Below are positions 1-64,000 of a stretch of 64,000 nucleotides of DNA, one piece after another (within the stretch, counting starts at the first letter, position 1; every line of letters begins with the position of its first letter). A model generated the notes under the pieces. It worked only from the letters and a program-made list of their open reading frames with translations, was not told the origin of the DNA and ran no database searches. The stretch comes from Schlesneria paludicola DSM 18645. Its GTDB lineage: Bacteria > Planctomycetota > Planctomycetia > Planctomycetales > Planctomycetaceae. The position numbers and the translations under genes were made by a program. The stretch is taken from contig NZ_JH636436.1 in assembly GCF_000255655.1 (NCBI RefSeq), positions 654,985 to 718,984 of the forward strand, given 5' to 3'.

Positions 1-944
1 ATGCCAATGACCGACATGGTTCCGATGAGTGGCAGTCCGATTTCTCGGCAGGCATAAGGCAGCATCGGCAACAGCAGGCGCAGGAAACCGTATGTTCCCA
101 GTTTTAGCAACACACCGGCCAGCAAGACCGAACCTGCGGTGGGAGCTTCTACGTGGGCCAGTGGCAACCATGTGTGGAATGGGAACAGCGGTACCTTGAT
201 CATGAATCCGGCTGCGATCATCAGGAATAAGACGATCTGCGTCGAATCAGGTAGACCACCGGTCGCGAGAGCGGCCGCAAGGTCAGGAATGGCAAAGGGT
301 GTGGTCAGTGTGGGGTTCTTCTGAACAACAGTCACAACCAACGAGATCAACCCGAGCAGGGTGATCAAGCTGCCCGACAGCGTGTAGATAAAGAACTTGC
401 CAGCGGCGTAGCGACGCAACGGACCGCCCCAGATCCCGACCAGAAAGAACAAGGGGATGAGTGTGAATTCGAAGAACACATAGAACAACAAAATATCGAA
501 CGCACAGAAGACGCCGATCAGACCTGTTTCCAGAATCAGCAGGCAGGCATAGAACTCGGCCGCCCGTTCTTGAATCGCTGTCCAGGAAACCAGCACTGAC
601 GAGATGGTCAAGATCGTTGTCAACACGACCATGGCTAGACTGATGCCATCCAGCCCCAGGAAGAATTCGAACTTCACACCTGGACTATGGGGGCCTGCTT
701 GGGACAGGTCGAGCCAGGTGTGCCGCTGCACCATTTGAGGATGAACGGGTCCCCGTTCTGCAGCCGGGACGGCGGGCAGTTGGAGATACTGCGCGGCGAC
801 CGCCCACGAGACGAGGAATGTCGTAATCGTGGCAAGCAGTGCGACCCAACGGGCACGCTGGGCAGTGGCCTTGGGGTCAAGCAGCAGCAGCATGGCGGCT
901 GCGACTGCTGGCAGAAAAATCATGACGACTAACAAACTGGGCAT
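1..944 (-). CDS. nuoM: NADH-quinone oxidoreductase subunit M (N-terminal part; 3' end runs off window start)
   Basis: Manual minus-strand translation from the ATG at 944 gives a polytopic membrane protein ending ...FPFHTWLPLAHVEAPTAGSVLLAGVLLKLG (the FHTWLPxAH proton-pumping motif) and sits directly downstream of nuoL. Not in the ORF track because it is edge-truncated. Confidence 0.85.
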   Translation of the reverse strand, partial: MPSLLVVMIFLPAVAAAMLLLLDPKATAQRARWVALLATITTFLVSWAVAAQYLQLPAVPAAERGPVHPQMVQRHTWLDLSQAGPHSPGVKFEFFLGLDGISLAMVVLTTILTISSVLVSWTAIQERAAEFYACLLILETGLIGVFCAFDILLFYVFFEFTLIPLFFLVGIWGGPLRRYAAGKFFIYTLSGSLITLLGLISLVVTVVQKNPTLTTPFAIPDLAAALATGGLPDSTQIVLFLMIAAGFMIKVPLFPFHTWLPLAHVEAPTAGSVLLAGVLLKLGTYGFLRLLLPMLPYACREIGLPLIGTMSVIG

Positions 945-1017
945 CGAATCATACCTTTGCGGCGGAAAGCCGATTGCGGGCACAGGGAACGGATGACAGG
1001 CGTGGGTGTCGAACTCC

Positions 1018-3063
1018 TTACATCGTTCCCGCCAATGCTCGCAGCACCGAGATCAGGCAGACAATCAATCCGATCATCATGACGGTGCCATAATTCTGAA
1101 CCATTCCATTCTGAATCGGGCGGATGATGCTGCCGAATAGCCCGGGAATGAACCCGAAACAGTCGACGATCGTGTCAACCACCCAGCGGTCAAATAGTTC
1201 GCAGACGGTTGCAAACGCTCGCAATGGTCCTGCCACAAACTTGTAGCCGCACCAGTCGATATACAACCCTTCATGAGAGATATTGAAGCCCAGCGACATC
1301 CCACGCTTTAGGTTTTGCGGGATTCCCGGCGAAACCACGTAGAACAGGTACGCCACACCGATGCCACCCAGAGCCAGAATCGTACTGATTCCCATCATGA
1401 TGTAGTCTGGATCAAAGTGATGCGCTTCGGGCAGACCCGGTGTGTGATGCAGGTAATGGCCATAGAGCTCTGTCGGACCGGTGATGGCTCCGATGAACAA
1501 GGCTGCGATGGCGAGAATCGCCAATGGTCCTGCCATTGCGGGGGGCGCGTCGTGTGGATGATGTCCGGCTTCTTCCGGAAATTTCTCTTCACCCCAGAAC
1601 GTCATGAAGTAGGCGCGGAAGGTATAGAACGCGGTCATCAGCGAGGTCAGCAGCGCGACGCCAAGAACCATTTGATAGTACTGTCCACGTGTGGGATCTT
1701 GAGAGGCATCGACGAGGACAGCCAGGATTTCGTCCTTACTCCAAAAACCAGACAGCAGCGGAAATCCGGACAGGGCCAGAGCACCCGCCAGGAACGTCCA
1801 GTGGGTAATCGGCAACGCTTTCCGCAAACCGCTGAATCGCCGCATGTCGATCACATCGCCCATCGCGTGCATCACCGAACCGGCTGCCAGGAAGAGCACC
1901 GCCTTGAAGAAGGCATGCGTAAACATGTGGAACATGGCGAACGTCACAGCATGAGTCGCCAGGCCTTCGCCGCCGCCAGCGGCTCCCAATGCCATAAACA
2001 TGTAACCGAGCTGACTGACCGTCGAGTACGCGAGGACGCGTTTCAAGTCGTACTGGGTGAGCGCCGTGATTGCGGCGATCAAGGCCGTGGCAGCGCCGAT
2101 GATCGAGACAATCAACTGCACACTGGGGGCGTGTACGAAGAAGGGAGTGCAGCGGGCGACGAGATACACCCCGGCGGTCACCATGGTCGCGGCGTGGATT
2201 AAGGCGGAGACCGGGGTGGGGCCTTCCATCGCATCAGGCAACCAGACCTGCAGCGGGAACTGAGCGGACTTGCCCACGGCACCCACAAACAGCAGTGCGC
2301 AGATCGCGGTGAAGATGGTCGGTTGCGTTGCCACGATTCGATTGATGGCATCGGGTGATTCGAACAAGGTGCCGAAATCGAGTGTCCCAAACGTCAACCA
2401 GATCAGCAGAATTCCCAGAATAAACCCGAAGTCACCGATACGGTTGACGACAAAGGCTTTCTTGGCTGCTGCGGCCGCGCTTGGCTTATGGAACCAGAAC
2501 CCGATCAGCAGGTAGCTGCACAGCCCCACGGCTTCCCAGAAGACGAACATCATCAGGAAGTTGCCGGACAGGACCAGCATGCACATCGAGAAGACGAACA
2601 GGGACATCGCCGCGAAGAACCGGGGGTATCCGGGATCACCGGTCATGTAGCTGCTGGCGAAGATGGCAACCAGCAAGCTGACCGAAGTCACCATCGTCAA
2701 CATGAGGGCTGACATGGCGTCAGCACGCAAGATAATCGGAACATCGATCGTGCCAATCTTGATCCATTGGTAGACCGTTTTCACGATGGCGTGGCTGGCT
2801 TCGTGCTCTTCATGACCGAACCCGCTCGGCACCACCACGCTGAGGAGGTACAGCGACGCCGCAAACGAGATCGCCAGACCGAGCACCAGGGGGCGGTGAG
2901 CGTACTTGCGACGGATGACATGTCCGACCAGCACGATCCAGGCACACGCCAGCAGCGGTGCGGTGGGAATCAGCCAGATCACGTTCTCTTTAAGCCACTC
3001 TGTCACGGTCAACTCCGAATATTCGTTTGCCCATGGACCGTTCCACGGGGCTTCAATCGTCAA
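1018..3063 (-). CDS. nuoL: NADH-quinone oxidoreductase subunit L
   Basis: 681-aa polytopic membrane ORF with antiporter-like motifs (WLPDAMEGPTPVSALIHAATMVTAGVYL); position in the nuo operon. Confidence 0.9.
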   Translation of the reverse strand: MTIEAPWNGPWANEYSELTVTEWLKENVIWLIPTAPLLACAWIVLVGHVIRRKYAHRPLVLGLAISFAASLYLLSVVVPSGFGHEEHEASHAIVKTVYQWIKIGTIDVPIILRADAMSALMLTMVTSVSLLVAIFASSYMTGDPGYPRFFAAMSLFVFSMCMLVLSGNFLMMFVFWEAVGLCSYLLIGFWFHKPSAAAAAKKAFVVNRIGDFGFILGILLIWLTFGTLDFGTLFESPDAINRIVATQPTIFTAICALLFVGAVGKSAQFPLQVWLPDAMEGPTPVSALIHAATMVTAGVYLVARCTPFFVHAPSVQLIVSIIGAATALIAAITALTQYDLKRVLAYSTVSQLGYMFMALGAAGGGEGLATHAVTFAMFHMFTHAFFKAVLFLAAGSVMHAMGDVIDMRRFSGLRKALPITHWTFLAGALALSGFPLLSGFWSKDEILAVLVDASQDPTRGQYYQMVLGVALLTSLMTAFYTFRAYFMTFWGEEKFPEEAGHHPHDAPPAMAGPLAILAIAALFIGAITGPTELYGHYLHHTPGLPEAHHFDPDYIMMGISTILALGGIGVAYLFYVVSPGIPQNLKRGMSLGFNISHEGLYIDWCGYKFVAGPLRAFATVCELFDRWVVDTIVDCFGFIPGLFGSIIRPIQNGMVQNYGTVMMIGLIVCLISVLRALAGTM

Positions 3064-3118
3064 ACTTTGACTCGCTGACCCGCGATCAACAGTGTCGCGA
3101 GGTCACGCTGGCGTTTGG

Positions 3119-3562
3119 CTATGTCTTGGCCTGTGTCGGGCTGGGCGATTTTGGCATTCTTCCGGCCGGGGTCAGGTGTGGCAGATCCGCGTTCGGATCA
3201 GCAGGAGCCACGGTGGGGGATGCCACCCCGGAACCGGAGTACACTGGAAGATCGTCTTCACCCAGTTTGCCCCACAAGAACACGTCCAGCGACTTGCGAC
3301 GCTGGTAAAGCGACAGAATCATTGCGAGTGCCAATCCTGCCTCGCACGCAGCGACGGTCAGCACGAAGATCGTGAAGATCTGACCTTGTGGATTGTTGTG
3401 ATAGCGGCTGAAAGCGGTCAAATTGACCGAAACGCCATGCAGCATCAGTTCTGCTGAGAGCATGATCAGAATCAAGTTGCGACGCGTCAGGAAGCCGATC
3501 ATCCCCAGGATGAACAGCGTTGCGCCGATGATCAACTGATTTTCCAAAGCGGTGGTCGTCAT
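3119..3562 (-). CDS. nuoK: NADH-quinone oxidoreductase subunit K with Pro-rich C-terminal extension
   Basis: N-terminal ~100 aa match NuoK (LIIGATLFILGMIGFLTRRNLI...). There is a 4-bp ATGA overlap with nuoJ. A ~45-aa Pro/Ala-rich tail follows. Confidence 0.8.
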   Translation of the reverse strand: MTTTALENQLIIGATLFILGMIGFLTRRNLILIMLSAELMLHGVSVNLTAFSRYHNNPQGQIFTIFVLTVAACEAGLALAMILSLYQRRKSLDVFLWGKLGEDDLPVYSGSGVASPTVAPADPNADLPHLTPAGRMPKSPSPTQAKT

Positions 3563-4335
3563 AGTGTTCCTTGTGACCTCCGCGGTGCGAGTGCGATGGC
3601 GCCGATCGTGGCAATCAACAGCACCGTTCCGGCCAACTCGACAAAGTAGAGATAATCTCCGAATAGCGAACGTCCCAGGACTTTCAGTGAACCGATTTCG
3701 CGGGAGGTGTTTGTTTCGGTGTACGCGGCCTGGCTGAGCGGATTCGCCTCGATGGTGACGGGAACGGCGATGAACTGCCCGGATTGCGGTGCGTCATTCG
3801 TTGATTTGCCGTCGATCCCACCCCATTGCTGGAGGGTCAACAAGAGTGCCCCCAGCAGGACGAACGCACCGAACGATGCCACTCCTGGCTGGAATGGGTG
3901 GTTATCGTAACCGCCGCTGGACGCGGTTTGCTGGGCAAGCATGATCACGAACATAAACGTCACGATGATCGCACCGGCATAGACGATAATGGTCGTCGCC
4001 GCCAGAAAGGGGGCCGAGTTGATCAGGAACAGGCCACAAACCGCCAGGGTCACGATTGCGAACCACAAGGCCGAGTAGACGGGGTTGCGGTCGGTCACCA
4101 TCAACGTGGCACTGATGACTGCCGTCGCTGCAAAGACGAAAAACAGGGCGCTACGGATGAAGTCGCCCGTGGCGGGCAACAGCATGGGCTGGAGAGTCAG
4201 CAGGGCAGCCAGCCCTACGAGTCCACCAAGAATCCGCGGGCGATGCTTGCCTGCAGGCATCAGCAACCAAACGGCCAGCCAGCCCAATCCCAACGGGATC
4301 AGCAGCAGTCCGTTTTCTTTCAACCATTCCATCAC
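3559..4335 (-). CDS. nuoJ: NADH-quinone oxidoreductase subunit J
   Basis: 258-aa membrane ORF placed between nuoI and nuoK. Confidence 0.85.
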   Translation of the reverse strand: MMEWLKENGLLLIPLGLGWLAVWLLMPAGKHRPRILGGLVGLAALLTLQPMLLPATGDFIRSALFFVFAATAVISATLMVTDRNPVYSALWFAIVTLAVCGLFLINSAPFLAATTIIVYAGAIIVTFMFVIMLAQQTASSGGYDNHPFQPGVASFGAFVLLGALLLTLQQWGGIDGKSTNDAPQSGQFIAVPVTIEANPLSQAAYTETNTSREIGSLKVLGRSLFGDYLYFVELAGTVLLIATIGAIALAPRRSQGTL

Positions 4336-4424
4336 AATTCATTCCCGTCAGAAGCAACTAGTTGCAGGAATCAAAATGAATTCAGCAGCCGAGGTGTTTG
4401 AGCCGTCACGCTCATACCGAGTGG

Positions 4425-5072
4425 TTACTCAATCACTCCCGCCGTGGAAGACTTGGCCGCGCGGTCGTCTGTTTTGACAGACGTCGCAGGGCCTAGCGTA
4501 TGCAGTTCAACGAAATCACTGGCATGACCCAACTGGCCTTTGTGCGTCCGGATGGGGTTGTTGGGGGTGTCTTTGGTCTGGTCAAAGACGCTTAACAGTT
4601 TCTCTTTGTCGAACATCATTTCCTGGCGGGTCAACCCGACCAGATCGAAGATGTTGGTCAATTCGATGGAATCAACGGGACACGCTTCTTCGCACATCCC
4701 GCAGTAGATGCACTTCAGTTCGTCGATCACAAAGGATTTCGGGAACTTGTCGCGATCGGCCCAGTGAGGATCATCCTTCGGGGCATCCTGAGCGACGATG
4801 TCAATGCACCGAGCTGGGCATGCCGTGGCGCACATCATGCATGCCACGCATTTGACGCGACCTTTGTCGTCGCGATTCAAACGGTGTACGCCACGATAGT
4901 GTGTTGGCAGTGCCGGTTTTTGTTCTGGGTAGAATTCCGTGACGGGGTTGAAGTCCGTGACGTGATTTCCCGTCGTCCGCAAACCGTCGAAGACCGCGGG
5001 AAGGAATGTCGATTCCCAGAAGTTCATCGGCGGTTCTTCGACCCAGTCGACGTCTTTCGGATCAATGGCCAT
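4425..5072 (-). CDS. nuoI: NADH-quinone oxidoreductase subunit I (2x[4Fe-4S] ferredoxin)
   Basis: Two CxxCxxCxxxCP motifs (CIYCGMCEEACP, CVACMMCATACP). Confidence 0.9.
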   Translation of the reverse strand: MAIDPKDVDWVEEPPMNFWESTFLPAVFDGLRTTGNHVTDFNPVTEFYPEQKPALPTHYRGVHRLNRDDKGRVKCVACMMCATACPARCIDIVAQDAPKDDPHWADRDKFPKSFVIDELKCIYCGMCEEACPVDSIELTNIFDLVGLTRQEMMFDKEKLLSVFDQTKDTPNNPIRTHKGQLGHASDFVELHTLGPATSVKTDDRAAKSSTAGVIE

Positions 5073-5167
5073 GATTCGTCCTTATCGTTCTTAACTTCCG
5101 CTTGTCCGTGATCGTCACGCGTTGATGGCGTTTCTGAGAAGCAATGCGGAGTTCAGTTGTGCAATCT

Positions 5168-6382
5168 TCAGTGTGCGTGTGCGTGATGTCCGGCCGCTTC
5201 AACGGGTACTGCGGCCAAACGTCGTGCGAATGGACGTGTCGCCTGAGTGCCCATCAAGCCCGCGCCCAAAATTAGTCCCAAAGACATTGGCAAGAGCCAC
5301 CAGACGTTCAAATTGAATTGTTTGACGACCATCACAGTTACGACATTCAGCGTCGCCAACGGGATCATCACCTTCCAGGCAAGGCCCATCAGTTGATCGA
5401 ATCGGAAGCGAGGAATTGTCCATCGCAACATCTGAATCACGATGATGAAGGCGAACGACTTGGTCAGCAGAACGAGAACCTTAACCAGGGTTGAACCCAG
5501 ATAGTTACTGTTCGCTTCGGCGATGAATGGGAATTGCCAGCCACCGAAGAACAGGATGCTGGTCAGGAAGCTGATCGTGATGACGTGTGTGTATTCACCC
5601 AGGAAAAACAGACCCCATTTCATGGCGCTGTATTCGGTGTGCCAGCCACCGACGAGTTCTTGCTCACACTCTGACAAGTCAAACGGGAGACGCTGCGCTT
5701 CCGCCATGGCTGCGGTGAAAAAAAGAACGCACGCCAAAGGCTGAAACCAAATGTTCCAGCCAAAGATTCCTGCATTGGCCTGATGCAACAGGATCTTTTC
5801 GAGACTCATGGAATTGGTCAGCAGGGCGATACCAACCACCGACATTCCCAAGGGGATTTCGTAGCTGACCACTTGAGCGCTCGCCCGCATTGCACCAAGT
5901 GCGCTGTATTTATTGTTCGAGGCCCATCCACCGAGGATAACGCCGTACACGGCGAGGCTGCCGACTGCGAAAATGAAGATCAAACCCAGGTCAATCCCCG
6001 GGGCAATGATGAACGGAAATTGTCCGTCGGTCGAACTGAGGTTGTTTGGAACCGGTCCGAATGGCACAACGGCGAAAGCGAGCATCGTCGTGAATACTGA
6101 AATGCCCGGCGCAAGCAGAAACAAAACCTTGTTGACGTGACCCGGGATCACGTCTTCCTTGAGCAGCAGTTTGACCATGTCGGCGACGGGCTGAAGCAAA
6201 CCCCAGGGACCAACCCGGTTGGGGCCGATGCGGTCTTGCATCCACGCGGACAGCTTACGTTCGAGCAGAATCAGGTAGGAACACACGCCCAAATTGATGT
6301 TCATCACGATGGCAATCGTGAGCATCGGCATGACGAAGGGGCGAGCCCATTCCGGAAACCAGTTGATGAGTTGTTCAAGCAT
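5168..6382 (-). CDS. nuoH: NADH-quinone oxidoreductase subunit H
   Basis: 404-aa membrane ORF with NuoH/ND1-like sequence (LERKLSAWMQDRIGPNRVGP). Confidence 0.9.
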   Translation of the reverse strand: MLEQLINWFPEWARPFVMPMLTIAIVMNINLGVCSYLILLERKLSAWMQDRIGPNRVGPWGLLQPVADMVKLLLKEDVIPGHVNKVLFLLAPGISVFTTMLAFAVVPFGPVPNNLSSTDGQFPFIIAPGIDLGLIFIFAVGSLAVYGVILGGWASNNKYSALGAMRASAQVVSYEIPLGMSVVGIALLTNSMSLEKILLHQANAGIFGWNIWFQPLACVLFFTAAMAEAQRLPFDLSECEQELVGGWHTEYSAMKWGLFFLGEYTHVITISFLTSILFFGGWQFPFIAEANSNYLGSTLVKVLVLLTKSFAFIIVIQMLRWTIPRFRFDQLMGLAWKVMIPLATLNVVTVMVVKQFNLNVWWLLPMSLGLILGAGLMGTQATRPFARRLAAVPVEAAGHHAHAH

Positions 6383-6433
6383 GACGCGGATTGACTTGTC
6401 TTTAAAAAGGTTCCAAGGACAACATGCGGAACA

Positions 6434-8095
6434 TCAACCGACTGGTTGAAGTGTGGCCGCGCCGGTCGAGGATAACAACACTCCCTCTTCGGACAGATCG
6501 CCCACCTTGAGCGCTGCCAGTGCGGGGATTTCGCCCGCGATTTCCTGTCGTAACGTCGAGGCGTGGAACAAGCCATGGCGTCCGGCGAGTTCCATTAAAA
6601 TTCGTCCATCGGGCCGACTGAATTCCGGTCCACGCAATCCGCGATGAATGGCTTGTGCCAACCCAGCATGATTGACGAACGTACCATCTTTTTCGGCCCA
6701 GGCCGCCCCGGCGAGCACAAACTGAGCTTTGTCGCTTGCGGGTGTGGCGATCAGGTCTTGAACGATGAGCGTCTTCAGTTTGTCGAGCTTGCCGATGTCG
6801 GCTGCATCAATCCAGCCTTCAGGATCTCCACCCAGGACATACAGCGTGTCGATGCTGCCGCGGGTGACTTGTTCGAGAATTGCTGATTGCGTGACGACCT
6901 GTCCACCGAAATGCTTGAGGACGGCTTCGACACCGCGCTTGTTCGGGCACTTTTCGGCGCGGATCGTAAACTTCGTTGGCAGGACCGGTTTTCCGTGGAC
7001 GTCCTTCGGGTACAGGTCATCGCCTCCGACCATCCGAACGTGCCCCAGCCCCAATTTCACCTCGGGATTGATCGACTTCGCGTATTTCGCGAGCAGATAC
7101 GCTTCTTCAACGGTTGCCCACGGCGAGATCAGTACCGCCAGCTTGGATTTCGCCTGCTGCAAGGCGTTGCGGACGGCAGGCAGAATCGCATCCCAGTCTT
7201 TCGATGTGACCGTACCATTGGAACGTTGTTCAGGCGTCTTGAGCCGCTTGTCCGAATGGATGTACTTCCAGCCGAACCGACCTTCGTCACACATGAAGCT
7301 GCCCTGGGCCTGTGGATTTTCACGAGGCTTCAGGCGATACAGGACGTCTTCGTTCTGATCGACCGTGATGCTGCAACCGGTGCTGCAGTTTGGACAGACG
7401 CTGTTCTTCGACTTCAGCCACCAGACGCGCTGTTCGTAGAGGAAATCTTTGCTGCAGAGCGCACCCACCGGGCAAAGGTCGACAACATTACCAGCCAATT
7501 TGTTGTTACACGGTTCGCCGGGGAAGATGTCGATCTCTTCGTGCGTTCCGCGGCTGACGACCTGCATTTCGGCCGTGCCGCTGATCTCGCGCGTGAACCG
7601 CACGCAGCGCGTACACATGATGCAGCGATCGGTGAACAGAGTGATCTGATCGCCGATGTAATCTTTGTCCGGCTTGATGTTCTTAGGCTCTTGCAACCGG
7701 CTGTAACCGCGTCCGTACTTGTAGCTGTAGTCTTGCAAGCCGCATTCGCCAGCCTGATCGCAGACGGGGCAGTCGAGCGGGTGGTTCAGCAGCAGGTACT
7801 CAAGCGTCGCCTTCTGTGCGGCGAGCACCTTTTCACTGTTGGAAATCACGACCGTGCCATCTTTGACGGGAGTCTGACAACCGGGCAGCAGTTTGGGCTG
7901 CATGGCGATCGTGCCGTCCGGCTTTTTCTCGCCGACTTCGACCAGACACATGCGACAACTGGCGACGACCGATAGATCATGATGCCAGCAGTAGCTAGGG
8001 ATTTCGTCACCGGCCCTTTGAGCAGCCTGAATGCAGTTCAGTCGCTCGTTGGCACCAATCTCAACCGGCTTGTTGTTAACGATAACTGTGGGCAT
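6434..8095 (-). CDS. nuoG: NADH-quinone oxidoreductase subunit G (short, 553 aa)
   Basis: N-terminal 2Fe-2S and 4Fe-4S cysteine motifs (CWHHDLSVVASCRMCLVEV, CIMCTRCVRF). Shorter than enterobacterial NuoG. Confidence 0.85.
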   Translation of the reverse strand: MPTVIVNNKPVEIGANERLNCIQAAQRAGDEIPSYCWHHDLSVVASCRMCLVEVGEKKPDGTIAMQPKLLPGCQTPVKDGTVVISNSEKVLAAQKATLEYLLLNHPLDCPVCDQAGECGLQDYSYKYGRGYSRLQEPKNIKPDKDYIGDQITLFTDRCIMCTRCVRFTREISGTAEMQVVSRGTHEEIDIFPGEPCNNKLAGNVVDLCPVGALCSKDFLYEQRVWWLKSKNSVCPNCSTGCSITVDQNEDVLYRLKPRENPQAQGSFMCDEGRFGWKYIHSDKRLKTPEQRSNGTVTSKDWDAILPAVRNALQQAKSKLAVLISPWATVEEAYLLAKYAKSINPEVKLGLGHVRMVGGDDLYPKDVHGKPVLPTKFTIRAEKCPNKRGVEAVLKHFGGQVVTQSAILEQVTRGSIDTLYVLGGDPEGWIDAADIGKLDKLKTLIVQDLIATPASDKAQFVLAGAAWAEKDGTFVNHAGLAQAIHRGLRGPEFSRPDGRILMELAGRHGLFHASTLRQEIAGEIPALAALKVGDLSEEGVLLSSTGAATLQPVG

Positions 8096-8158
8096 AAGGC
8101 TTCAATGGCTTATCGTGGGATAGGGATGACTCAGAAGATCCAGTTGCAAGCAGGTTGC

Positions 8159-9553
8159 TCAGTGGACTTCCATCAATGCGTCTGAGGGTTTCACGGTTTT
8201 GCGTCCGGTGCGAATGTACTCTTCAAACTCGCCGCGGAACTTCTTGATCGCATTCTTGATCGGCCAGGCTGCTCCGTCGGACAGACCACAGATCGTGGTG
8301 CCGGGGATGATGCCCATCGACGAGGCGACTTCGACGAGAAGATCGAGGTCGCGCAGTTGGCCTTCGCCCATTCGAATTCGGGCGAGAATCTTGTGCATCC
8401 ATGCGGTTCCTTCACGGCAGGGCGTGCATTGGCCGCACGATTCATGCGCAAAGAAGCGAGCACAGTTGAACAGGACGTCGACCATGCTGGTCTCATCGTC
8501 GATCACGGTGATCGCCGCCGTGCCGAGACCCAGGCAGCCGGCCTTGCCGGGGCCGTTGAAATCGAGTGGAAGATCCAATTCTTCCGCAGAGAGAAAGCCC
8601 ATGCTGATTCCACCGGGAACGACCGCCTTGGCTTTGCGACCTTTCCAGACACCACCGGCATGCTTGTCGATCAATTCACGAGTTGTGATACCCATTGGCA
8701 GTTCAACACAACCCGGCTTATTGACGTGACCGCTGATGCAATACAGCTTGGGACCGTAGCTGCCGGCGTCGCGAGGATTGTTGGGGTCGGGCGGGACACC
8801 CAGACTCTTGAACCAGGCCGAACCGCGATCAAGAATTTGCTTGACGCATGCCATCGTTTCGATGTTGTTGACGATGGTGGGTTTTCGGAACAGCCCTTCG
8901 ATGGCGGGGAACGGAGGCTTGATTCGTGGCCAGGCGCGTTTGCCTTCGAGGCTTTCGATCAGTCCGGTTTCTTCACCACAGATATAGGCCGCCGCACCGC
9001 GATGCAGCACAACGTCGAGATCGAATCCGGTACCATGGATGTTCTTTCCGAACAGTCCCTTGGCATAGCATTCGTCGACGGCCTTCTGCAAGACGCGATA
9101 GCTGCGACCATACTCGTATCGCAGATAGATATAGGCCTTGTTCGATTTAATGGCGAAGCAACTGATCGCAATCCCTTCGAGGATCTGATGGGGATCTTCT
9201 TCCATCAGGATGCGATTGTTGAACGTGGCCGGTTCGGATTCATCCGCGTTGATGGCGAGATAGATCGGTCCGGCATGGTCCTTTGGCAGGAACGTCCATT
9301 TTAATCCGGTGGGAAATCCGGCCCCGCCGCGACCGCGCAGCCCCGAATCTTTCACCAGATTGATGACGTCGACCGGTGGCATCGCGAGCGCTTTCTTGAA
9401 GCCCTCGTAGCCGCCGTCACGCAGGTAAGTTTCCAGCGACGCACTGTCTGGTTTCCCGACGCGTGCCAAAAGTGTTGGTTCAAAGGTGGGCATATGTGTC
9501 TCGGAAGAAGCATGCACGGTTCGTATCAGAATCGCCGTCGATTCTGGTCGCAT
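8159..9553 (-). CDS. nuoF: NADH-quinone oxidoreductase subunit F
   Basis: FMN/NADH-binding motifs (GRGGAGFPTGLKW) and a C-terminal 4Fe-4S motif (ESCGQCTPCREG). Confidence 0.9.
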   Translation of the reverse strand: MRPESTAILIRTVHASSETHMPTFEPTLLARVGKPDSASLETYLRDGGYEGFKKALAMPPVDVINLVKDSGLRGRGGAGFPTGLKWTFLPKDHAGPIYLAINADESEPATFNNRILMEEDPHQILEGIAISCFAIKSNKAYIYLRYEYGRSYRVLQKAVDECYAKGLFGKNIHGTGFDLDVVLHRGAAAYICGEETGLIESLEGKRAWPRIKPPFPAIEGLFRKPTIVNNIETMACVKQILDRGSAWFKSLGVPPDPNNPRDAGSYGPKLYCISGHVNKPGCVELPMGITTRELIDKHAGGVWKGRKAKAVVPGGISMGFLSAEELDLPLDFNGPGKAGCLGLGTAAITVIDDETSMVDVLFNCARFFAHESCGQCTPCREGTAWMHKILARIRMGEGQLRDLDLLVEVASSMGIIPGTTICGLSDGAAWPIKNAIKKFRGEFEEYIRTGRKTVKPSDALMEVH

Positions 9554-9584
9554 CCGCTAGGCTTCCAACTCCTGAATTCGACTC

Positions 9585-10070
9585 TCACAAGGACTTCAAA
9601 AGTGCATCCGCCTTCTCGGGCGTGATGTTCATATGGGCTTCGTCATCGACCAGGATGCAGGGAGCGCCTTCGCAGGCACCCAGGCATTCGGCAAATTCCA
9701 TCGTGATTTTTCCATCCGCGGACGTTTGCCCAGGATGCACATGCAACTTCTCGCACATGTGTTGCAGCAATTCTTCACCGCCGCGCAACATGCAACTGAT
9801 GCTGCGGCAGACCCAGACGCGATGCTTTCCCAGCTTGTGCTTCTCGTCTTTGAAGAACTGGTAGAACGACATCGTGTCGTGGACTTCGGACGGGTGCAGT
9901 TCAAGCAGTTCCGCAATCTCACGGACAGCTTCGATCGAAACCGATCGCTGTGCGTCCTGCACCAAGTGCAGCGCTGGCAGGACGACGGCTCGCTTATTCG
10001 GGTACTTTGGGAATTGCGCCCGGATCTGGTCTCGCAATTCCTCGCTCAACACGCCCATCGTTTCTCTCAC
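9585..10070 (-). CDS. nuoE: NADH-quinone oxidoreductase subunit E
   Basis: 161-aa thioredoxin-like 2Fe-2S protein (CRSISCMLRG...CLGACEGAP). Confidence 0.9.
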   Translation of the reverse strand: MRETMGVLSEELRDQIRAQFPKYPNKRAVVLPALHLVQDAQRSVSIEAVREIAELLELHPSEVHDTMSFYQFFKDEKHKLGKHRVWVCRSISCMLRGGEELLQHMCEKLHVHPGQTSADGKITMEFAECLGACEGAPCILVDDEAHMNITPEKADALLKSL

Positions 10071-10165
10071 TTCACAACAAAACTTCAGTACTTTGCGCTG
10101 CGTCTGTCTTTTGCGCTGGTGGCCAGGGTGCCACGGAAATCTTCATGTCGTGGGCTGCGGCCCGG

Positions 10166-11386
10166 TTATCGATCCAACTCTGCGGCGATGATGTTCAAGC
10201 TCCCGAGAACCGCGACCACGTCGCTGAGCTGGTGGTTCTTGATGATCTGCGGGAACACCGAGAAGTGAACGTAGCTCGGGGGACGCGTTCGGGCGCGGTA
10301 CGAACGCGGCGAACCATCGCCGACGATGTAGTAGCCCAGTTCCCCGTTTGGCGATTCGGTTGCCGCGTAGATTTCTTCTTTCGGAGTCGGGAAGCCGCGG
10401 TTTGGCATCATGACTTCGAAGTGCTGAATCAAACCCTCGATGCTGCGGTAAACGGACGGCTTGGCGGGAATGACGGCTTTGCTGCCGGCGTCAACGTTCA
10501 CTGGGCCTTCGGGAATGTTCTCGATGCACTGCTCGATGATCTTGATGCTTTCGACCATTTCCTGCATTCGCACGAGATACCGTGCGTAGCAATCGCCGTC
10601 TTTCGCGGCGACGACTTTGAAGTCGAGGTCGGCATAGGCAAGGTAGGGCTCGTCCTTACGCAAGTCACGCAGCACACCACTGGCGCGGGCCAAGGGGCCT
10701 GTCACACCCATGTTGATGCAGTCTTCTGCGCTCAGATGGCCAATCCCTTTGACACGCTCGATGAAGATGCGGTTACGGGTGAGAAGGCGGTGCACTTCGG
10801 CATGGACGTCAGGGAAGCCTTTGACGAACGCCCGTACCTTGTCGACCCAGGCATTGTTGACATCAAACGCGACACCACCGACGCGAGTGTAGCTGGTGTG
10901 GAATCGCTGGCCCGAGGCGGTTTCAACGATGTCGTAGATGCGTTCACGCTGCTGGAAGAAATACAAGAACGCCGTGAAGCCGCCGAGGTCCAGTGCACAG
11001 GTTCCGGTGTTGAGCAGGTGATCCTGGATTCGCATCAGCTCGGCGAGAATTGTTCGCAGATACTTGCAGCGTGGAGTGATCTCGATCCCCAACAGCTTTT
11101 CGACGGCATGGTGCCACGAAATCTCGTTGTGCAGCGGCGAGATGTAGTTCATCCGGTCGACGATGGTGACGTACTGATTGAAGTCGAGGTGCTCACCCAG
11201 CTTTTCGAATCCTGAATGCAGGTATCCGATGTGGGGTACGGCATTGACGACCGTTTCACCGTCGAGCGTCAGGATCAGCCGCAACGTGGTGTGTGTGGCG
11301 GGGTGCTGCGGACCAAAGTTCAGCGTCCAGAGGTATTCCTTGTCTGGAGCGTCCATTTCGGCGAGATCAGATACTTCGAAAGGCAT
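10166..11386 (-). CDS. nuoD: NADH-quinone oxidoreductase subunit D
   Basis: 406-aa ORF with a NuoD/49-kDa-like sequence; separate from nuoC. Confidence 0.9.
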   Translation of the reverse strand: MPFEVSDLAEMDAPDKEYLWTLNFGPQHPATHTTLRLILTLDGETVVNAVPHIGYLHSGFEKLGEHLDFNQYVTIVDRMNYISPLHNEISWHHAVEKLLGIEITPRCKYLRTILAELMRIQDHLLNTGTCALDLGGFTAFLYFFQQRERIYDIVETASGQRFHTSYTRVGGVAFDVNNAWVDKVRAFVKGFPDVHAEVHRLLTRNRIFIERVKGIGHLSAEDCINMGVTGPLARASGVLRDLRKDEPYLAYADLDFKVVAAKDGDCYARYLVRMQEMVESIKIIEQCIENIPEGPVNVDAGSKAVIPAKPSVYRSIEGLIQHFEVMMPNRGFPTPKEEIYAATESPNGELGYYIVGDGSPRSYRARTRPPSYVHFSVFPQIIKNHQLSDVVAVLGSLNIIAAELDR

Positions 11387-11470
11387 AATCGTCTCTTGGA
11401 CGTGGAATTGTGATTGGAATCAGCTCGGCCGGGCGGTCAACGCGGCTCATCCATCGAAATCAAACGGAAA

Positions 11471-11965
11471 TCAGCTTTCGGCGCGCGTCAGCACCGGGAA
11501 ATTGTGTCGCTCGCCCAGTCCCTTGAGCGGATAGTCTTTTCGCAGCGGGTATGCGGTGAATTCATCGGGAGTCAGAATTCGTCGCAGATCGGGGTGTCCC
11601 GAGAACTTGATTCCGAACATGTCATAGACTTCACGTTCAAGCCAGTCGGCCGACTTCCACAGTGAATAGGCGGAAGGCAACACAGGGTCAGGATCGTTGA
11701 CGTGTGTCTTCAGGATCAGCCGTTCGCCCCTCGTGGTGCTGACCAGGACGTAAACGACACCGAAGCGATCCTTGGCGCCTTCGTATTCGAGGTAGTCGAC
11801 GGCGGTGACTTCCATCAACGTGTCGAACTGCAGGTCCTGCTTGAGATACGTCAGAATGTCGAGCAGATTCGCCGCTGGTACGGAAACGCGGTGATTGTCG
11901 CGAAACTGGCTGAAAGACAGTTCGGATTGCGGGAATCTGGATTTGAGAGAGTCTTCAGTGGGCAT
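11471..11965 (-). CDS. nuoC: NADH-quinone oxidoreductase subunit C
   Basis: 164-aa 30-kDa subunit-like ORF between nuoB and nuoD. Confidence 0.85.
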
Positions 11966-12067
11966 CGTGTGTCAACAGTCTTTTGAGCAAGAACACCGTT
12001 TTCGCAGTCCGCGTTCGTTGTGCACGAATCGCTTTCCGTGAGGTTGAACGATTCCGGGCGAAGATCG

Positions 12068-12643
12068 CTAGTTCAAGGCCACTAGCTTTTCGTTGGCCTC
12101 TCGAATTCGGATCAATTCGTCGAGGTCAAACGGAGTCGGCCCCATCGGTTGGGTCCGTTTACCGAATTCGGTCCCATTCAGCGTTCCACCATGCTTGATC
12201 TTGTCTTGCAAGGCGATGATCCCGGCCATCAATTGTTCAGGGCGGGGCGGGCAGCCTGGAACGTACAAATCGACCGGGATAAACCGATCGACGCCTTGAA
12301 CCACTGCGTAGGTGTCGAAGACACCGCCAGTACAGGCACATGCACCCATGCTGATGCACCATTTCGGCTCGGGCATCTGCATCCAGATTCGCTGCAACAC
12401 GGGCAACATTTTCATGGCTACGCGGCCAGCGACAATCATCAGGTCGCACTGGCGAGGACTGAATCGCATGACTTCCGCACCGAACCGCGCGAGGTCGAAT
12501 CGTGACGACGCTGTCGCCATCAATTCGATTCCACAGCAGGCCGTGGCAAATGGCATGGGCCACAAACTATTCGCGCGTGCCCAACTGGCTGCTGCGTCCA
12601 GCGTGGTCATAAAAACATTATCAGGAACGTCTTTCATCGCCAT
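12068..12643 (-). CDS. nuoB: NADH-quinone oxidoreductase subunit B
   Basis: CCGIELM...GACACTGG...CPPRP motifs of the 20-kDa/PSST subunit. Confidence 0.9.
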
Positions 12644-13029
12644 TTAAAGACCCCTTTTCGCCAGGCATACACATACGCGATGGCGAGTGTGGCCATGAAC
12701 ACGAGCATGATTCCGAACACAGTGCCCCGTAATTCCACCGGAACGCCCAAATGAGTGGCGGCTGATGGGTCTTCGAGATATGCGGAAACAGCCCACGGAT
12801 AAAGGAACAGCAGTTCCACGTCGAACACGAGGAACAGGATCGCTACCAGGTAAAATTTCACGTCAAAGGGCTGGCGGGCGTCACCAACGGGGTCCATCCC
12901 CGATTCATACGGCATCTGCTTGACAGCCGTTCTCTTACGGGGTCCCACAATATGAATGATGACCAGGTTCGTAATTACGAATCCGATCAGAACCCCGACA
13001 AACAGCAGTACGGGATACGAACTCTCCAT
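12634..13029 (-). CDS. nuoA: NADH-quinone oxidoreductase subunit A
   Basis: 131-aa 3-TM ORF (PYESGMDP...[23 protein letters not shown]); first gene of the operon. Confidence 0.9.
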
Positions 13030-13350
13030 GCGGTGTCAGCCTTTGAAACCTGAACAATTCGCCGTCAGCAGGATTGAAAACCATCTTCGTGATCGGTGGT
13101 CAATCTGCAACATTCACGCCACGTCCACTACCAAGCTCGGGATTCTAGGACCGGCTTCCACAAACTGCAACGCAACGTTGCGGGTCGGGGCGCCTGAACA
13201 CCGGGGCCGTTTTTGAGTTCCTTTTCGGACTCAAGGGGTGTAAGTCGCCGGTCGGAATCATGAAAATAACGAGCTCGCAAGGCGTTCGGAAATCCGTCAG
13301 CTTGATTTGGTTTTTCCGAAACCTTGCCTCGGTCAAGAGATCCAACCAAT

Positions 13351-14682
13351 TCAGGCCGCCCACTTGGCAAGACCTTCTTTTCTCAACGGCACACCAAGAT
13401 AAAACGCGGCGATGTCTCGAATCGCGTTTTCGGCAGAGAATCCATCTTCGGCAAAACGAATGCTTTCTTCTCGCCACATTGCGTGTGGTGTCGGCCATGC
13501 GTTCGCAGTTTCGGCAAACATCTCTGCAAAGTCCGAAGGCTCAAAACGGTTCATCCAGCGGATCGCGCGGCACGGTCGAAGTTGATTGTACGACTCAAGG
13601 TCAGACAGGATTGGAACCGCGCCGCATCCCAACGCTTGATACGTTGAAACAGACAGCATGTCAGTTTTTGGGACAGAAATCCCAAAGTCACTAAGCTTTA
13701 GCCACGCAGCGACTTCGGCGTGCGGGAGCATTCGTTCAATGAACGTGACTCGGTCACGGAATCGGCTTTGTTCGATGAGCTCGCGAACACCTTGCATATA
13801 GTCGGCTTGCGATTCACCACACAGCAGGACGAGGCGACCCTGGCCACCGCTGTCACAAAACTTGAAAAATCCTTGGATCACTTCGCGTGTGCGATAGTGA
13901 GGATGGGTTCGGCGATTGACCGTCCAGATCGGTTCGTTCAGCGGCAGTCCTGCTTTTTGGCGCAGATGGGCCCGTTCGATATCGCTGGCGCCGTGAAAGG
14001 TTTTGCCGTCGAGACCCAGATGAAAGCAATAAATCAGCTCCGGAGGGATTTCATATTGCTCGATCAAAATCTTCACGCATTCGGTGGAGGCGACCTGGAT
14101 CCGTTCTGCTCCCTGCAGAATCTGTCGCAGCAGCCAGCGATAGGCGAATCCGCGTTCGTGAGCACCGAACACTTCTGTGCCATAGACGCCAATAATGTAT
14201 CGTCGACCGCTCAGCCAGGCGGCAAATCCATTTCCGGAGGCACAGTGTGCGTGGAAGATCTCGTCCGACGACCGGGGTCCACGAAACCGCATGACCAGGC
14301 CGCTCAGCAGGTACCGTAACGACATGGGTGCCTTCTTGATCCACCGTGGCAGGATCGGGCGAATCGAGAAGCATTCGTTTTCAAAGGGTTCTACGGGATT
14401 TGCCGTTTCGATTTCGACGAAGGTCTGCGTCTGCGCGAACAGGGTTAGCCACTGTGCCACATGCACCGAGTCACCTGTCGCGATGAAACGGATGGTGCCG
14501 AGCGGCTGACCGGGCTGAAAACAGGTCAAGTCCTTGGCCAGTTCGTCCTCGCGTCGAATTTTCATCAGTCGTGCGAGTGCTTCATCGACGGGGGCCGCTG
14601 TGTTCATGGCAGATGCGTTGGGGGGCAAGTTTCCGGTCACTGACGCGTCCTCTTCACGCTGATTCATCTCAAATTCACGCAT
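13351..14682 (-). CDS. GT-B fold glycosyltransferase (family 1/4-like)
   Basis: GT1/GT4-like C-terminal region (SVPKTDMLSVSTYQALGCGAVPILSDLESY). Start set at the internal Met (MREFEM...). The upstream 56 codons of the longer ORF look non-coding. Confidence 0.65.
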   Translation of the reverse strand: MREFEMNQREEDASVTGNLPPNASAMNTAAPVDEALARLMKIRREDELAKDLTCFQPGQPLGTIRFIATGDSVHVAQWLTLFAQTQTFVEIETANPVEPFENECFSIRPILPRWIKKAPMSLRYLLSGLVMRFRGPRSSDEIFHAHCASGNGFAAWLSGRRYIIGVYGTEVFGAHERGFAYRWLLRQILQGAERIQVASTECVKILIEQYEIPPELIYCFHLGLDGKTFHGASDIERAHLRQKAGLPLNEPIWTVNRRTHPHYRTREVIQGFFKFCDSGGQGRLVLLCGESQADYMQGVRELIEQSRFRDRVTFIERMLPHAEVAAWLKLSDFGISVPKTDMLSVSTYQALGCGAVPILSDLESYNQLRPCRAIRWMNRFEPSDFAEMFAETANAWPTPHAMWREESIRFAEDGFSAENAIRDIAAFYLGVPLRKEGLAKWAA

Positions 14683-14728
14683 TTTTGCGGAGAAACAAAC
14701 AAATACGGTCGGGCGAGTGTGACGTGGT

Positions 14729-16057
14729 TCAAGCGGCAACTCGTCCGATCGGCCGCGGCATCGGCTTCTTGGATTGGGGCAACAGATTCTGAGTTGATAG
14801 GCGAGGTCGTCCTGCTGTGATGACGGCCCGAGATGACGACAGGCAGCCAAACAGGAGAAAGACCAGATTTCCGGTCAATGAAAATGTCAGATTGGGCTGA
14901 GTCAGATTACCGATCATCAGTCCGACGATCATTCCCTGCATCCCGCGCAGCAGATACCACGGTTCAGACTCGCTTCGCGCCCTGCGTTTGAGGCGTATGA
15001 TCGTGCTCAAGCCGCTGACGAGCAGGGCGAGGTAGAGCATCAGTCCCAGGGTTCCGCATTTGTGAAGCACTTCCAGATACTGTTGATGGGGAGTGTCGAA
15101 TTCGGAATACCGTGAGAACGATTCGAACATGTATCCGAAGACTGGTTTTTCGACCGCCAGTTCCAGTGCCAGTTGCCAGATGTCAAATCGCCCTGATGAT
15201 GGGTCTTCGCTTTCGGTGCTTCGTTCCAGACGCTGTTGGACTCGCTCTTCGAGCGTCGCCACAACCGCAGTGTCTTTTGCGATCGAGAACAGGCCGAAGC
15301 CAATGACGCTGAACACCATGATCGCGACGAAACACCCGGCCAAGACAGCCGTACGTCCTGTGGTGATCAGATAGATGATCGTTCCAAATAGGAGTACCAA
15401 TGTACTTGAACGTGACATTGATCCCAGGATCGTCAATGCCGTTCCGCCAGCGAGACACCAGCCTAATAATGGAAGAAAACGGTGTCGTGATGATTCGGCG
15501 GCAGCCAGAAGCAACGGGACCATTGCCGCATAGAAGCTCATCGGCGAATTGGGATATCCGCTCAGGTCCCACTCGTAGATCGACCTGCCCCACTCACCCG
15601 CCGGAAATTCAGGGCTCGTGATCGTGCAGCACATTGTCATGGCAGAGACGACTCCAAAGACCCAGCCGATGGTCTTGATGAACTCAAAGGGATCGATCCA
15701 GATTCCCAGCAATAGCCCCAAAACCACGAATCCGATTGGTTTGACGAGTTTGAACGCCGAATAGAGCCGGATCATTTCTCCGGTCATCCCCATTCCGATC
15801 CCCGCCAGAGTTGTGGCGTATGCGATGAACACAATGGCGATCAGGGGCGTCAAACGGTCGCCATGGACAACCTGCTTGGTATTTTTGGCGATCGACTTTG
15901 GTTGTGGCGTCCGCGCAAACAAGTAGAGAAACGGAACCAGCAAACAAAGGACGTCCGACAACATCAGTTCGATCGGTTTGTCGCCGACGGTTGCTGCGGT
16001 GGAATGAATGGGCCAGACAACAAACGTGCCGGCGATCCACAGTAAGACTGTCCTCAT
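14729..16057 (-). CDS. O-antigen ligase / polymerase (Wzy/WaaL-like) membrane protein
   Basis: 442-aa polytopic membrane ORF with an O-antigen-ligase-like periplasmic loop (HQQYLEVLHKCGTLGLMLYL). Confidence 0.6.
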   Translation of the reverse strand: MRTVLLWIAGTFVVWPIHSTAATVGDKPIELMLSDVLCLLVPFLYLFARTPQPKSIAKNTKQVVHGDRLTPLIAIVFIAYATTLAGIGMGMTGEMIRLYSAFKLVKPIGFVVLGLLLGIWIDPFEFIKTIGWVFGVVSAMTMCCTITSPEFPAGEWGRSIYEWDLSGYPNSPMSFYAAMVPLLLAAAESSRHRFLPLLGWCLAGGTALTILGSMSRSSTLVLLFGTIIYLITTGRTAVLAGCFVAIMVFSVIGFGLFSIAKDTAVVATLEERVQQRLERSTESEDPSSGRFDIWQLALELAVEKPVFGYMFESFSRYSEFDTPHQQYLEVLHKCGTLGLMLYLALLVSGLSTIIRLKRRARSESEPWYLLRGMQGMIVGLMIGNLTQPNLTFSLTGNLVFLLFGCLSSSRAVITAGRPRLSTQNLLPQSKKPMPRPIGRVAA

Positions 16058-17442
16058 TGTGGGACCTCACTCTTGATTTCAGGCGTCCGCGTCGAGATTT
16101 CAGGCGTTGATTGCCAGGCGGGGTGTTGTTGCAGGCTGACGCTGACCGCGATCGTCCAGACTAAGCTCGTCGCAATCTGGGCGAACCCGAGTCCCAGCAG
16201 CCCGTAGGGGCGGATCAACAGGAAGCTGATGGCCACGTTGACGACGGCACAAAGGCCCATGATCGCCAGGAGCGTTCGTTCGCGACCGGTCATCTGCAGG
16301 ACATAAGCCGACGTTCCAGAGAACGAGGCAATACAGGCCGAGATGAGAAGAGCGATAAGCACATGGTATCCAGGTTGATAGTCTCGTCCGATCAGCGTGA
16401 AGATCGTATCGCCAAAGCAGGCGACGCCGACCGCGACCGGTAAGGTAAATGCCACACACAAGGCTTGTCCTTGGACAACAAGTCGTCGCATCTCAGTGAA
16501 ACGGCCGGCGGCGTACAGGCTCGCAAATTGCGGTGCGATTACCAGACCCAGCGACTGGCTTCCCAGGATCGAAACATCGGCGAAACGTTCCATGGCGCTA
16601 TACAAACCTGCTGATTCGTGGGCGACCAAAGTCGCGCCGGCGATCGCGATGCTGATTCGGCTCTTCAAAACGACGAGTATTTCCGCAGCAAGGAATGCGA
16701 TGGCTACACGCGCCCACGCCAATCGGTCTGCGTCGTCGATGGCCTGGCCGTTCATCCGCCATGGAGATCGAAGGAGTGGTGATCTAAGGAAGAAGTACAG
16801 GACGAGGGCTGACATGCTCAGGATCGACACCAGATGCAACATCATGGCCGTCGAGGACGAAAGCGGTTTGGCGGGAGAAGATAACCACCACGTTGCGCCC
16901 GCCAGAACGAAGAGAATGACGGGCCAAAGTGCCGTGCTGATCTGGCTTTCAAACAGTCTTCCGGCACTCCGCAGGCTGGCTTCCTGGATCTGGCGGATCG
17001 AAAGCAGCGGGATCATGGCTGCTGCTGGCAACATGCAACTGGCGAGTTTGACGCCAATCGTATTCCAGTAGGTCAGGACCACCGCGCTGAAACCGAGTGA
17101 TACGAGGCCGGCCGCGATGACCGAGGCGAATGTGGAGTCTCGGATGATCGCGGCCCGCTTATTCAGTTCATTCTTCGCGGTGTATTCGGCGATATAACGC
17201 AGGACGGTATTGTCGATTCCCAGCTTGGCAAATACGCAAAGGATCTGAGCCCAGGCAAAGGCAAGCGAGTATTCGGCGAAACCGGCGGGGCCTAGGCTGC
17301 GTGCCAACACAATATGACTCAGCAGCAACCCGCCAGCGCCGAGGACGCGAATCGAGAGCGCTATGGCGCCGCTACGAGTGACTGACGCGGCTCGGCGTGT
17401 CGTCCTTGTCGCCGATACTGGAACCGAGCAAGTCGCACTCAT
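16054..17442 (-). CDS. Wzx-type polysaccharide flippase (MOP superfamily)
   Basis: Polytopic membrane C-terminal 462 aa. Start set at the internal Met (MSATCSVP...). The upstream 144 codons are Arg/Pro-rich and overlap the divergent gene. Confidence 0.65.
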   Translation of the reverse strand: MSATCSVPVSATRTTRRAASVTRSGAIALSIRVLGAGGLLLSHIVLARSLGPAGFAEYSLAFAWAQILCVFAKLGIDNTVLRYIAEYTAKNELNKRAAIIRDSTFASVIAAGLVSLGFSAVVLTYWNTIGVKLASCMLPAAAMIPLLSIRQIQEASLRSAGRLFESQISTALWPVILFVLAGATWWLSSPAKPLSSSTAMMLHLVSILSMSALVLYFFLRSPLLRSPWRMNGQAIDDADRLAWARVAIAFLAAEILVVLKSRISIAIAGATLVAHESAGLYSAMERFADVSILGSQSLGLVIAPQFASLYAAGRFTEMRRLVVQGQALCVAFTLPVAVGVACFGDTIFTLIGRDYQPGYHVLIALLISACIASFSGTSAYVLQMTGRERTLLAIMGLCAVVNVAISFLLIRPYGLLGLGFAQIATSLVWTIAVSVSLQQHPAWQSTPEISTRTPEIKSEVPQ

Positions 17443-17777
17443 AAATGTTTCGCATCTCGAAAAATATCGGGTGTAGGACCTGCCATGAAGTTGGTTCCGC
17501 TGTATCGCGTCAGGGGCGATTTGAGTCAGGGGCCTCTGACAACTTGTTCCGTCGCCTCGAAAGATCTGCCCTGTGGTTCGGAGTGCGGGCGGAATCTCAA
17601 CCAAAATTACGGGACTGTCAATCCCGGATTGGCCCGGCTCAGGCTCGCCGGACGGCGTGTCACGTGTTCCGTCATGAACAGGGGAAAACTGGACTTGTCG
17701 CGGGGGAAGGGTACTTCTATATCTTGCCTGGCAGCGCTCAACTCGGATTGCTTTCTTTTGATGAGTGAATCGCACGG

Positions 17778-20030
17778 ATGCGACAAATTCTCCAGTCTCT
17801 TTCGACGGGCCAAACGGAACTGGTCGAGGTTCCATGTCCAGCGGTCTCATCGGGCCAGCTCTTGATCCAGTCACGGATCAGTCTGGTCTCGGCCGGAACG
17901 GAACGGATGTTGGTCGAGTTTGGCAAAGCGAATTTGCTCGAAAAGATCCGGCAACAACCAGATCGAGTCCGTCAGGTTCTCGACAAGGTGAAAACAGACG
18001 GACTGTTGCCGACCATGGCGGCGGTGAAAAACAAGCTCGATCAGCCGATTCCGTTGGGATATTGCAACGTCGGAACGGTGGTCGAAGTCGGTGCCGGGGT
18101 CGACGGCTTTCAATGCGGTGATCGTGTTGTCAGCAACGGCCCGCACGCCGAAATGGTCTGCGTGCCGAAGAATCTCTGCGCACGGATTCCTGACGATGTG
18201 ACGGACGAAGCGGCCGCCTTCACGGTTCTGGGGTCGATTGGATTGCAGGGCGTTCGGCTCGCTCAACCGACGCTCGGCGAGGCATTCGTTGTGTCGGGTT
18301 TGGGTTTGATTGGATTGATCACCGTCCAGTTGCTGCGTGCTCACGGCTGTCGCGTGCTGGGTTTAGATTTCTCGACAGCGCGGCTTGAGTTGGCTGAAAA
18401 AATGGGGGCCGAAACCTTCAATTTGAATCACGGAGATCCCGCTGCGGCCGCACACAAATTCTCGCGTGGCCGCGGCGTCGACGGCGTCTTGATCACGGCA
18501 TCGACAGACAGCGATGAACCTGTGCACCATGCGGCGCAAATGTGTCGACGACGTGGTCGCATCGTCCTGGTCGGTGTCGTTGGGATGAAGTTGTCGCGTA
18601 CGGATTTCTACGAGAAAGAGCTTTCGTTTCAGGTGTCGTGTTCGTATGGGCCTGGTCGATATGACGAGAGCTACGAGCAGCGTGGCATCGACTATCCGGC
18701 GGGCTACGTGCGTTGGACGGAGCAGCGAAACTTCGAGGCGATGCTCGACATGATGTCGACGGGATCCATTGATCCTACTGTGCTCGTGACGCATCGATTC
18801 GCGGTCGAATCGGCTGTCGGGGCGTATGATCTGATTTCGAGTAAGCAGCCGTCGTTGGGTGTGTTGCTTGAGTATCCTCGCGCAGCGGAAGTCAAAACGC
18901 TGCGCGAGCAGACGGTTCGTCTGCATCGGCTCGAGCCACTGCGTTCAAAATCTCAGGCACGATCAGCAATGCCACGGGTCGCGGTGATTGGAGCGGGGAA
19001 CTATGCGTCGCAGGTATTGATCCCCGCGTTCAAAAAGTGTGGGGCGACGTTGGCGTGTGTTGCCTCACGGAACGGACTGACCGCTTCCCATGCCGCGCGG
19101 AAGTTTGGATTTGAACGAGCCACCAGCGATTTGGAATCCGTCATGACGGATTCGAGCATCGACGCTATTGTCGTTGCGACGCGACACGACAGTCATGCCA
19201 GTCTTGCCCAACGTGCCCTGGCGGCAGGCAAGCATGTCTTTGTCGAAAAGCCGTTGGCTTTGAATGTTGCGGATTTGGCAAGCGTGCTGGCTGTGTACCA
19301 GCAGGCTAGCGCAGACCATTCGGCAATCGCACCAATTCTGACGGTGGGTTTCAACCGCCGATTTGCCCCGCAAATTCAGCGAATGAAATCACTCCTCCGT
19401 GAGCTGCACGAGCCAAAGTCGTTCGTCATGACCGTCAACGCAGGTTCGATCCCGGCCGGACACTGGGTTCACGACCCGCATGCCGGCGGCGGTCGCATCG
19501 TGGGCGAAGGATGCCACTTTATCGACCTGCTGCGGTTCTTGTGCGGAAGTCCGATCGTGGCGGTTCAGGCGACAACATTCGGTCGGGAAGCCGCGGTTGC
19601 AATTCGTGATGACAAAATGACGATCACGCTGTCATTTGCCGACGGGTCATTCGGCACGGTGCATTATCTAGCGAATGGGCATCGTTCGGTCTCGAAGGAA
19701 CGGTTGGAAGTTTTCTGTGCTGGCCGAGTCATTCAACTGGATAATTTCCGGCGGATGACGGCCGTCGGATGGAAATCGTTCCGCAAGATGAATCTCTGGC
19801 AGCAGGATAAAGGGCATGTCGATGAAGTTCGGGCATTTTTGAAAGCGATTTCAGAAGGTGGTCCGCTGCCAATTCCTTTGGAAGAACTGAATGAAGTCAC
19901 CCGTGCGTCATTTGATGCGGTTGTTGCCGCCCAGTCGAACCAAGTGGTTCACAGTCAGGACGTCTCCAGCGAACAGACGTTGCCCTTTTGTGCCGTTGGC
20001 GCAAATGCCCCGCTCGTGCAGACCGCGTAA
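17778..20030 (+). CDS. Bi-domain oxidoreductase (Zn-dependent alcohol dehydrogenase/MDR N-domain fused to Gfo/Idh/MocA C-domain)
   Basis: N-terminal half has MDR features (GHEMVCVP-like, GLGLIGL Rossmann). C-terminal half begins RVAVIGAGNYASQ...EKPLALN, typical of Gfo/Idh/MocA. Confidence 0.75.
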   Translation: MRQILQSLSTGQTELVEVPCPAVSSGQLLIQSRISLVSAGTERMLVEFGKANLLEKIRQQPDRVRQVLDKVKTDGLLPTMAAVKNKLDQPIPLGYCNVGTVVEVGAGVDGFQCGDRVVSNGPHAEMVCVPKNLCARIPDDVTDEAAAFTVLGSIGLQGVRLAQPTLGEAFVVSGLGLIGLITVQLLRAHGCRVLGLDFSTARLELAEKMGAETFNLNHGDPAAAAHKFSRGRGVDGVLITASTDSDEPVHHAAQMCRRRGRIVLVGVVGMKLSRTDFYEKELSFQVSCSYGPGRYDESYEQRGIDYPAGYVRWTEQRNFEAMLDMMSTGSIDPTVLVTHRFAVESAVGAYDLISSKQPSLGVLLEYPRAAEVKTLREQTVRLHRLEPLRSKSQARSAMPRVAVIGAGNYASQVLIPAFKKCGATLACVASRNGLTASHAARKFGFERATSDLESVMTDSSIDAIVVATRHDSHASLAQRALAAGKHVFVEKPLALNVADLASVLAVYQQASADHSAIAPILTVGFNRRFAPQIQRMKSLLRELHEPKSFVMTVNAGSIPAGHWVHDPHAGGGRIVGEGCHFIDLLRFLCGSPIVAVQATTFGREAAVAIRDDKMTITLSFADGSFGTVHYLANGHRSVSKERLEVFCAGRVIQLDNFRRMTAVGWKSFRKMNLWQQDKGHVDEVRAFLKAISEGGPLPIPLEELNEVTRASFDAVVAAQSNQVVHSQDVSSEQTLPFCAVGANAPLVQTA

Positions 20031-20036
20031 GCGACG

Positions 20037-20070
20037 CGACTGAACGAGCGAAACGTCAATCGTTCAGTCG
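20037..20070 (+). terminator. 11-bp perfect inverted repeat (cgactgaacga/tcgttcagtcg) just after the stop of the bi-domain oxidoreductase gene
   Basis: Hairpin without a T-run; either a terminator or a regulatory palindrome upstream of glnA. Confidence 0.3.
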
Positions 20071-20178
20071 ATGACGTGCGAATAGAACTGTTTTCGGGGC
20101 GTGGCTGTCGCCTGTGACGATCGTCGCGAGGCGATTCGAGCGATTGACCGGTAAAGGCTGGGGCGACAACTTGCTCTG

Positions 20179-20194
20179 CGGCATCCGGTTTGCA
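20179..20194 (+). promoter_or_regulatory. Putative sigma54 (-24/-12) promoter for glnA
   Basis: cGGCATccggtTTGCAta with GG-N10-GC spacing, ~65 bp upstream of the glnA start. Confidence 0.35.
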
Positions 20195-20260
20195 TATCGT
20201 GGCGTGACAACGATTGTCAGATGAGTAAACCCCGCGAACGCTCTGCGGAGATTCCCCCAC

Positions 20261-21682
20261 GTGCATGTGATGACCCCTCGTGAAGTTTTGGCTCTGTGTC
20301 GGCAGAAAGATCTGCGGGCCGTCGACCTACGGTTCATGGATTTTCCCGGTACACAGAAGCATTTCACCGTCCCCGTGACGGCCCTGACCGAAAAAAGTTT
20401 CGAAGAAGGGTTCAGCTTCGACGGTTCGTCCATCCGCGGATGGCAGTCGATCAACGAGAGCGACATGCTGGTTGTTCCCGCATCTGGAACGGCCTTTGTT
20501 GACCCGTTCATGACGCAAACTTTGGTCATGACCTGCAATATTCAAGACCCGATTACGCGTGAAGACTATGCCAAAGATCCGCGCAATGTTGCCCGCAAAG
20601 CAGAAAACTACATGAAGTTGACGGGGCTTGCGGATACGGCCAATTTCGGGCCCGAGGCCGAGTTTTTTGTCTTCGACGACGTGCGTTTTGATCAGAATGA
20701 GCACGAAGCGTACTACCACGTTGACAGTATTGAAGGTCAATGGAATCGTGGCCGTCACGAAGCTTCCGGCAATTCAGGCTACAAAATCCGCCACAAAGAA
20801 GGGTATTTTCCCGTTCCGCCGACGGATACGCTGCAGGGGGTTCGCACGGAAATGATGCTGACGCTGCAGGATTGCGGCGTCGAAGTGGAAGCCCAGCACC
20901 ACGAGGTCGCGACGGGGGGGCAGTGCGAAATCGACATGAAGTACGCGCCGCTTGTGCAAACGGCGGATAATCTGCTGCTCTACAAATACATTGTCAAAAA
21001 TGTGGCAGCACGGCACGGAAAATCAGCAACCTTCATGCCCAAGCCACTCTGGAACGACAATGGGTCCGGTCTGCACCTGCACTTCTCGCTCTGGAAAAAT
21101 GGGGCAAACCTCTTCGCCGGGTCGGGGTACGCCGGGCTTTCGGATATTGCGCTGCACGCCTTGGGCGGAATCCTGAAGCACGCACCCGCGTTGATGGCGA
21201 TTTGCTGCCCGACGACGAACAGTTACAAACGGTTGGTTCCGGGATTTGAGGCCCCGATCAATCTCACCTACAGCAGCCGCAATCGGTCGGCCGCGATCCG
21301 AATTCCCGTTCATACTCCGACACCGGAAAGTAAACGATTTGAGTTCCGCTGCCCGGATTCGTCATCGAACGGCTATCTCGCGATGGCGGCAATGCTGATG
21401 GCGGCGATCGATGGGATTCAGCGTCGAATTGACCCGGGCCGTCCGCTGGATAAAGACATCTATGATTTGGCGCCCGAAGAGCTGAAAGATGTTCCCAAAA
21501 CTCCCGCGTCGCTCGAGGAATCACTCGCTGCATTGCGGAAGGACCACGAATTTCTGCTGCGTGGCGATGTCTTCACGGAAGACGTCATCGATACTTGGAT
21601 CTGGTACAAGACCGAAAAAGAAGTCGAAGCCCTTCGTCAGCGTCCGCATCCGTATGAATTTGCGATGTACTACGATATCTGA
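20261..21682 (+). CDS. glnA: Glutamine synthetase type I
   Basis: 473-aa ORF with GS-I sequence features (DLRFMDFPG..., GSGLHLHFSLW, NSYKRLVPGFEAP). Confidence 0.9.
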   Translation: MHVMTPREVLALCRQKDLRAVDLRFMDFPGTQKHFTVPVTALTEKSFEEGFSFDGSSIRGWQSINESDMLVVPASGTAFVDPFMTQTLVMTCNIQDPITREDYAKDPRNVARKAENYMKLTGLADTANFGPEAEFFVFDDVRFDQNEHEAYYHVDSIEGQWNRGRHEASGNSGYKIRHKEGYFPVPPTDTLQGVRTEMMLTLQDCGVEVEAQHHEVATGGQCEIDMKYAPLVQTADNLLLYKYIVKNVAARHGKSATFMPKPLWNDNGSGLHLHFSLWKNGANLFAGSGYAGLSDIALHALGGILKHAPALMAICCPTTNSYKRLVPGFEAPINLTYSSRNRSAAIRIPVHTPTPESKRFEFRCPDSSSNGYLAMAAMLMAAIDGIQRRIDPGRPLDKDIYDLAPEELKDVPKTPASLEESLAALRKDHEFLLRGDVFTEDVIDTWIWYKTEKEVEALRQRPHPYEFAMYYDI

Positions 21683-21730
21683 TGCGACACGAGCGGCATT
21701 CGCGTGAAATCCGCGTCTCGTTTGCCGTCG

Positions 21731-22561
21731 TTACTTGATCGTGAATGCCGGGCCAGCCTCGTTTCGCTCGACGCTGGTTACTTCGTTCATCGTTGAGCCT
21801 GCGAATCGTTCGACAGGAGCGATGATGCTCACGGTGATTTGTCCCGTCGCGCCGTTCTTCAGCACGCCCGCATGAACGGCAACGGCGGCGAGATTGCTGT
21901 CGAGAGCGTAAGGGCCTGTTCCAATGACCGCCCCCGCATCGGCCTTTCCGGTCAGCGTGAAGGTCAACGTCTCCTTGAGCTTGTCCTTATATTCCGTCAG
22001 GTTTGCAGGAGCCATTTTCGGTGCGTTTGCGGTGGCGTTCTTGGGATCTCCCTCCTTCGGGGGCGTTCCTGAAGTGGCCATTGCACCACCGCTTGTTGAG
22101 CCGAGCTCTTGCGGGGTGAGAAAACCATCGCCGTTCTTGTCGAGCTTGCGAAACTCGGCGAACTTCGCCCGATCCCACTCGTAGAGACCGATCTGACCAT
22201 CGCCGTTCTTATCGAGTGAGCGATAGGCCTCGGGAAGTGCCGCCGTCCGAGAACGACGGGTCGCAGTGGCCTCACCGATATAGTACAGCTCGTCCGGGCG
22301 AACATCGTCCGTTTCCGAGCCGTCCTCAATCCACACAATCTTCAGCATTTTATTCGCTTTGATTTCGCGGATTTCGACGAGGTAATTCTTCTTCTTTCCG
22401 TTGGCGTCGGGGTAAACCCCCACCAGCTTGGATCCAACCACCAGCTTGGCCTCAGCTTCAACTTGCTTGCCTGCGATCAAATTCACCGGCGTTTCCGCTC
22501 TCGCAGTCGAAACGCCGGCGAATAACATCAGCAAGAAACAGATGAGCCAACGGGTTTTCAT
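21731..22561 (-). CDS. Secreted protein with two EF-hand-like Ca-binding loops and a C-terminal LCCL domain
   Basis: Signal peptide (MKTRWLICFLLMLFAGVSTARA). Two DKNGDG loops. LCCL signature (TGKADAGAVIGTGPYALDSNLAAVAVHAGVLKNG). Confidence 0.6.
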   Translation of the reverse strand: MKTRWLICFLLMLFAGVSTARAETPVNLIAGKQVEAEAKLVVGSKLVGVYPDANGKKKNYLVEIREIKANKMLKIVWIEDGSETDDVRPDELYYIGEATATRRSRTAALPEAYRSLDKNGDGQIGLYEWDRAKFAEFRKLDKNGDGFLTPQELGSTSGGAMATSGTPPKEGDPKNATANAPKMAPANLTEYKDKLKETLTFTLTGKADAGAVIGTGPYALDSNLAAVAVHAGVLKNGATGQITVSIIAPVERFAGSTMNEVTSVERNEAGPAFTIK

Positions 22562-22589
22562 GGCGGTCCCCAGTCTGCCTCGGTCGTAT

Positions 22590-24176
22590 TCAACCGATGA
22601 TGGACGGATCAGTTTCTGGAACCAGATCGCTATCGGGATTAAACCATTCCTCTTTGTACTCGATCCGCTTCTTGTGCTTCATTGCCAGGTTGGATGTGAG
22701 GGCCATGATGGCATCCTTCATGCCTTGCTTGCCTGGGCAACGAAGTACTTTCTCACCTTGCTCCGGATTGCTGCCGAAGTTTCGGATGCAGAATGCGAAG
22801 TGTTCCATTTCTTCGGTATAGCCGCGGCTGACCTTGCCGACATCAGCGGTGGAAGCGGCCTTGGTGGGAGCGATGCTGGCGCTGGCTGCCAGGACCGGTT
22901 GACCGTCACTTCCGTCGATCGCATACAGTCGCTGGTCGATGCCACCCTTGGACGAGCCCGTGGCTTCTTTGTAGAGCATCGCTTCCAGTTCTTGCTTCAT
23001 GATCAGTGTCCCACGACTGCCGAAGACCGTCTCGCCGTACGGCTCGCTACGGTTCGTGCTGATCGAAGAGTAGGTCACGATGCAGACGTCATTCTTATCG
23101 TCTGCGTAATGAGGACCTGGGAACTCAAAAGTCATGTAGACGTGATCGTCGATATCGCGGTCATCAGCTTGCTGTTCGGGTGATCCGATCCCTTTCACGC
23201 CGTAATAGTTTTTGCCGCCATAGCCATAGCAGGCGATTGGCTGAACCTTGTTTAAGAAGATGCTGGCTGCGTCGAGTTGGTGGCTTCCCAATTCGGCCAT
23301 CAGCCCCCCACCGGTGTTGTTGTACAACCGCCAGTTCACCAACCGCTCCATCGATGGATAGCCGAATTCGCTCGCGAGGAACTTGTCGAGATCGGTCACA
23401 CCCTTTTCCTTGGCGTGTGCCAGCAAACCCTCGATGTCCTGCTTGAATTTGCGTCCAAATGATTCGGCGGTGTAACCACCTGGTCGCCAGCTATCGCTGC
23501 CGGGGAAGCTGTTGTTGCGGTGCCACTGGGCGCGGATGAATTTCAAATCACCGAGCATCCCTTTGCGGATCATGGTGTTCGCATTTTCATACAGCACGTT
23601 GTAGTGGCGCTGATGACCCACTGCGAGCAGTTTCTTTTCCTGCTTCGCAACCCGGATCATCTCTTTACACTGCATGACGGTGTGTGCCATCAGCTTTTCG
23701 GTCAGCACATGCTTGCCTGCTTTCAAGCAATCGATGGCGACCTGAGCGTGTTGGCACAAAGGCACAGCGATCACGACCGCTTCGATTTCCGGATGCTTCG
23801 AAAGCAGCTCGTGGTGATCGCGGTAGAGTTCCACCTTCTTTGCCGTTGCGGCACCGAGCTTGCGGTTGAGACCCCAGCGAATTTCGTCGCCGTCGCCTTG
23901 CAAAGCGCGAACTCGGTTTTTGGCTCGCAGGTCTGCGATCGCCACGATCTGCATGTATGCAGGTGGATGTTGCGTCAGCAAGACCGAACCTTCGTCGCCA
24001 GTTCCGATAAAGCCGACCTTGATCGGGTCTCCAGTCAATGCCCCATACCCGAAGTAGGTCGCACCGAGTGTTGCGGTCACGGCGGCGGCACCGGTCAGGA
24101 ATTCGCGCCGTGTGAAGGCAACGGCTTCATTAAAGTTCTCTTTGCCCAGACGTTCTTGTTCTGGTGTGAGTTGCAT
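22590..24176 (-). CDS. Tat-exported Gfo/Idh/MocA family oxidoreductase
   Basis: Start placed at the ATG with a GAGGAG Shine-Dalgarno 7 nt upstream. Twin-arginine signal ([17 protein letters not shown]). Rossmann [11 protein letters not shown]... Confidence 0.75.
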
Positions 24177-24289
24177 GAAAGTCTCCTCGTGTCGATTCGT
24201 CGATACTTGAATTTTAGTCGAAAGTTCTTGGTTGCTGGTGCCAATTTCCGTGGAAATTGCCGTTCCGTTGCGAATCGGAGAACGCTGAA

Positions 24290-25525
24290 CTATTTCGGTC
24301 GGCGGACGCGATGAATCAATGCCGAAATGATGGCGTCGATTCCGAACCACTTACCGCTTGGCAGGGCCGCGATCGCTAGCAAGGCGATCATTTCGACCAG
24401 CACTTTGTTTACGATCAAGTTGTGTTCAATACTCGGGATCTCTTGCACGCCGGGCCATGGTGGCATCGCCATGTAGAACATCATGAGCAGTCCGGCACCG
24501 CCGATGGCCGATAATCGCGTGAATAGTCCAACCATCAGCAGCAGGCCAAAGATCGTCAGCCCCCACATCGTTTGGCTATTAATGCGCTGCATGGGGGACG
24601 GGGCAGGTGGTACTGGCCCGAGTGCGAGTTGTTGCTCACCCAATATCTTGCTCGCATCGTCGAAGAGGTCTTTTTCTAAGGCTTGGACGGGGCCCACAAG
24701 ATTACGGCGTGTCTTTTGCAAATCACTCCATTGGCGTTCGAGGTGATCCCATTCGAACTTCGTTTTCGCTTCGGCGTACTTTTCTTCGTATTGCTTAATT
24801 TGTTCTTTGTAGTATTCGACTTCTCCCACCATCACGACCAGTTCTTGACCGTCGTCACCCTTCGCTTTTTGAACGATGCCAACGCGCTCGGGATCACCTT
24901 TCAACATGGCGGCCAAACGCTCGCGATACGACAATTTTGATGACTGACGTGCGACGTCGTTGACGGCCTTGATGACTGGGTCAAATCCAGCCTTATCAGT
25001 GGCCGCTTTTTGAGCGTCTTTGATGACTTCCAACAGCTTGGCTTGCTCGGTTGGCAGCAAGTGCAATTTGCCATCAATGGTCAGCTTCTTCGTCGCGGCA
25101 TCGTACTTGATTGCATCTTTGGCAATTCCCGCGGACTTGATCGCTTCGCTCAGATCGAATCCGGCAGGCAGTTCCGGTACGACAACGCTGAACCCGTTCG
25201 GACTTCCATCCAGCAATCGATCAAGTGCCGTGGCTTCGACGCCATAGTGGGCGACAAATCGGTCGCGCCAGCCGTCCCACTTGGCCGACATTGACTCATA
25301 GTCCAGCCACGACAGATCGTTCGGGTCTCCGGTCATATTGCGAAACGCGGTTCGCATCGGGCCGGTGGAGTTCTTGAGGTACCCTTCGGCTGTCCATGGT
25401 GCGGCCGTGCTTTGAGTGTTGAGTTTCCACAACCCTTCGTAGAGCAAATGCCAGCCAATGGAGACCCGTAACACCACCAACAAGGCTACCGCGAGCCAGG
25501 GAATCTTGCGCAAGTCTGACGGCAC
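24290..25525 (-). CDS. Membrane protein with DoxX-like N-terminal TM segments and a large central soluble (coiled-coil-rich) domain
   Basis: N-terminus [17 protein letters not shown] resembles DoxX. C-terminal TM helices. No further assignment. Confidence 0.45.
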
Positions 25526-25549
25526 TCGGAATCTCTTTCAGATGAAGAC

Positions 25550-26659
25550 TCAGGTCGCAAACCACCTCTCGCGAGGCATGTTGTACAGGATCGGTTCTAG
25601 TGTCTGACCCTGCTTGGGCAGCGGAAAAAAGATCGCGCCCACGGAAGTCGGCAGATTATCACAACATTGCAGACTCTTTTCGACTCCCAATACGAAAAAA
25701 GCGGTAGAAAGCGCATCGGCCATCGCCGCTTCCGGCGCAATGACGCTGACGGAAAGCAGTGTTTCCACGGGCCAGCCGGTTCGCGGATCAAGGATATGCC
25801 CGTAACGTTTTCCTTCATGACGGAACCATTGTACCGCCGTGCCGCTCGTGCCGATCGCCGCATCTTTGAGCAGTAGCGTCGCAAATGGTTTGTCCGGCAA
25901 CAGTGGATTTCTCAGCCCAATCGGCCAACCGTCGTGACCGGCATGACTTCCCTGTGCGCGAATGCTGCTCCGCCCGCCATGAACGAGCCAATTTTCCACT
26001 CCGCCCTCGAGAAGTCGAAGTCCTGCCTGATCGACGGCGTAGCCTTTTCCAATGGCTCCCAGATTGAACGACATTCCTTCACAGGGAAACGCAATCGTCT
26101 GATCTGTTTGGTCAAATTGAACTTTCGTCACGCCGCACTGTGGAAGCGTGGTTGCAATTTCGTCCTCTGTGGGGATGCGAAATTCCTGACGGCAACGACG
26201 CCAGAGATTGATCAATGCGCCCGACGCCGGATCAAACGCCTGCTCTGTCTGATCGCAGAGTGCGCGTCCCATTTCGAGCAGCGAATACAATTCCTGCTGA
26301 ACGAACACCGGTTCTTGGGCCGCCCGCCGGTTCAAATCGCTCAGAGTGCTGTCGGTGCGATAGACGGAAAGTTGCTGTTCCAATTCATGGACCAGATCGA
26401 GGGCGCACGAGGCGGCATCGATCTGGTCAGCGGAATTGCTGGGGTTGAGCATGACGTCAAAGTCGCACGCCATGGCGGTTGTGCGCAGCATCAACGTCGG
26501 TCCTCGCGATGGAGCAGGGACCGACGTCAGATCATCCGCCAGTTGTTCGCCCACTCGTCCCGCCGCGTCGCGAATGGCGCGAATGGCGCGACCGGTCAAA
26601 AAATCTCGGCGGTTCGGAGCGGATTCAGACATGTTGGGCGATCGACCGTTCCAGCGCAT
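25550..26659 (-). CDS. apbE: FAD:protein FMN transferase (ApbE family), Tat-exported
   Basis: RRDFLTGRA Tat motif. ApbE motif (NLGAIGKGYAVD). Start is either 26659 or the Met at 26632. Confidence 0.8.
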   Translation of the reverse strand: MRWNGRSPNMSESAPNRRDFLTGRAIRAIRDAAGRVGEQLADDLTSVPAPSRGPTLMLRTTAMACDFDVMLNPSNSADQIDAASCALDLVHELEQQLSVYRTDSTLSDLNRRAAQEPVFVQQELYSLLEMGRALCDQTEQAFDPASGALINLWRRCRQEFRIPTEDEIATTLPQCGVTKVQFDQTDQTIAFPCEGMSFNLGAIGKGYAVDQAGLRLLEGGVENWLVHGGRSSIRAQGSHAGHDGWPIGLRNPLLPDKPFATLLLKDAAIGTSGTAVQWFRHEGKRYGHILDPRTGWPVETLLSVSVIAPEAAMADALSTAFFVLGVEKSLQCCDNLPTSVGAIFFPLPKQGQTLEPILYNMPRERWFAT

Positions 26660-26716
26660 TCATCTCAAGGTGTGTTGCCGGAACGCCTCGATGGTCATTC
26701 ATGACTTGCGACCTCG

Positions 26717-28015
26717 TTACAGCGACCAACCCGCACGGTATTCACGTTTCAGGAACTGATCCGCCTCGGGCGAATCGGTCTTGAGCGCTTGTGCATCCCA
26801 GAGGATTGGTTTTCCGGCACGGTAGCTGACATTGCCCAGCAGGACGGCTTCAGTCAGGGTTCCCCCATATTCGAAGTGGGACGAGGTCGATCCCTTGGTG
26901 CGAATGGCCGTCAGCCATTCTGCGTGGTGTCCGGCGACGGATTCGGCGATCCAGGGCTTTACAGGTGCTGCCGTTTTTCCTTCCTGCATGAACAGATTGT
27001 TCGTGCCATAGTCCGAGATCAATCGACCGTTCGGCCCTTCGAAGAGCACGGCTGAGTTTTTCTTGTAGGACTCGGCTCCTTCTGGCATCCAACCGCCGTG
27101 ATACCAGGTCAAATGGACGGGCGGTTGATCGCCGCGTGCTGGAAATTTGTAGTCGACCTTCATCAGGTTGGGACACTCGTTGTCGCCGTTGTGCCCCTTT
27201 TCGCCCGTGGCCGACACGGATGTCGGAGCCCCAAGTTCCAGAGCCCAGAACGCCAGGTCCATGTAGTGACAGCCCAAGTCCGCCAGGGTGCCACCGCCGA
27301 AATCCCACCAGAAACGCCAGTTGAAGTGGAAATGGGCCTCGCTGAATGGCCGATACGGCGCGGGTCCGATCCATTGATCGTAATGAACGTAGGATGGCGG
27401 TTCGCTGGTCTTCACGGCGGGAAACGATCGTACTGGTGCGCCGACCCAGACATGCACGCGTTCGACAGGACCGATTGTTCCCGCGCGGATTGTTTCAACG
27501 ACCCGGCGATAGTTCGACCCGGCATGGATCTGGTTGCCCATTTGCGTCGGTACTCGAGCTGCAGCATTCAGCTTGCGGATTTGACGTGCTTCCCAGACCG
27601 AGTGCGTCAAGGGTTTCTCACAGTAAACCGGCAGGCCTTTCTTCAGCGCTGCGGCTGCGACAAACGCGTGGACATGGTCGGGCGTACTGCAGACGACGCC
27701 GTCGAGCCCCGGCACTTCGAGTGCTTCGCGAAAGTCGAAGACCCGCTTGGCCTGCGGGATTTTTTCGCCAGCGGCTTCGAGACGTTTGTCATCAATATCG
27801 CATAGCACGACGATGTTTTCGTGCGAAACACCGTTCAGATTGGCGGCACCGCGGTCGGCGACGCCGATCACAGCCAGATTCAGTTTCTCGTTGGCGCTGC
27901 GAGCTTCCTTCGCTTGCGCAACCGTTGGCCACGCCAGAACGCCCGCGGCGGTCGCTGCTGTTCCGGCTTTCACAGCGGCTTCAAGGAATTCACGACGGCT
28001 GAGACCCTGGGTCAT
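26717..28015 (-). CDS. Tat-exported Gfo/Idh/MocA family oxidoreductase
   Basis: SRREFLEAAVKAGTAATAAG Tat signal. LNLAVIGVADRG Rossmann. EKPLTHS motif. Confidence 0.8.
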   Translation of the reverse strand: MTQGLSRREFLEAAVKAGTAATAAGVLAWPTVAQAKEARSANEKLNLAVIGVADRGAANLNGVSHENIVVLCDIDDKRLEAAGEKIPQAKRVFDFREALEVPGLDGVVCSTPDHVHAFVAAAALKKGLPVYCEKPLTHSVWEARQIRKLNAAARVPTQMGNQIHAGSNYRRVVETIRAGTIGPVERVHVWVGAPVRSFPAVKTSEPPSYVHYDQWIGPAPYRPFSEAHFHFNWRFWWDFGGGTLADLGCHYMDLAFWALELGAPTSVSATGEKGHNGDNECPNLMKVDYKFPARGDQPPVHLTWYHGGWMPEGAESYKKNSAVLFEGPNGRLISDYGTNNLFMQEGKTAAPVKPWIAESVAGHHAEWLTAIRTKGSTSSHFEYGGTLTEAVLLGNVSYRAGKPILWDAQALKTDSPEADQFLKREYRAGWSL

Positions 28016-28225
28016 GACAAACTTCCCGGCAAATGTGTGAATGAATCGACCTCAATGGTCCTAGGCAACCGGCGCAGGCTGCGTCCGGTCAATAGACCAT
28101 CCAATACGTCTGCCTGCAAGCGACTGGCTGTTCGGTATTGAGTCCCACAGAAATCTGTCACTCGAAAACTGAATCTCCGCAACAGAGGGCCGAAGCGGTA
28201 TTTCGATCAACGGCGTGCGTGATGG

Positions 28226-28693
28226 TCACAGGTCGTCGTGATTGACAGAATGTCCGTTTTTCGACGCGTGGTAGCGGCGAATTTCTTCTTCTAGTTCTCG
28301 GCGTTCGTGTCGCAGATTGGCCCGTGCGACGGCGGTGTACGCGAATGTCGACAGCCAGTCCCCGAGCGCCATCAGTACCATCCACAGGACGAGTACGAAG
28401 ACGCACCCGACCCAAACGAAAAACAGCATCGGTCTTCGGATGAAGACTTGATCAAGTTGATCTCCGATCGGAATCATCAGGCCGATCGTGCCTAGCATAA
28501 CACTGACCTGCATCCGCCGACGAAATTGTCGGTCTGCGTGCAGGCGGGCCGAATCGTCATTTTCGACAACTTCATCCAGCGACCGACGCGAACGCCAGAC
28601 GAAGACTCCCATCACAATTGCGCACGCGACGAGCAGCCCGCCAAAGAGGAGCGCTGGCAGCGTGGTGGCGTCGATTCGTATCGGTAGAGGCAT
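28226..28693 (-). CDS. Hypothetical small membrane protein
   Basis: Two or three predicted TM helices. Start set at the internal Met (MPLPIRID...). No recognisable family. Confidence 0.35.
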   Translation of the reverse strand: MPLPIRIDATTLPALLFGGLLVACAIVMGVFVWRSRRSLDEVVENDDSARLHADRQFRRRMQVSVMLGTIGLMIPIGDQLDQVFIRRPMLFFVWVGCVFVLVLWMVLMALGDWLSTFAYTAVARANLRHERRELEEEIRRYHASKNGHSVNHDDL

Positions 28694-28876
28694 GATGCAG
28701 AAATAATACTGATCTCGCGGACCAGTTCCCACCGCGTGATCGATCAGGGGGCCGGTTGAGATTCGTCGACACAGTCTCCAATGCGATGGCATGCCGCTTT
28801 GACCCATGCAAGACCGCTACGGGCGCATTTCTGAAGCTCATTTCGAGCGACTGGCATCGGAGTTTGTTACACAGTC

Positions 28877-29362
28877 TCATCCGCCAATTTCGGCCAATTT
28901 TTCCGCGACTTCCTCAACGTGTCCATCGACTTTGACTTTCGGCCAGACTGCGGCAATTTTGCCCTGCTTGTCGATCAAGAACGTGGCGCGCTGGATTCCC
29001 ATCGACTTCTTGCCGTACATGTTCTTCTCGACCCAGACTCCATATTTTTCCGCGACAGCATGGTCTTCGTCGGCGAGCAGAGGAAATGGCAACGAGAATT
29101 TTTCTGCGAATTTTTGATGCGAATCGACCGTATCCGTACTCAATCCCAGCACGGCGGTCTCAGCCGACTGGAACTGCCCGATCGTGTCACGAAATCCGCA
29201 GGCTTCTTTGGTACAGCCGGGCGTGTCGTCGCGAGGATAGAAGTACAGCACGATATTCTGCTTGCCTTTGAACTGGCTCAGTTTCGCTCGGCCCTGGGGA
29301 AATGCGGGAAGGTCAAACGCAGGGGCCTTATCACCCACGGCCGGCATCGAAATTTCGGTCAT
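28877..29362 (-). CDS. bcp: Thiol peroxidase Bcp (peroxiredoxin)
   Basis: Start has GGAGAG 5 nt upstream. MTEISMPAVGDKAPAF...PGCTKEAC peroxidatic-Cys motif. Confidence 0.85.
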   Translation of the reverse strand: MTEISMPAVGDKAPAFDLPAFPQGRAKLSQFKGKQNIVLYFYPRDDTPGCTKEACGFRDTIGQFQSAETAVLGLSTDTVDSHQKFAEKFSLPFPLLADEDHAVAEKYGVWVEKNMYGKKSMGIQRATFLIDKQGKIAAVWPKVKVDGHVEEVAEKLAEIGG

Positions 29363-29643
29363 GTTGTCTCTCCAGATTGGCTTTTCGTTGTGGTTTTGCT
29401 GTGTCGTGACAGTTTTATCGGATCTGAGCGGAATTGACGGGATCATTATTTCGAGCCGAGTTGATTTGACCAGCCTGTTGAATTCACGATGCTGGCTCGA
29501 TCGAGTCTCGAAAGCCATGGGCACGCGCTGATCCATGAGGTTGCTGATTTCGACAGCAGGTTGGCCAGCGCCGGCAACGCTTCATCAGATACACTTCCGA
29601 CTTCTTCGTCCGAACGACCCGCGAAACGGTACCCTCTCAAACG

Positions 29644-30414
29644 ATGATTGTGATTCCAGTTCTTGACGTGCTGAATGGTCAGGTTGTTCGTGGAGTTGCC
29701 GGACGCCGATCGGACTATCGTCCGATCATCAGTCGACTGTCGCCCAGGACCGATCCTGTCAGCGTTGCGCAATCGCTTCGCGACTCGTTCGGTTTCAAAG
29801 TCTTCTATGTCGCAGATTTGGATGGAATTCTGCATGGTCTGCCCAATTTGACGCTCTATCGACAGCTCTCTGATCTCGGTTTGGAAACGCTGGTCGATGG
29901 CGGGGTATGTGACGTCGACGGTGCGACGACGCTCATCAATGCCGGGGCCACACGTATCATTGTTGGGCTTGAGACTTGTCGTTCACCGGATGCGTTGGCG
30001 CAACTGGTCGCTGCCTTTCCGGATCTGATCTTCAGTCTTGATCTTCAGCAAGGAGTTCCTCGCCGAGCGATCGATTCCGTCGGGTGGTATGACGACGCCA
30101 CCAGAATCGCGAATCAAATCAGCGCAGCCAAAATACGTTCGATTCTGGTGCTTGATCTGGCGGACGTGGGAACCGGCACAGGCGGTTCAACCGATAAGCT
30201 TTGCCGTCGAATTCGAACAGAATTTCCCGAGATCAGCGTGATTACCGGGGGCGGCGTTCGGGGGGCAGGTGACCTGCGCCGTTTACATCGTATTGGCGCG
30301 AATCAGGTTCTCGTCGCGTCGGCATTGCACGACGGTCGACTCACCCGTGAGGAACTGGCTGAGATTCAGAACGACGTCGACAAAGTGGGATCGGATAACG
30401 CGTTGGGATCTTGA
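29644..30414 (+). CDS. HisA/HisF-family TIM-barrel protein
   Basis: MIVIPVLDVLNGQVVRGV... and a C-terminal GGGVRGAGD phosphate-binding motif typical of HisA/HisF. Confidence 0.6.
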   Translation: MIVIPVLDVLNGQVVRGVAGRRSDYRPIISRLSPRTDPVSVAQSLRDSFGFKVFYVADLDGILHGLPNLTLYRQLSDLGLETLVDGGVCDVDGATTLINAGATRIIVGLETCRSPDALAQLVAAFPDLIFSLDLQQGVPRRAIDSVGWYDDATRIANQISAAKIRSILVLDLADVGTGTGGSTDKLCRRIRTEFPEISVITGGGVRGAGDLRRLHRIGANQVLVASALHDGRLTREELAEIQNDVDKVGSDNALGS

Positions 30415-30872
30415 GTGAGCGAGTTCGGATCAGTCGAGGCGAATTTCTTTTTCGAAGATTTTCGCTTCTTGGATGACGAGAGGTCGTAATCGCTTGGGTC
30501 AAAATTCGTGAGATGTCCGTCGCGGAAAAACAGAATCACGCTATAGCCTTCGTTATCCGGGCCCCACGTGAAGGCATTGTCTGTGGATTGGACTCCCTCT
30601 GATCTCATCCGACCCGTTTCGGTCGTGTATTCACCCGGTTCACCGATCGCGGCTTCGACTTCACGTAAGCTCATAGTGTTTTGAACGTTATTAGCGACGA
30701 GCCAATAGAGTGACTCGTGATTTCGTTCCGCAGAAAATCTCTCGCGATGGACGCGTTGAGCTTCCAGTCTGGCAGGATCGGGCTTGACGTATGCGTCCAA
30801 CCCCGGCACACCCGCGTTATGTAGAGTCTCGCAGCCGATGCAGACCAGAAGGGCTGAGATCGAAAGACTCAT
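30366..30872 (-). CDS. Hypothetical lipoprotein
   Basis: Lipobox LLVCIGC after a signal peptide. Low-complexity Ser/Lys tail. Converges on and overlaps the 3' end of the previous gene. Confidence 0.4.
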   Translation of the reverse strand: MSLSISALLVCIGCETLHNAGVPGLDAYVKPDPARLEAQRVHRERFSAERNHESLYWLVANNVQNTMSLREVEAAIGEPGEYTTETGRMRSEGVQSTDNAFTWGPDNEGYSVILFFRDGHLTNFDPSDYDLSSSKKRKSSKKKFASTDPNSLTQDPNALSDPTLSTSF

Positions 30873-31057
30873 CGAAACATTTAAAAAACGATACTGGAAC
30901 ATACAGACCGCCCCTCGGAACAAAAGCAGATCGGGGCGAAAGTTATGACAGACTGCAAAATTGATCCAGACCGACTTGTTTCTTCGCAGGCTTGACCAAG
31001 GCCGTTTGGGCTTTTATTGTTAGCACTCTCCAGCCCCGAAACCGGGGCGAATGACCG

Positions 31058-31131
31058 GGACGATTAGCTCAGTTGGTTAGAGCGCCACGTTGACATCGTG
31101 GAGGTCGTTGGTTCGAGTCCAATATCGTCCA
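31058..31131 (+). tRNA. tRNA-Val (anticodon GAC)
   Basis: Canonical cloverleaf: GGACGAT/ATCGTCC acceptor, GCTC-AGTTGGTTAG-AGCG D-arm, anticodon loop TTGACAT, T-loop TTCGAGT, discriminator A. Confidence 0.85.
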
Positions 31132-31447
31132 CTTATCACAACTTGATGCTGGCTCGTAATTTACGATTGCCCATCAGGTGAAGAAAGAGGGCCAAAGCGG
31201 GTTGCTACCCTAGTTTTGACCCTGATCGGCCCTGCGGCGTGAAAGTTTGTCGTTCATCGGACCCTGTTGCAGGGTGGCGCATCCGCGAGGAATCTGAAAA
31301 GTCCTCAACCTCTCTCTTCTCCTGCCTGAATTCCGCCAAACAGCAGGCTCGCGTCAAGATTGACGTCAGATCAACTGACAAAACGACGATCCCCGTGGAG
31401 CCGCAGGACTGCCCCACGGGGATTCGTGTTTGAGGAAAATGAAACGT

Positions 31448-32644
31448 TCACAACAGATTGACCACTTTGTCGGCGAGTCCCTTATCACCAAGGATGATAT
31501 TGAGCTTTCCGGCCGAAGCGATCTTTTCCAAGACTTCCAACTCGCGCAATCGCATCAGTGTCGGGCTGTCCGCCAGCAGTTTGGCCGTGTTGGCCTGGCT
31601 GCGGATCGCCGCTGTCTCTTCGCGTCGTGCGATCAAGTTCGCCTCGGCAGCCTTGTGAGCTTCCGTGACCTTGTTCATCAGATCCTTCATATCACCCGGC
31701 AGGATCACATCCCGGATACCGACCGAGGCGATCTCCAGTCCCAGTTCACCCGCTCGACGTCGGATGTTGTCCTGGATCTCCTTCGCGACAGCATCCTTGT
31801 CCGTCAGGAAAGCATCGAGTTCGCGCGCTCCCACCACGCCTCGCAGCACGAGCTGCGTGTCGCGGTACAGAGCCTGTCGCACATCGTCGGTCTGGCTGAC
31901 GGCCTTGCGAGCATCAACCACCTTGTAGGTCACGACAGCGTTCAGTCGCAAAGTGACTTTGTCGGCCGTCATGATCTCCTGACCACCAACGTCGACGATG
32001 GTTTCCCGCAGGTCAACTTCAACCAGCTTGGCTTCGGCCGTACCTTTCCAGAACGCGTACTCACCCGGAGCAAGCGAGTCGACATAGCGACCGTCGATGA
32101 AAAGCACGCCCACGTGATCACGCTGGACCGAGCCAACATCCAGGACACGGTTGGCCAGCGCCGAGCGGACAATCACCTTGAACTGTTCGTGCTCAAAGCG
32201 GACCGGTTGAATATCGATGATCTCGACGCGGACTTGCTTCTGGCCCGTCCAGCAGGCGTGCTGACCTGCTGGCAAGACTTGACTGAACCGGTTCTCGATC
32301 CAGACCAATGCTCGCTCGTTGTCCTTCAGGTCCAGGACCACGGCGCGCTCGGCGAGCGCACCAGACTTGATCATCAAGTCCAACTTCTCGTGAACGAGCC
32401 ACGGCTCACGCTGCGACACGACGTCGACACGGACTTTGCCGAATGGATCAAAGAACCAGTGAGCACCAGCCGTGAGCAGGCCTTGAAACTCACCGTCGCG
32501 GAACAACAAGCCCATTTCGTAGGTACGAATCTTGAAACGCTTCAACAGAATCACGGCAGACCTCCTTTCTGGAGGATCAATCAACGGAAGGCATTCTTGG
32601 CCTCGGGAATTCAATCGCTTTGACGATTTAGACGACAAAGACAC
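31448..32644 (-). CDS. SPFH/band-7 (slipin-like) domain protein
   Basis: RFKIRTYEMGLLFRDGEF start typical of slipin-like proteins; coiled-coil C-terminus. Confidence 0.8.
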   Translation of the reverse strand: MSLSSKSSKRLNSRGQECLPLIDPPERRSAVILLKRFKIRTYEMGLLFRDGEFQGLLTAGAHWFFDPFGKVRVDVVSQREPWLVHEKLDLMIKSGALAERAVVLDLKDNERALVWIENRFSQVLPAGQHACWTGQKQVRVEIIDIQPVRFEHEQFKVIVRSALANRVLDVGSVQRDHVGVLFIDGRYVDSLAPGEYAFWKGTAEAKLVEVDLRETIVDVGGQEIMTADKVTLRLNAVVTYKVVDARKAVSQTDDVRQALYRDTQLVLRGVVGARELDAFLTDKDAVAKEIQDNIRRRAGELGLEIASVGIRDVILPGDMKDLMNKVTEAHKAAEANLIARREETAAIRSQANTAKLLADSPTLMRLRELEVLEKIASAGKLNIILGDKGLADKVVNLL

Positions 32645-32958
32645 CCGCAGAAGGTGAAGCGTTCGCGGATCACACCAGAAAACACGGAGAGACGTTTGAG
32701 CCGTGGTCTGGCTCGGCGTCGAAGCGTGGCAAAGTTAGCCTTCATCCTGAAGCGAACCTCAAGATCCATCAGCCAACCCGTTCACGCACCGTTGCCGAAC
32801 AAGCGCCGCGGCGGAATCCACATCCTGCAAGGTGTCTTCTCATGCTGCCATCGACGCGGCGAACCACGTCGATGGCCAATCCTACAAGCGTTCACCTCCT
32901 TTGGGCTTCGTGGTCGAGCAGGTCTTTCGACCTATTCGTGGAGTCGGTTATGAGCCGA

Positions 32959-33030
32959 CGTGCTGTACGGGAGTCGAACCCGTGACTGCCAGATTCTCAG
33001 TCTGGTGCTCTACCTCTGAGCTAACGTCAC
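32959..33030 (-). tRNA. tRNA-like gene, anticodon GAG (leucine-type anticodon) but class-I length; acceptor stem with two internal mismatches (possible pseudogene)
   Basis: Good D-arm (GCTC-AGAGGTA-GAGC), anticodon arm (CCAGA-CTGAGAA-TCTGG) and T-arm (ACGGG-TTCGACT-CCCGT). Acceptor GTGACGT vs ACAGCAC has A·G and C·A mismatches. 5-nt variable region. Confidence 0.35.
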
Positions 33031-33134
33031 CAATGACTTCCGGTCAGAACCCATGTTCGGAACAGTCGGAGCAAAACTCTTTCGAGTGCCCCGACCGCCG
33101 CTGGACGGATGACATCAATGCTTTCAATCCAAAG

Positions 33135-33206
33135 AGACACCGGTGGGAGTCGAACCCACTGGATGCGGCTTTGCAGGCCGCCGCCACGCCGTGTGACATC
33201 AGCGTC
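33135..33206 (-). tRNA. tRNA-Cys (GCA)
   Basis: Anticodon arm GCGGC-CTGCAAA-GCCGC; T-loop TTCGACT; acceptor pairs with G·U wobbles; U73 discriminator as in tRNA-Cys. Confidence 0.55.
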
Positions 33207-33216
33207 ATTCAGTCAG

Positions 33217-33287
33217 TGTCCCTGCCAGGAGTTGAACCTGGTCTACGACCTTCGCAGGGTCGCGTGCATCCACCACACTCCAAGGAC
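33217..33287 (-). tRNA. tRNA-Arg (GCG)
   Basis: Acceptor GTCCTTG/CAGGGAC; D-stem GTGT/GCAC; anticodon loop CTGCGAA; T-loop TTCAACT; discriminator A. Confidence 0.6.
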
Positions 33288-33360
33288 AAAATATTGGTTC
33301 TCTCACTCAACGCGAGAACGACCTTCGATGACAAAACATTTGTGATCGCGCACTAAAAAA

Positions 33361-33431
33361 TACCCCACCGAGGAATCGAACCTCGCCCGACTGCTTCGAA
33401 GGCAGCCATGCATCCTTCACACTCGCAGGGC
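33361..33431 (-). tRNA. tRNA-Arg (TCG)
   Basis: Anticodon loop CTTCGAA; T-arm CGAGG-TTCGATT-CCTCG; acceptor pairs with three G·U wobbles. Confidence 0.5.
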
Positions 33432-33441
33432 ATATTTTCAT

Positions 33442-33513
33442 TCTCCCGACCTGGACTCGAACCAGGGCCTGGACCTTCGGAGAGTCCAATGCATTCCGCT
33501 ACAACATCGGGAC
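33442..33513 (-). tRNA. tRNA-Arg (CCG), G1·G72 mismatch
   Basis: Anticodon arm GGACT-CTCCGAA-GGTCC; T-arm CCTGG-TTCGAGT-CCAGG; first acceptor pair unpaired. Confidence 0.45.
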
Positions 33514-33599
33514 AAACAGGGCCGACGACTGGATTCGCACCAGCATGATTCCGCTTACAAGGCGGACGCCTTTCTCGATCGAGCCACGTCGGCAGTCAG

Positions 33600-33670
33600 C
33601 ACGAGCGCGAGGATTCGAACCCCATCCAGCAGTTTTGGAGGCTGCCCGCTCTCCCAGGAGCATCACTCGT
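33600..33670 (-). tRNA. tRNA-Trp (CCA)
   Basis: Anticodon loop CTCCAAA (as in E. coli tRNA-Trp); acceptor ACGAGTG/CGCTCGT; T-loop TTCGAAT; discriminator G. Confidence 0.5.
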
Positions 33671-33754
33671 GTGTTGCGTCCGCAAGGCGGGCACGAAAAA
33701 CATCGCGCGAACGATGAACCCATTCGTAACCCGTCTCGCGACGCGCATGAAAAA

Positions 33755-34402
33755 TCATTCATCCAATTCCACGGTCCAGTACGCCTCACTGAGGAACTTG
33801 GACCAGCTTCCGATCCGAACATCGTGCTGAGCATAGAGCGGTTTCCAGGTTGGACGTGTCGGCACCTTCTGCAACGGCATGTGTGCTTCAGCGGGTGTAC
33901 GATCGGCTTTGCGCAGGTTGCATTCCAGACACGCCAAAACACAGTTCTCCCAGACGCTGGTCCCACCTCGAGATCGAGGCAACACGTGATCGATCGTTAG
34001 GTCTTCTGTTCTGAGACACTCATGGCGCGGGCTGCGTTCGGCCTGTGAATCCCGATTGTCCACGCCGATGAAGCGGCTATGCCGCCCACAGTACTGACAG
34101 GTGTATCGATCTCGTTTGTAGATGTTTCGGCGACTGAATGTGACCGTGTTTGTGGGAACCCGGTCATATTCGGTCAGGGTGATCACCTCCGGCACGCGAA
34201 TCCGAGACGTCACCGACTGGACGAACAGTTCATCGTCCTGTGGGATTCGCTTCGCCCAATCAGCCCAGGTGTGCTGCTGAAAGTCAGCCGGATCGACGAT
34301 TCGTGCCCGTTCCGCAGCCACCAGCGTCAATGAACGTGCCACCGAGGCCACACCCACCGGCTGCCAGTTCCGGTTCAGTACCAGAGTCTGTCGACTCAAC
34401 AT
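33755..34402 (-). CDS. HNH endonuclease (McrA-like)
   Basis: HNH motif (YTCQYCG...IDHVLPRSRGGTSVWENCVLACLECNLRK). Start set at the internal Met (MLSRQTLVLN) so it does not overlap tRNA-His. Confidence 0.7.
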   Translation of the reverse strand: MLSRQTLVLNRNWQPVGVASVARSLTLVAAERARIVDPADFQQHTWADWAKRIPQDDELFVQSVTSRIRVPEVITLTEYDRVPTNTVTFSRRNIYKRDRYTCQYCGRHSRFIGVDNRDSQAERSPRHECLRTEDLTIDHVLPRSRGGTSVWENCVLACLECNLRKADRTPAEAHMPLQKVPTRPTWKPLYAQHDVRIGSWSKFLSEAYWTVELDE

Positions 34403-34434
34403 CGCCACCACGATTTTCTCTTTCTTATGAAAAG

Positions 34435-34509
34435 GGTGTTCGAACGGGATTGAACCGTCACCTTCGGCTTCACAGGCCGACATGCAGAAACCACTACACC
34501 ACGAACACC
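34435..34509 (-). tRNA. tRNA-His (GTG) with encoded G-1
   Basis: Anticodon arm TCGGC-CTGTGAA-GCCGA; acceptor GTGTTCG/CGAACAC; an extra 5' G (G-1) opposite the C73 discriminator, the hallmark of tRNA-His. Confidence 0.7.
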
Positions 34510-34510
34510 G

Positions 34511-34616
34511 CGCCTTCGCGCGAGAAAGTAGACAGTAGAGAGTTGAAAGTAGAACTGGTTCGCGACGCGTCTTGTCTACTCTCTACTTTCAATCAACTAC
34601 TTTCTCGCGCAGCGTG
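34511..34616. repeat. Palindromic spacer repeat family A, copy 1 (begins 2 nt upstream of the tRNA-His 5' end)
   Basis: cgccttcgcgcgagaaagtag...ctactttctcgcgcagcg with ~14-bp outer inverted repeats; related copies at 36741-36838 and 38998-39110. Confidence 0.55.
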
Positions 34617-34706
34617 CGGAAGGAGCGGGAGTTGAACCCGCAAGGCACATTAAAAATGCTCGACCGGCTTCCAACCGGTTCCCGTCACCATTCGGGTTGC
34701 CCTTCC
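34617..34706 (-). tRNA. tRNA-Ser (GGA), class II
   Basis: Anticodon arm ACCGG-TTGGAAG-CCGGT; long variable arm; T-arm GCGGG-TTCAACT-CCCGC; discriminator G. Confidence 0.55.
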
Positions 34707-34719
34707 GTTTTGACTTCAA

Positions 34720-34791
34720 TACCTCGACCAGGAATCGAACCCAGAACTCCCCGTTAGAAGCGGAGCATGATTTCTATTTCACCATCGAGGC
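34720..34791 (-). tRNA. tRNA-Arg (TCT)
   Basis: Acceptor GCCTCGA/TCGAGGT; anticodon arm CTCCG-CTTCTAA-CGGGG; T-loop TTCGATT; discriminator A. Confidence 0.6.
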
Positions 34792-34801
34792 CAAAAACAA
34801 G

Positions 34802-34889
34802 CGGAAGGCAAGGGATTCGAACCCTCATCTCCCGTGAGGGAGAGTCGCGTTAGCAGTGCGGTCCGGCCAACCGTATCCGGCTACCTTCC
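34802..34889 (-). tRNA. tRNA-Ser (GCT), class II, weak anticodon stem
   Basis: Anticodon loop CTGCTAA; variable arm CTCCC-TCAC-GGGAG; T-arm GAGGG-TTCGAAT-CCCTT; discriminator G; anticodon stem has terminal mismatches. Confidence 0.5.
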
Positions 34890-34927
34890 AATATCGAAAA
34901 GTTGAAATGCGTTTGCGCGGCATGGTC

Positions 34928-35416
34928 TCATCGCCGTTTCACGCCAGGATCGGCGAAATGTTCAATTCTTGTATGCCGTCCCGTTTCAATGTCCGCGAAG
35001 ACGTAATTCTCCGACGCGACCGGTGACCCAGCCATCCTCCGGAAAATGCCGATCTGCCCCAAGTGCAGCATCGCGTCCGCAAACGGACCTTGCAGCAGGT
35101 CCTCTTCATTGACATCGCGAATTGAAGACTCGTTGAGAAGTGACGCGTCAAGCTTTGCTAGGATCTCGAAGTAACCAAACACTTCGGCATTCCATGCCAA
35201 CATAGGCGGCTCAGTGGATTCATAGGGAACCATGAACGAATGCGCGTAGATGAGCACACCTCTCATGTGATTGAGAATCTCGCGTGGGCTTCGAACAGAT
35301 TCTGAGGGCCGGAAGTCTGCGATTTCCGGTGGCATATTCCTGAGCACATTGGCTCCGCGATATGCCAGCGCCGACAGAAAGTGCCGCAGCATGTATCTCT
35401 TCGTCGTTGTTTCCAT
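34928..35416 (-). CDS. DinB/YfiT-like four-helix-bundle protein (hypothetical)
   Basis: Start has GGAGAT 5 nt upstream (METTTKRYMLRHF...). DinB_2-like size and His spacing. Weak assignment. Confidence 0.45.
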   Translation of the reverse strand: METTTKRYMLRHFLSALAYRGANVLRNMPPEIADFRPSESVRSPREILNHMRGVLIYAHSFMVPYESTEPPMLAWNAEVFGYFEILAKLDASLLNESSIRDVNEEDLLQGPFADAMLHLGQIGIFRRMAGSPVASENYVFADIETGRHTRIEHFADPGVKRR

Positions 35417-35589
35417 CGTTATCTCCAATTGTTCCCAACGATTCGCCAAAGCGGCCTGTGAACATACTGAGTCGATTGATCCCCAATAGCGTTGAACCAT
35501 CAGTTCCAGCATGTCAGGTTGATGTCGTACTGATTGATCATGACGTCATGATCAATCGAATAACGAAATCTGAGACCTCAATCCAGAAG

Positions 35590-36254
35590 TTATTCCCAGT
35601 ATTGCTCCCACTTGTCGCCGTAAGATTCCTTGAGGCGTTCTAGGTAGACATAAGTCTTGATCTTGCCCATTTGCAAATCGCGGCCGCTTCGTCCTGATTT
35701 GCAAATGACACCCTCGGTGACACCGTATTTCCCGCAACGAACATCTTCGGCGAATGCCCCGGTGAACTTGCCACGGTGAACTTGCCACGGTACACGATTC
35801 GTGCAATCGGAAGATGTCCGAACCGTTCTACGAATTCGAAAGGCCCGAGTAGGTCTTCGTCACGTGCGACATCAAACATGACCAATCGCTTGACATCATC
35901 AAATTTATGTCGCCCAGCGAATGAATTCGCTCCGAGGTATTCAGCAAATGCAGTGAACCCTTGAACTGTGCTTTCCGAGGCCAATTCACTGAACGTGTGG
36001 GCCAAGGACGCGGACAATGTTTGACGAAAAACTTCCATCGCATCCGATAGCTCAGGGTGATCGTGACGAAACAGTTCCTCGCCGCGATCATCAATATTGA
36101 ACTCATCGCGTCGCGTTCCAAACGCATGCCAGCCGAAGTCCCGATCCCAACGGAAATGCAAATTCGTTCCGTCGTATTTTTCGAAAGCTATGCACTCGGT
36201 GAACGGGAAGTCTTTAGTGTTCGGAATCTTGCGGTAATGTAGCGCGGAGGGCAT
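35590..36254 (-). pseudogene. Rnl2-family ATP-dependent RNA ligase (nucleotidyltransferase domain), apparently frameshifted by a 14-bp tandem duplication at 35761-35788
   Basis: Motif I EKYDGTNLHF (cf. T4 Rnl2 EKIHGTNF), motif III-like AFAEYLG, motif IV LVMFDV and RGKF are in the annotated 204-aa frame (35640-36254). Motif V EGVICKSG appears only in the frame restored by deleting one 14-nt unit, which then runs to TAA at 35590. Confidence 0.5.
35761..35788. repeat. Perfect 14-bp tandem duplication (ggtgaacttgccac x2) inside the RNA-ligase coding region
   Basis: Direct reading of the sequence; the unit length is not a multiple of 3. Confidence 0.9.
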
Positions 36255-36343
36255 GGAGGAATCCTGGCTATCGACCTGATCGCTTTTCCTGTTTGCGTAC
36301 TTGGCCGTCTACTTTCACGGTCGGGTGCCTGCCCTGTCTGCAG

Positions 36344-36428
36344 TGACCAAGGGGAGAGTCGAACTCCCAAGCCCACGAGGGGCACGACGTTCTGAGCGTC
36401 GCGTGTCTACCAGTTGCACCACTTGGCC
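36344..36428 (-). tRNA. tRNA-Leu (CAG), canonical class II
   Basis: 3-bp D-stem with 11-nt loop containing GGTAGA; anticodon arm CGACG-CTCAGAA-CGTCG; 16-nt variable arm (GCCC-CTCGT-GGGC); discriminator A. Confidence 0.7.
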
Positions 36429-36436
36429 ATAATCAG

Positions 36437-36509
36437 TGACCCGTGCGGGATTTGAACCCGCGTTGCCGGCATGAGGGGCCAGCATCCTGAACCGCTAGAA
36501 GAACGGGCC
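36437..36509 (-). tRNA. tRNA-like gene with atypical anticodon loop CCCTCAT (C33; anticodon CTC/Glu-like or CAT-like)
   Basis: Good acceptor (GGCCCGT/ACGGGTC), T-arm GCGGG-TTCAAAT-CCCGC, 6-bp anticodon stem; identity unresolved. Confidence 0.35.
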
Positions 36510-36519
36510 GTTGTTCGAG

Positions 36520-36600
36520 TGCGTCGGGCAGGAGTTGAACCTGCACTGCACGAGGCGGGTGGGTTACAGCCACTTGGGCACGCCAATGCCCAGCCGACGC
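36520..36600 (-). tRNA. tRNA-Tyr (GTA), class II
   Basis: Acceptor GCGTCGG/CCGACGC perfect; D-stem GGGC/GCCC; anticodon loop CTGTAAC; 13-nt variable arm; discriminator A. Confidence 0.65.
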
Positions 36601-36664
36601 ATTCTAATTCGCGCTCACGAATATCTTGCAAACGGGTGTCGTTCGCGCGATGCACGTGAGCGAG

Positions 36665-36739
36665 TAACACGGGTGGGAGTCGAACCCACAGACCACGAAG
36701 GTTTGAGCTTCGCCGCTTTGCCGGATTGCGTACCGTGCC
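36665..36739 (-). tRNA. tRNA with CAA (leucine-type) anticodon, Leu-like D-arm but short variable region (class I length, 75 nt)
   Basis: Anticodon arm CGAAG-CTCAAAC-CTTCG perfect; D-stem CGC/GCG with 11-nt loop; variable region only 6 nt; discriminator A. Confidence 0.5.
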
Positions 36740-36740
36740 G

Positions 36741-36838
36741 CGCCTTCTGCGAGAGAGTAAAAGGTTGAAAGTCGCAAGTAGACAAGAATGGATCCGTCTA
36801 CTCTCAACTCACTACCACCTACTTTCTCGCGCAGCGTA
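36741..36838. repeat. Palindromic spacer repeat family A, copy 2 (fills the spacer between two tRNAs)
   Basis: cgccttctgcgagagagta...ctactttctcgcgcagcgtagc; shares the termini of copy 1. Confidence 0.55.
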
Positions 36839-36839
36839 G

Positions 36840-36913
36840 CGTCCTCGATGGGATTTGAACCCACGTCTCCACCGTGACAGGATGGAGAGCATTCCAGGCT
36901 GCTCCGCGAGGAC
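36840..36913 (-). tRNA. tRNA-Asp (GTC)
   Basis: Acceptor GTCCTCG/CGAGGAC perfect; D-arm GAGC/GCTC; anticodon loop CTGTCAC; discriminator G. Confidence 0.7.
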
Positions 36914-37034
36914 TTTTTCACGCGCGATCAAGATGGGAATGGAAATCAGTGTCGACCGCGCGTTGATAATTAACTCACCTCCCAACGCGCGAGTGACTGG
37001 GTCTGCGCAACCCATCACCGACGCGCACTAAACG

Positions 37035-37108
37035 TAGCTCAGGTGGGAGTCGAACCCACAGCATCCCTGGTTCTAAGCCAAGGTGGTCTGCCGATTGCCT
37101 ACCGAGCC
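37035..37108 (-). tRNA. tRNA with TAG (leucine-type) anticodon and short variable region; weak D-stem
   Basis: Anticodon arm CTTGG-CTTAGAA-CCAGG; T-arm GTGGG-TTCGACT-CCCAC; 6-nt variable region; discriminator A. Confidence 0.45.
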
Positions 37109-37121
37109 ATGTCTTGTTTGA

Positions 37122-37194
37122 TGCCCAGAGCGGGATTTGAACCCGCAAACACTCGATCTTAAGTCGAGTCACTCACACGTTGGCGTACCTGGGC
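37122..37194 (-). tRNA. tRNA with TAA (leucine-type) anticodon and 5-nt variable region (73 nt)
   Basis: Acceptor GCCCAGG/TCTGGGC; 3-bp D-stem plus 10-nt loop; anticodon arm CTCGA-CTTAAGA-TCGAG perfect; T-arm GCGGG-TTCAAAT-CCCGC; discriminator A. Confidence 0.5.
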
Positions 37195-37206
37195 ATGTCA
37201 TCGAAG

Positions 37207-37278
37207 TAATCCCGGATGGACTCGAACCATCGTTACCTGGGTGTAGGCCAGGCGTCGTCGCCGCTGGACCACGGGATC
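37207..37278 (-). tRNA. tRNA-Val (TAC) with C33
   Basis: Anticodon arm CCTGG-CCTACAC-CCAGG (position 33 is C); T-arm GATGG-TTCGAGT-CCATC; discriminator A. Confidence 0.5.
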
Positions 37279-37288
37279 AAATAAAAAA

Positions 37289-37359
37289 TGGACTTATCGG
37301 GAATCGCACCCGAATTTTTGGTTTGCAGGACCGATGTCTTCCTGTTGGACCATGAGCCC
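37289..37359 (-). pseudogene. Degenerate tRNA-like element (non-canonical T-loop TGCGATT, acceptor and anticodon-stem mismatches; loop CCTGCAA)
   Basis: Only partial cloverleaf complementarity. Confidence 0.25.
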
Positions 37360-37379
37360 GATTGTTCGTCGCCAGCGAG

Positions 37380-37465
37380 CGGAAGCCGTGGGGCTCGAAC
37401 CCACAAGCGGGATGTTCCCGCCGCCTGTTTTCAAGACAGGTTCCTCATCCGGCCGGATGACTTCC
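37380..37465 (-). tRNA. tRNA-Ser (TGA), class II
   Basis: Acceptor GGAAGTC/GGCTTCC; anticodon arm CCTGT-CTTGAAA-ACAGG; variable arm GCGGG-AACAT-CCCGC; discriminator G. Confidence 0.6.
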
Positions 37466-37477
37466 GTAATCTGTAAA

Positions 37478-37551
37478 TTGTGGGAGTTGGAATCGAACCA
37501 ACGCCTCCGGGTTCAGAGCCCAGCATCGCCACCAGCAGCGACTATCCCGCA
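37478..37551 (-). tRNA. tRNA-Gln (CTG)
   Basis: U1-A72 first pair as in tRNA-Gln; D-stem GTCG/CGAT; anticodon arm CTGGG-CTCTGAA-CCCGG; one C3·A70 mismatch. Confidence 0.55.
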
Positions 37552-37627
37552 ATGAATTTGATTGAGACAAGACACTCGTACTTTCCAAGGGTTCGTGTGC
37601 TACCGTGGTTCTCGGTAAACTGATGGA

Positions 37628-38101
37628 ATGGATGTGAACTGTGCCAAGCAGATGTTCTTTGCCTACGACGGGTCGCGTTTCTACATGTCGCGAAACGGAG
37701 ATGAGGACAAATACGCTCAGATGCAGGTCCCAGCATCGATCGAAGCACAATGGTTGGATGAGTTGACATCTCGCAAACTCGATCAACTCATTTCTTCGGC
37801 AAATTGGATGGTTGTACATTTTCTCCTTCATCATTCCGACTTCCGCCAATTGGACCGACTCGCCGCAGCTGCGCCATTGGGAACTCTTCAGGAGAAATGT
37901 GCATTTCTTGAGGAACTCCTAAAATATGTACAGCAATGTTGTGGAGCATATGAGTCCAGTCGTCTCGCTAACGTTTGCGATTCAATTCTTCGAGATGCAT
38001 TCACGTTGCGAAAGCGGGCTCGGGCGAAGAATTCCCTTGCTCGAATTGAACGCCTCGTCGAGAACGCCGAAAAGTTTGTCGCGACGTTGCTCTCAGATTG
38101 A
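37628..38101 (+). CDS. Hypothetical protein (157 aa) in a lower-GC segment inside the tRNA array
   Basis: Intact ORF on the opposite strand to the array with no overlap with tRNAs; no recognisable motif. Confidence 0.4.
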   Translation: MDVNCAKQMFFAYDGSRFYMSRNGDEDKYAQMQVPASIEAQWLDELTSRKLDQLISSANWMVVHFLLHHSDFRQLDRLAAAAPLGTLQEKCAFLEELLKYVQQCCGAYESSRLANVCDSILRDAFTLRKRARAKNSLARIERLVENAEKFVATLLSD

Positions 38102-38104
38102 TGA

Positions 38105-38178
38105 ATTGCGGGGGCAGGAATCGAACCTGCGCCTCCGGGGTCAAAGCCCAGCATCGCTGCCAACAGCGACTACCCCGC
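38105..38178 (-). tRNA. tRNA-Gln (TTG)
   Basis: Acceptor TGCGGGG/CCCCGCA perfect with U1-A72; anticodon arm CTGGG-CTTTGAC-CCCGG; T-arm GCAGG-TTCGATT-CCTGC. Confidence 0.7.
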
Positions 38179-38185
38179 AATGGAA

Positions 38186-38257
38186 GAGGGACGGGTGGGA
38201 CTCGAACCCACGCGCTGGTGCTTAACAAACACCTGCTCTGCCGCTGAGCTACCGACC
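38186..38257 (-). tRNA. tRNA-Asn (GTT), T4·T69 acceptor mismatch
   Basis: D-arm GCTC-AGCGGCA-GAGC; anticodon arm GGTGT-TTGTTAA-GCACC; T-arm GTGGG-TTCGAGT-CCCAC. Confidence 0.55.
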
Positions 38258-38264
38258 CAATCGA

Positions 38265-38336
38265 GAGTGCCCTGCGGGAATCGAACCCGCCTGTCCAACT
38301 TGGAAGGCTGGCACCTCTGCCGATCGGTCAAGGGCA
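38265..38336 (-). tRNA. tRNA-Gly (TCC)
   Basis: Acceptor GTGCCCT/AGGGCAC perfect; anticodon arm CCAGC-CTTCCAA-GTTGG; U73 discriminator. Confidence 0.65.
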
Positions 38337-38359
38337 CATATTCTTTCCTCAAGTCGGAA

Positions 38360-38491
38360 GCCGTGGGACTCGAACCCACAATCCCGATTCTCGGGACACC
38401 TGCTTTCGAGCGTTGTACATCTATCGCGGCTTCAGCCTTCATCCTCGCTTTCGCTCGGCCGCAGGCCTTGCTTCCAGCCGGATGACTTCCA
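38360..38491 (-). tRNA. tRNA-Ser(CGA)-like gene with a ~50-nt insertion between anticodon-stem position 31 and the loop (intron-like or disrupted)
   Basis: Ends match tRNA-Ser(TGA) at 37380-37465 (GGAAGTCATCC... / ...GTGGGTTCGAGTCCCACGGCTTCCG). Stem CCTGC/GCAGG encloses the 50-nt insert followed by a canonical loop CTCGAAA. Variable arm TCCCG-AGAAT-CGGGA intact. Confidence 0.3.
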
Positions 38492-38634
38492 TTCGTGTTA
38501 AGGCTGCGGCGACAGGAATCGAACCATCAACCGAAGCCGCTGGCCGAATAGGTCAGTTGAAGGCGAAGGGCGATAGTCTTTCAAATCCGAGTCGCCTGCC
38601 CGTACCAACACGGACTCCACCGCAATTTATATCA

Positions 38635-38708
38635 GTCAGCGCGGTCGGATTTGAACCGACGATCTCGTGGTCCCAAGCCACGCGGATTTCCATGCTTTCC
38701 CACACGCT
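38635..38708 (-). tRNA. tRNA-Pro (TGG)
   Basis: C1-G72 first pair and A73, typical of tRNA-Pro; anticodon arm CGTGG-CTTGGGA-CCACG; T-arm GTCGG-TTCAAAT-CCGAC. Confidence 0.7.
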
Positions 38709-38768
38709 GACAATCGTTCATCGCGGATCGACCTTCGTTGTCATCAAGGATCGTCCACGCGAACAAAA

Positions 38769-38839
38769 AAGCACCCAGCGGGAGTTGAACCCGCACCTCC
38801 GCCTTGGCGAGACGGTACGCTGCCGCTACGTCATGGGTG
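38769..38839 (-). tRNA. tRNA-Gly (GCC) with C33
   Basis: Acceptor GCACCCA/TGGGTGC perfect; D-stem ACGT/GCGT; anticodon loop TCGCCAA; U73. Confidence 0.5.
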
Positions 38840-38923
38840 CATGCATTCCTGGCCGAATTGTTAAAGACCTATTCGCAACGCGCGATTGGCCAAGTTTGTG
38901 AACTCGCTTCATCGCGCATGAAA

Positions 38924-38995
38924 AAGCACCGGGTGGGACTCGAACCCACGTTGCCGTATTACGGGTGCGGTGTCTTGGCCGCTAAACGACCAGTG
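38924..38995 (-). tRNA. tRNA-Thr (CGT) with C33
   Basis: Acceptor GCACTGG/CCGGTGC; D-stem GTTT/AGAC; anticodon arm CCGCA-CCCGTAA-TACGG (one mismatch); T-arm GTGGG-TTCGAGT-CCCAC. Confidence 0.45.
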
Positions 38996-38997
38996 CA

Positions 38998-39110
38998 GCG
39001 CCTTCGGCGAGAAAGTAGAGAGTGGAAAGTCGTGAGTGGACAAGAACCGATCCGTCTACTTTCCACTCTCTACGGACTATTCTCTCTGTCCCGGCACGCC
39101 GGGACAGAGA
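38998..39110. repeat. Palindromic spacer repeat family A, copy 3, plus a 13-bp hairpin (ctctctgtcccgg/ccgggacagagag) that overlaps the 3' end of tRNA-Lys(CTT)
   Basis: cgccttcggcgagaaagtagagagtggaaagt...actttccactctctac has a perfect 16-bp inverted repeat. It starts 3 nt upstream of the 5' end of the preceding tRNA. Confidence 0.55.
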
Positions 39111-39179
39111 GACCAGACGGACTTGAACCGTCACTTGCTCGGGTAAGAACCGAGTGTGCTGCCACTAACACCTTGATCC
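39107..39179 (-). tRNA. tRNA-Lys (CTT)
   Basis: D-stem GTGT/GCAC; anticodon arm CTCGG-TTCTTAC-CCGAG perfect; T-arm GACGG-TTCAAGT-CCGTC; acceptor with two G·U wobbles. Confidence 0.6.
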
Positions 39180-39196
39180 CGTAATCCTTCGTTCAG

Positions 39197-39268
39197 TTAG
39201 GCCTGGGCGGAGTTGAACCGTCGTCTGGCCCTTATAAGGAGCCTGCTCTCATCGTTGAGCTACAGGCC
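39197..39268 (-). tRNA. tRNA-Ile (TAT)
   Basis: Canonical D-arm GCTC-AACGATGA-GAGC; anticodon arm GGCTC-CTTATAA-GGGCC; A73. Confidence 0.55.
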
Positions 39269-39277
39269 CAGTAATCA

Positions 39278-39349
39278 ATGGGGCCGGAGGGATTCGAACC
39301 CCCACCGGGCAGATTAAAAGTCTGCTGTGCTGCAGTTACACCACGACCC
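39278..39349 (-). tRNA. tRNA-Lys (TTT)
   Basis: Acceptor GGGGTCG/CGGCCCC; anticodon arm GCAGA-CTTTTAA-TCTGC perfect; T-loop TTCGAAT; A73. Confidence 0.65.
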
Positions 39350-39410
39350 CGGATGAGGACGTGGTTCCATTTGTTCGTGAGGTCTCGATCCATAATCTGC
39401 ACCTTGTTCA

Positions 39411-39481
39411 ATCGCTTGGAGTGGAGTTGAACCACCGCTGTCGCCGTATCAGAACGACGTGCTTCCGTTACACCACCAAGC
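39411..39481 (-). tRNA. tRNA-Ile (GAT)
   Basis: Acceptor CGCTTGG/CCAAGCG perfect; anticodon loop CTGATAC; T-arm GGTGG-TTCAACT-CCACT; A73. Confidence 0.6.
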
Positions 39482-39623
39482 GGAGTCGGGATGGTCAGAA
39501 TCGAACTGACTGTGTTCAACTACCGCGGCCCGGCCTTCATCCTCGCTATTCGCTCGGCGTCATTCCTTACTTCTCAGCTACCAGCCCGGAAATGACAGAA
39601 CTTTGACTTCGTCAAAACGAAGA

Positions 39624-39659
39624 AGCCCGGTGTCCTTTGCGTGACACCGGGCTCTTTTG
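39624..39659. terminator. GC-rich hairpin (11-bp stem agcccggtgtc/gacaccgggct) followed by a T-run; reads as a terminator in both orientations
   Basis: Perfect inverted repeat with cttttg on the plus strand and tcttcgttttg on the minus strand; lies at the upstream (minus-sense) edge of the tRNA array. Confidence 0.4.
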
Positions 39660-40153
39660 AAAAAGCTTGCGGAGGCTTAGGGCCGATGTCACGAGCGCAG
39701 GGGATACGAGGATCTTTCGCTTCGCAAACCTGTATTCCCCGGAATACTGGCAAGATGTTGCCGAATCTGGGTATGCACGGGTTGCGTACCGAAGAGGTTC
39801 GCCGGTATGGCAAACCGCCTCGTATCGCTCTGTCTGCAATCGGACATCAGCTGTGAAAACATCATAATCCGCAAGACCTTTGAAATTGTTTCTTCCTGAA
39901 ACTGCCGGTCAGAGCGATGAACGCCATCGCTGTTGCATTCTTAGATGCGCGAGCGCAGCAATAAGTTCGCGGGAAACTTCAAAAATCAATACGAATCTTG
40001 GGTGAGGGTGCGAGCGAATGGGAGGCTTCAAATCTGAACTGAAACGGCGGCGAATTCGTCTCGAGCGTCCCCAATATCTCGTTGCCTCAGCAGGTTGCGA
40101 AGGAAGACGTAGACAAGCCAGCCAAAACAGACGGGCTGCTTCACAAGGAACTC

Positions 40154-41161
40154 TTAAGCCCAGATGCCAATCGGCTGACCTTTTTTGTAGTTCAAGAACG
40201 CTTGCAGCGAAACACGCGGACCGCCCTTAAAAGGGATCACAGCGTGGGGCCTGCCTGTGTTGATGATGACGGCATCACCACTTTTGAGCTCGATTCGAAT
40301 GGGGGGCGGAAGAAGCTTTTGGAAACGTAGCTGCAATTCTTCGTTCTGATAATTCGATTCAAGGAAAAAGTGTTTGACGGAATGCCAATGACCGATTGCT
40401 TCATGCATCGTGGTGATTTGAGGATTCCACAGATAGAGATGACCACCAATTTCGGGTTGCTTCAGGTACACATTCAACGAGAACTGGCCCGAATTGCTAC
40501 TGAGCAGTGGTGAACTATCCACATGGCACCCCAATGACGTTTCCGTAACGGTCTCAGTATTGTCGTACATCACCCGCACAAGCCCGGGTGACATTTTACA
40601 GCCCTTATAACGGGCAACAGTCATGCCATCATCCCATAGCTCATCGACCATGATGCGAAATTTGTCATAGGGAGAAACGTACGGCGCCGCCATGCTTCGT
40701 AGTTTCTCGGATGTTGAGATGGCGTTTTGAAAGTAGCGATGCCAGCTTTCGTCGCTCTTATTGGCCATACTGAATGGCTCGCCAAAGACATTGACATCAC
40801 TGGGTTTGAACTCGGTTTTCAGATCGTAGATATTCCAGTTCTCAAGTTTTTCTTTCAGGATGTTTGTCGTCATCCGTTCGCAGACTTCAGCCGTGCAGAA
40901 CGCGGGAAGGTGAATTGCCAGAATGCGATTAGTAAATAAATCTCGCAGCAATTCCGATGACAGCCGGTCCGTTTTGACAATTCCGGACCCATCCGAGGGC
41001 ATCGTTTTCCCGGCAGTCAGTTGTTCCATCGGCCAGAGCAAGCACTTCATGATAGGGGTGCGAAGGATTCGTCCGATCAATGGAATGGTGCTAGCTGGTC
41101 GCGGAGGAACTTTCATGATGCTCATCGTCGATCGATTCTTTCGGGCTTCAGTCCGCGCCAC
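40154..41161 (-). CDS. 2OG-Fe(II) oxygenase-like protein (hypothetical) in an AT-rich segment
   Basis: HxD...H...RxS-like arrangement (LGCHVDSS, GRPHAVIPF, RVSLQAF). Codon usage and GC differ from the flanks. Start uncertain. Confidence 0.45.
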   Translation of the reverse strand: MARTEARKNRSTMSIMKVPPRPASTIPLIGRILRTPIMKCLLWPMEQLTAGKTMPSDGSGIVKTDRLSSELLRDLFTNRILAIHLPAFCTAEVCERMTTNILKEKLENWNIYDLKTEFKPSDVNVFGEPFSMANKSDESWHRYFQNAISTSEKLRSMAAPYVSPYDKFRIMVDELWDDGMTVARYKGCKMSPGLVRVMYDNTETVTETSLGCHVDSSPLLSSNSGQFSLNVYLKQPEIGGHLYLWNPQITTMHEAIGHWHSVKHFFLESNYQNEELQLRFQKLLPPPIRIELKSGDAVIINTGRPHAVIPFKGGPRVSLQAFLNYKKGQPIGIWA

Positions 41162-41388
41162 TGCGCGGATGGTTGCGGACTCAATTTGTTGATGGGGCGA
41201 AGTTTATGGCAAAGGAAGTGAAAATCAAGGCTGTGCAGACGGACAGTCTGTCGCGCTCTCTCGATTCCCGGTTCGTCGAGACTTCCCGAAACCATCTGCA
41301 ATGAAGCCAGAATTCGTGGGCTCTCTCGCGAGATTGTTAAGTGTGTCCAGCGATGTTCTTGGGGCGCGATGTCACAGAGGGATCTTCG

Positions 41389-41527
41389 CGGTAACCGTTC
41401 ACAGTCTCAGCAGAGGGGGGGGGCAGGAATATTTACGCGGTTCAATCGGAATCCCACAGTGCATCGACTGGGGTAAGCCTTCCCTTAGCTGCGGGAAAAT
41501 GAGCCAGTCCTCGGCCTGTGAACGCTG
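41389..41527. repeat. MITE-like element copy 1 (left TIR ggtaaccgttcacag; right TIR degraded)
   Basis: ~85-90% identical to 56842-56977 and, inverted, to 43009-43148. Confidence 0.6.
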
Positions 41528-41796
41528 ACATCGTCGCATCCACGAATCAGAAGGCCCGAATGAGAGATGCTTTCGGACACCCGCAGCCATAGCGAATGTG
41601 CGTGCGAGAGAATTTGAGTCGTGCTGACGATTGACTCGTCGCGAAGATGAACGGCGATGTCCCATTCGTTGGGGCTCATCGCGTCGATGTTTTGTGCCGG
41701 GCAGCTTGCGACCAATTATTCAAAAGGCTCGAACTTCTAGAGGATGCCGTGTATTTGAATCCGCTCGCACGTGACCATCGCCACCTACCGCGAATA

Positions 41797-42489
41797 CTAG
41801 ACAACTACCAGGCGCTCCGAGCGTTCGGCGCTTCTTAATTCCAGAAATTCAAGCCATTGATTCATTCCCAAACCCGTCTTCGCCGAAAGTTCGAGAATCC
41901 TCATGCCGGGTCGAACAGCCTGAACGCTCGCGTAAGCCGCTTCTCGATCGAACTCTGTCACGGTTGCGAGTTCGATTTTGGTGATGATCGCCACATCGGC
42001 GGTGTTGAAGATGGTGGGATACTTCCGCGGTTTGTCTTCCCCCTCAGTCACGGAAAACAGGACGAGCCGCATTTCTTCGCCCAAGTCGTATGTTGCAGGG
42101 CAGACCAGATTGCCGACGTTTTCAATAAATAGAAAGTCGAGTTCGTCCAGGTTCCAGCCCACAAGTGCGTCGCTCACCATCTTGGCTTCGAGATGGCAAA
42201 CGGAACCGGTGATGATCTGCCGAATCGGGACACCCGCGCGTTCCAGTCGCCGGGCGTCATTCTCGGTTGCCAGATCACCCACGAGTGCGGCACAGCGATA
42301 CCGTTCGCGCAGCATTGTCAGGGTTCGTTCGAGAAAGAGCGTCTTTCCCGTGCCAGGGCTTGAAACCAGACTGACCACGAAGACTCCGTTGTTGTGAAAA
42401 CGCTGCCTGAGTAGTCGCGCATCGTTGTCGTTGGCCTTAAGGACCTGGGTTCTTACCTCGACCATTCGAGTTGTCGTCGGGAGGCTCAT
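41797..42489 (-). CDS. hypB: Hydrogenase nickel-incorporation GTPase HypB
   Basis: P-loop GTGKT plus CH motif of HypB. Start set at the ATG overlapping the hypA stop (ATGA). The longer ORF N-terminus overlaps hypA. Confidence 0.85.
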   Translation of the reverse strand: MSLPTTTRMVEVRTQVLKANDNDARLLRQRFHNNGVFVVSLVSSPGTGKTLFLERTLTMLRERYRCAALVGDLATENDARRLERAGVPIRQIITGSVCHLEAKMVSDALVGWNLDELDFLFIENVGNLVCPATYDLGEEMRLVLFSVTEGEDKPRKYPTIFNTADVAIITKIELATVTEFDREAAYASVQAVRPGMRILELSAKTGLGMNQWLEFLELRSAERSERLVVV

Positions 42490-42833
42490 GACTCGATCTC
42501 CATTGCAACGATTTCCAGTTCGCGCCCACAGACGACATCTCCGCATGGTGTCCCGCATTCGGGGCAGCACAAGTCCTGGAAGCAGGGCAATTCGCGTTCG
42601 GTGTCGCAGACATGACATCGTACGCGCAGGGGGACTTCTTCGACGACCAATTCGACCTTTGAGAATGGCGACATTTCTCGGGCCAAGTCGAACGCGGATA
42701 TCAGCGCCTGCTTGATTACTCCCGACAGGGGGCCCAGTTTCAAGTAGATCGATTTGATCTCCGCGCCGCCGCGGCGGTCCGATTCTTCACCGGCAATATC
42801 GAGAATACTCATCGCCAGAGACAGTTCGTGCAT
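42486..42833 (-). CDS. hypA: Hydrogenase maturation Ni-metallochaperone HypA
   Basis: MHELSLAMSILDI... N-terminus and CxxC-x12-CxxC zinc finger. Confidence 0.85.
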   Translation of the reverse strand: MHELSLAMSILDIAGEESDRRGGAEIKSIYLKLGPLSGVIKQALISAFDLAREMSPFSKVELVVEEVPLRVRCHVCDTERELPCFQDLCCPECGTPCGDVVCGRELEIVAMEIES

Positions 42834-43008
42834 TCGAGTATCGTCCTATGACATTTCGCTGATACGGATATAGCGCGCCAAACCAGGAAACTCTGCGAAC
42901 ATGCAAACCAGAACCCAGAGGAGAATGAAAACTCCGAGTACAATAGCAAAGATGTCTTCGGCGATGGCCATGATGACTTTCATCGTGCGTACCCCTTTTC
43001 ACATTGTG

Positions 43009-43148
43009 TGGTAACAGTTCACAGGCTGGGAACTGGCTCATTTTCCCGCGGTATAAGGAAGGCTTAGCCCAGTCGATGCACTGTGGATTCCAATTGAACC
43101 GGGAAATTGTGCTTGTCCCGCTCACTTTGGGCTGTGAACGGTGACCAT
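43009..43148. repeat. MITE-like element copy 2 (inverted; TIRs ggtaacagttcacag / ctgtgaacggtgacc)
   Basis: Covers the last ~28 codons and the stop of the hydrogenase maturation protease gene. Confidence 0.6.
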
Positions 43149-43696
43149 TGTGTGATCAGATCGTTTGTTGGCGGCACGTTATCCGTGGTCTCGTCGGTGA
43201 CAACTGGCATTCGTGCATAGACTTCGTTCGTGAGCAGCGCAATTTGATGGATTGCACCTTCGATTGCCGTTTGGACGGTTGGAGTTAATCCCATCTTGCC
43301 TTCGTGTTCATCGCCAAGGTCTTCCGGCTCGCACCCGACCAGCAGAATTCGACCTGGGGTTCCGCCGAATGCCCGTACCATCCGCAATACATTCAGCGGG
43401 TGCATGCTGTGCGCATCGAGAATCGAATCGGCTTCGTCAATATCATGCAGATCGAGTTCCATCGTGTAGACCGTGCCGGGAGTGCCACCTTGTGGCGTGG
43501 CGTCGACCAGGATTGTCGTCTCAATTCCATCCATCAGTGCGTATGCCAGATCCATGCCTCGAATGCCGTAATCGATCACACTGACGCCGCTTGGCCATGT
43601 TTGACGTTGTAGACGTTGGACAACTTCGCAGCCGAAGGCGTCGTCTCCACGGAAGATGTTTCCAATTCCCGCGATCAACAGGTGTCGCAACATCAT
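43064..43696 (-). CDS. [NiFe]-hydrogenase maturation endopeptidase (HybD/HupD family)
   Basis: GIGNIFRGDDAFG N-terminus and His/Asp metal ligands; the C-terminal ~28 aa are encoded by the MITE-like repeat. Confidence 0.85.
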   Translation of the reverse strand: MMLRHLLIAGIGNIFRGDDAFGCEVVQRLQRQTWPSGVSVIDYGIRGMDLAYALMDGIETTILVDATPQGGTPGTVYTMELDLHDIDEADSILDAHSMHPLNVLRMVRAFGGTPGRILLVGCEPEDLGDEHEGKMGLTPTVQTAIEGAIHQIALLTNEVYARMPVVTDETTDNVPPTNDLITQWSPFTAQSERDKHNFPVQLESTVHRLG

Positions 43697-44076
43697 GGGC
43701 TCTCCTGTTGATTGTCGGGCAAACGCATCGGTTCAACTTCCTCTGTCGAAAAGAAGAATCGGTGGCCAGGTTTCCTCAAGAATCCCAAATCGCGACCGGG
43801 GTCATCGTCCAGGACGACTGCCAGATGAATCTGACCTTCGAAGTCCTGTTCAATGGCTTCGATCGTGGCCACCTTTTTCTGAAACGCGAGGTCCATGATG
43901 TCTCCTCGTTTTTTTGGCCAAAGGCGGACCTTGTCGCTCACCCTCAAATCGACTCCAAATACGCGAACACTTTCAAGTCGCGTTTCGACATCCAGTTCGG
44001 GCCAGGGAAAGTCCTCCATCATCGTTTTAAGACTCACTTTCTTTCGTTGCGTCGAATTCCTCTTCGAACCAATCAA
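43693..44076 (-). CDS. Hypothetical protein in the hydrogenase locus
   Basis: 127-aa ORF, translationally coupled (overlapping stop/start) with its neighbours; no family recognised. Confidence 0.4.
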   Translation of the reverse strand: MIGSKRNSTQRKKVSLKTMMEDFPWPELDVETRLESVRVFGVDLRVSDKVRLWPKKRGDIMDLAFQKKVATIEAIEQDFEGQIHLAVVLDDDPGRDLGFLRKPGHRFFFSTEEVEPMRLPDNQQESP

Positions 44077-45125
44077 GCTTGTTCGCGTGTCATTCCTCGA
44101 AGCGCGCCATGCAACTTTTCGAAGTGCTCCTGGGGTAACCCCTCTGCGCGTTCCAAAAGCCTTCGTGCTTGTTCATCAACGCATCGCATTTCTCGCTGCT
44201 CTCCGGGCGTCAACGTCATGACTCGAAGCATGAGCATTTCGTCGATTTCCGTTGCGTCGAAAAAGTCACCCGGACTTTCCTGTGCAATTTGGGGATAGTC
44301 ATACAGAATGATGGGTGAGGCCAGTATCGTTTGTCGCGACTTGTTCTCGCCGACAAGCACAGGCCAACAACCTCGCTGCTGACAGGTCGCTGCGGCATCG
44401 GCCAATTCCAACGGTGGCTCCAGCAGTGAAACAAATTCTCCATCGCTGACCGTCAATACAGCATGCGTCGAGGCCAATGACGAGAGAAGGACTTGGTCAC
44501 GAGTTGACGAGTTCGCTTCAGGCAGCGATGTCTCATTGTGGATGACGACTCGCAGCCGATAGACCTGGCCCTCAAGGCGAGTGGCACTGACCACGACGGT
44601 TCCACGAAGTTCCTTCTGCGTCCGTTGGACCCATCCCAAAGGTTGCAATGACTGTTCGCAGATCTCTTCCGTCGTCGAGTTCGGCCCGAATCGGAAACGA
44701 AGTACATGTGTCGTGTCACAAAGTTCTTCAATGCACAGTTCGAGCGAGTCGACCTCGCGCTCCTCTGCCTCCTGCCAGGTCTGATAGCGATGCCCATTGA
44801 CTTCGAGGCACTCAACGGGCCGCGATGATCGTGGCGAGATCGCCTGGTCGGGTGAATCGCGATGGACAAATTCTTCGACTTGACGCTGAAGCAAATGCAG
44901 AAAACGCGTTCGGACTCTTATCGAAGCGAACCTTTCCTGTAACAGGCATTCCACCTGCATCGTCCAGGACTCGGTCCCCGCTTGGGCCTGGCTGTAGGCT
45001 TGCGGTACAAGGACGCCAAAGTTGAACCTTTGTCGATTTTTCACTGCCGACGCCCGATAGGGGTACAGTAGATAGCCTTCGTAGAGTATGGATTGTGCGA
45101 TTCGATCAACGAGCGGTTGAGTCAT
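44073..45125 (-). CDS. Hypothetical hydrogenase-associated protein
   Basis: Start set at the ATG overlapping the upstream stop (ATGA); conserved-looking but unassigned. Confidence 0.45.
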   Translation of the reverse strand: MTQPLVDRIAQSILYEGYLLYPYRASAVKNRQRFNFGVLVPQAYSQAQAGTESWTMQVECLLQERFASIRVRTRFLHLLQRQVEEFVHRDSPDQAISPRSSRPVECLEVNGHRYQTWQEAEEREVDSLELCIEELCDTTHVLRFRFGPNSTTEEICEQSLQPLGWVQRTQKELRGTVVVSATRLEGQVYRLRVVIHNETSLPEANSSTRDQVLLSSLASTHAVLTVSDGEFVSLLEPPLELADAAATCQQRGCWPVLVGENKSRQTILASPIILYDYPQIAQESPGDFFDATEIDEMLMLRVMTLTPGEQREMRCVDEQARRLLERAEGLPQEHFEKLHGALRGMTREQA

Positions 45126-45769
45126 GTCGGCACCTCCAATGCGGTGGATGCCAGAAGACGTTGCAATGTCTCGTCCCAAGTGGGAATTCCTTGATGACAT
45201 TTGAATCTGTAGAGTTGATCGAACACATCGTGTCTCAGGCAAAGCCAGGCGGAATTGGGGTAGTAGAATTCCATCATCTGCTTCCAGGTCGAAACGGGCA
45301 GTCGATATCGAGCTTCCTTCGACCAGGGGATTTGGGTCACTTGCAGCATGCCCGTCTCTTGCCGGTAGAAAATTGAGCCACTGAACAGCAGCAAAAGTGG
45401 GATATCTCCTTGCTCCAGGCCATAGAAATACTTGGTTGCGGCAACGTTGAAGTCGTATGTGCAGGGGATTTGAACGTCAACCAGAACCTCACGCTGGAAC
45501 GGCGGGACGAGTGTGCTGACACGTGTCCAATGCATGCTGCGAAGTGTCTCACCCCAGCGATCGGCGGCACCGAACAGGTCAATCAGATTCGTTTGTTCAT
45601 TCTGGGTGTAGGCCCGCCGATTGGATTCGATTTGGATTTGACATTGCAAATTCACATTCTGGATGGACTGCGATACTCCGCCCTTGATACGGAGTTTTAG
45701 GATGAGGGTCGGTACGACCGCGTGTTCAAGTGACGTTGCATCCTCGACATGGAATTCAAGATCCGACAT
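45122..45769 (-). CDS. Hypothetical hydrogenase-associated protein
   Basis: ORF in the coupled gene string between the NifU-like gene and the protease; start uncertain. Confidence 0.4.
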   Translation of the reverse strand: MSDLEFHVEDATSLEHAVVPTLILKLRIKGGVSQSIQNVNLQCQIQIESNRRAYTQNEQTNLIDLFGAADRWGETLRSMHWTRVSTLVPPFQREVLVDVQIPCTYDFNVAATKYFYGLEQGDIPLLLLFSGSIFYRQETGMLQVTQIPWSKEARYRLPVSTWKQMMEFYYPNSAWLCLRHDVFDQLYRFKCHQGIPTWDETLQRLLASTALEVPT

Positions 45770-46439
45770 GACCGGGCCTCCGATCAGGGGTCGCCCGTTG
45801 TCCGAGAGAATCGAAGAACTCACGCACGCGATTCCAGACGTTTGTACCTCCCGAAAGGCCACGCCAGTGCAGTCTCAGTATGCCCGCGAGTTTATAGCAC
45901 TCGTCGATGGGCGTGATGAAATACTCATCGACCAAGAAGCCGGCACGGATACCCATCCGATTGACCAGCAACGCTTCCACGTCGGGTTGCAGCGAATTGA
46001 GTGGCTTACAATTTCGAATGAGCTCCTGCCATTTCTCAAAATTCAGCAGTGATTCCACGGGCCCCGCTGGACTGGGATACAGGACCATTGTTTTGGCTGC
46101 GGAGCTGTCAAAAAAGAAGAAGGCCAAATTGATGGGGATCATCAGGCCGTCCCAGTCGGCATCCGGAATTTGAAAGTCTCGCAATTGATGAATGTCGCGT
46201 GGAACTCGGCGATACTTCATCTCTGCCGCACCCGAGAACAGCAGTGCGCAGGCCGTACACGAACACAGCAGGTGTCGGTTTTTCGGATCGAGCAGATGAT
46301 CATGTTCGGATGGCAATTGCAGGCCACAGAGCTCGCAACGTCGGACGTCGGCGGGGCGCGGCTTGGTGAAGCTTCGCAATGTCGCGAATGTCTTTCGGAA
46401 CGATGCTTCAGGGATGCGGACTTGTGGCGAAGTGGTCAT
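45756..46439 (-). CDS. Cys-rich hypothetical protein (CELCG...CSCTAC motif)
   Basis: Start at the ATGA overlap with the upstream NifU-like gene; possible metal-binding accessory protein. Confidence 0.45.
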   Translation of the reverse strand: MTTSPQVRIPEASFRKTFATLRSFTKPRPADVRRCELCGLQLPSEHDHLLDPKNRHLLCSCTACALLFSGAAEMKYRRVPRDIHQLRDFQIPDADWDGLMIPINLAFFFFDSSAAKTMVLYPSPAGPVESLLNFEKWQELIRNCKPLNSLQPDVEALLVNRMGIRAGFLVDEYFITPIDECYKLAGILRLHWRGLSGGTNVWNRVREFFDSLGQRATPDRRPGHVGS

Positions 46440-47308
46440 GGTGACACCGCCAATGCGATGCGTGTTTTTCCGCCTGACTGAAGCAAAGGCAGCGGTTCCA
46501 GGTGCAGGGCGGGTAGATCGAGGCAGCGCCCTGCTCGCATGACGTCGAACTGGGTTCCGCAATCTGGACACGAAAGCACACTGCCCGAAAGAGTGCCCGT
46601 TTTCAGCGAGTTTCCGCAGTGTGAGCAACCGTTTTGATAGGCGTAAAGACCCGTGTTCAAACGTAGAAATAACACGCTTTGATCGTGCAGGTCGCGCGTG
46701 TCGACTTCTCCGTCGGCCAGGTCATGTAAGCCCGCGATTTCCTCCCACTGCATTGCCGAAGCCGCATCGGCGGCATGCTCGAACGATTCGAGCGGAATGA
46801 ATCCGGGCAATGAGGCGGGAACGACACCCTCGACTTCCAGACCCAGAACATCAGGAGCATGTTCACTGATCGCTTCTTCGATCGCCATCTTGAGTGTCAT
46901 CGCGGACGACGGGCAGCCGTGACAACTTCCTTGGAGCTGCAGCCGGACAAGTCCTTCGTCGATTTCCAAGAGTTCGACATTTCCGCCATGCGACTTCAGG
47001 TAGGGTCGAACCTGCTCCAGAGCTCGTCCCACGCGCGTCACCAGATCGACAGGATGCAATTCGTGCAGAAGTAACAATCCCGCAACCAGTTGGTCCTCGG
47101 CAAGTCGCAGGATGGCCCCTTCGCTGGTGGCGATCTGCTGTGTCACGATCTTCAACAAACGCTCTAAACCAGTGCGGTGCAGTTCCATCACCAATTGCAC
47201 CAACTCGGTGGCGGTATCACGAACCTCCTCATCCGCGAGATGATCGAGGCGTGCGACAAGCGTGTCGATCATCTCAAGCCTCGTGTGCAACGTTGCCTGT
47301 TCGGTCAT
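46436..47308 (-). CDS. NifU-like Fe-S cluster assembly domain protein with C-terminal Cys-rich module
   Basis: NifU C-terminal domain signature (LKSHGGNVELLEIDEGLVRLQLQGSCHGCPSS) plus CSHCG...CPDCG. Confidence 0.65.
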   Translation of the reverse strand: MTEQATLHTRLEMIDTLVARLDHLADEEVRDTATELVQLVMELHRTGLERLLKIVTQQIATSEGAILRLAEDQLVAGLLLLHELHPVDLVTRVGRALEQVRPYLKSHGGNVELLEIDEGLVRLQLQGSCHGCPSSAMTLKMAIEEAISEHAPDVLGLEVEGVVPASLPGFIPLESFEHAADAASAMQWEEIAGLHDLADGEVDTRDLHDQSVLFLRLNTGLYAYQNGCSHCGNSLKTGTLSGSVLSCPDCGTQFDVMRAGRCLDLPALHLEPLPLLQSGGKTRIALAVSP

Positions 47309-47418
47309 GTCTGGTTGCCCCTTTTCATGAAACGGGAACGAAGCGACAAATCAACCGTTCTGGTCGAAAGAAGCGTGGATGACGCCGTGTCGTCAACGGC
47401 ACCCGATCGCGTTGTGGG

Positions 47419-49224
47419 TCACGTCTGTTGAAAATGCTGTCCGAACATCGGCGAATGATTCAGGTCCAGGTGCTTTCCATTTCCCAAATACATATGCACT
47501 CCGCATGGCAGGCAAGGATCGAAACTTCGGACAGCGCGCATGATGTCGATCCCTTTGAAATTTTCCGGTCCGTTTTCTTCGAAGATGGGTGTGTTCTGGA
47601 CCGCGTCTTCATACGGGCCGGGAGTTCCATAGATATCTCGTGGATTCGCATTCCAGGGCGTTGGAGGATACGGGTGATAGTTCGCAATCTTTCGGCCGCG
47701 GATCACGACGTGGTGCGACAAGACACCGCGAACGGCCTCGTGGAATCCGCATCCGATGGCCTCATCGGGGACTTTGAACTCTGTCCAGGTCTTGGTTCGA
47801 CCCACGTGCAATTCCTTCATCGCCTTTTCGGCAAAATAAAGTGCGCATCCTGCGGCATAGGCCTGAAAATAGGTACGGGCACGATCGCGTTCAATCGCGT
47901 TGCTCCACTGGGGAATCTTCCATTCGAATTCGACTTCCGGCTTGGTTGCCGTTTTCGGCAGGTAAATCTTGACGCTGGTCCCCGTCGACTTCACGTATCC
48001 GATATCCACTTTGCCAGCCAATGCTGTGGCCCAGAATCGAGCGATCGGTCCGCCGCCAGTATCCAATGCCAGGTAGTCGCCGGTGCGTTTGTCGAACCAA
48101 CGCGGGCACATGACCCAGGTGTAGTTTCCGTTGAAATCTCGCTTCTGTGGTTTCGGGATTGTTGTCTGATTCCAGGGGTGACGCTGATCCACCGGGTTGC
48201 CCAGCGGGTCTTGTTTGACAAACGTCTCTTTGTCTTCCCAGTCCTCATAGTAAGAGCTGCCGAGTAAGATTCGTATGCCGAGATTGATGTCCACGAGATC
48301 CGTCGTGACAAGTTTTCCGTCGACGACAATGCCTGGCGTGACGAACATCTGGTTGCCCCAGTCATTCATCCGCTTGTACGTATAGTCACAATGGTCGGGG
48401 TCTTGAAAAGATCCCCAGCAGCCCAGCAGGATTCGTCGGCGTCCCACTTCCTCATAACCGGGCAGTGCCTGGTACCAGAAGTCGAAGAGATCGTCGTGTA
48501 GCGGCAGGCATTTTTTCATGAACTCGACATATCGCATCAAACGCACGATGTAGTCGGTGAAAAGCTGAACCGTTGGAACCGTTCCGACGCCGCCGGGATA
48601 CAGTGTGGAAGGGTGAACGTGGCGACCTTCCATCAGGCAGAACATTTCGCGGGTGTAGCGGCTGACCAGTAATGTTTCGCGGTAGAATTCTCCTGTAAAT
48701 GGATTCAGAGCGCGCATGATGTCGGCGATCGTTTTGAATCCATGGTCCGCGGCATGAGGCGCTTCCGTCTTCTCTGCGAGCGCCAGGACACCAGGGTTCG
48801 TTTCGCGAACCATTTGTTCGCAGAAGTCGACCCCAACCAGATTATCCTGGAAAATGTTGTGGTCGAACATGTACTCGGCGGCCTCACCCAGGTTGACGAT
48901 CCATTCGGCAATCGCGGGCGGCCGTACTCCAAAAGCCATGTTCTGGGCATAGTTTGCACAACAAGCGTGATTGTCGCCGCAGATGCCGCAAATGCGGCTG
49001 GTGATAAAGTGCGCGTCGCGCGGATCTTTGCCTTTCATGAAGACGCTGTATCCGCGAAAGATCGACGATGTGCTGAAGCATTCAGCGACCTTTCGATTGC
49101 CGAAGTCGATCTTGGTGAAGATTCCCAAGCTACCCACGATGCGCGTAATTGGGTCCCAATTCATCTCAACGAGATTGCTGCCTTCCGCGCGATTTCGTTT
49201 CCTTGGCTCGACGGTTGTGGCCAT
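47419..49224 (-). CDS. [NiFe]-hydrogenase large subunit, group 1h/5-type signatures
   Basis: AGGAG 8 nt upstream of the chosen ATG. L1 motif TSRICGICGDNH and L2 motif SFDPCLPCGVH. Confidence 0.9.
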   Translation of the reverse strand: MATTVEPRKRNRAEGSNLVEMNWDPITRIVGSLGIFTKIDFGNRKVAECFSTSSIFRGYSVFMKGKDPRDAHFITSRICGICGDNHACCANYAQNMAFGVRPPAIAEWIVNLGEAAEYMFDHNIFQDNLVGVDFCEQMVRETNPGVLALAEKTEAPHAADHGFKTIADIMRALNPFTGEFYRETLLVSRYTREMFCLMEGRHVHPSTLYPGGVGTVPTVQLFTDYIVRLMRYVEFMKKCLPLHDDLFDFWYQALPGYEEVGRRRILLGCWGSFQDPDHCDYTYKRMNDWGNQMFVTPGIVVDGKLVTTDLVDINLGIRILLGSSYYEDWEDKETFVKQDPLGNPVDQRHPWNQTTIPKPQKRDFNGNYTWVMCPRWFDKRTGDYLALDTGGGPIARFWATALAGKVDIGYVKSTGTSVKIYLPKTATKPEVEFEWKIPQWSNAIERDRARTYFQAYAAGCALYFAEKAMKELHVGRTKTWTEFKVPDEAIGCGFHEAVRGVLSHHVVIRGRKIANYHPYPPTPWNANPRDIYGTPGPYEDAVQNTPIFEENGPENFKGIDIMRAVRSFDPCLPCGVHMYLGNGKHLDLNHSPMFGQHFQQT

Positions 49225-49333
49225 GAACGGACTCCTGTGAAGCAAGCAGAACTTGATTGGAGATTTCAGTGCATCGCGAAATGTTTGGACCACGATCGTG
49301 GTCTGTCATGTTTCGAAGAGGAACGTTTTGCAG

Positions 49334-50395
49334 CTACTTCGACTTGACGTATTTGCTCTGATAGCCCGTCGTCAGCGTCGGTTGGTTATGTCGCCACTTT
49401 GGTTCTTTGTTGAGTTTCCGCTGCGTCATCCGGCGTAATGGCGTGATGATCTTGCCGTAAAACTTCGATGCCAAAGTCGAGACTCGTGCGCCTGGTGGCT
49501 CGTCCATAAAGGGCATGAACTTGTCAGGAAAACCGGGCATTGTGCAGCCGATGCAAATTCCCCCCACGTTCGGACAACCTCCGATGCCGGCCATCCAACC
49601 TCGTTTCGGGACATTGCAGTTCACGACGGGGCCCCAGCAGCCGAGTTTGACCAGGCACTTGGGTGATCCATATTCCGATGCGAAGTCCGACTGTTCGTAA
49701 TAACCCGCTCGATCGCAGCCTTCGTGAACCGTGCGCTCGAACAGCCATTTCGGTCGTAACGCTTCGTCAAGCGGGATCATGGGGGCCAGACCCGCGACCT
49801 GGTACAACAGGTACAGCAGTGTTTCCATGAAATTGTCGGGCTGGACGGGACATCCCGGCACGTTGACGATCGGAAGTCCGGACTTCGACTTCCAGTCCCA
49901 GCCCAGGTAATCTGCGACACCCATGGCACCCGTCGGATTGCCAGCCATGGCATGAATTCCACCGTAGGTCGCACATGTACCAGCACAGACAACGGCCACG
50001 GCTTTGGGGGCGAGCCGGTCAATCCATTCGTTGGTGGTAATCGGTTGGCCTGTTTTTGAGTCGGTTCCCAGTGCCGCCCAGTAGCCTTCGGACTTAATCT
50101 TTTCGTTGGGAATCGATCCTTCGAGGACCAGTACGAAAGGATCAAGTTCTCCGCGAGCGGCCTGATGCCAGTACTTCATGAAGTCGTCTCCGACCTCATA
50201 GGCAATGACGGGGTTGTGAACATGGACTTTGGGCAAGCCTGGAATGGCCCCCAAGACAATGTTCTCAATACTGGGTTGGCTGGCGGCCGTGATCGAGACA
50301 GAATCGCCATCGCAACTTAGTCCCGTTGTCATCCAGACGATATGAATTTCTGCAATGTCTGGTTTTCGCTTGGCTTGGATCGCGGGTGAGGGCAT
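49334..50395 (-). CDS. [NiFe]-hydrogenase small subunit (no Tat signal)
   Basis: Proximal, medial and distal Fe-S cluster Cys motifs (GLSCDGDS, CAGTCATYGG, CPNVGGICIGC); no RRxFxK leader. Confidence 0.9.
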   Translation of the reverse strand: MPSPAIQAKRKPDIAEIHIVWMTTGLSCDGDSVSITAASQPSIENIVLGAIPGLPKVHVHNPVIAYEVGDDFMKYWHQAARGELDPFVLVLEGSIPNEKIKSEGYWAALGTDSKTGQPITTNEWIDRLAPKAVAVVCAGTCATYGGIHAMAGNPTGAMGVADYLGWDWKSKSGLPIVNVPGCPVQPDNFMETLLYLLYQVAGLAPMIPLDEALRPKWLFERTVHEGCDRAGYYEQSDFASEYGSPKCLVKLGCWGPVVNCNVPKRGWMAGIGGCPNVGGICIGCTMPGFPDKFMPFMDEPPGARVSTLASKFYGKIITPLRRMTQRKLNKEPKWRHNQPTLTTGYQSKYVKSK

Positions 50396-50713
50396 TCGAA
50401 ATTCTCCTTCTAAGCGGCTTTAGGCCTGGCTAGATCCATCACATTTTTCAGACAACCCCCTTGTTGATTCGAAGTGGGGCGATCGTTTGGACCGCGACGG
50501 CGATTTGCAGCAAGGACGCAAATACGAAGCTCCTGCCGCGTTTTAGATGGGGCAACAGCGCAGGGTATGGCCGAAATCTGCCAACCTGACGCGGTGGGAT
50601 TGAGGGATCTTGTTTGCCATGTCTTGATGCCGTCCGGCTGACTGCACCGCCTGCTGTCTCCGCCCCAGGATCGGCGGGGGTTCGAGCGAACGATGATGCA
50701 GCATGAGTCGCCA

Positions 50714-51799
50714 TCAGCAAATCCTTGGCAGCTGTTCCCCGGCTAGCATTGTCACAACTCGCTCGCCGCCGATCATCGATTTCAGCACAACGATGCCGGG
50801 GTGATCAGAGACAATTTCGCCAATCGCGACGGCGTTCTTCCCCAGTCGATTGCTGCGCATCACTTGCAACAGGCCCTCAGCCGCATCTGCAGGGACGACC
50901 GCGACGAGCTTGCCTTCATTGGCAACATAGAGGGGGTCGAGGCCCAGCATTTCGCAGGCACCGCGGACTTCGCGGCGTATCGGCAGGCGGGACTCCCACA
51001 GTTTGACGCCGACGCCCGACGCATCCGCCAGTTCATTCAGTGTGCTGGAAACGCCACCCCGGGTCGGGTCACGCATGCAGCGAATTTTAGGGCAGGCCTT
51101 GAGCATCGCTTCGGTCAGTGCATTCAATGGCGCAGAATCGCTTTCCAGTACCGTTTCGAACTCAATTCCTTCTCGTTGCGACATAATGGTTACGCCATGA
51201 TCGCCGATTGTCCCAGAGATCAGTACCTGGTCACCAGGACGGGCATTGTGAATCGACAATGAACGACCTTCTGGAATCCAACCGATTCCCGAAGTGGTGA
51301 TGAAGACCTGATCGCCTTTGCCACGATTCACGACCTTGGTGTCACCTGTGACAAGGGTGACTCCCGCGTCTTTGCACGCGGTGCGCATGGAGGCCACGAT
51401 GCGTCGCAAATCCTCAATCAGCAAGCCTTCTTCCAGGATGAAGGCGGCAGAGAGGAATTGCGGAATTGCTCCTCCTACGGCCAAATCATTCACGGTGCCA
51501 TGTACGGCCAGCGTTCCGATGTCGCCGCCCGGGAAGAAGAGCGGTTGCACGACGAAGGAGTCGGTTGTGAAAGCCAGGCGGGGGATCAGATGGCTGTTGG
51601 ATCTGATCCAGCCAGACAGATCGAGCGTCGCTTGATCCTCAAGTGCCGCGAGGACGGGATTGTCCCACTCTTGCAGAAACGTATTTCGGATCAAATCGGC
51701 CGACATTGTCCCGCCACTACCGTGTCCCAAGAGGACCCGGTCAGATTTGCTGATGGGACGAGGGCAGCTCAATTGCCCAATGTTGATGGCGCCGGGCAT
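50714..51799 (-). CDS. hypE: Hydrogenase maturation factor HypE
   Basis: AIR-synthase-like fold with C-terminal PRIC (HypE Cys-terminus). Confidence 0.9.
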   Translation of the reverse strand: MPGAINIGQLSCPRPISKSDRVLLGHGSGGTMSADLIRNTFLQEWDNPVLAALEDQATLDLSGWIRSNSHLIPRLAFTTDSFVVQPLFFPGGDIGTLAVHGTVNDLAVGGAIPQFLSAAFILEEGLLIEDLRRIVASMRTACKDAGVTLVTGDTKVVNRGKGDQVFITTSGIGWIPEGRSLSIHNARPGDQVLISGTIGDHGVTIMSQREGIEFETVLESDSAPLNALTEAMLKACPKIRCMRDPTRGGVSSTLNELADASGVGVKLWESRLPIRREVRGACEMLGLDPLYVANEGKLVAVVPADAAEGLLQVMRSNRLGKNAVAIGEIVSDHPGIVVLKSMIGGERVVTMLAGEQLPRIC

Positions 51800-51865
51800 A
51801 CCGTTCCTATCAGAAATTCAGTGCCGCACTCAAAACCAAGTGGGATGGGCTCGACCAACCCTCAT

Positions 51866-52981
51866 TTAGATTTCTGAACCCGCGGCAACGGGATGCCGCA
51901 ATCGCCCATAGTTGTAGTAAGCCGCGCAGGCACCTTCAGACGACACCATGGTGGCTCCCAAAGGATGTTCGGGCGTGCATGATTTGCAGAACGCCTGGCA
52001 TTGATGAGGCTTTCTAATACCTTGCAAAATCAAACCGCTGATACATTGTTCCGATTCGTGGACCGTGACCTGTTGAACATTGAATCTCGTTTCGGCATCG
52101 AACTGTTGATACGGTTCGGTCAGGCGGTAGCCGCTCAAGGGAATTTCGCCGATTCCGCGCCATTTGCGATCGCAGACTTCGAATACTTGGTGAATCAGTT
52201 CAATGGCACGTGGGCTTCCGTCACGGCGGACCGCGCGTGAGTATTGATTGCCGACGCCGACTTGCCTCCGTTCGAGCATGCAGACGCACTCGTAGATTCC
52301 TTCAAGAAGATCAAGTGGCTCGAAGCCTGTGACCACGATCGGAATCTGAAACCGTTCGGCGATTGGGACGTATTCTTCCAACCCCATTACGGCACATACG
52401 TGCCCTGCGCCAAGAAAGCCCTGAACTCGGTTGTCGAGTGACGAAAGGATGGCGGACATTGCCGGGGGAACGAGTACATGAGAGACCAGCACCGCGAAAT
52501 TGCTCAGTTTTCGCTTCTTGGCCTGCGCAACGGCCATGGCATTTGCTGGCGCGGTGGTTTCAAACCCGACCGCAAAGAAGACCACGACGCGATGTGGGTT
52601 TTGCTCGGCAATCTTCAGGCAATCGAGTGGCGAATACACAATCCTGACATCAGCACCCGTCGCTTTGATGGCAAAGAGGTCAGACTGGCTACCCGGCACT
52701 CGCAACATGTCTCCGAACGAGCAAAATATGACATCCGACCGCGTCGCAATCGCGATCGCCTTGTCAATCAGTTCAAGCGGTGTGACGCAGACCGGACAAC
52801 CCGGCCCGTGCACCAGTTCAACGCCATTCGGCAGTAGTTCATCGATTCCATATTTCACAATTGTATGTGTTTGCCCGCCGCACACCTCCATGATCGTCCA
52901 GGGGCGAGTGACGACGCGAGAGATAGCGGTTATCAATTGCTTTGCCGCGACGGGATCACGGTATTCATCTTGAAATCTCAT
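51866..52981 (-). CDS. hypD: Hydrogenase maturation factor HypD
   Basis: [13 protein letters not shown] and CxxC...C Fe-S motifs. Confidence 0.9.
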
Positions 52982-52990
52982 GGTTGCCTT

Positions 52991-53284
52991 TCACGAGATT
53001 CTGGCGCGGAATGAGTCGCGATCGTCTGCGACGAACGTTTCACCGTGACTTAGTTCCTGCAGATCATCCATTTCCTTCAGGAACTGAAAGACTCGCTGTG
53101 CCTCATCGGCGTCGATGACTTGTAACGAAAAGCCGACATGCACAATCACGAAATCTCCAATCTGGGCTTCGGGTGTGTGTTGCAGGCAGACACGCTTGAA
53201 CACGCCGCCAAAGTCGACTTTCGCCATCAACATGTCGTGTTCAGAATAGGTCTCGATGACCTCGCCGGGAATGCCGAGGCACAT
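52991..53284 (-). CDS. hypC: Hydrogenase assembly chaperone HypC
   Basis: MCLGIPGEV N-terminus. Confidence 0.85.
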   Translation of the reverse strand: MCLGIPGEVIETYSEHDMLMAKVDFGGVFKRVCLQHTPEAQIGDFVIVHVGFSLQVIDADEAQRVFQFLKEMDDLQELSHGETFVADDRDSFRARIS

Positions 53285-53298
53285 GACGACTCCCTCTG

Positions 53299-55644
53299 TT
53301 ACGGACCAGGATATGATGCCGCCGCGACGGCCAACTGACCCAGACTGATTCCGCCGTCGTTACAAGGAACGAGATGTTGGCGATAAACCTTGAAGCCATC
53401 TTTCGACAACTGTTGCGCCACTTCGATGGAGAGCAAGGAGTTCATGAAGACTCCGCCACTCAGGACGACTTGCTCGAGCGCGAACTCAGTTCGCAGCTTA
53501 TGACAGATGCGTTTCGTCACGTCCGTGATTGTGGAATGAAAACGTCTGGCAATCAATTCCCTTTCAGCAAAATCAGAAATATCTTGAAGAATCGCTCGAA
53601 TCAATGGGCGTGTGTCGATGCTGAAGCACGTTCGCCTATTCAGATCAAGTTCCATATCAAGTTCGAATGGATACGCGTGATCTGGTGAGGCTTGGCTTGC
53701 GAGTAATTCCAATTCCACGGCCGCCTGCCCTTCGAAGGTGACCGTGGTTCGTATTCCTAATAGCGCTGCGACCGCATCGAACAAACGCCCCATGCTTGAC
53801 GTTAACGGGGTGTTGAATCGGCGACTCACCATTTGGTAAATCGTTCTTGCCGCGTCGTGCCCGACGTGTTCGATCAGGGCAGGCGATTGGCAGTCGGCAT
53901 CGATCAAGTGAGCCATCGCGCTGCGCCAGGGCTCGCGAATGGCCGCGTCTCCACCCGGAAGCCCGACATAACGCAGGTGAGCAAAACGTTCAAAGCCTTG
54001 ATAGTCGGCGACCAGGAATTCTCCTCCCCAAATATGCCCATCAGTTCCGTAACCGGTTCCGTCGAAGGCAACGCCAATCACGGGCCCCGATAATGAATGC
54101 TCGGCCATACAACTGGCGATATGTGCGTGGTGATGTTGCACGGCCAGTAACCGAAGAGACTGTTCGGCGGCACGGCGCCGTGCGTACGTGGTCGAGGCAT
54201 AATCGGGATGCAGATCATGCACGACGCAGGCAGGGCGTGTTTCGAAGACTGCTTCAAAGAGCCCGATGTCGCGTTCAAACGCTTCGAACGCACTGAAGTG
54301 ATTCAGGTCTCCCAGATGATGACTCAGAACGGCACGCTTCTCATGACCTAATGCAAAGGTCGACTTGAGCTGCCCCCCGACGGCGAGGGTCGGCAGGGCG
54401 AGGGCAATCGGCAGCGATAATGGTTCCGGTGCGTAACCTCGAGATCGCCTCAGAAGCGTTTCAACACCGTCGATCGATCGAACGACGGAATCGTCGCATC
54501 GAACGTGGATCGAACGATCGTGGGCGAGGACGAGATCTACGATGTTTTCGAGCCTGGCGATTGCATCGTCGTCGTCGTAGGCGATTGGTTCGTCCGCACG
54601 ATTGCCACTGGTCATCACCAGAATTGAGGACTCGACAGCACTCAACAAGAGATGATGCAACGGCGTATAGGGGAGCATCATTCCGAGATTAAGGCTGCTC
54701 GGGGCAATCGACGGGGCGACGGTTTCCGCGCGATCATCTTGACGAGTTCGCAATAGTACAATCGGCCGGCGCGGCGATCGAAGTAGTGCGGCTTCCGCTG
54801 AGTCGACCTCACAGTAGCGTCGAGCTTCATCGACGCTGTCGACCATCAGCGCGAACGGCTTTTGATCACGGTGTTTCCGGCGTCTGAGTTCGGAGACCGC
54901 AGAGTTGTTGCGAGCGTCACAGACGAGGTGATAGCCGCCCAGCCCTTTCAAGGCACCAATCTTTCCGTTCCGGATCGCCGCTACGAAATCGCAGACTGGG
55001 TCCGTAGTTTCGATTGGCTGGCCTGTGTTCGTCAGAAGTCGCAATCGTGGGCCGCAGGCCGGGCATGCAATCGGTTGAGCATGGAATCGACGATCGGCCG
55101 GATTGACGTATTCGCGTCGGCAATCCGCACACATTGTGAAGATGGCCATGGTTGTTCGCAGGCGATCATACGGAGCTCCGCGGATGATCGTCAGGCGCGG
55201 GCCACAGTTCGTGCAGTTGACGAATGGATACAGATATCTTCGGTCACTTGGATCAAAGAGTTCTCGGACACAATCGGCACAGGTGGCAACATCGGGTGAG
55301 ATCGAGATTGCCGATGGAACTTCGCTGTCGATGCTTTCCTTGATCTGAAAATCGACGTCGCCGAGAAGCGGCAGCGAACGCGATTCAACCGACTCGATTC
55401 GTGCCAGCGGCGGGGCGCCACTTGTGAGCATGATCGAGAACTCCACGACCGATTCGGGAAGGCCTTCGATTTCAACATGCACCATCCCGGATTGGTTTCG
55501 CACGAAACCCACGAGTCCCAAGTCGGTCGCGATCCGATGTACGAAGGGCCGAAACCCAACGCCCTGAACGATCCCTCGCACGAGAAAAGCGCGGCGTTCG
55601 CACGTCGTCTGTGGGATGCCAAGACTAGGACGTTTCACGGACAT
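53299..55644 (-). CDS. hypF: Carbamoyltransferase HypF
   Basis: Acylphosphatase domain (VQGVGFRPFV), two CxxC-x18-CxxC zinc fingers, YrdC and Kae1-like domains. Confidence 0.9.
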   Translation of the reverse strand: MSVKRPSLGIPQTTCERRAFLVRGIVQGVGFRPFVHRIATDLGLVGFVRNQSGMVHVEIEGLPESVVEFSIMLTSGAPPLARIESVESRSLPLLGDVDFQIKESIDSEVPSAISISPDVATCADCVRELFDPSDRRYLYPFVNCTNCGPRLTIIRGAPYDRLRTTMAIFTMCADCRREYVNPADRRFHAQPIACPACGPRLRLLTNTGQPIETTDPVCDFVAAIRNGKIGALKGLGGYHLVCDARNNSAVSELRRRKHRDQKPFALMVDSVDEARRYCEVDSAEAALLRSPRRPIVLLRTRQDDRAETVAPSIAPSSLNLGMMLPYTPLHHLLLSAVESSILVMTSGNRADEPIAYDDDDAIARLENIVDLVLAHDRSIHVRCDDSVVRSIDGVETLLRRSRGYAPEPLSLPIALALPTLAVGGQLKSTFALGHEKRAVLSHHLGDLNHFSAFEAFERDIGLFEAVFETRPACVVHDLHPDYASTTYARRRAAEQSLRLLAVQHHHAHIASCMAEHSLSGPVIGVAFDGTGYGTDGHIWGGEFLVADYQGFERFAHLRYVGLPGGDAAIREPWRSAMAHLIDADCQSPALIEHVGHDAARTIYQMVSRRFNTPLTSSMGRLFDAVAALLGIRTTVTFEGQAAVELELLASQASPDHAYPFELDMELDLNRRTCFSIDTRPLIRAILQDISDFAERELIARRFHSTITDVTKRICHKLRTEFALEQVVLSGGVFMNSLLSIEVAQQLSKDGFKVYRQHLVPCNDGGISLGQLAVAAASYPGP

Positions 55645-55883
55645 CCGGTCACTTGTCTCCGATCGAGTTTATTCTGAATCTCGCGGGTAGCGTATCACGA
55701 AACGAAGGGCTCTCGGAATCGGACAATCGCCTTTTTCTTCGTGCGTATGTGATGTGCATGTGACGGATGATTCGATGGCAAGTTAATATCACGTTGTCGA
55801 CGTCATATTCCGGGCGCGATTCGATTTCTGGATTTGCCGTTGTGCGTCGAGTGTCGGCTTGCCACTTCCATGGAGCATCAATA

Positions 55884-56750
55884 ATGATCACACGTAGGAT
55901 GTTCGCCACGGTGTTTGTCGTCACACTGTGGTCTGTGATGGGAGTTGACTCTTCCTCACCGTTACGAGCGCAAGAGTCAGAGGGTCTGAGCGATTCCATC
56001 ATGCAAATGACGCTGGGACGCGTCGTTTCGGGTGATGTCCAGGTGCTTGATTTGACTTATTCCTTGAATGAGAAGACCCCGTTTTGGCCGGGCGACGATT
56101 ATCAGCCATTTCAATTGCGCACAATTGCGACCTTGGAAAAGAACGGCGTTTCATCCAAAGCATTTTCGATGCCCGAACATTTTGGAACGCATATCGATGC
56201 GCCATGCCATTTTGAAAAAGGAACACCGACTGTCGACGAGATAGCGATCGGCGATTTGTTCGCACCCGGTGTCGTGATCGACGTCACTGTTCAGGCGGAA
56301 GCGAATGCCGACTATCGCTTGTCTGTCGACGATCTATCGGCCTGGGAAACACGTCATGGACGAATTCCGGATCGTGCCGTCGTCTTTCTGAAGACGGGTT
56401 GGAGCCGCTTCTGGAATAGCAACGCCCGCTATCGAAACCAGGATCTCCATGGGACAATGCATTTCCCGGGTTTCTCAGAGGAATCGGCTCGGTGGTTACT
56501 GAAAGAGCGCGATGTTCGTGGGGTGGGAATCGACACACTGAGCATTGATCATGGACCTTCAAAAAACTTCATCGTCCATCATGTGATCAATGGCGCGGGT
56601 CGTTACGGTCTTGAGAACGTGGCGGATTTGGACATGCTTCCCCCGCGAGATTTCATTCTGATCGTGGCTCCCATCAAGATCACGTCCGGCACTGGCGGGC
56701 CGACGCGACTCTTTGCTGTCCTGCCTTTGCGAAAGCCTTTGGCTGAATAA
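55884..56750 (+). CDS. Secreted cyclase-family protein (kynurenine formamidase-like)
   Basis: Start set at the internal Met with a signal peptide (MITRRMFATVFVVTLWSVMG). HFGTHIDAPCHF metal-binding motif. Confidence 0.7.
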   Translation: MITRRMFATVFVVTLWSVMGVDSSSPLRAQESEGLSDSIMQMTLGRVVSGDVQVLDLTYSLNEKTPFWPGDDYQPFQLRTIATLEKNGVSSKAFSMPEHFGTHIDAPCHFEKGTPTVDEIAIGDLFAPGVVIDVTVQAEANADYRLSVDDLSAWETRHGRIPDRAVVFLKTGWSRFWNSNARYRNQDLHGTMHFPGFSEESARWLLKERDVRGVGIDTLSIDHGPSKNFIVHHVINGAGRYGLENVADLDMLPPRDFILIVAPIKITSGTGGPTRLFAVLPLRKPLAE

Positions 56751-56841
56751 GATCAATCTGCAAATTGAATCAATTTGGTTGATTTCCCGGCGCTGATTCA
56801 TAGTTTGCAGATTCGGAGCAGGCGTAGTTGTGACTTGATGT

Positions 56842-56977
56842 GGTAACCGTTTACAGTCCGAAGAGAGGGGGGCAGGCACATTTTCCCGGTTGATTGGAAC
56901 CCACAGCGCATCGACGAGGGTAATCCTTCCCTTTACGCGGGGAAATGAGCCAGTCCCCGGCCTGTGAACGGTTACCG
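56842..56977. repeat. MITE-like element copy 3 (intact 15-bp TIRs ggtaaccgtttacag / ctgtgaacggttacc)
   Basis: Intergenic; best-preserved copy of the family. Confidence 0.65.
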
Positions 56978-57180
56978 TGACGTGATCAATCGCCGAGCTT
57001 GCCCAAAGCAATGTGTTCGTTGACTCCAATTGCTGTATGCCGTTCAATCTAAGTTGAATCTGAGGCACGTCACAGATCTGGTCAACGACTGTTGGATTCC
57101 GATGGCGTCTTTGTTCTGATGTGAATCAGCTATTTTCAGATTGATTCAGTCGATTTGATCGAGCTTGTGCGAGGGTTTCG

Positions 57181-59109
57181 ATGCGTGATCGCCTGCGAAT
57201 TATCGTCATTTCATGCGTGATGATAATGATCGCTTTGGGAGTTGTGGGATCGCTCTATCAGTCGATGCCACAAAGGCCGACAGCAAGCAAGTCACCGGCA
57301 GGCACGGCGGCTAGGGGCAAGTTTCGCCATCAGAATTTCGAGAAATATACGCTGTGGTGGGACCAGATTCCGGAGCGACTGCGAAAAGAAGGCTGTCCTC
57401 CCGGGACTCAGGCCAATATTCATCCCCAAGACTACGCTGGCCCGGAAGCCTGTAAAAACTGTCACAAGAAGCAGTACGAGTCGTGGTCAAAGCATCCGCA
57501 CCGTTGGATGAACTCACTTGTTGAGAATACGACTGTCCGCGGCAATTTCAATGATCATCGGATGTCGTACCTCGGTGGTGATGTGACGTTCTACAAAGCG
57601 GCCGATACTTATCGCATGCGTCTGGAACGAGACGACGTCCGTCGGGAATTCGTGGTTCAACAAACGATCGGATCTCGCTACTTCCAGTATTACGTCGGCA
57701 AGCAGCTTGAGGGACCTGAGCCGTCCGATCATCCGCTCTATTTCGAAGACCATGTTCTGCCATTGGGGTATTGGTTGGATCGTGAAGAGTGGGTGCCGAC
57801 CGTACATATCGGCGAAGAGTTCCGCGAGGGAGAAAGGCCTGATCCGTTTGTGCAACGACCTGCATATTCAGGCAATCTCACGGAGTATGCCGATAAGACG
57901 ATCGACTTGTATCGCAGTCAATGTAACTTTTGTCACACCACATTCGCCATTGGTGATATGTTTGTGCGTTTCCAGCGAACTTTCGGTCGGCACATCCCGG
58001 TGCAGCTTGACGTCTCGTTATCGGAATATGTGCAGAGCTCGCGGCCGGAAATGTGGCCCGAAGGACGCAAGCCGTATGACATGGCCGACGAGGAATTCGC
58101 GAAGATCCTTCAAGAATTCCACGGACTCGATGCGAGAAAGCACGCGGTTACTTTGGGGATCAGTTGTGAAGCATGTCATCTGGGGGCGAAAGACCATGCG
58201 GAAGGACGGTTGAAGAGACCCAGGTTCTTTCCGACAGGTTCTGAAGTGGTCACGCGTACGACGACATTGACCTGCGATCTCGGACGAACTCATGACAACG
58301 TAAACTGGGCCTGCGGACGCTGTCACGCTGGCGAAAGGCCGCAGTATGCCAATGGAACCTCGACCTGGAATTCGACGGAATACTCCGACGCCATGCGAGG
58401 TAGTTGCTATTCTCAATTGACCTGTATCAAGTGTCACGATCCACACGAGTCCATTGGTCAAGAATGGTCTCAGACCCCAGCCAAAGACGACGCAAGTTGT
58501 CTGAGCTGCCATCAGAAGTTTGAAGCGGAGACAGCCCGCATCGCACATACACATCATCCGCTGGATCATGAGGGTTCACGGTGTATGAACTGTCACATGC
58601 CGCGGATCAATGAGGGCCTTCAGGAAGTCGTGCGTACGCATACTATCTTCTCGCCGACGAATCGCGTCATGATTGAGACGAATCAGTTGAACGCGTGTAA
58701 CCTTTGTCACCCAGAGCAACCAATCGACTGGACGTTGACGCATTTGAAGAGATGGTATGGCACGACGTTTCAGCAACGAGCGATCGACACGAGTTATCCG
58801 AATCGGAATCTGCCGGTGGCAATTGGTTGGCTGAAGAGTGATCGTGAAGCGGTTCGATTGGTTGCCGCGGATGCGATCACCAGGACCGATGCCCGCTGGG
58901 CGCTACCCGACCTGATTGGTGCACTGGATGATCCGTTCATACTCAATCGCCAGTTCGCTCGAATCGGACTGGAGAAAATGCTGAAGGTGAAGCTGAGCGA
59001 TTTTGGTTACCAGTTTTATCAGTCGCGAGACGAGCGGGTTGTTCCATTGCGAAAAATGAAGGAACAACTCATCCCTGCTACAGTCGACGTCGATGCGGAA
59101 CGCCGCTAG
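57181..59109 (+). CDS. Multihaem cytochrome c (8 CxxCH) with N-terminal membrane anchor and HEAT-like C-terminus
   Basis: Eight CxxCH motifs (CKNCH, CNFCH, CEACH, CGRCH, CIKCH, CLSCH, CMNCH, CNLCH); N-terminal TM helix. Confidence 0.8.
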   Translation: MRDRLRIIVISCVMIMIALGVVGSLYQSMPQRPTASKSPAGTAARGKFRHQNFEKYTLWWDQIPERLRKEGCPPGTQANIHPQDYAGPEACKNCHKKQYESWSKHPHRWMNSLVENTTVRGNFNDHRMSYLGGDVTFYKAADTYRMRLERDDVRREFVVQQTIGSRYFQYYVGKQLEGPEPSDHPLYFEDHVLPLGYWLDREEWVPTVHIGEEFREGERPDPFVQRPAYSGNLTEYADKTIDLYRSQCNFCHTTFAIGDMFVRFQRTFGRHIPVQLDVSLSEYVQSSRPEMWPEGRKPYDMADEEFAKILQEFHGLDARKHAVTLGISCEACHLGAKDHAEGRLKRPRFFPTGSEVVTRTTTLTCDLGRTHDNVNWACGRCHAGERPQYANGTSTWNSTEYSDAMRGSCYSQLTCIKCHDPHESIGQEWSQTPAKDDASCLSCHQKFEAETARIAHTHHPLDHEGSRCMNCHMPRINEGLQEVVRTHTIFSPTNRVMIETNQLNACNLCHPEQPIDWTLTHLKRWYGTTFQQRAIDTSYPNRNLPVAIGWLKSDREAVRLVAADAITRTDARWALPDLIGALDDPFILNRQFARIGLEKMLKVKLSDFGYQFYQSRDERVVPLRKMKEQLIPATVDVDAERR

Positions 59110-59172
59110 TTCCGAGTTTCTCAGATCGGTTCTGACGTTGGTCTCTGCGGAGGGCGGATGCCACTTCAGCGG

Positions 59173-60381
59173 TCACGCTCCTTGAAAGAGTTCCAAGCCC
59201 TCAAACGGTCCTCCCAGGATCTTGTGTGACGGAATCTTGAACCATTGTTCGAGGATGCTTGCATAGACTTGGCGGAAGTCTGTTTGCACTCTCAGATCAC
59301 CATCCTCCAAGTCGGTCAGCGATGGCGTGAGGCCGACGAGGCCACCTTTGACGGGCATCCCGGCGACGAAGACCGGGCCGGCGGTGCCATGATCTGTCCC
59401 CTCAGAGTCATTTTCGGTGACACGTCGACCGAACTCGCTGAACGCCAGAACGACGACTCGATCGTCGAGCTTCGCCGCACGCAAATCCTCCAGAAACGCT
59501 TGCAGGCTTGTTGAGAACTCGCGAAGCAGACGTCCATGCGTATTGAGCTGTGAGGAATGCGTGTCGTAACCGGATTGAATGGCATAGAACACTCGGGCGG
59601 GTGAATTTCCTTGAATGAGCTGCGAGACCAATTTCAGCTGTGAGGCCAGCTTGCTGTCCGGATATTTCGCGGTTTTTGTGTTGTCGGATTGGCTTCGCCT
59701 GACAAACGCGTCCGCATTGTGGAGGGTGGACGCAACCTGGCGGGCGGCAAAGTCTCGCAAGGTTGCGTCATTGGATGTCGTCACCAGCGGGTGCGTGTTC
59801 AACGCGTCCAGGTCCAGCACAAGATCCGCCGAGTCTTTCATCGAAATTGCGGTGGACCGCTTGCCCCATAGGGCCAGCGGTGTTTCCTGTTCGCCGACAT
59901 GAACCGCATCAGCCGCGGGGATCTCAGACGTTGTGTTCACCGACATGTCCAGAGCTCGACCGAGCCACCCATCTTCGCTCAGTCGCAGTTCATCGCGATA
60001 GCCACTTTCCCAAATTCGCATGCTCGTGAAATGAGATCGATCCGGGTTGGGATAGCCAACACCTTGCACGATCGAGAGTCGTCCGTCTCTAAACAGTTCT
60101 GCTGCCGCTTTCATCTCATGATGAAGTGCGACCTGATCGCTGAGTTTGTGCAAATCATCTGTCTTCAGCCGCAGTTTCGATCGAACGCGGGCATAGGCGT
60201 CATCCTGGTACGGGACGACGGTATTGATGCCATCGTTGCCGCCGTCCATTTGAATCACGACCAGCACCGGGGCATCCTTGGTTGGCCCCGCTGCGAGTGC
60301 GGTGCGATTGAAAATACTGGGAACCCAGGGCGAGAGCGTGATCAGCGAGCTGGTCTTGAGGAAGCTACGTCGTGAAAGCAT
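59173..60381 (-). CDS. DUF1501 (sulfatase-like) domain protein, Tat signal
   Basis: MLSRRSFLKTSSLITL twin-arginine leader; DUF1501-like length and content. Confidence 0.75.
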   Translation of the reverse strand: MLSRRSFLKTSSLITLSPWVPSIFNRTALAAGPTKDAPVLVVIQMDGGNDGINTVVPYQDDAYARVRSKLRLKTDDLHKLSDQVALHHEMKAAAELFRDGRLSIVQGVGYPNPDRSHFTSMRIWESGYRDELRLSEDGWLGRALDMSVNTTSEIPAADAVHVGEQETPLALWGKRSTAISMKDSADLVLDLDALNTHPLVTTSNDATLRDFAARQVASTLHNADAFVRRSQSDNTKTAKYPDSKLASQLKLVSQLIQGNSPARVFYAIQSGYDTHSSQLNTHGRLLREFSTSLQAFLEDLRAAKLDDRVVVLAFSEFGRRVTENDSEGTDHGTAGPVFVAGMPVKGGLVGLTPSLTDLEDGDLRVQTDFRQVYASILEQWFKIPSHKILGGPFEGLELFQGA

Positions 60382-60426
60382 GGTCCGTCTTCCTTTGTGA
60401 TGATTCGGAGTTCGATGAGCAGGCCG

Positions 60427-61803
60427 TCATGCCTGGTAGTGAACCGCATGCGAGAGCAGCAGCGCAGTGGCCAGGGACAGGGGGGTGGTCGACTTCGCTT
60501 CGTGGGCCGTCCTCGCGACTTCGACGATGATCGAAGGTTCGGCATGGCCCCAAAACAACTGGGCGAGCCACGCCGTGCCGTTTTCCAAATCAGCGCTCTG
60601 CCCATGTTGTCGGCACAGTTCGGTCAAGCGAATCTCGCGAGCGGGATTCCAAAGCGCCCCGGCAATCAGGGCGGCGGCAAAATTGGATCGAGCGACGATC
60701 ATGCTGGACGCCAACCAACTGCGGCCCTCTTTCCAGCCACCGACGTTGGGGGGATAGAACAGGTCTTGTCCGATGCGTGTGGTCCAGTCGGCCAGCATCA
60801 GCGTGTTGACGCCAGATTTGTCGAGTTCCAGTGACCGCATGGCGCCCACCACAAATTCAACAGGTCCAAGGACCCTACTGTGCAATTGGGACGCCGAAAA
60901 GAATGTCTCTGAACGGACCACTTTGTCCACAGCCCAATCAATATCAAGCTGACGGAAACGCAGACCGTCGGCGAGTTGCTGGATCGCCGCTGCGGGGGCA
61001 GGCTCGCCTAGAAAGATCTGGCCGATTCGCCATGCCAGCCTCTGGGCCGTTGCAGGTTGTTGAAGCAGAATCTGCAGGACGTCATCGCCCCCGAATGAGC
61101 CGCTGACATTCAGCACCCGTTTGACACCCTCGTCATGGCGCGAGCTGCGATTCACAAAGTGATCGCGAGTCACTCCCCAGCCGGTCAGCGCACGGGCGAC
61201 GTCTTTGACGTCGTCTTCCGTGTAATTTCCGACGCCCAACGTGAAGAGCTCCATCAACTCACGGGCTAGATTTTCGTTTGGTCTTCCTTTGTTGTTCGAA
61301 TCGGCGTCGAGCCAGACGAGAAGGGCGGGATGTTTGACAACGGCACAGAGTAAATCCCCGAACCGTCCGCGCCCGCGCTGGCGAAACAGTTCGTTCTGTT
61401 CGCTCATCAGTGTCAGGTCGTTCACTTTGCGATTACTGGTGGCGAAATGGTTGTGCCACATCAGCGTCAGTCGCTCGGTGAGCGGATCGGGTGAGGTCAA
61501 CATTTGATAGAGCCACCACGCTTTCAAGCGGGCGGGTGAATCCGAGCGCGTTGCCGCATTCAACAAGGTCTCGGTAACGGTCGTGCGCTCCGGTGTGTTC
61601 GTTGAGCGGACGTCGTTCAGAATCCGATCGATTGCGGCTTTGGGGCCTGCTTGCAGGTCGCGCTGCAATTCCGGCCAACTCGCCGAGAATCCGGTACGAC
61701 GGTGAAGATGCACCACACGCTCCAAGTTCCACGGCAATTCGGGCGAAGGCACGTACGGTTTCCAGAGAGAAGCGTCCACCGTCGTTGAGAGTGAGTCTGT
61801 CAT
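60427..61803 (-). CDS. DUF1800-family protein (usual partner of DUF1501)
   Basis: 458-aa ORF immediately upstream of, and co-oriented with, the DUF1501 gene; assignment by context and length. Confidence 0.55.
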   Translation of the reverse strand: MTDSLSTTVDASLWKPYVPSPELPWNLERVVHLHRRTGFSASWPELQRDLQAGPKAAIDRILNDVRSTNTPERTTVTETLLNAATRSDSPARLKAWWLYQMLTSPDPLTERLTLMWHNHFATSNRKVNDLTLMSEQNELFRQRGRGRFGDLLCAVVKHPALLVWLDADSNNKGRPNENLARELMELFTLGVGNYTEDDVKDVARALTGWGVTRDHFVNRSSRHDEGVKRVLNVSGSFGGDDVLQILLQQPATAQRLAWRIGQIFLGEPAPAAAIQQLADGLRFRQLDIDWAVDKVVRSETFFSASQLHSRVLGPVEFVVGAMRSLELDKSGVNTLMLADWTTRIGQDLFYPPNVGGWKEGRSWLASSMIVARSNFAAALIAGALWNPAREIRLTELCRQHGQSADLENGTAWLAQLFWGHAEPSIIVEVARTAHEAKSTTPLSLATALLLSHAVHYQA

Positions 61804-62114
61804 GATTGAGGACTAACCTCTTGGGATGATCGATCGCGAGCCCCGTAGCACAGCCACTCTGTCCTGGCAGGCTCACCAGCATCGAGGGCTGGATTGTTGG
61901 CCTGCGCCCAACGAATTCATCAACGTGCCAATTCCGATTTGAATCTTCACTGGCGGCCTCTTGCAATCATGGGGACTGCTTCCGCACAGGTTCGAGACCG
62001 CCATCGTTTCTTGAATATCGAGGCGCCTGTCCGCTTTATTTGAACTGGCCAACAGTCGATTCGCGGATTGTCTCCAGACCGATAAGACCCGTTCTGCACA
62101 CCGAGCCGCTTTGG

Positions 62115-63953
62115 TCATCCACCTTTCGTGCCGGGGGCAGATCTCATCTGTTCTTTGAACTTTTCAGTAAAGGTTTTTTCATCGGCGATGCGAATATCGC
62201 CCAGATCAAGGACTTCACCCGCCTTCACTTTAATGACCACATCCAATGGTGCATAAATCTGTTTGCTGAGGTCTTTGCCTTCGCGGGAAAGCACGCGAAT
62301 GCGGTATTCTTGACCGGGGATCAGGTGCTTCAGTTCGAAGCGGCCTTGCGAGTCATTGAACAAGTTGGATCGATGTCGTCTGAAGTCGCCTGGTGGAAGA
62401 GGTGGTGCCTGGAGTGATTGTCGCATCTCGCCGTTCGAATCGTCTCGTCTTGGAGTCCAGCTCAGCAGTTGCAGATTGGGAATCGGATCATTGTGTTCGT
62501 CCACAATGCGTCCTGTCGCATTTCCCGCAGGTGCTAGTTTCACGACAAGGGGACTCGTCACCGGTCCCGTTATAAGGATTTGTGCCGCGAGTGACTTCTC
62601 GCGATCGAAGAACGCCACAGTTCGCGGGACTGCGGCGTCATAGCCGAGGATTTCAAACTGTCCGTCAGGATCCACCTGATCCCAGGCCGCGGCAAACTCT
62701 TTAATCTTTCCGCTGTACGCTGCGGTTGAAAGCGGCTTGCCTGATTCATCAACGACATGCCCCTTCAAGTTATTTCCTGCATCCAAGGTCAGGTCGAGTT
62801 GGATTTCATGCTGATCCAGCGACGGGTCGATCTCTTTGACGAAGTGGAAACTGGATGGCATGCAATAGGATGGTCGAGTTTCAAAATACGGGACTTCCGA
62901 GGAAGCTTTCTTACCCGTTTTGATCGTGTCCGCTCCTGCACCGCGCGGATACTTCTGATGCTGCTCTGCCTGAAAAGCAATGATGCCAGGTCCGGGTGCG
63001 ACGACAAGCCGGAATCGTCCTTGGTTGTCGGCTCGTAGCGATTGCCGTTCGTCGACCTGGCCGCGTTCCCCCGCTTTGTTGTCCCGGAACGTGAATGGTT
63101 CGAAATGGCCCGCCAAACCTTCTCCCGATTGCTTGTCGGTGACGCGTCCCGTAATCCAAACACCCGGTTGCAATTCAAAATCCACCTTCAGTGGATCTGC
63201 GGAGGCTGTCGTCTTGGTCTGCTTGCTGGTTGAGAGATAGGCTCGGTCCGAAGGGGAAATGACACCAATTCGGTTGTCCGCTCCAATTGGCATTCCTTCC
63301 AGTCGAAAACGTCCTTCCGAATCGGCCACAGTTCGAACGAAATCCTGGCCCCATCCGTTGATCGGGTGACCGTGTCGCTTTTGACTGAGGACGACTGCAC
63401 CCGGGATCGGCTGTTTCGAGATTTTGTCGACGATGGTGCCCACGATTGGCTGGGAGGGCCCTGCCACATGGATCAACTGACTCGGGTGATAAAGTTCCTT
63501 CCTCATATCTCCGCGGGCCCATTCATTCGGCATCTCGATCGGTTTGCCAGGTTGAGTTCTGGCGTAGATCAAGTCGGATTGAATGCCGGGGCCTTCGATC
63601 AAGAGTTGGACGATTCGATCGCGCCCAATTCCACGCAACACAAATTTGCCTTGTGCATCGGTGAGCCCCGGCGTGATGAGGGAACGGACTTGAGGGCCGT
63701 TCATTTGTTTTGAAAGAGCTTGATTCGTGGAATAGAAATCGGCGCGTTCTTCGGTGGTCTTCTTTTGCCACTCCTCCAAGCGTTCGTCCGCGCCCGTCCT
63801 GGCTTGAATCAACAGGACCTTGGCACCGACCACTGGCTGGCCGTCGATATTCAGGATTTGACCTTCGATCGGTTGGTCGTCGGGTTTCAATTGGAGTGGT
63901 TGGCCCGCCGACTCGAGCACTTTCAATTGGGCTTCCCGATACGGATCAGGCAA
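62115..63953 (-). CDS. Protein with repeated carboxypeptidase-regulatory-like (CarboxypepD_reg) domains
   Basis: At least five G-x-[IV]-x-D-x-x-G-x-P-[IV]-x-[GN]-A motifs. The N-terminus is near the window end, so the start is uncertain. Confidence 0.55.
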   Translation of the reverse strand: MPDPYREAQLKVLESAGQPLQLKPDDQPIEGQILNIDGQPVVGAKVLLIQARTGADERLEEWQKKTTEERADFYSTNQALSKQMNGPQVRSLITPGLTDAQGKFVLRGIGRDRIVQLLIEGPGIQSDLIYARTQPGKPIEMPNEWARGDMRKELYHPSQLIHVAGPSQPIVGTIVDKISKQPIPGAVVLSQKRHGHPINGWGQDFVRTVADSEGRFRLEGMPIGADNRIGVISPSDRAYLSTSKQTKTTASADPLKVDFELQPGVWITGRVTDKQSGEGLAGHFEPFTFRDNKAGERGQVDERQSLRADNQGRFRLVVAPGPGIIAFQAEQHQKYPRGAGADTIKTGKKASSEVPYFETRPSYCMPSSFHFVKEIDPSLDQHEIQLDLTLDAGNNLKGHVVDESGKPLSTAAYSGKIKEFAAAWDQVDPDGQFEILGYDAAVPRTVAFFDREKSLAAQILITGPVTSPLVVKLAPAGNATGRIVDEHNDPIPNLQLLSWTPRRDDSNGEMRQSLQAPPLPPGDFRRHRSNLFNDSQGRFELKHLIPGQEYRIRVLSREGKDLSKQIYAPLDVVIKVKAGEVLDLGDIRIADEKTFTEKFKEQMRSAPGTKGG

Positions 63954-64000
63954 ATTCGCCGCGAGTTTCCGGAGTTCGTTGACCGCTGATCCACTCGTTT

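Follow-up and report, generated by a model that had tools for sequence, protein, structure and literature searches.

The window analyzed here, a 64,000-nucleotide stretch of contig NZ_JH636436.1 from Schlesneria paludicola DSM 18645, contains a long array of 32 tRNA genes packed into 6.5 kb (~4.9 genes per kb), all on the minus strand. ARAGORN called 30 of these genes; two further members, Arg(UCG) at 33361–33431 and Ala(UGC) at 37289–37359, were recovered by Rfam only, and Rfam scores across the array range from 34.6 to 63.3 bits. The array is interrupted by protein-coding regions at 33671–34433, 34890–36342, and 37553–38104, and is flanked by ordinary chromosomal genes (HisA/F-like, AhpC, ApbE, and a NiFe-hydrogenase with its maturation genes). 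Scanning for promoters and terminators revealed nothing above shuffled expectation except a 12-bp hairpin upstream of the array. The features considered here, including five tRNA genes with cytidine at position 33 (C33), are as follows:

31058–31132, plus strand: canonical tRNA-Val(GAC), the one tRNA of the window outside the array, serving as in-window control (ARAGORN; Rfam 71.2 bits; loop TTGACAT, U33)
32959–39482, minus strand: long tRNA gene array (ARAGORN and Rfam; gene order common to related arrays L105, L063, L094, L049, and L057)
33755–34483, minus strand: HNH endonuclease of homing-endonuclease type, inside the array (Pfam HNH, 3.7e-13; phrog_16726, 1.7e-34)
35640–36254, minus strand: 204-aa protein, weakly RNA ligase-like, inside the array (Pfam RNA_ligase, E 1.5e-3, below the curated cut-off; phrog_548, 1.1e-6)
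36436–36509, minus strand: tRNA-Glu(CUC), loop CCCTCAT, C33 at 36476 (ARAGORN; Rfam 46.3 bits, same register)
37206–37278, minus strand: tRNA-Val(UAC), loop CCTACAC, C33 at 37246 (ARAGORN; Rfam 55.2 bits)
37289–37359, minus strand: tRNA-Ala(UGC) with G3:U70, loop CCTGCAA, C33 at 37328 (Rfam 43.1 bits; ARAGORN only at -ps90)
38770–38840, minus strand: tRNA-Gly(GCC), loop TCGCCAA, C33 at 38809 (ARAGORN; Rfam 56.9 bits)
38925–38996, minus strand: tRNA-Thr(CGU), loop CCCGTAA, C33 at 38964 (ARAGORN; Rfam 46.3 bits)

Long arrays of tRNA genes that move by horizontal transfer have been described as L-arrays (Santamaria-Gomez et al. 2021, PMC8421152), and as "tRNA array units" (Tran et al. 2016, PMC4758250); the criterion is at least 20 tRNA genes, at least 2 per kb, in the same orientation and with spacing that allows co-transcription. 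The window array exceeds these values in gene number and density and lies entirely on one strand; its composition is non-periodic and covers 18 amino acids. Met and Phe tRNAs are absent, though they are present at the syntenic place in relatives, and a Ser(CGA)-like gene is split by a 50-nt insert. The resemblance to L-arrays extends to dozens of tightly packed genes, to an HNH homing-type endonuclease in or beside the array, to an island-like chromosomal placement, and, for the array family as a whole, to relatives that occur in more than one host and, in one case, on a contig assigned to viruses; the phyla recorded as bearing such arrays include the Planctomycetes. The internal HNH gene and the syntenic arrays in other hosts and on an IMG/VR contig correspond to the signs of horizontal transfer that characterize L-arrays. 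The array of Anabaena PCC 7120, in contrast, has a different gene order and U33 in all 24 of its ARAGORN-detected tRNAs; expression and charging have been shown for the Anabaena array, which is silent in normal growth and induced by translational stress. Position 33 is mentioned in neither PMC8421152 nor PMC4758250, and a full-text literature search returned, among its best-ranked matches, no paper pairing tRNA arrays with U33 or C33.

One of the protein genes provides a further link to the relatives of the array. Homologs of the HNH endonuclease with 52–61% identity occur inside arrays L057, L064, L069, L075, and L094, and the window protein is 29.5% identical to that encoded by the HNH gene adjoining the Anabaena array. 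Because the 5' end of the listed HNH open reading frame runs into tRNA-His, translation probably begins at a more downstream position. The best homologs of the ligase-like protein, together with the two genome-borne sister arrays, point to a planctomycete as the probable host. The ligase-like protein does not resemble the phage BRock RNA ligase and has no solved relative; an association of its gene with arrays was rejected, as an array adjoins in only 3 of the 33 loci that carry the gene (the window, L027, and L031). Beyond HNH and SPFH genes, no proteins common to the arrays were identified (the ligase-like query gene recurs in L027 and L031), and a defence-system search of the island's open reading frames returned nothing beyond HNH and 2OG domains. 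Querying phage and plasmid collections with the array at the nucleotide level yielded single-tRNA matches only.

A preliminary description of this locus had reported C33 in Val(UAC), Gly(GCC), Thr(CGU), and an unassigned member at 36437–36509. ARAGORN and Rfam agree in confirming all four; the unassigned member is tRNA-Glu(CUC), and the count rises to five with Ala(UGC), which lies within the reported span and was missed both there and by default ARAGORN. All five score above the RF00005 gathering score of 29 (43.1–56.9 bits) and form the four-stem cloverleaf, with a 7-nt anticodon loop and a purine (A) at position 37; all five depart from the near-invariant U33, which is a conserved position of the family and not a criterion of membership. 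The T-loop residues G53, T54, T55, C56, A58, and C61 are present in Glu, Val, Gly, and Thr. Ala(UGC) has the T-loop TGCGATT, in which G55 is a feature of its lineage, and its window copy carries C·A mismatches at 28:42 and 6:67 relative to orthologs (two private G-to-A stem changes); the window copy of Thr(CGU) carries one private mismatch, C30·A40. These two copies may be drifting, to judge from their stems. None of the five has a CAU anticodon (the anticodons are CUC, UAC, UGC, GCC, and CGU) or other initiator features; the Met tRNAs of the array family all have U33, as does Leu(GAG) in the window array.

An unusual base at position 33 could reflect a misplaced register, with an alternative fold placing U there, and the triplet CAT within the Glu loop CCCTCAT could hint at such a shifted reading. 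The preliminary description had called for a covariance-model refold, with better-scoring U33 registers as the outcome that would speak against C33. Refolding with RF00005 upheld the register with high posterior probability through all four of the anticodon loops it had reported, in concordance between ARAGORN and Infernal, and no better-scoring U33 register was found; the CC-type loops contain no U at all 5' of the anticodon, and alternative registers were rejected on these grounds. Comparative evidence points the same way. Among 37 orthologous Val tRNAs, the closing pair 31–39 covaries (GC in 16, CG in 11, UG in 5, UA in 4), and compensatory changes are seen at four of the five pairs of the anticodon stem. 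The full Val alignment (A1; 37 sequences, 18 with C33) is 99.3% paired with compensatory changes in 13 of 20 pairs, values for pairing and covariation reached by none of 500 shuffles. Glu orthologs likewise show two anticodon-stem types related by compensatory change, GCTGGC/GCCGGC and GCGAGA/TCTCGC, while the 7-nt loop stays the same. This covariation fixes the register independently of ARAGORN and Infernal, and leaves a register artefact with a practically negligible probability.

Related arrays were retrieved without recourse to the anticodon loop, using a protein as one query and the 5' half of the Glu tRNA as the other. These searches recovered 55 arrays in which the gene order of the window array is retained; their sources are two Planctomycetota genomes, metagenomes, and one IMG/VR contig, on which the array adjoins serine recombinase genes. 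Locus L031 is that of Planctomycetales bacterium 10988 (CP043547.1). At least one C33 tRNA is present in 51 of the 56 loci (the window and its 55 relatives). C33 orthologs of the window tRNAs occur at other loci for Glu (34), Val (9), Thr (5; L042, L048, L049, L063, and L105), Ala (4; L036, L046, L063, and L094), and Gly (2; L042 and L063); L063 contains exactly the same five C33 tRNAs as the window. U and C at position 33 alternate among close orthologs: Val(UAC) has U33 in 18 loci as against C33 in the nine others, and Gly(GCC) has U33 orthologs in 19 loci. Matched natural pairs include Thr(CGU) of L066 (U33) and L049 (C33), and Val(UAC) of L043 and L042. The suggestion, made in the preliminary description, of a lineage-specific feature therefore holds in that C33 recurs in the corresponding isoacceptors of related arrays of the same order; the lineage to which these data tie it is that of the horizontally mobile array family.

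Across 682 distinct family tRNAs, position 33 is U in 581, C in 97, A in 2, and G in 2, counts that are approximate in that the default ARAGORN threshold under-detects C33 tRNAs. C33 thus accounts for ~14% of the array family, and for 5 of 32 genes in the window array. The same scan of seven unrelated tRNA arrays found C33 in 1 of 161 genes (0/24 in the Anabaena delta-plasmid array, 1/104 in three actinophage arrays, and 0/33 in three IMG/VR arrays), and C33 as a trait of all tRNA arrays was rejected.

The preliminary description had also raised the possibility that these copies are non-functional. C33 would then be one lesion among many in the pseudogenes of a silent array gained by horizontal transfer. 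Expression of L-arrays is often low, and in Anabaena 3 of the 26 array genes have been classed as pseudogenes (PMC8421152). Other non-canonical features do occur in array tRNAs (a base other than U at position 8 in ~31%, and G55 in some), as do the private stem mismatches in the window copies of Ala and Thr and the insert in the Ser(CGA)-like gene. However, the same C33 is found in orthologs over dozens of arrays whose stems change by compensatory substitution, so that the cloverleaf is kept; 88% of C33 tRNAs show no deviation at other invariant positions, compared with 59% of U33 tRNAs. Changes at position 33 are nearly all to C (97 sequences vs. 4 with purines), and the stem-mismatch load of the window array is mid-range for the family. 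These data disfavor decay, which we regard as improbable for the C33 genes, the private mismatches of Ala and Thr notwithstanding.

The distribution of C33 also varies with the anticodon. The C33 rate is 31.6% where base 36 is C and 14.6% where it is G, but 3.9% for U and 5.3% for A, making C33 about five times commoner with G or C at base 36. By event, 21 of 29 inferred changes at position 33 affect tRNAs whose base 36 is G or C, against ~50% expected (p = 0.014), a count taken from neighbor-joining trees of very short sequences; the link between C33 and base 36 is accordingly best read from these sequences as a trend only. Leu(GAG) is among the most frequent carriers (C33 in 13 of 17 sequences), and exceptions to the trend include Thr(CGU) (7 of 16) and Tyr(GUA) (5 of 22). 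A stricter statement, that C33 never accompanies weak anticodons (1 of 202), proved to be partly an artefact of default ARAGORN; the Tyr(GUA) figure was obtained with -ps90 and an ortholog filter. An apparent lack of reversion within the C33 clade was dropped, as C33 sequences had been selected first and the test was circular. Mutational pressure toward G+C was likewise rejected, the C33 fraction of arrays being uncorrelated with spacer G+C (rho 0.18, p 0.26).

The restriction of position 33 to pyrimidines would also be compatible with post-transcriptional deamination of C33 to U33, by which the mature tRNAs would become canonical. Anticodon-loop C-to-U editing takes place at position 32 in trypanosome tRNAThr and Vibrio cholerae tRNATyr; no bacterial case of editing at position 33 is known. 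A search of the array open reading frames for a deaminase domain gave none, the arrays share no protein genes other than HNH and SPFH (and, in L027 and L031, the ligase-like query gene), and arrays residing in different hosts would each need the enzyme. Editing is thus very unlikely to account for C33 in this family.

Naturally occurring departures from U33 in other systems provide points of comparison. The preliminary description named eukaryotic initiator tRNA as the main known source of C33. This agrees with work on the cytoplasmic initiator tRNAMet, a functional tRNA with C33 in which that base can alter recognition by t6A enzymes (PMC5041475, PMC8887486), although the CAU anticodon and initiator features are absent from all five C33 tRNAs of the window. 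The statement omits, however, tRNALeu(GAG) of yeast (Saccharomyces cerevisiae), which, like the array C33 tRNAs, is a natural C33 elongator, and which reads a codon starting with C (PMC13492127). The yeast tRNA is non-essential and partly redundant, and changing its C33 to U33 makes little difference (PMC13492127); it differs from the window in being a eukaryotic single-gene case, whereas the arrays have C33 in up to five or six isoacceptors. Altered decoding properties were a further suggestion of the preliminary description; in the yeast tRNA, the effects of C33 were only minor (PMC13492127). Candida tRNASer(CAG), as cited in PMC5041475 and PMC13492127, is another natural U33 departure in an elongator, with G33; there, by these secondary accounts, the purine distorts the loop and lowers decoding, unlike the array family, in which purines at position 33 number 4 of 682. 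Phage-encoded tRNAs (PMC10264068) resemble the array in forming auxiliary sets on mobile DNA with anticodon-loop deviations, and actinophage tRNA clusters adjoin RNA ligase, HNH, and band-7 genes; unlike the window, the deviations treated in PMC10264068 do not involve position 33, and the three actinophage arrays contain a single C33 gene.

Taken together, these observations lead us to favor, with some confidence, a reading in which the five C33 genes truly belong to a horizontally mobile L-array, and C33 is a property passed down in particular isoacceptors, as opposed to a register error or private decay, in working auxiliary tRNAs for which a pyrimidine at position 33 suffices. The supernumerary tRNAs would be transcribed together with the array, would receive CCA and their amino acids from host enzymes, and would read their normal codons. 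In Anabaena, 23 of 26 L-array tRNAs are aminoacylated in vivo, and every one that was tested occurs on polysomes (PMC8421152). Cytidine would take the place of U33 where the anticodon loop turns, by analogy with yeast tRNALeu(GAG), whose natural C33 barely affects function, with minor effects only (PMC13492127). U-to-C changes at this position would have been fixed, and then inherited, chiefly where base 36 pairs G:C with the first codon base; such fixation is attributed to the auxiliary role of the array, which would be less constrained than the housekeeping tRNAs. Some cost or change in modification may attend it: t6A cannot be added to U33C tRNA by E. coli TsaBCDE (PMC8887486), so C33 Thr(CGU) may lack a modification normally needed for ANN codons.

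C33 might instead have been selected, if it removes a uridine needed by an enzyme acting on the anticodon loop (a toxin–antitoxin or defence nuclease, or a modifying toxin), the array then supplying cleavage-resistant back-up tRNAs. It has been proposed that phage tRNAs escape VapC, PrrC, and colicin-type nucleases by anticodon-loop substitutions (PMC10264068), mycobacterial tRNA arrays have been discussed as putative anti-defence elements (PMC12803027), and the Anabaena L-array is induced under translational stress along with RNase toxins and RtcB (PMC8421152). The block to bacterial t6A addition by C33 (PMC8887486) would fit an escape of this kind. Within the family, C33 is isoacceptor-specific, alternates with U33 in close orthologs, and arose repeatedly (~29 inferred changes); a weakly RNA-ligase-like gene lies in the window array, and one related array adjoins serine recombinase genes on an IMG/VR contig. 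C33 in Tyr(GUA) would, moreover, remove the U33-G34-U35 element recognized by tRNA-guanine transglycosylase. Yet no U33-requiring nuclease was identified in the window or in related loci, the ligase-like gene lies mostly away from tRNA arrays, and the preference for G or C at base 36 finds a simpler explanation in a decoding constraint; the K. lactis gamma-toxin, an anticodon nuclease, cuts a U33C stem-loop as well as wild type (PMC2275089). On balance we consider such selection unlikely. Its fullest form, in which a C33 subset comprises back-up tRNAs invisible to U33-requiring nucleases or to the t6A and queuosine machineries, and the array is a toxin-resistant reserve set spreading among bacteria and possibly phages, we hold to be rather unlikely; if true, repeated U/C switching in close orthologs would be the trace of an arms race. 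As the alternation fits near-neutral change and diversifying selection alike, tolerance and advantage are not separable by it, and C33 is described most conservatively, from the sequences, as what appears to be a tolerated and inherited family trait that may or may not confer an advantage.

Few nucleotides in biology are as conserved as U33, and its natural exceptions in elongator tRNAs are textbook rarities. A widespread, mobile bacterial array family with ~14% C33, recurring isoacceptors, almost no purines at position 33, and a preference for G or C at base 36 amounts to a natural mutational experiment on the role of U33. It supplies dozens of matched U33/C33 ortholog pairs for the study of decoding, of t6A and queuosine modification, and of sensitivity to anticodon nucleases. 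Several such genes were missed by default ARAGORN, so C33 tRNAs are probably under-annotated. The finding is relevant, too, to the question of whether long tRNA arrays serve as functional reserve sets or are junk.

Together, ARAGORN and Rfam place 32 tRNA genes within a 6.5 kb array in the window. ARAGORN reported 31 tRNA genes in the window overall, 30 of them on the minus strand at 32959-39482, and at its default threshold exactly four folds carried C rather than U at position 33: Glu(CUC), Val(UAC), Gly(GCC), and Thr(CGU). The Rfam tRNA covariance model (gathering score 29) recovered the same register for all four, with high posterior probability throughout the loop; this confirms the C33 calls of the preliminary description and excludes a register artifact as their cause. 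That four-gene list was nonetheless incomplete, as a fifth C33 gene, Ala(UGC), lies within the span it reported, and the member left unassigned at 36437-36509 is identifiable as tRNA-Glu(CUC), since both programs agree on its register.

tRNA genes discussed individually
36436-36509, minus: tRNA-Glu(CUC), loop CCCTCAT, C33 at 36476, Rfam 46.3 bits
37206-37278, minus: tRNA-Val(UAC), loop CCTACAC, C33 at 37246, Rfam 55.2 bits
37289-37359, minus: tRNA-Ala(UGC), G3:U70, loop CCTGCAA, C33 at 37328, found by Rfam, missed by default ARAGORN
38770-38840, minus: tRNA-Gly(GCC), loop TCGCCAA, C33 at 38809, Rfam 56.9 bits
38925-38996, minus: tRNA-Thr(CGU), loop CCCGTAA, C33 at 38964, Rfam 46.3 bits
33361-33431, minus: tRNA-Arg(UCG), U33, found by Rfam, missed by default ARAGORN
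31058-31132, plus: canonical tRNA-Val(GAC), U33, 71 bits, the sole tRNA outside the array

[quoted passage not shown] The window array is interrupted by genes for an HNH endonuclease and a protein with weak RNA-ligase resemblance, and by two further ORFs (one of 194 aa; one of 157 aa on the opposite strand). Both flanks consist of ordinary chromosomal genes: one includes GFO/IDH/MocA oxidoreductases, ApbE, AhpC, and a HisA/F-like gene, and the other has HypB, HycI, and NiFe hydrogenase.

Protein genes of the island
31448-32644, minus: band-7/SPFH protein
33755-34483, minus: HNH endonuclease, interrupting the array
35640-36254, minus: 204-aa RNA-ligase-like protein, interrupting the array

The tRNA array forms an island with the band-7/SPFH, HNH, and ligase-like proteins. 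In actinophages BRock, A3Wally, and Boopy, genes annotated to these functional categories also adjoin the tRNA clusters; protein similarity to these counterparts is weak or absent, making the likeness one of analogy only. The SPFH protein shares 84% and 79% identity with ORFs beside two other retrieved arrays (L094 and L075, respectively). Just upstream of the array, a 335-aa ORF (40154-41161, minus) carries at its C terminus a domain resembling 2OG-Fe(II) oxygenases (PADLOC "2OG", 5e-9; weak Pfam WelO5), and a 12-bp hairpin (39654-39623, minus) lies between it and the array.

With the ligase-like protein as query, the genome collection yielded 32 loci spread over several phyla; an array adjoins the gene in just two of them (L027 and L031, both Planctomycetota). 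A second search used the 5′ half of tRNA-Glu, a pattern blind to position 33 because it ends ahead of the anticodon arm; this returned 61 metagenome and two viral-contig stretches, most of them tRNA arrays. A Thr-based pattern added one array (L105) on a 94-kb IMG/VR contig, with serine recombinase genes adjoining. The conserved gene order is Ile-Lys-Ile-Lys-Thr(cgt)-Gly(gcc)-Pro-Asn-Gly(tcc)-Gln-Gln-Ser-Ala-Val-Leu-Leu-Asp-Leu-Tyr-Glu-Leu(cag) and onward, and five related arrays contain homologs of the window HNH protein (52-61% identity). These arrays and that of the window are one array family of 56 loci. Between Leu(cag) and Ser(gct), relatives carry the block Met-Met-Leu(gag)/Val(gac)-Thr-Ala-Ala; at 34889-36343 the window instead has the ligase-like gene and the 194-aa ORF, and its array therefore lacks Met. 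Phe, at the upstream end of the array in L105 and another relative (L057), is also missing.

At least one C33 tRNA occurs in 51 of the 56 family loci. Among 682 distinct family tRNA sequences, position 33 is U in 581, C in 97, A in 2, and G in 2, as compared with C33 in 1 of 161 tRNAs from seven unrelated arrays (the Anabaena delta-plasmid L-array, three actinophages, and three IMG/VR contigs). C33 was absent from the family's Lys, Ile, Asn, Met, Phe, Trp, Arg, and Leu(UUR) tRNAs.

C33 by isoacceptor in the array family (C33/distinct sequences)
Glu(CUC): 25/29
Leu(GAG): 13/17
Val(GAC): 10/17
Pro(GGG): 6/7
Val(UAC): 7/21
Thr(CGU): 7/16
Ala(UGC): 5/21
Tyr(GUA): 5/22
Gly(GCC): 3/21

Each of the window's five C33 tRNAs has C33 orthologs in other loci, and one locus (L063) carries an identical set. 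Within the sequences compared, C33 is a trait of the array family that recurs in the same isoacceptors, in keeping with the earlier suggestion of a lineage-specific feature. C33 Tyr(GUA) genes (loop CCGTAAC; arrays L051, L052, L064, L066, L074, L086, L089, and L093) were mostly overlooked by ARAGORN at default settings. tRNA-guanine transglycosylase uses a U33-G34-U35 element, which C33 would remove; these Tyr tRNAs may therefore be without queuosine.

Neighbor-joining trees place only one to four state changes at position 33 in each isoacceptor family, about 29 in total; on these trees C33 is mostly inherited, yet arose repeatedly. Its frequency varies with anticodon base 36 (C, 31.6%; G, 14.6%; U, 3.9%; A, 5.3%), and 21 of the 29 inferred changes fall in tRNAs with G or C at 36, versus about 50% expected (p = 0.014). 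ARAGORN is biased against C33 genes, which inflates the base-36 trend, and the frequencies given here are corrected for this. G+C pressure does not explain the C33 fraction. The trend fits known loop behavior, as U33 contacts nucleotide 36, and codons starting with A or U depend on t6A/i6A at position 37 and a well-formed loop (PMC5041475). A U33C tRNA is left unmodified by E. coli TsaBCDE (PMC8887486).

Several other features of the array tRNAs and spacers are unusual. A Ser(CGA)-like gene (38350-38492, minus) shares 79% identity with Ser(UGA) (37379-37465) and is syntenic with Ser(cga) of L063 and L094. An insert of roughly 50 nt separates its nucleotides 31 and 32, on the 5′ side of the anticodon loop. 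This insert, shorter than a group I intron could be, is either an insertion or an intervening sequence of some other kind. It is one of two window copies of a 48-nt element, GCCGAGCGAA(A/TA)GCGAGGATGAAGGC(TGAA/CGG)GCCGCG(A/G)TAG; the element sites have no Rfam match, and the 14-nt core GCGAGGATGAAGGC had no exact match among 97 loci searched. An imperfect palindrome of roughly 95 nt, with 36-nt arms GCGCGAGAAAGTAGA...TCTACTTTCTCGCGC, occurs three times in tRNA-gene spacers and may represent a hairpin for processing or termination, or else a miniature mobile element. Four leucine-anticodon tRNAs, only 72-76 nt in length, have no long variable arm, the defining feature of bacterial tRNALeu, as in the Anabaena array; among those of the window, only Leu(CAG), at 86 nt, has this arm.

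Repeats and short leucine-anticodon tRNAs
about 38411-38465, minus: 48-nt element, copy 1, the insert of the Ser(CGA)-like gene
about 39510-39560, minus: 48-nt element, copy 2, within a tRNA-like sequence (39483-39590; T-arm and acceptor stem) at the upstream end of the array
34518-34610; 36747-36832; 39005-39095: palindrome copies
32959-33030; 36664-36739; 37034-37108; 37120-37195, minus: leucine-anticodon tRNAs GAG, CAA, UAG, and UAA

Pseudogenization of the C33 genes is disfavored; nonfunctional copies were one possibility raised in the preliminary description. Across 37 aligned array Val tRNAs (18 with C33), 99.3% of cells fit the cloverleaf and 13 of 20 pairs show compensatory changes; none of 500 shuffles approached the observed values, nor did slid controls. 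Glu orthologs occur with two fully compensatory anticodon-stem versions around a constant CCCUCA loop. Other invariant positions are free of deviation in 88% of C33 tRNAs versus 59% of U33 tRNAs, and the stem-mismatch load of the window array is mid-range within the family. Together, these comparisons argue against general decay, with the caveat of private G-to-A changes creating C.A mismatches relative to orthologs in the window Ala (two) and Thr (one) copies. Array tRNAs are somewhat noncanonical generally: base 8 differs from U in about 31% (base-8 indexing is approximate), and G55 occurs in 25 of 649. The C33 Ala(UGC) lineage, comprising the window gene and those of related arrays, has G55 in place of the near-invariant U55 (T-loop TGCGATT).

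L-arrays are already known, as are natural C33 tRNAs; no paper connecting tRNA arrays with position 33 was found among the literature matches examined. The best-supported reading is that C33 tRNAs act as working auxiliary elongators, for which a pyrimidine at position 33 would suffice. In a supernumerary set, relaxed constraint could allow U-to-C changes to become fixed and then be passed on. Function is proposed by analogy: charging in vivo is recorded for 23 of 26 tRNAs of the Anabaena L-array, every one tested is present on polysomes (PMC8421152), and effects of the natural C33 in yeast tRNALeu(GAG) are minor (PMC13492127). C-to-U editing at position 33 finds no support. The main rival, following a proposal in PMC10264068, is adaptive escape from enzymes acting on the anticodon loop; however, at least one anticodon nuclease ignores the U33C change (PMC2275089), and no candidate target nuclease was identified here.

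Follow-up and report, generated by a model that had tools for sequence, protein, structure and literature searches.

Results and discussion

The array of tRNA genes in Schlesneria paludicola DSM 18645 contains a tRNA-Ser(CGA) gene with 50 additional nucleotides in its anticodon-arm region, and the question that this locus raises is whether the insert is an intron, which would be removed from the transcript, or a small mobile element that has disrupted the gene. Throughout, the window is the whole stretch of DNA that was analysed (64 kb of contig NZ_JH636436.1), and the numbers with the letter L designate loci of other origin with which it was compared.

The interrupted tRNA-Ser(CGA) gene

The gene occupies positions 38355..38490 of the minus strand, with an acceptor formed by GGAAGTC...GGCTTCC and the discriminator G at 38355. 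Read on the minus strand from 38490 to 38355, it is composed of GGAAGTCATCCGGCTGGAAGCAAGGCCTGC, a block of 50 nt, CTCGAAAGCAGG, a long variable arm, the T-arm, GGCTTCC and the final G. Formally the block (GGCCGAGCG...CAACG) covers 38411..38460 on the minus strand and lies between tRNA positions 31 and 32. When it is deleted in silico, a clean 89-nt tRNA-Ser(CGA) is left, which ARAGORN accepts; the split gene as it stands is called neither by standard ARAGORN nor by Rfam. The intron mode of ARAGORN proposes a 101-nt intron at this place, a spurious solution with a poor acceptor, to which the 50-nt solution is preferred.

An uninterrupted ortholog, near-identical to the exons in the window, is found at 10746-10835 of the syntenic array L122, and in the alignment of the two genes the window has 50 nt more, exactly between CCTGC and CTCGAAA. 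Alignment to the window gene shows that tRNA-Ser(CGA) is intact in L125 and L129 as well. The earlier note, drawn up from the letters of the window, had described a split gene at 38360-38491. Both the deletion and the L122 ortholog agree with the interruption, and the locus is right; its ends had to be corrected, as 5 nt of the 3' acceptor had been clipped and 1 nt too many had been included at the 5' end. The likeness to the tRNA-Ser(TGA) gene at 37379-37465 that had been pointed out there is also seen here, the 5' end and the T-arm and acceptor being similar in the two genes.

A second split Ser gene, in the array L132, permits a comparison of exons. The two genes agree at 17 of 18 nt at the 5' end and at all 27 nt of the T-arm and acceptor, which amounts to 94-100% identity in the exons against 74-93% in the other tRNAs of the two arrays, and the differences between their variable arms are compensated. 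No intact Ser(NGA) paralog that could have acted as a donor for gene conversion is present in the L132 array. At the level of sequence this conservation points to constraint or to gene conversion more than to free decay, and, since the exons are so well conserved and the inserted unit is tied to tRNA arrays, a role of the unit at the RNA level is possible.

Copies of the unit in the window

The long tRNA gene array (L-array) to which the split gene belongs extends over 32959..39588 on the minus strand, as delimited with ARAGORN and Rfam. It is an array of ~33 tRNA genes, with 30 tRNAs called by ARAGORN on this strand, two found only by Rfam (37289-37359, and 33361-33431, which is Arg(TCG)) and three interrupted genes; for the window as a whole ARAGORN reports 31 tRNAs, to which Rfam adds 2. 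The array also encodes an HNH protein, whose 100% identity to a protein of Schlesneria paludicola assigns the window to this planctomycete, a small protein of the RNA-ligase family (PF09414, E = 0.0015; PHROG RNA ligase, E = 1e-6) and two ORFs of unknown function, and the HNH and RNA-ligase domains are the only ones in the island ORFs that were scanned. A RayT gene was found neither within the window nor within the arrays. The flanks of the array hold complex I genes, NiFe hydrogenase genes with those for its maturation and GFO/IDH/MocA oxidoreductases, all of them ordinary chromosomal genes.

The insert in the tRNA-Ser gene proved to be one of three copies of a unit, each of which sits within a tRNA or tRNA-like gene of the array. 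The covariance model R1, run with filters off over the 64-kb window, returns these three copies and nothing further below E = 0.5, so that no copy lies in the ~57 kb of the window outside the array. Copy 1, inside the tRNA-Ser gene, is located at 38421..38472 on the minus strand (AGCAA...GCGAUAG, 52 nt; cmsearch 58.7 bits, E ~2e-13; alignments A3 and A4). Copy 2, at 39520..39571 on the minus strand (AGUAA...GCGGUAG; cmsearch 64.7 bits), lies at the 5' start of the array and is enclosed by a tRNA-Pro(TGG)-like frame (39486..39588, minus strand), in which the acceptor CGGGCTG/CATCCCG forms 6 of 7 pairs and the T-arm is GTCAG-TTCGATT-CTGAC, but which has no anticodon arm. The 3' flank of this copy, made of T-arm and acceptor, is identical at 22 of 25 positions to the 3' end of the tRNA-Pro(TGG) of L125, and the copy has an ortholog at the array start of L122 (8326-8376), there too after a similar terminator.

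This second insert, followed by a T-arm and acceptor, had already been recognised as ~85% identical to the first; we find 81% identity when the 53 columns of the unit are aligned and 84% for the strings that were compared originally. The 26-nt core common to copies 1 and 2 was matched in none of 100 shuffles, and the resemblance is not due to chance. The third copy is absent from the earlier note. It is found at 38526..38576 on the plus strand, antisense to the tRNAs, and is divergent (cmsearch 37 bits, E ~1e-7). Its host is a tRNA-Pro(CGG)-like pseudogene (38504..38624, minus strand) with the acceptor TGCGGTG/CGCCGCA, a D-arm, the loop CTCGGAT and the T-loop GGTTCGATTCC, which ARAGORN calls as tRNA-Pro(cgg) once ~45 nt around the copy are deleted. 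Copies 1 and 3 are arranged head-to-head and are separated by 53 nt.

Structure of the unit

The unit is 50-53 nt long and reads, on the tRNA-sense strand, AGCAA, an 8-nt strand of the helix P1, G, CCGAGC, a loop, GCGAGG, AUGAA, the return strand of P1 and GCGGUAG; in all copies AGCAA is followed by exactly 8 nt and then by GCCGAG. P1 has 8 pairs of variable sequence, the middle two often being G.A/A.G. An internal loop of 1x5, with G facing AUGAA, leads to the helix H1, which consists of CC/GG, an invariant tandem G.A and SC/GS and is closed by a GNRA-like loop of 4-5 nt. The motif G(G/A)UAG terminates 21 of the 22 complete copies; it follows the hairpin on the 3' side, with GC(G) in between.

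To evaluate this hairpin we used A3, an independent MAFFT alignment of 15 copies, in which 87% of the cells are paired, against 67% in shuffles, and the covariation score is 0.457, against 0.119 in shuffles, a value that none of 500 shuffles reached; if the register of the hairpin is slid, 25-41% are paired. Double changes occur at seven of the eight P1 pairs, the H1 pair 19-27 alternates between GC and CG, and RNAalifold predicts identical helices. A model-based alignment of 23 copies, obtained with R1, gives the same figures (over both alignments, 66-67% paired in shuffles and a covariation score of 0.456 against 0.12), although, since it was fitted to the model, A3 is the cleaner test. The hairpin is thus strongly supported by covariation and is under structural constraint. 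The non-canonical pairs are distributed asymmetrically between the strands, with 8 G.U against 3 A.C and 23 G.A against 2 C.U, from which it follows that the strand that folds is the tRNA-sense strand, either as RNA or as single-stranded DNA.

The copies of the window depart from this picture in part. P1 complementarity has been lost in both sense copies (copies 1 and 2), and in copy 1, where the stem is degenerate, its 5' strand GGCCUGCG provides the CCUGC that pairs with GCAGG of the tRNA; in the antisense copy 3 H1 is fully Watson-Crick. No Rfam family matches any unit between 30.5 and 40.5 kb, even at E <= 10. Likeness to a kink-turn, a hammerhead, box C/D, SRP or tmRNA was considered as well; none fits by eye and Rfam finds none. 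A reading of the core as the D-arm of a class II tRNA (GCCGAGCG...GAAGGC) was also abandoned, the GCC/GGC pairing not being conserved among the copies, and would be an evolutionary echo at most.

Distribution among related arrays

About 20 further copies were found in four related arrays. The numbers per array are three in the window, four in L122, four in L125 (with an additional weak antisense match), four in L129 and six in L139, while in L132 a deleted remnant within the orthologous Ser gene is all that is seen, and L140 (35 tRNAs) and L138 have no units. The arrays L122, L125, L129, L132, L139 and L140 are syntenic with that of the window; the gene order of the window recurs in L122, L124/L125 and L128/L129, which came from the metagenome scan, and the arrays L139, L132, L140 and L138 were reached through the island proteins. 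The positions of the units differ between the syntenic arrays. Outside the window some copies stand directly after tRNA 3' ends (A-CT-AGCAA), some at the array start and some after a 5' fragment of tRNA-Gln, and one is in a tRNA-Gly-like gene. Both orientations are present, with 19 of the 22 array-borne copies in tRNA sense.

Away from the arrays the unit is rare. Almost no units occur in ~190 kb of flanking planctomycete DNA, the 52 kb that surround the three intact RayT genes L135-L137 contain no copy, and phage, plasmid and viral collections gave no similarity. It should be noted that the collections were scanned with exact-match patterns, so the census is biased. The genome-wide exact-pattern scan gave at least 120 loci; among the matches listed, 119 had arisen by chance in coding DNA rich in GC and one was genuine, L101, from a Planctomyces MAG. 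The metagenome-wide scan with the exact core retrieved only arrays and one RayT locus, once the false positives L121, L123 and L126 had been set aside. In L123 the match falls in sequence that codes, on the opposite strand, for a signal peptide. The viral scan likewise gave a false positive, L141. Deletion scanning of the gene at ~1852 of L125 yielded many spurious tRNA calls. The observation is confirmed and reaches further than was first noted, and the unit, being strongly tied to tRNA arrays, is not the generic intergenic repeat unrelated to tRNAs that the earlier note had held out as the contrary outcome.

Neither of these two island proteins follows the distribution of the units. The HNH endonuclease accompanies units in three arrays and is absent from L132, but L140 and L138 possess it without units. 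The RNA ligase is encoded both in L132, where no unit is intact, and outside arrays (L133, L134), and is absent from the L129 locus.

Insertions in transposase genes and empty sites

Three units interrupt transposase genes, RayT twice and IS3 OrfA once, and in each case 50-52 extra bases break the frame. In L101 a Y1 transposase gene of the RayT type is cut in two by the unit and, by comparison with the intact homologs L130/L131, has gained 52 nt; the block is AGCAA...GGTAG, within 1-2 nt of the unit as defined by the model, and causes a frameshift. Upstream of it a CGA>TGA change has occurred, and because of this nonsense mutation the gene is dead. A divergent, inverted unit in L130 splits another RayT gene at the HUH motif, with a net gain of 50 nt. 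In L139 the removal of 50 nt from the IS3 OrfA gene restores the frame, ...NQYGG...AKRLSALEDENRRLKQLVAD.

As for the junctions, the initial AGCAA of the unit is preceded by GA in 11 of 22 copies and the final GUAG is followed by U in 13 of 22. The empty sites are alike, GGA being joined to TGAGGAAC in tRNA-Ser and AGA to TCAGGAAC in RayT, but a bias toward RGA before the unit and T(C/T) after it is seen in only about half of the copies. Terminal inverted repeats are not present, the ends AGCAA and GGTAG being unrelated as inverted repeats, and no direct repeats indicative of target duplication flank the four insertions with known or inferable empty sites.

Origin of the split tRNA-Ser gene

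At the orthologous array position of L132 (Thalassoglobus sp.) the tRNA-Ser gene reads GGAAGTCATCCGGCCGGA-AGCAAGGTGATGGCCGCGGTAG-TTGAAAACTG-CTTGAAAACAGG... and its anticodon stem cannot form. To judge from this sequence, both ends of the unit are recognisably kept there and the core is deleted, and the following TTGAAAACTG would derive from the original TGAGGAACCTGT. It is to this segment that the last part of the formal block of the window, ATGTACAACG (38411..38420, minus strand), aligns; from the alignment with TTGAAAACTG of the L132 remnant gene and with the intact Ser genes, ATGTACAACG is probably a decayed remnant of the D-arm 3' strand and the anticodon-stem 5' strand (TGAGGAGCCTGC). Given the L132 remnant and this alignment, insertion of a whole unit into the D-loop in a common ancestor is the likeliest history. 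One copy would have entered the D-loop of tRNA-Ser(CGA) after ...CCGGCTGGA, and the 12 nt that it displaced would have decayed to ATGTACAACG.

The first 12 nt of the unit (AGCAAGGCCTGC) appear to mimic the displaced TGAGGAGCCTGC, with equal length and the same CCTGC, and it is because AGCAAGGCCTGC stands in for TGAGGAGCCTGC that a 50-nt deletion regenerates a tRNA. In L101 the copy has GGCCGGCC here, from which a single G>T would create CCTGC. That CCTGC restores the anticodon stem at its native distance may be a coincidence, of a few percent by our estimate, or else a weak sign of selection. The targeting of anticodon stems that had been proposed for the insert is not supported, as there are antisense copies, copies after tRNA 3' ends and copies in transposase genes, and in the tRNA-Ser gene itself entry through the D-loop is indicated.

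A probable small mobile hairpin element

A family of units with a covarying hairpin, the asymmetry between its strands, the pairs of filled and empty sites and the patchy distribution are established. On these grounds we consider it probable that the insert is a small, structure-dependent, REP-like mobile element, without terminal repeats or target duplication, and that the tRNA-Ser gene is in all likelihood inactive. The unit looks like non-autonomous, hairpin-forming, selfish mobile DNA of 50-53 nt rather than a new bacterial tRNA intron, and of the two readings offered by the earlier note a miniature insertion element disrupting tRNAs is the one favoured by the discrete insertions, by the two orientations and by the copies in transposase genes. 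The unit would move as DNA, its hairpin being bound in single-stranded form by an enzyme that recognises structure, for which an HUH/Y1 transposase of the RayT type is our best guess; insertion would usually occur between RGA and T. Units would then be retained in dispensable DNA, that is, in the redundant tRNA genes and spacers of the long tRNA arrays of planctomycetes and in transposase genes. The tRNA-Ser gene, having no known excision signal, would most likely be inactive as a decoder.

Several observations do not sit easily with a mobile element: the copy number is low, no mobilising enzyme is linked to the unit, the polarity of GTAG is opposite to that of REPs, the exons of the split Ser gene are conserved with CCTGC at exactly the native distance, and P1 differs greatly within one array yet stays complementary, which suits a long-lived functional RNA at least as well as recent transposition.

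The GTAG-tagged REPs are thought to be mobilised by RAYT transposases, occur in the PVC group, Planctomycetes included, and are sometimes found inside genes (PMC3733652). Our unit resembles them in being a stem-loop, in lacking terminal repeats and target duplication, in occurring singly and in inverted pairs and in its ability to be intragenic; two copies are inside RayT genes. Both have GTAG at one end, but in REPs it stands at the 5' foot of the hairpin and in the unit on the 3' side, at a distance of 3 nt. The unit also measures 50-53 nt instead of 20-40 bp, its copy number is low whereas classical REPs exceed 100 per genome, and it is concentrated in tRNA arrays whereas REPs are mostly extragenic and genome-wide. 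Nor is a REPtron seen, since the intact RayT loci L135-L137 have no units, and the units of L101 and L130 interrupt RayT rather than flank it.

Rickettsia palindromic elements (RPEs) are ~100-150 bp long, are inserted in frame and are also found in RNA genes. Like the unit, they are selfish palindromic elements inside coding genes, but they are CGTC-tagged (PMC3733652), while the unit is ~50 nt long, GTAG-tagged and frame-breaking (50 or 52 nt). For the IS200/IS605 family, which moves by HUH/Y1 transposition through single-stranded hairpins, the available text of PMC6006769 describes a strand-specific imperfect hairpin, the lack of terminal inverted repeats and target duplication, and insertion biased toward sites beside a short motif. 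Miniature forms of this family are approached by the unit in its strand-specific hairpin, the absence of target duplication and, in about half of the copies, the biased junctions; they differ in having distinct left and right ends in place of a single hairpin, and the unit has no linked tnpA and, in place of a fixed target of 4-5 nt, only the weak target motif of RGA before T. From MITEs it is set apart by the absence of terminal inverted repeats and of target-site duplication. The units are an undescribed family, which we file as a variant of small palindromic mobile elements outside the REPs on account of size, GTAG polarity and spacing, copy number, distribution and the lack of REPtrons, the definitions of MITEs and RPEs having failed as well.

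Functional RNA, intron or recombination scar

Instead of a mobile element the unit could be a functional RNA module, transcribed together with the tRNAs of the array and serving, for instance, to direct processing, to stabilise the transcript, to bind a protein or to be released as a small RNA or decoy of ~60 nt. It would spread within arrays by duplication and recombination between tRNA genes, with the copy in tRNA-Ser as a by-product. We regard this as unlikely; it is compatible with mobility. It would account for the predominance of the tRNA sense (19 of 22 array copies) and for the many copies that begin 0-2 nt past the discriminator base (ACU-AGCAA), for a folding strand that is the sense strand, with its invariant tandem G.A and GNRA-like loops, for the strong covariation of P1 next to invariant internal loops, and for the near-confinement to L-arrays. 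A fusion of a tRNA-Gln 5' part with a unit is conserved between L122 and L125, with a co-varying D-stem, and the copy at the array start is conserved between the window and L122. On the other hand, whole arrays do without units (L140 and L138, with a mere remnant in L132) and the positions vary, antisense copies exist, protein genes outside the arrays are interrupted and frameshifted, P1 pairing is lost in the copies of the window, and no partner protein co-occurs.

A true tRNA intron shares with the insert a location in the anticodon-arm region and the restoration of the tRNA by exact removal. Two kinds could be envisaged. The bulge-helix-bulge of archaeal and eukaryal tRNA introns consists of two 3-nt bulges on opposite strands with a 4-bp helix between them and a splice site in each bulge, and goes with a splicing endonuclease (EndA/Sen) encoded by the genome; the group I tRNA intron of bacteria has a conserved P3-P9 catalytic core and exceeds 200 nt. 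When the precursor was folded, as had been recommended, no bulge-helix-bulge appeared: in the MFE structure a 3x3 internal loop adjoins the 5' site, while the 3' site is within a 6-bp helix. In the 50-nt insert no group I or group II features are present and no Rfam intron matches at E <= 10, and over 30.5-40.5 kb no self-cleaving ribozyme of Rfam (hammerhead, twister, pistol, hatchet, HDV-like) overlaps a unit at E <= 10. In contrast to both kinds of intron, the insert lies at position 31/32 rather than 37/38, at 50 nt it is far below a group I core, and the same unit is found outside tRNAs and in antisense. The small mobile intron-like element that had been suggested originally is not supported.

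An intron of another kind would have to be cut out as 50 nt by a protein endonuclease and closed by the RNA ligase of the island, or would cleave and ligate itself, so that the tRNA-Ser(CGA) would be functional; transposase mRNAs would be freed of the unit by this machinery too. We hold this to be improbable. It is true that a canonical tRNA, its anticodon stem at native distance, is left when exactly 50 nt are taken out, that removal of 50-52 nt restores the frame in all three protein genes, that the split Ser exons are highly conserved with a compensated variable arm, and that the island has an RNA-ligase-family gene; moreover, L-arrays are co-regulated with RtcB in Anabaena, where a translation inhibitor induces them, according to the available text of PMC8421152. 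Yet the unit as bounded in the protein genes (AGCAA...GUAG) is not the block that the tRNA would have to lose, whose formal 3' splice site is inside a predicted helix, the L132 ortholog is a deleted remnant in which no anticodon stem is possible, the gene in L101 is dead by its nonsense mutation, a copy that lies antisense in a tRNA would not present this RNA signal, and the RNA ligase is found in an array that lacks units as well as outside arrays. In its full form, with a unit that intervenes at the RNA level and is cut precisely out of tRNA precursors and transposase mRNAs alike, and with a functional split tRNA-Ser(CGA), we think this reading highly doubtful. Were it so, a protein pathway, for example a structure-specific endonuclease with the array RNA ligase or RtcB, or an unrecognised self-excision, would be involved, and the unit would be a bacterial mini-intron of a new class, able also to move from gene to gene.

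A recombination scar, in which a degenerate tRNA-derived segment without mobility of its own is shuffled by unequal crossing-over, is very improbable: many copies are indeed flanked by pieces of differing tRNAs (a Gln 5' part, a Pro 3' part, a Gly frame), AGCAA often coincides with the D-stem 3' strand, and GCCGAGCG...GAAGGC resembles a class II D-arm such as that of E. coli tRNA-Ser, but clean insertions of 50-53 nt in three protein genes without tRNA homology and a hairpin that covaries are not expected of a scar.

Implications

If the unit is indeed a mobile hairpin element, its family would add to the mobile elements a very small, structured kind, not described before, that lives in an unusual place: the redundant tRNA genes of long tRNA arrays, which spread horizontally. 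It would then also illustrate how pseudo-tRNAs and chimeric tRNA-like genes build up in these arrays. As tRNA finders miss the interrupted genes, tRNA repertoires are miscounted. A stem that is hypervariable but complementary, together with an invariant tandem-G.A hairpin and GTAG, offers a tractable substrate for asking which enzyme recognises the unit, a RayT-type HUH nuclease or another, and the conserved exons of the split Ser gene make the intron question directly testable in a cultured organism.

Long tRNA arrays are known from several phyla, Planctomycetes among them, with a patchy distribution, according to the available text of PMC8421152, and an interspersed hairpin element is not found in the available text of that paper or of PMC4758250. 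The array studied here is like the known L-arrays in its ~33 co-oriented tRNA genes. We count as a difference from those described that it is a conserved chromosomal locus, which adjoins a Band_7 gene in the window and likewise in the related arrays L132 and L129.

Insertion units in the tRNA arrays

A third copy of the hairpin-forming insertion unit was identified in the window, where it lies in antisense orientation and is divergent (38526-38576, + strand, 37 bits with the covariance model). This copy disrupts a tRNA-Pro(CGG)-like gene (38504-38624, - strand). The host gene lies in a gap that is seemingly "empty", with tRNA-Pro(TGG) on one side and the interrupted tRNA-Ser on the other. The third copy is arranged head-to-head with copy 1, the unit inside this tRNA-Ser.

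Concerning the related arrays, a weak antisense match to the model (~15 bits, CTACCGC...TTGCT) was found at L125 1343-1389 (+ strand), the same as L124 3399-3445 (+ strand), and probably represents a further antisense insertion of the unit that has decayed. The tRNA-like gene around this match is atypical, and unit L125_1503 lies upstream of it. In the Thalassoglobus array (L132), the orthologous tRNA-Ser gene (8659-8763, + strand) has an acceptor and T-arm identical to those of the window's interrupted tRNA-Ser; just both ends of the unit remain in it (AGCAAGG...GCCGCGGTAG) and no anticodon stem is possible.

Atypical tRNA genes

The tRNA finders disagreed on several genes. Two window genes on the - strand were called by Rfam and missed by ARAGORN, one at 33361-33431 with a CTTCGAA loop (Arg, TCG) and one at 37289-37359. 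The latter is atypical, and its 5' part (GGGCTCATGGTCCAACAGGAAGAC...) is also present in L125, where it closely follows a unit. The opposite was observed for two pairs of atypical tRNA-Met genes in other arrays (L129 10238-10307 and 10392-10462; L139 602-671 and 713-782), which were called by ARAGORN, with no Rfam call at the gathering threshold, and which have the anticodon at position 30-31 and odd T-loops. In L129 a unit lies directly 5' of each of them.

In bacteria AUA is normally read by a lysidine-modified CAT tRNA, and a tRNA-Ile(TAT) is unusual there. The window encodes such a tRNA (39196-39270, - strand), as do all the other arrays (L122, L125, L129 and L132).

Protein genes and array start

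Between tRNA-His and tRNA-Trp the window carries an HNH endonuclease gene (33755-34483, - strand), which is kept at this position in several arrays with 55-81% identity and belongs to a family very widespread in Planctomycetes (4635 matches, E <= 1e-20). The window array also encodes a small RNA-ligase-family protein of 204 aa (35640-36254, - strand); this ligase occurs in L132 as well, and at loci outside the arrays. Two further ORFs of the window array have no family match (34928-35512, - strand; 37628-38101, + strand). No equivalent of the second exists in the related arrays, and it may not be a real gene.

The first tRNA-like gene of the window array is preceded, at a distance of just ~35 nt, by a strong intrinsic-terminator-like hairpin (39623-39654, - strand), an arrangement shared with L122, and no sigma-70-like promoter was found between hairpin and gene.

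Unit-free array and RayT reference

The Ro60/TROVE protein has tRNA-like Y RNAs as partners. A Ro60/TROVE gene was observed a few kb from the unit-free 35-tRNA array of a Planctomyces MAG (L140), and a "tRNA-SeC(tca)" is among the ARAGORN calls in this array (the two features: L140 9493-11130 and 5794-5866).

The RayT (Y1 transposase) homolog L131, taken as an "intact" empty-site reference for unit insertion into RayT genes, has a frame change of its own near the N-terminus (5-94 versus 96-653), and pseudogenes may be common among these planctomycete RayT genes.

Follow-up and report, generated by a model that had tools for sequence, protein, structure and literature searches.

Bacterial MITEs, such as the Correia/NEMIS elements of Neisseria, ERIC/IRU of enterobacteria, RUP of Streptococcus pneumoniae and Nezha of cyanobacteria, are non-coding, multi-copy sequences of 80–160 bp, with terminal inverted repeats, target duplications and a long hairpin. 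They are intergenic, occasionally fused in frame to the ends of genes, and co-transcribed copies can sit in operon mRNAs. The repeats described here, from Schlesneria paludicola DSM 18645, resemble these elements in each of these respects, but are unrelated to them in sequence, occur in a host of the phylum Planctomycetota, duplicate 8 bp of the target (vs. TA in the case of Correia elements), and contain modular hairpins that are also found without termini. REP/REPIN sequences are likewise short palindromic hairpin repeats, sometimes present in tandem or as singlets, whereas the repeats here end in terminal inverted repeats, are flanked by 8-bp duplications, and have neither the GTAG/CGTC tag nor a RAYT gene. 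As with Rickettsia palindromic elements (RPEs), codons of a palindromic repeat are translated in a protein that is otherwise functional; RPEs are internal in-frame insertions, while here only a non-conserved, extreme C-terminal tail is affected and the stop codon is supplied by the element. The IS66 family of insertion sequences, to which the single-ORF ISBst12 group belongs, also duplicates 8 bp of its target and has GTAAGCG as the hallmark of its termini, vs. GTAA(C/G)CG in the repeats, which differ in having no transposase gene and in that their likeness to published inverted repeats stops after ~8–11 nt.

Within the window, i.e. the whole stretch of 64,000 nucleotides that was analyzed, all three repeat copies named in a preliminary description of this DNA were found, at most 1–3 nt from where it had placed them. 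They measure 134–140 bp (~135 bp), with inverted termini of 13–15 bp. Copy A (41390–41529, plus strand), the most decayed of the three and with a right terminal repeat reading GTCAGCGTTCACAG, is intergenic, downstream of hypB and upstream of a 335-aa ORF (40154–41161, minus strand). Copy B (43011–43146, minus strand) lies within the 3' end of a protease gene, and copy C (56842–56975, plus strand), which has the best-preserved hairpin, is located between a cyclase gene (55767–56750) and a multihaem cytochrome gene (57181–59109). A three-way alignment gave a mean column identity of 80% over ~137 nt, with the likeness ending at the terminal repeats. The 15-bp terminal inverted repeat of the copies is GGTAACCGTTCACAG, which at three mismatches or fewer matched the window six times, exactly at both ends of each copy, compared with a mean of 1.37 matches in shuffled windows (0 of 100 shuffles reached six). 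The internal palindrome CATTTTCCCGG...CGGGAAAATG, also described as common to the three copies, is present in B and C but degenerate in A. As described, hypA-hypB lies between A and B, which are inverted relative to each other and form an inverted pair (I1) of 70 nt that is 87% complementary. Indels shift the frames from copy to copy and stops occur in most of them; no frame stays open throughout A, B and C, and the ORFs overlapping the copies had no protein-family match.

An 8-bp target-site duplication borders every copy, at a different stage of preservation in each. The duplication at copy B is intact (43003–43010 and 43147–43154, 8/8 match; ATTGTGTG on the plus strand, CACACAAT on the minus strand), that of copy A matches at 7/8 positions (ATCTTCGC at 41382–41389, ATCGTCGC at 41530–41537), and that of copy C has decayed to 6/8 (CTTGATGT at 56834–56841, CGTGACGT at 56976–56983). 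Among 19 complete elements sharing these termini (the window copies plus elements of nine Planctomycetota MAGs and of two viral contigs), flanking duplications matched perfectly in nine and at 7/8 or better in 13, a level that only 1/342 non-self flank pairs used as a control reached. Since each copy has its own duplication, A, B and C inserted independently, and the separate, matching duplications imply that A and B did not transpose jointly and that no inversion has occurred between them since insertion. The empty site of copy B is preserved in two related loci (L024 and L025), which encode a protease 77% identical to that of the window and represent an exact empty site. Once copy B and a single duplication were taken out, the window aligned to both without a gap for 83 nt across the junction; with copy B left in, a global alignment of the site told little owing to divergence of the tail region.

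The gene carrying copy B (43064–43696, minus strand) encodes a HupD/HycI-type [NiFe]-hydrogenase maturation protease of 210 aa, with 100% identity to a Schlesneria paludicola protein and a Pfam HycI match over residues 23–152 (E = 2.9e-18). Its residues 183–210, about 27 codons, as well as the TAA stop (43064–43066), lie inside the inverted copy, as the preliminary description had recognized. When the element and one duplication are removed, the ORF ends with ITQCEKGYAR at a TGA stop (42980–42982, minus strand), the inferred ancestral terminus, and copy B displaced only seven ancestral codons, all in the unconserved protease tail. The catalytic HycI core is preserved, invariant D/E/H residues included. 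Across the aligned orthologous proteases the core is conserved, the tails past ~residue 160 vary in both length and sequence, and the element-encoded C-terminus, or anything similar to it, is absent from all of them. A tail shared with orthologues had been named as the observation that would speak against a repeat; no orthologue shares it, and coding conservation is thereby ruled out as an explanation of the tail. The accompanying statement that the copy replaces the 3' end of the gene refers to a modest change, with seven unconserved codons lost and the HycI core retained. The new tail is probably harmless, and because the core is intact the consequence for the hydrogenase is probably small.

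A conserved hydrophobic ORF of 45 aa (42846–42983, minus strand; MKVIMAIAEDIFAIVLGVFILLWVLVCMFAEFPGLARYIRISEMS) is situated between the protease gene and hypA (42486–42833, minus strand; Pfam HypA, E = 1.5e-25), which is followed by hypB (41797–42618, minus strand; CobW/HypB/UreG domain), and this gene order is kept in relatives that do not have the element. Judged from a 229-aa orthologue, the true start of hypB is probably the ATG at 42489. The ancestral protease stop overlaps the ATG of the 45-aa ORF (42981–42983) as ATGA, and in two further loci (L022 and L023) the stop of the protease gene likewise overlaps a 44-aa ORF at its start, with the same ATGA in L023; today's protease stop lies 80 nt upstream of the 45-aa ORF start. 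From this arrangement we infer that translational coupling between the protease gene and the small ORF would have been lost through the insertion of copy B. As a result of the insertion, the transcript of protease, small ORF, hypA and hypB also contains a stable hairpin, and an effect of the copies on hyp expression, as previously suggested, is conceivable. Neither sigma-70 promoter hexamers (-35/-10) nor an intrinsic terminator (GC hairpin followed by a T-run) was found inside any copy, and a terminator or promoter reading of the element was dropped for want of such a consensus. On either strand, the T-run precedes the inner hairpin.

The termini read (G)GTAACCGTTCAC, or GTAAGCGTTCAC in some relatives (e.g. 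the copies L001:5133 and L003:6321), and those of the window copies start with GTAACCG, or with GTCACCG / GTCAGCG, vs. GTAAGCG in canonical IS66. Published IS66 inverted repeats have a GTAAGCG start and 8-bp direct repeats (PMC11946415), the repeat of ISPsko1 begins GTAAGCGTCCGG... (PMC12888890), ISDge4 has GTAACTGCTCAGCA ends and an 8-bp repeat (PMC12898284), and captured IS66 members also have 8-bp repeats (PMC3281130). The 8-bp duplications observed here have the length that characterizes IS66 (PMC11946415, PMC3281130). Together, the GTAA(C/G)CG termini and the 8-bp duplications point to an IS66-family transposase as the best fit, a link that is circumstantial because no cognate full-length element was identified. 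Duplications of 8 bp are also made by other IS families. Neither the window nor the ~0.8 Mb of fetched loci yielded an autonomous element with these termini or an IS66-type transposase, and a six-frame scan of all loci for the IS66 TnpC-like motif 'DETP...G.LW', a weak test, returned no match. Terminus pairs 0.3–6 kb apart and ORFs beside single-terminus copies, surveyed in all fetched loci, revealed only host genes. The genes encountered in that survey included an rpiA-like and a protoporphyrinogen oxidase-like gene and a peptidase gene.

The description of a three-copy repeat is accurate for the window, but the family is larger and phylum-wide. A fourth Schlesneria paludicola copy lies inside WP_010583220.1, on another contig, further copies are present in another NCBI genome, and related copies account for 19 matches in nine Planctomycetota MAGs. 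Copy number in the host was approached by proxy, by comparing a six-frame translation of the consensus with a protein database, and the four proteins obtained are a lower bound. The same termini also enclose unrelated interiors (L001:5133, L044:7664 and L066:5918), as expected if one transposase family mobilizes several MITEs. Scanning viral contigs with GGTAACCGTTCACRG yielded 47 matches, 45 of them single chance matches and two representing additional MITEs (on L044 and L066), and one metagenome scan with the subfamily-specific core GCATCGACNNGGNTAANCCTTCC yielded four chance matches and zero elements. The non-autonomous transposable-element family originally proposed is therefore borne out by the terminal inverted repeats, the 8-bp duplications, the empty site of copy B and the lack of a common open frame, and further by at least one fourth genomic copy and relatives in many Planctomycetota genomes. 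It is a real and old family, so far undescribed, and the type of event is ordinary; since the copies are only ~80% alike and their ends have decayed, current mobility is doubtful.

Between its ends the element consists of a long, imperfect palindrome, foldable as a long hairpin. The RNA fold of copy C has a minimum free energy of -68.5 kcal/mol (z = -5.8) and that of copy B -46 kcal/mol (z = -2.8), and the hairpin of copy A has decayed (z = -1.25). Over 23 copies from at least two orders, a 21-pair stem is 87.6% paired (56% at most in slid registers) and has 27 double-sided changes vs. 12.8 ± 2.6 after shuffling (0/500 shuffles reach 27), counts that overstate the number of independent events because the copies share descent and fall into few subfamilies. 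The inner stem occurs in four versions (CGGCC/GGCCG, CGCCC/GGGCG, CCCGG/CCGGG and CAGCC/GGCTG), and two A.A mismatches are kept in nearly all hairpin copies; the compensatory changes of the inner stem suggest constraint beyond the neutral decay of a dead transposon. The architecture is modular, with one to two conserved hairpin modules of the form GGGGACAGGCACATTTT-stem...stem-AAAATGAGCCAGTCCCC and a variable loop of 4–60 nt between the termini. Approximately one third of the related copies consist of the right terminus and hairpin only, and some hairpin modules have no terminus at all; simple cut-and-paste leaves both forms unexplained. A search of Rfam over 39500–58000 gave no match at E <= 1, and on L003 a single chance miRNA match (E = 0.64). 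A riboswitch or other known RNA was dropped as a reading, there being no Rfam family match.

We consider the three repeats to be old MITE copies moved in trans by a DDE transposase, with a probability of roughly 88%. A non-coding element of ~135 bp with terminal inverted repeats of 13–15 bp would be cut and pasted by a DDE transposase from elsewhere in the genome, staggered cleavage of the target would produce the 8-bp duplication on each side, and the palindromic body would form a hairpin in single-stranded DNA or in RNA. Copy B landed seven codons before the protease stop, and translation now runs 27 codons into the element and ends there; the protease core is unaffected, and the change is confined to a C-terminal tail that was variable already. 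An unlikely addition to this picture is that the hairpin of the MITE has been co-opted as a selected structure, serving RNA stability or processing in operons or forming a DNA hairpin bound by transposase or a host protein, and that the copies influence the hyp genes. Pairing across the stem with its excess of double-sided changes, the four inner-stem versions with retained A.A mismatches, the occurrence of hairpins without terminal repeats, and the well-folded copy B inside an operon are consistent with such a role, but shared descent and few subfamilies inflate the covariation counts, the decay of copy A argues against selection there, there is no Rfam match or promoter/terminator consensus, the window copies are mixed in orientation relative to transcription, and relatives lacking the element at site B retain the operon. 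It is also improbable, if not negligibly so, that the hairpin module represents an undescribed, phylum-wide structured element of Planctomycetota with a selected role, spreading alone as well as packaged between IS66-like termini. If so, it would serve either as a DNA hairpin recognized by the transposase or in the processing and stability of mRNA, and copy B, instead of being neutral debris, would functionally modulate the transcript of protease, small ORF, hypA and hypB.

An element dominated by a hairpin, with stand-alone and tandem modules in some Planctomycetota MAGs, might bring to mind palindromes of the REP/REPIN type, mobilized by a RAYT transposase (an IS200/IS605-like tyrosine enzyme), and REP families have been reported from Planctomycetes (PMC3733652). 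We regard this origin as very improbable, given the true terminal inverted repeats, the absence of a GTAG or CGTC tag at the foot of the hairpin and the failure to see a RAYT gene near any copy. REPINs insert without target duplication, and the clear 8-bp duplications around most complete copies speak against a REPIN identity. The inverted copies on either side of hypA-hypB, and the translation of one copy within the protease, could in principle reflect a conserved sequence of the hydrogenase cluster, coding or regulatory, or a composite transposon that imported hypA-hypB and had A and B as its arms. This is hardly credible, as the tail is unmatched in orthologous proteases, the gene order is kept in relatives without the element, every copy has its own duplication, and the gene surroundings of copy C and of the related copies are unrelated. 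The empty site of copy B and the separate duplications refute this reading, and a composite transposon containing hypAB, or an A–B inversion, is likewise excluded by the separate, intact duplications and by synteny in relatives.

Recognition of the repeats as MITE copies has direct value for annotation, as the element accounts for the aberrant C-terminus of an annotated hydrogenase maturation protease, at least one S. paludicola 'hypothetical protein' (WP_010583220.1) is just a translated repeat, and masking of the family would tidy planctomycete annotations. The 45-aa membrane ORF upstream of hypA, conserved and uncharacterized, may itself merit attention. The modular hairpin architecture and covarying stem are worth a proper covariation and strand-bias study. 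For transposon biology, a MITE family with IS66-like ends is added in a phylum for which our full-text literature search found no MITEs described.

We identified one ~135-bp sequence three times in the window: copy A (41390-41529, +), intergenic and downstream of hypB; copy B (43011-43146, -), overlapping the 3' end of the hydrogenase maturation protease gene; and copy C (56842-56975, +), intergenic and upstream of a multihaem cytochrome gene (57181-59109, +, Pfam), with a Pfam-assigned cyclase gene at 55767-56750 (+). Aligned with their flanks, the copies share 80% mean column identity, and the terminal repeats mark a sharp limit of the likeness. Allowing up to 3 mismatches, the 15-mer GGTAACCGTTCACAG from the termini has six matches in 64 kb, which are exactly both ends of each copy, compared with a mean of 1.37 in shuffles, none of which (0/100) reached six. 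A repeat finder returned the same relations (pairs D11, D15, D18, I1, I2, I4, I18). Reading and alignment thus bear out the preliminary description of three copies with terminal inverted repeats, while only B and C have kept intact the internal palindrome it ascribed to all of them (CATTTTCCCGG...CGGGAAAATG), which has decayed in A. RNA folding gave -68.5 kcal/mol (z = -5.8) for copy C and -46.1 kcal/mol (z = -2.8) for copy B, and for copy A a structure not better than shuffles (z = -1.25). Reading frames are offset by indels between copies, and each frame is interrupted in at least one copy. Neither a sigma-70 promoter nor an intrinsic-terminator consensus was found inside copies A, B or C, and no Rfam family matches the element.

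When the element is delimited as (G)GTAAC...GTTAC, the flanks of copy B both read CACACAAT (8/8), those of copy A ATCTTCGC and ATCGTCGC (7/8), and those of copy C CTTGATGT and CGTGACGT (6/8). Among 19 complete elements with both termini, nine carry perfect 8-bp flanking repeats and 13 match at 7/8 or better, a level reached by 1 of 342 control pairs in which left and right flanks came from different elements. Searching 185,579 species genomes with the right-arm pattern yielded 21 stretches, 19 of them in nine Planctomycetota MAGs (Pirellulales, Thermoguttaceae, Planctomycetaceae, Planctomycetia); the other two, in Microbacterium, fall in coding sequence and were rejected as chance matches. A scan of viral contigs added two elements. 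A six-frame peptide query also recovered two ORFs in another NCBI genome and WP_010583220.1 (P0123), which is annotated as a 'hypothetical protein', is encoded on another contig of S. paludicola and holds element-encoded peptide broken by an internal insertion. The related loci L024/L025, where the protease is 77% identical, lack the element, and once copy B and one duplication are taken out, the window matches them in a gap-free alignment of 83 nt across the junction; they are the empty site for copy B. Given the target duplications, the distribution in genomes, the empty site, the lack of coding capacity and the further copies, the repeats are MITEs, a non-autonomous transposable-element family as had been proposed. 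The copies are old, as indicated by their ~80% identity, the decayed ends of A and the decayed duplications of A and C. ORFs lacking a family match run through the copies (41301-41528, +; 42787-43125, -; 56559-57068, -), and these, like WP_010583220.1, are probably artefacts that the repeat has introduced into the annotation.

Coding conservation of the protease tail is ruled out because the 11 aligned orthologues have no such tail, and both a composite transposon carrying hypAB and an inversion between A and B are ruled out by the matched duplication that each copy has of its own and by the native gene order in element-free relatives. Spread of the REPIN/RAYT type is disfavoured by the 8-bp duplications and the true terminal repeats. 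An IS66-family transposase is the most likely mobiliser, through a circumstantial link, since the GTAA(C/G)CG termini and 8-bp duplication resemble published IS66 descriptions; 8-bp duplications are made by other families as well. Window termini read GTAACCG, and those of two related loci (L001:5133, L003:6321) read GTAAGCG. Inverted repeats of the IS66 family begin GTAAGCG and come with 8-bp direct repeats (PMC11946415); that of ISPsko1 is GTAAGCGTCCGGCGAACTCACCTT (PMC12888890), ISDge4, of the ISBst12 group, has GTAACTGCTCAGCA with an 8-bp repeat (PMC12898284), and captured IS66 members have 8-bp repeats (PMC3281130). No full-length partner element was found in the window or the related loci examined (~0.8 Mb). 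Three elements, L001:5133-5256 and, on viral contigs, L044:7664-7787 and L066:5918-6057, have GTA(A/G)(C/G)CGTTCAC termini and wholly unrelated interiors, with 8-bp duplications that are perfect in L066 and L044 and 7/8 in L001. This combination fits one shared transposase moving several MITE lineages, and as one such element, in a viral contig (L066:5918), has an AT-rich interior, the transposase family recognising these ends would range beyond Planctomycetota.

Copy B lies in the protease gene (43064-43696, -; Pfam HycI, residues 23-152 of 210), whose ORF is 100% identical to 'hydrogenase maturation protease [Schlesneria paludicola]', an identity that assigns the window to this planctomycete. 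The element edge falls within codon 183; copy B encodes residues 183-210 (WSPFTAQSERDKHNFPVQLESTVHRLG) together with the stop, and the claim of a repeat-encoded C-terminus holds. In an alignment with 11 orthologues, the core is conserved to about residue 160, with D18, D19, E24, D65 and H96 among the invariant residues; beyond it tails differ in length and sequence, and the element-encoded tail has no counterpart in any of the 11. With the element excised in silico, the ORF ends ...ITQCEKGYAR*, meaning that the insertion displaced seven ancestral codons and added 27. The copy was also said to replace the 3' end of the gene; it does supply the tail and stop, at the cost of those seven codons, and it spared the enzyme core.

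Excision also restores a TGA (42980-42982) that overlaps with the start codon ATG (42981-42983) of a hydrophobic ORF of 45 aa (42846-42983, -) lying between the protease gene and hypA. In L022/L023, loci from relatives, the protease stop and the start of a 44-aa ORF overlap as ATGA, with hypA and hypB coming next, and L024/L025 have the 44-aa ORF too. In L023 this ORF would be translationally coupled to the protease through the overlap. Neither Pfam nor NCBIfam gives a match for the ORF; it may encode a small, unannotated membrane protein belonging to the hydrogenase maturation operon. From the restored overlap and the conserved ORF it follows that the insertion shifted the stop to 80 nt upstream of the small ORF start, and it is predicted to have given the transcript a strong hairpin, which may alter expression. 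Neat as they are, the in-frame capture of the last codons and the break in the ATGA coupling are ordinary outcomes.

The hydrogenase cluster (43693-50395, -) is syntenic with L022/L023, where the order is small and large [NiFe] subunits, NifU-Rieske protein, DUF5947, DUF6084, two unannotated ORFs, protease, small ORF, hypA and hypB; this arrangement resembles high-affinity (group 1h-type) uptake hydrogenase operons. Between DUF6084 (45122-45862, -, Pfam) and the protease, ORFs 44073-45242 and 43693-44076 have no family match. The longest hypB ORF (41797-42618, -, CobW/HypB domain; 273 aa) overlaps hypA (42486-42833, -, Pfam HypA) by 133 nt; as the 229-aa orthologue overlaps the end of hypA by only 4 nt at its start, the true start is probably the ATG at 42489 (MSLPTTT...). 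Elsewhere in the window, 30 tRNA genes covering most amino acids lie on one strand within 6.5 kb (32959-39482, -; ~4.6 per kb), with another at 31058-31132 (+). This fits the published 'tRNA array unit' (a minimum of 20 genes at 2 or more per kb), a kind of array that the survey concerned recovered from only few Planctomycetes (PMC4758250). A second repeat family, unrelated to the MITE, sits within the array (34518-34619, 36738-36837, 39007-39095), with inverted purine-rich and pyrimidine-rich arms of ~35-50 nt (GCGAGAAAGTAGACAGTAGAGAGTTGAAAGTAGA / TCTACTCTC...CTTTCTCGC), and was recovered by the repeat finder (D2, D6, D7, I3, I5, I6, I8, I9).

Across the MITE family, the minimal element (~81 bp, in L018) is built from one terminus, a stem of ~21 bp (GGGGACAGGCACATTTTTCGGCC / GGCCGAAAAATGAGCCAGTCCCC), a short loop, GGCC and the second terminus. 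Longer forms have an extra second hairpin (GGGGACTGTCCC-ATTTTCGCGG...CCGCGAAAATGGGACTGTCCCC), in place of which the Planctomycetaceae and Schlesneria subfamily has a 40-55-nt loop. Stem pairing across 23 copies is 87.6% and collapses when the register is slid. Double-sided changes number 27, versus 12.8 +/- 2.6 in shuffles (0/500 reached), counts that overstate independent events because the copies fall into few related subfamilies. The inner stem varies as CGGCC/GGCCG, CGCCC/GGGCG, CCCGG/CCGGG and CAGCC/GGCTG, and two A.A mismatches (stem positions 7 and 11) are kept in nearly all copies. That the hairpin has a selected structural role is of low probability. About one third of genome matches comprise the hairpin and right terminus only. 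In MAG DBS1-3.bin21 both hairpin modules also stand alone, free of terminal inverted repeats (L002:6186-6239, L003:2801-2852, L003:857-907, L006:1533-1551), and the JGI protein P0121 corresponds to three such modules translated in tandem. This suggests that the hairpin also leads a REP-like existence independently of the MITE. Such partial or terminus-free hairpins may be either decayed MITEs or a separate REP-like repeat carried within the MITE. A full-text literature search turned up no account of planctomycete MITEs, the only related paper concerning GTAG/CGTC-tagged REPs. The element represents a new family within a familiar class of elements, and what remains of note is its covarying hairpin module, spread across planctomycete orders.
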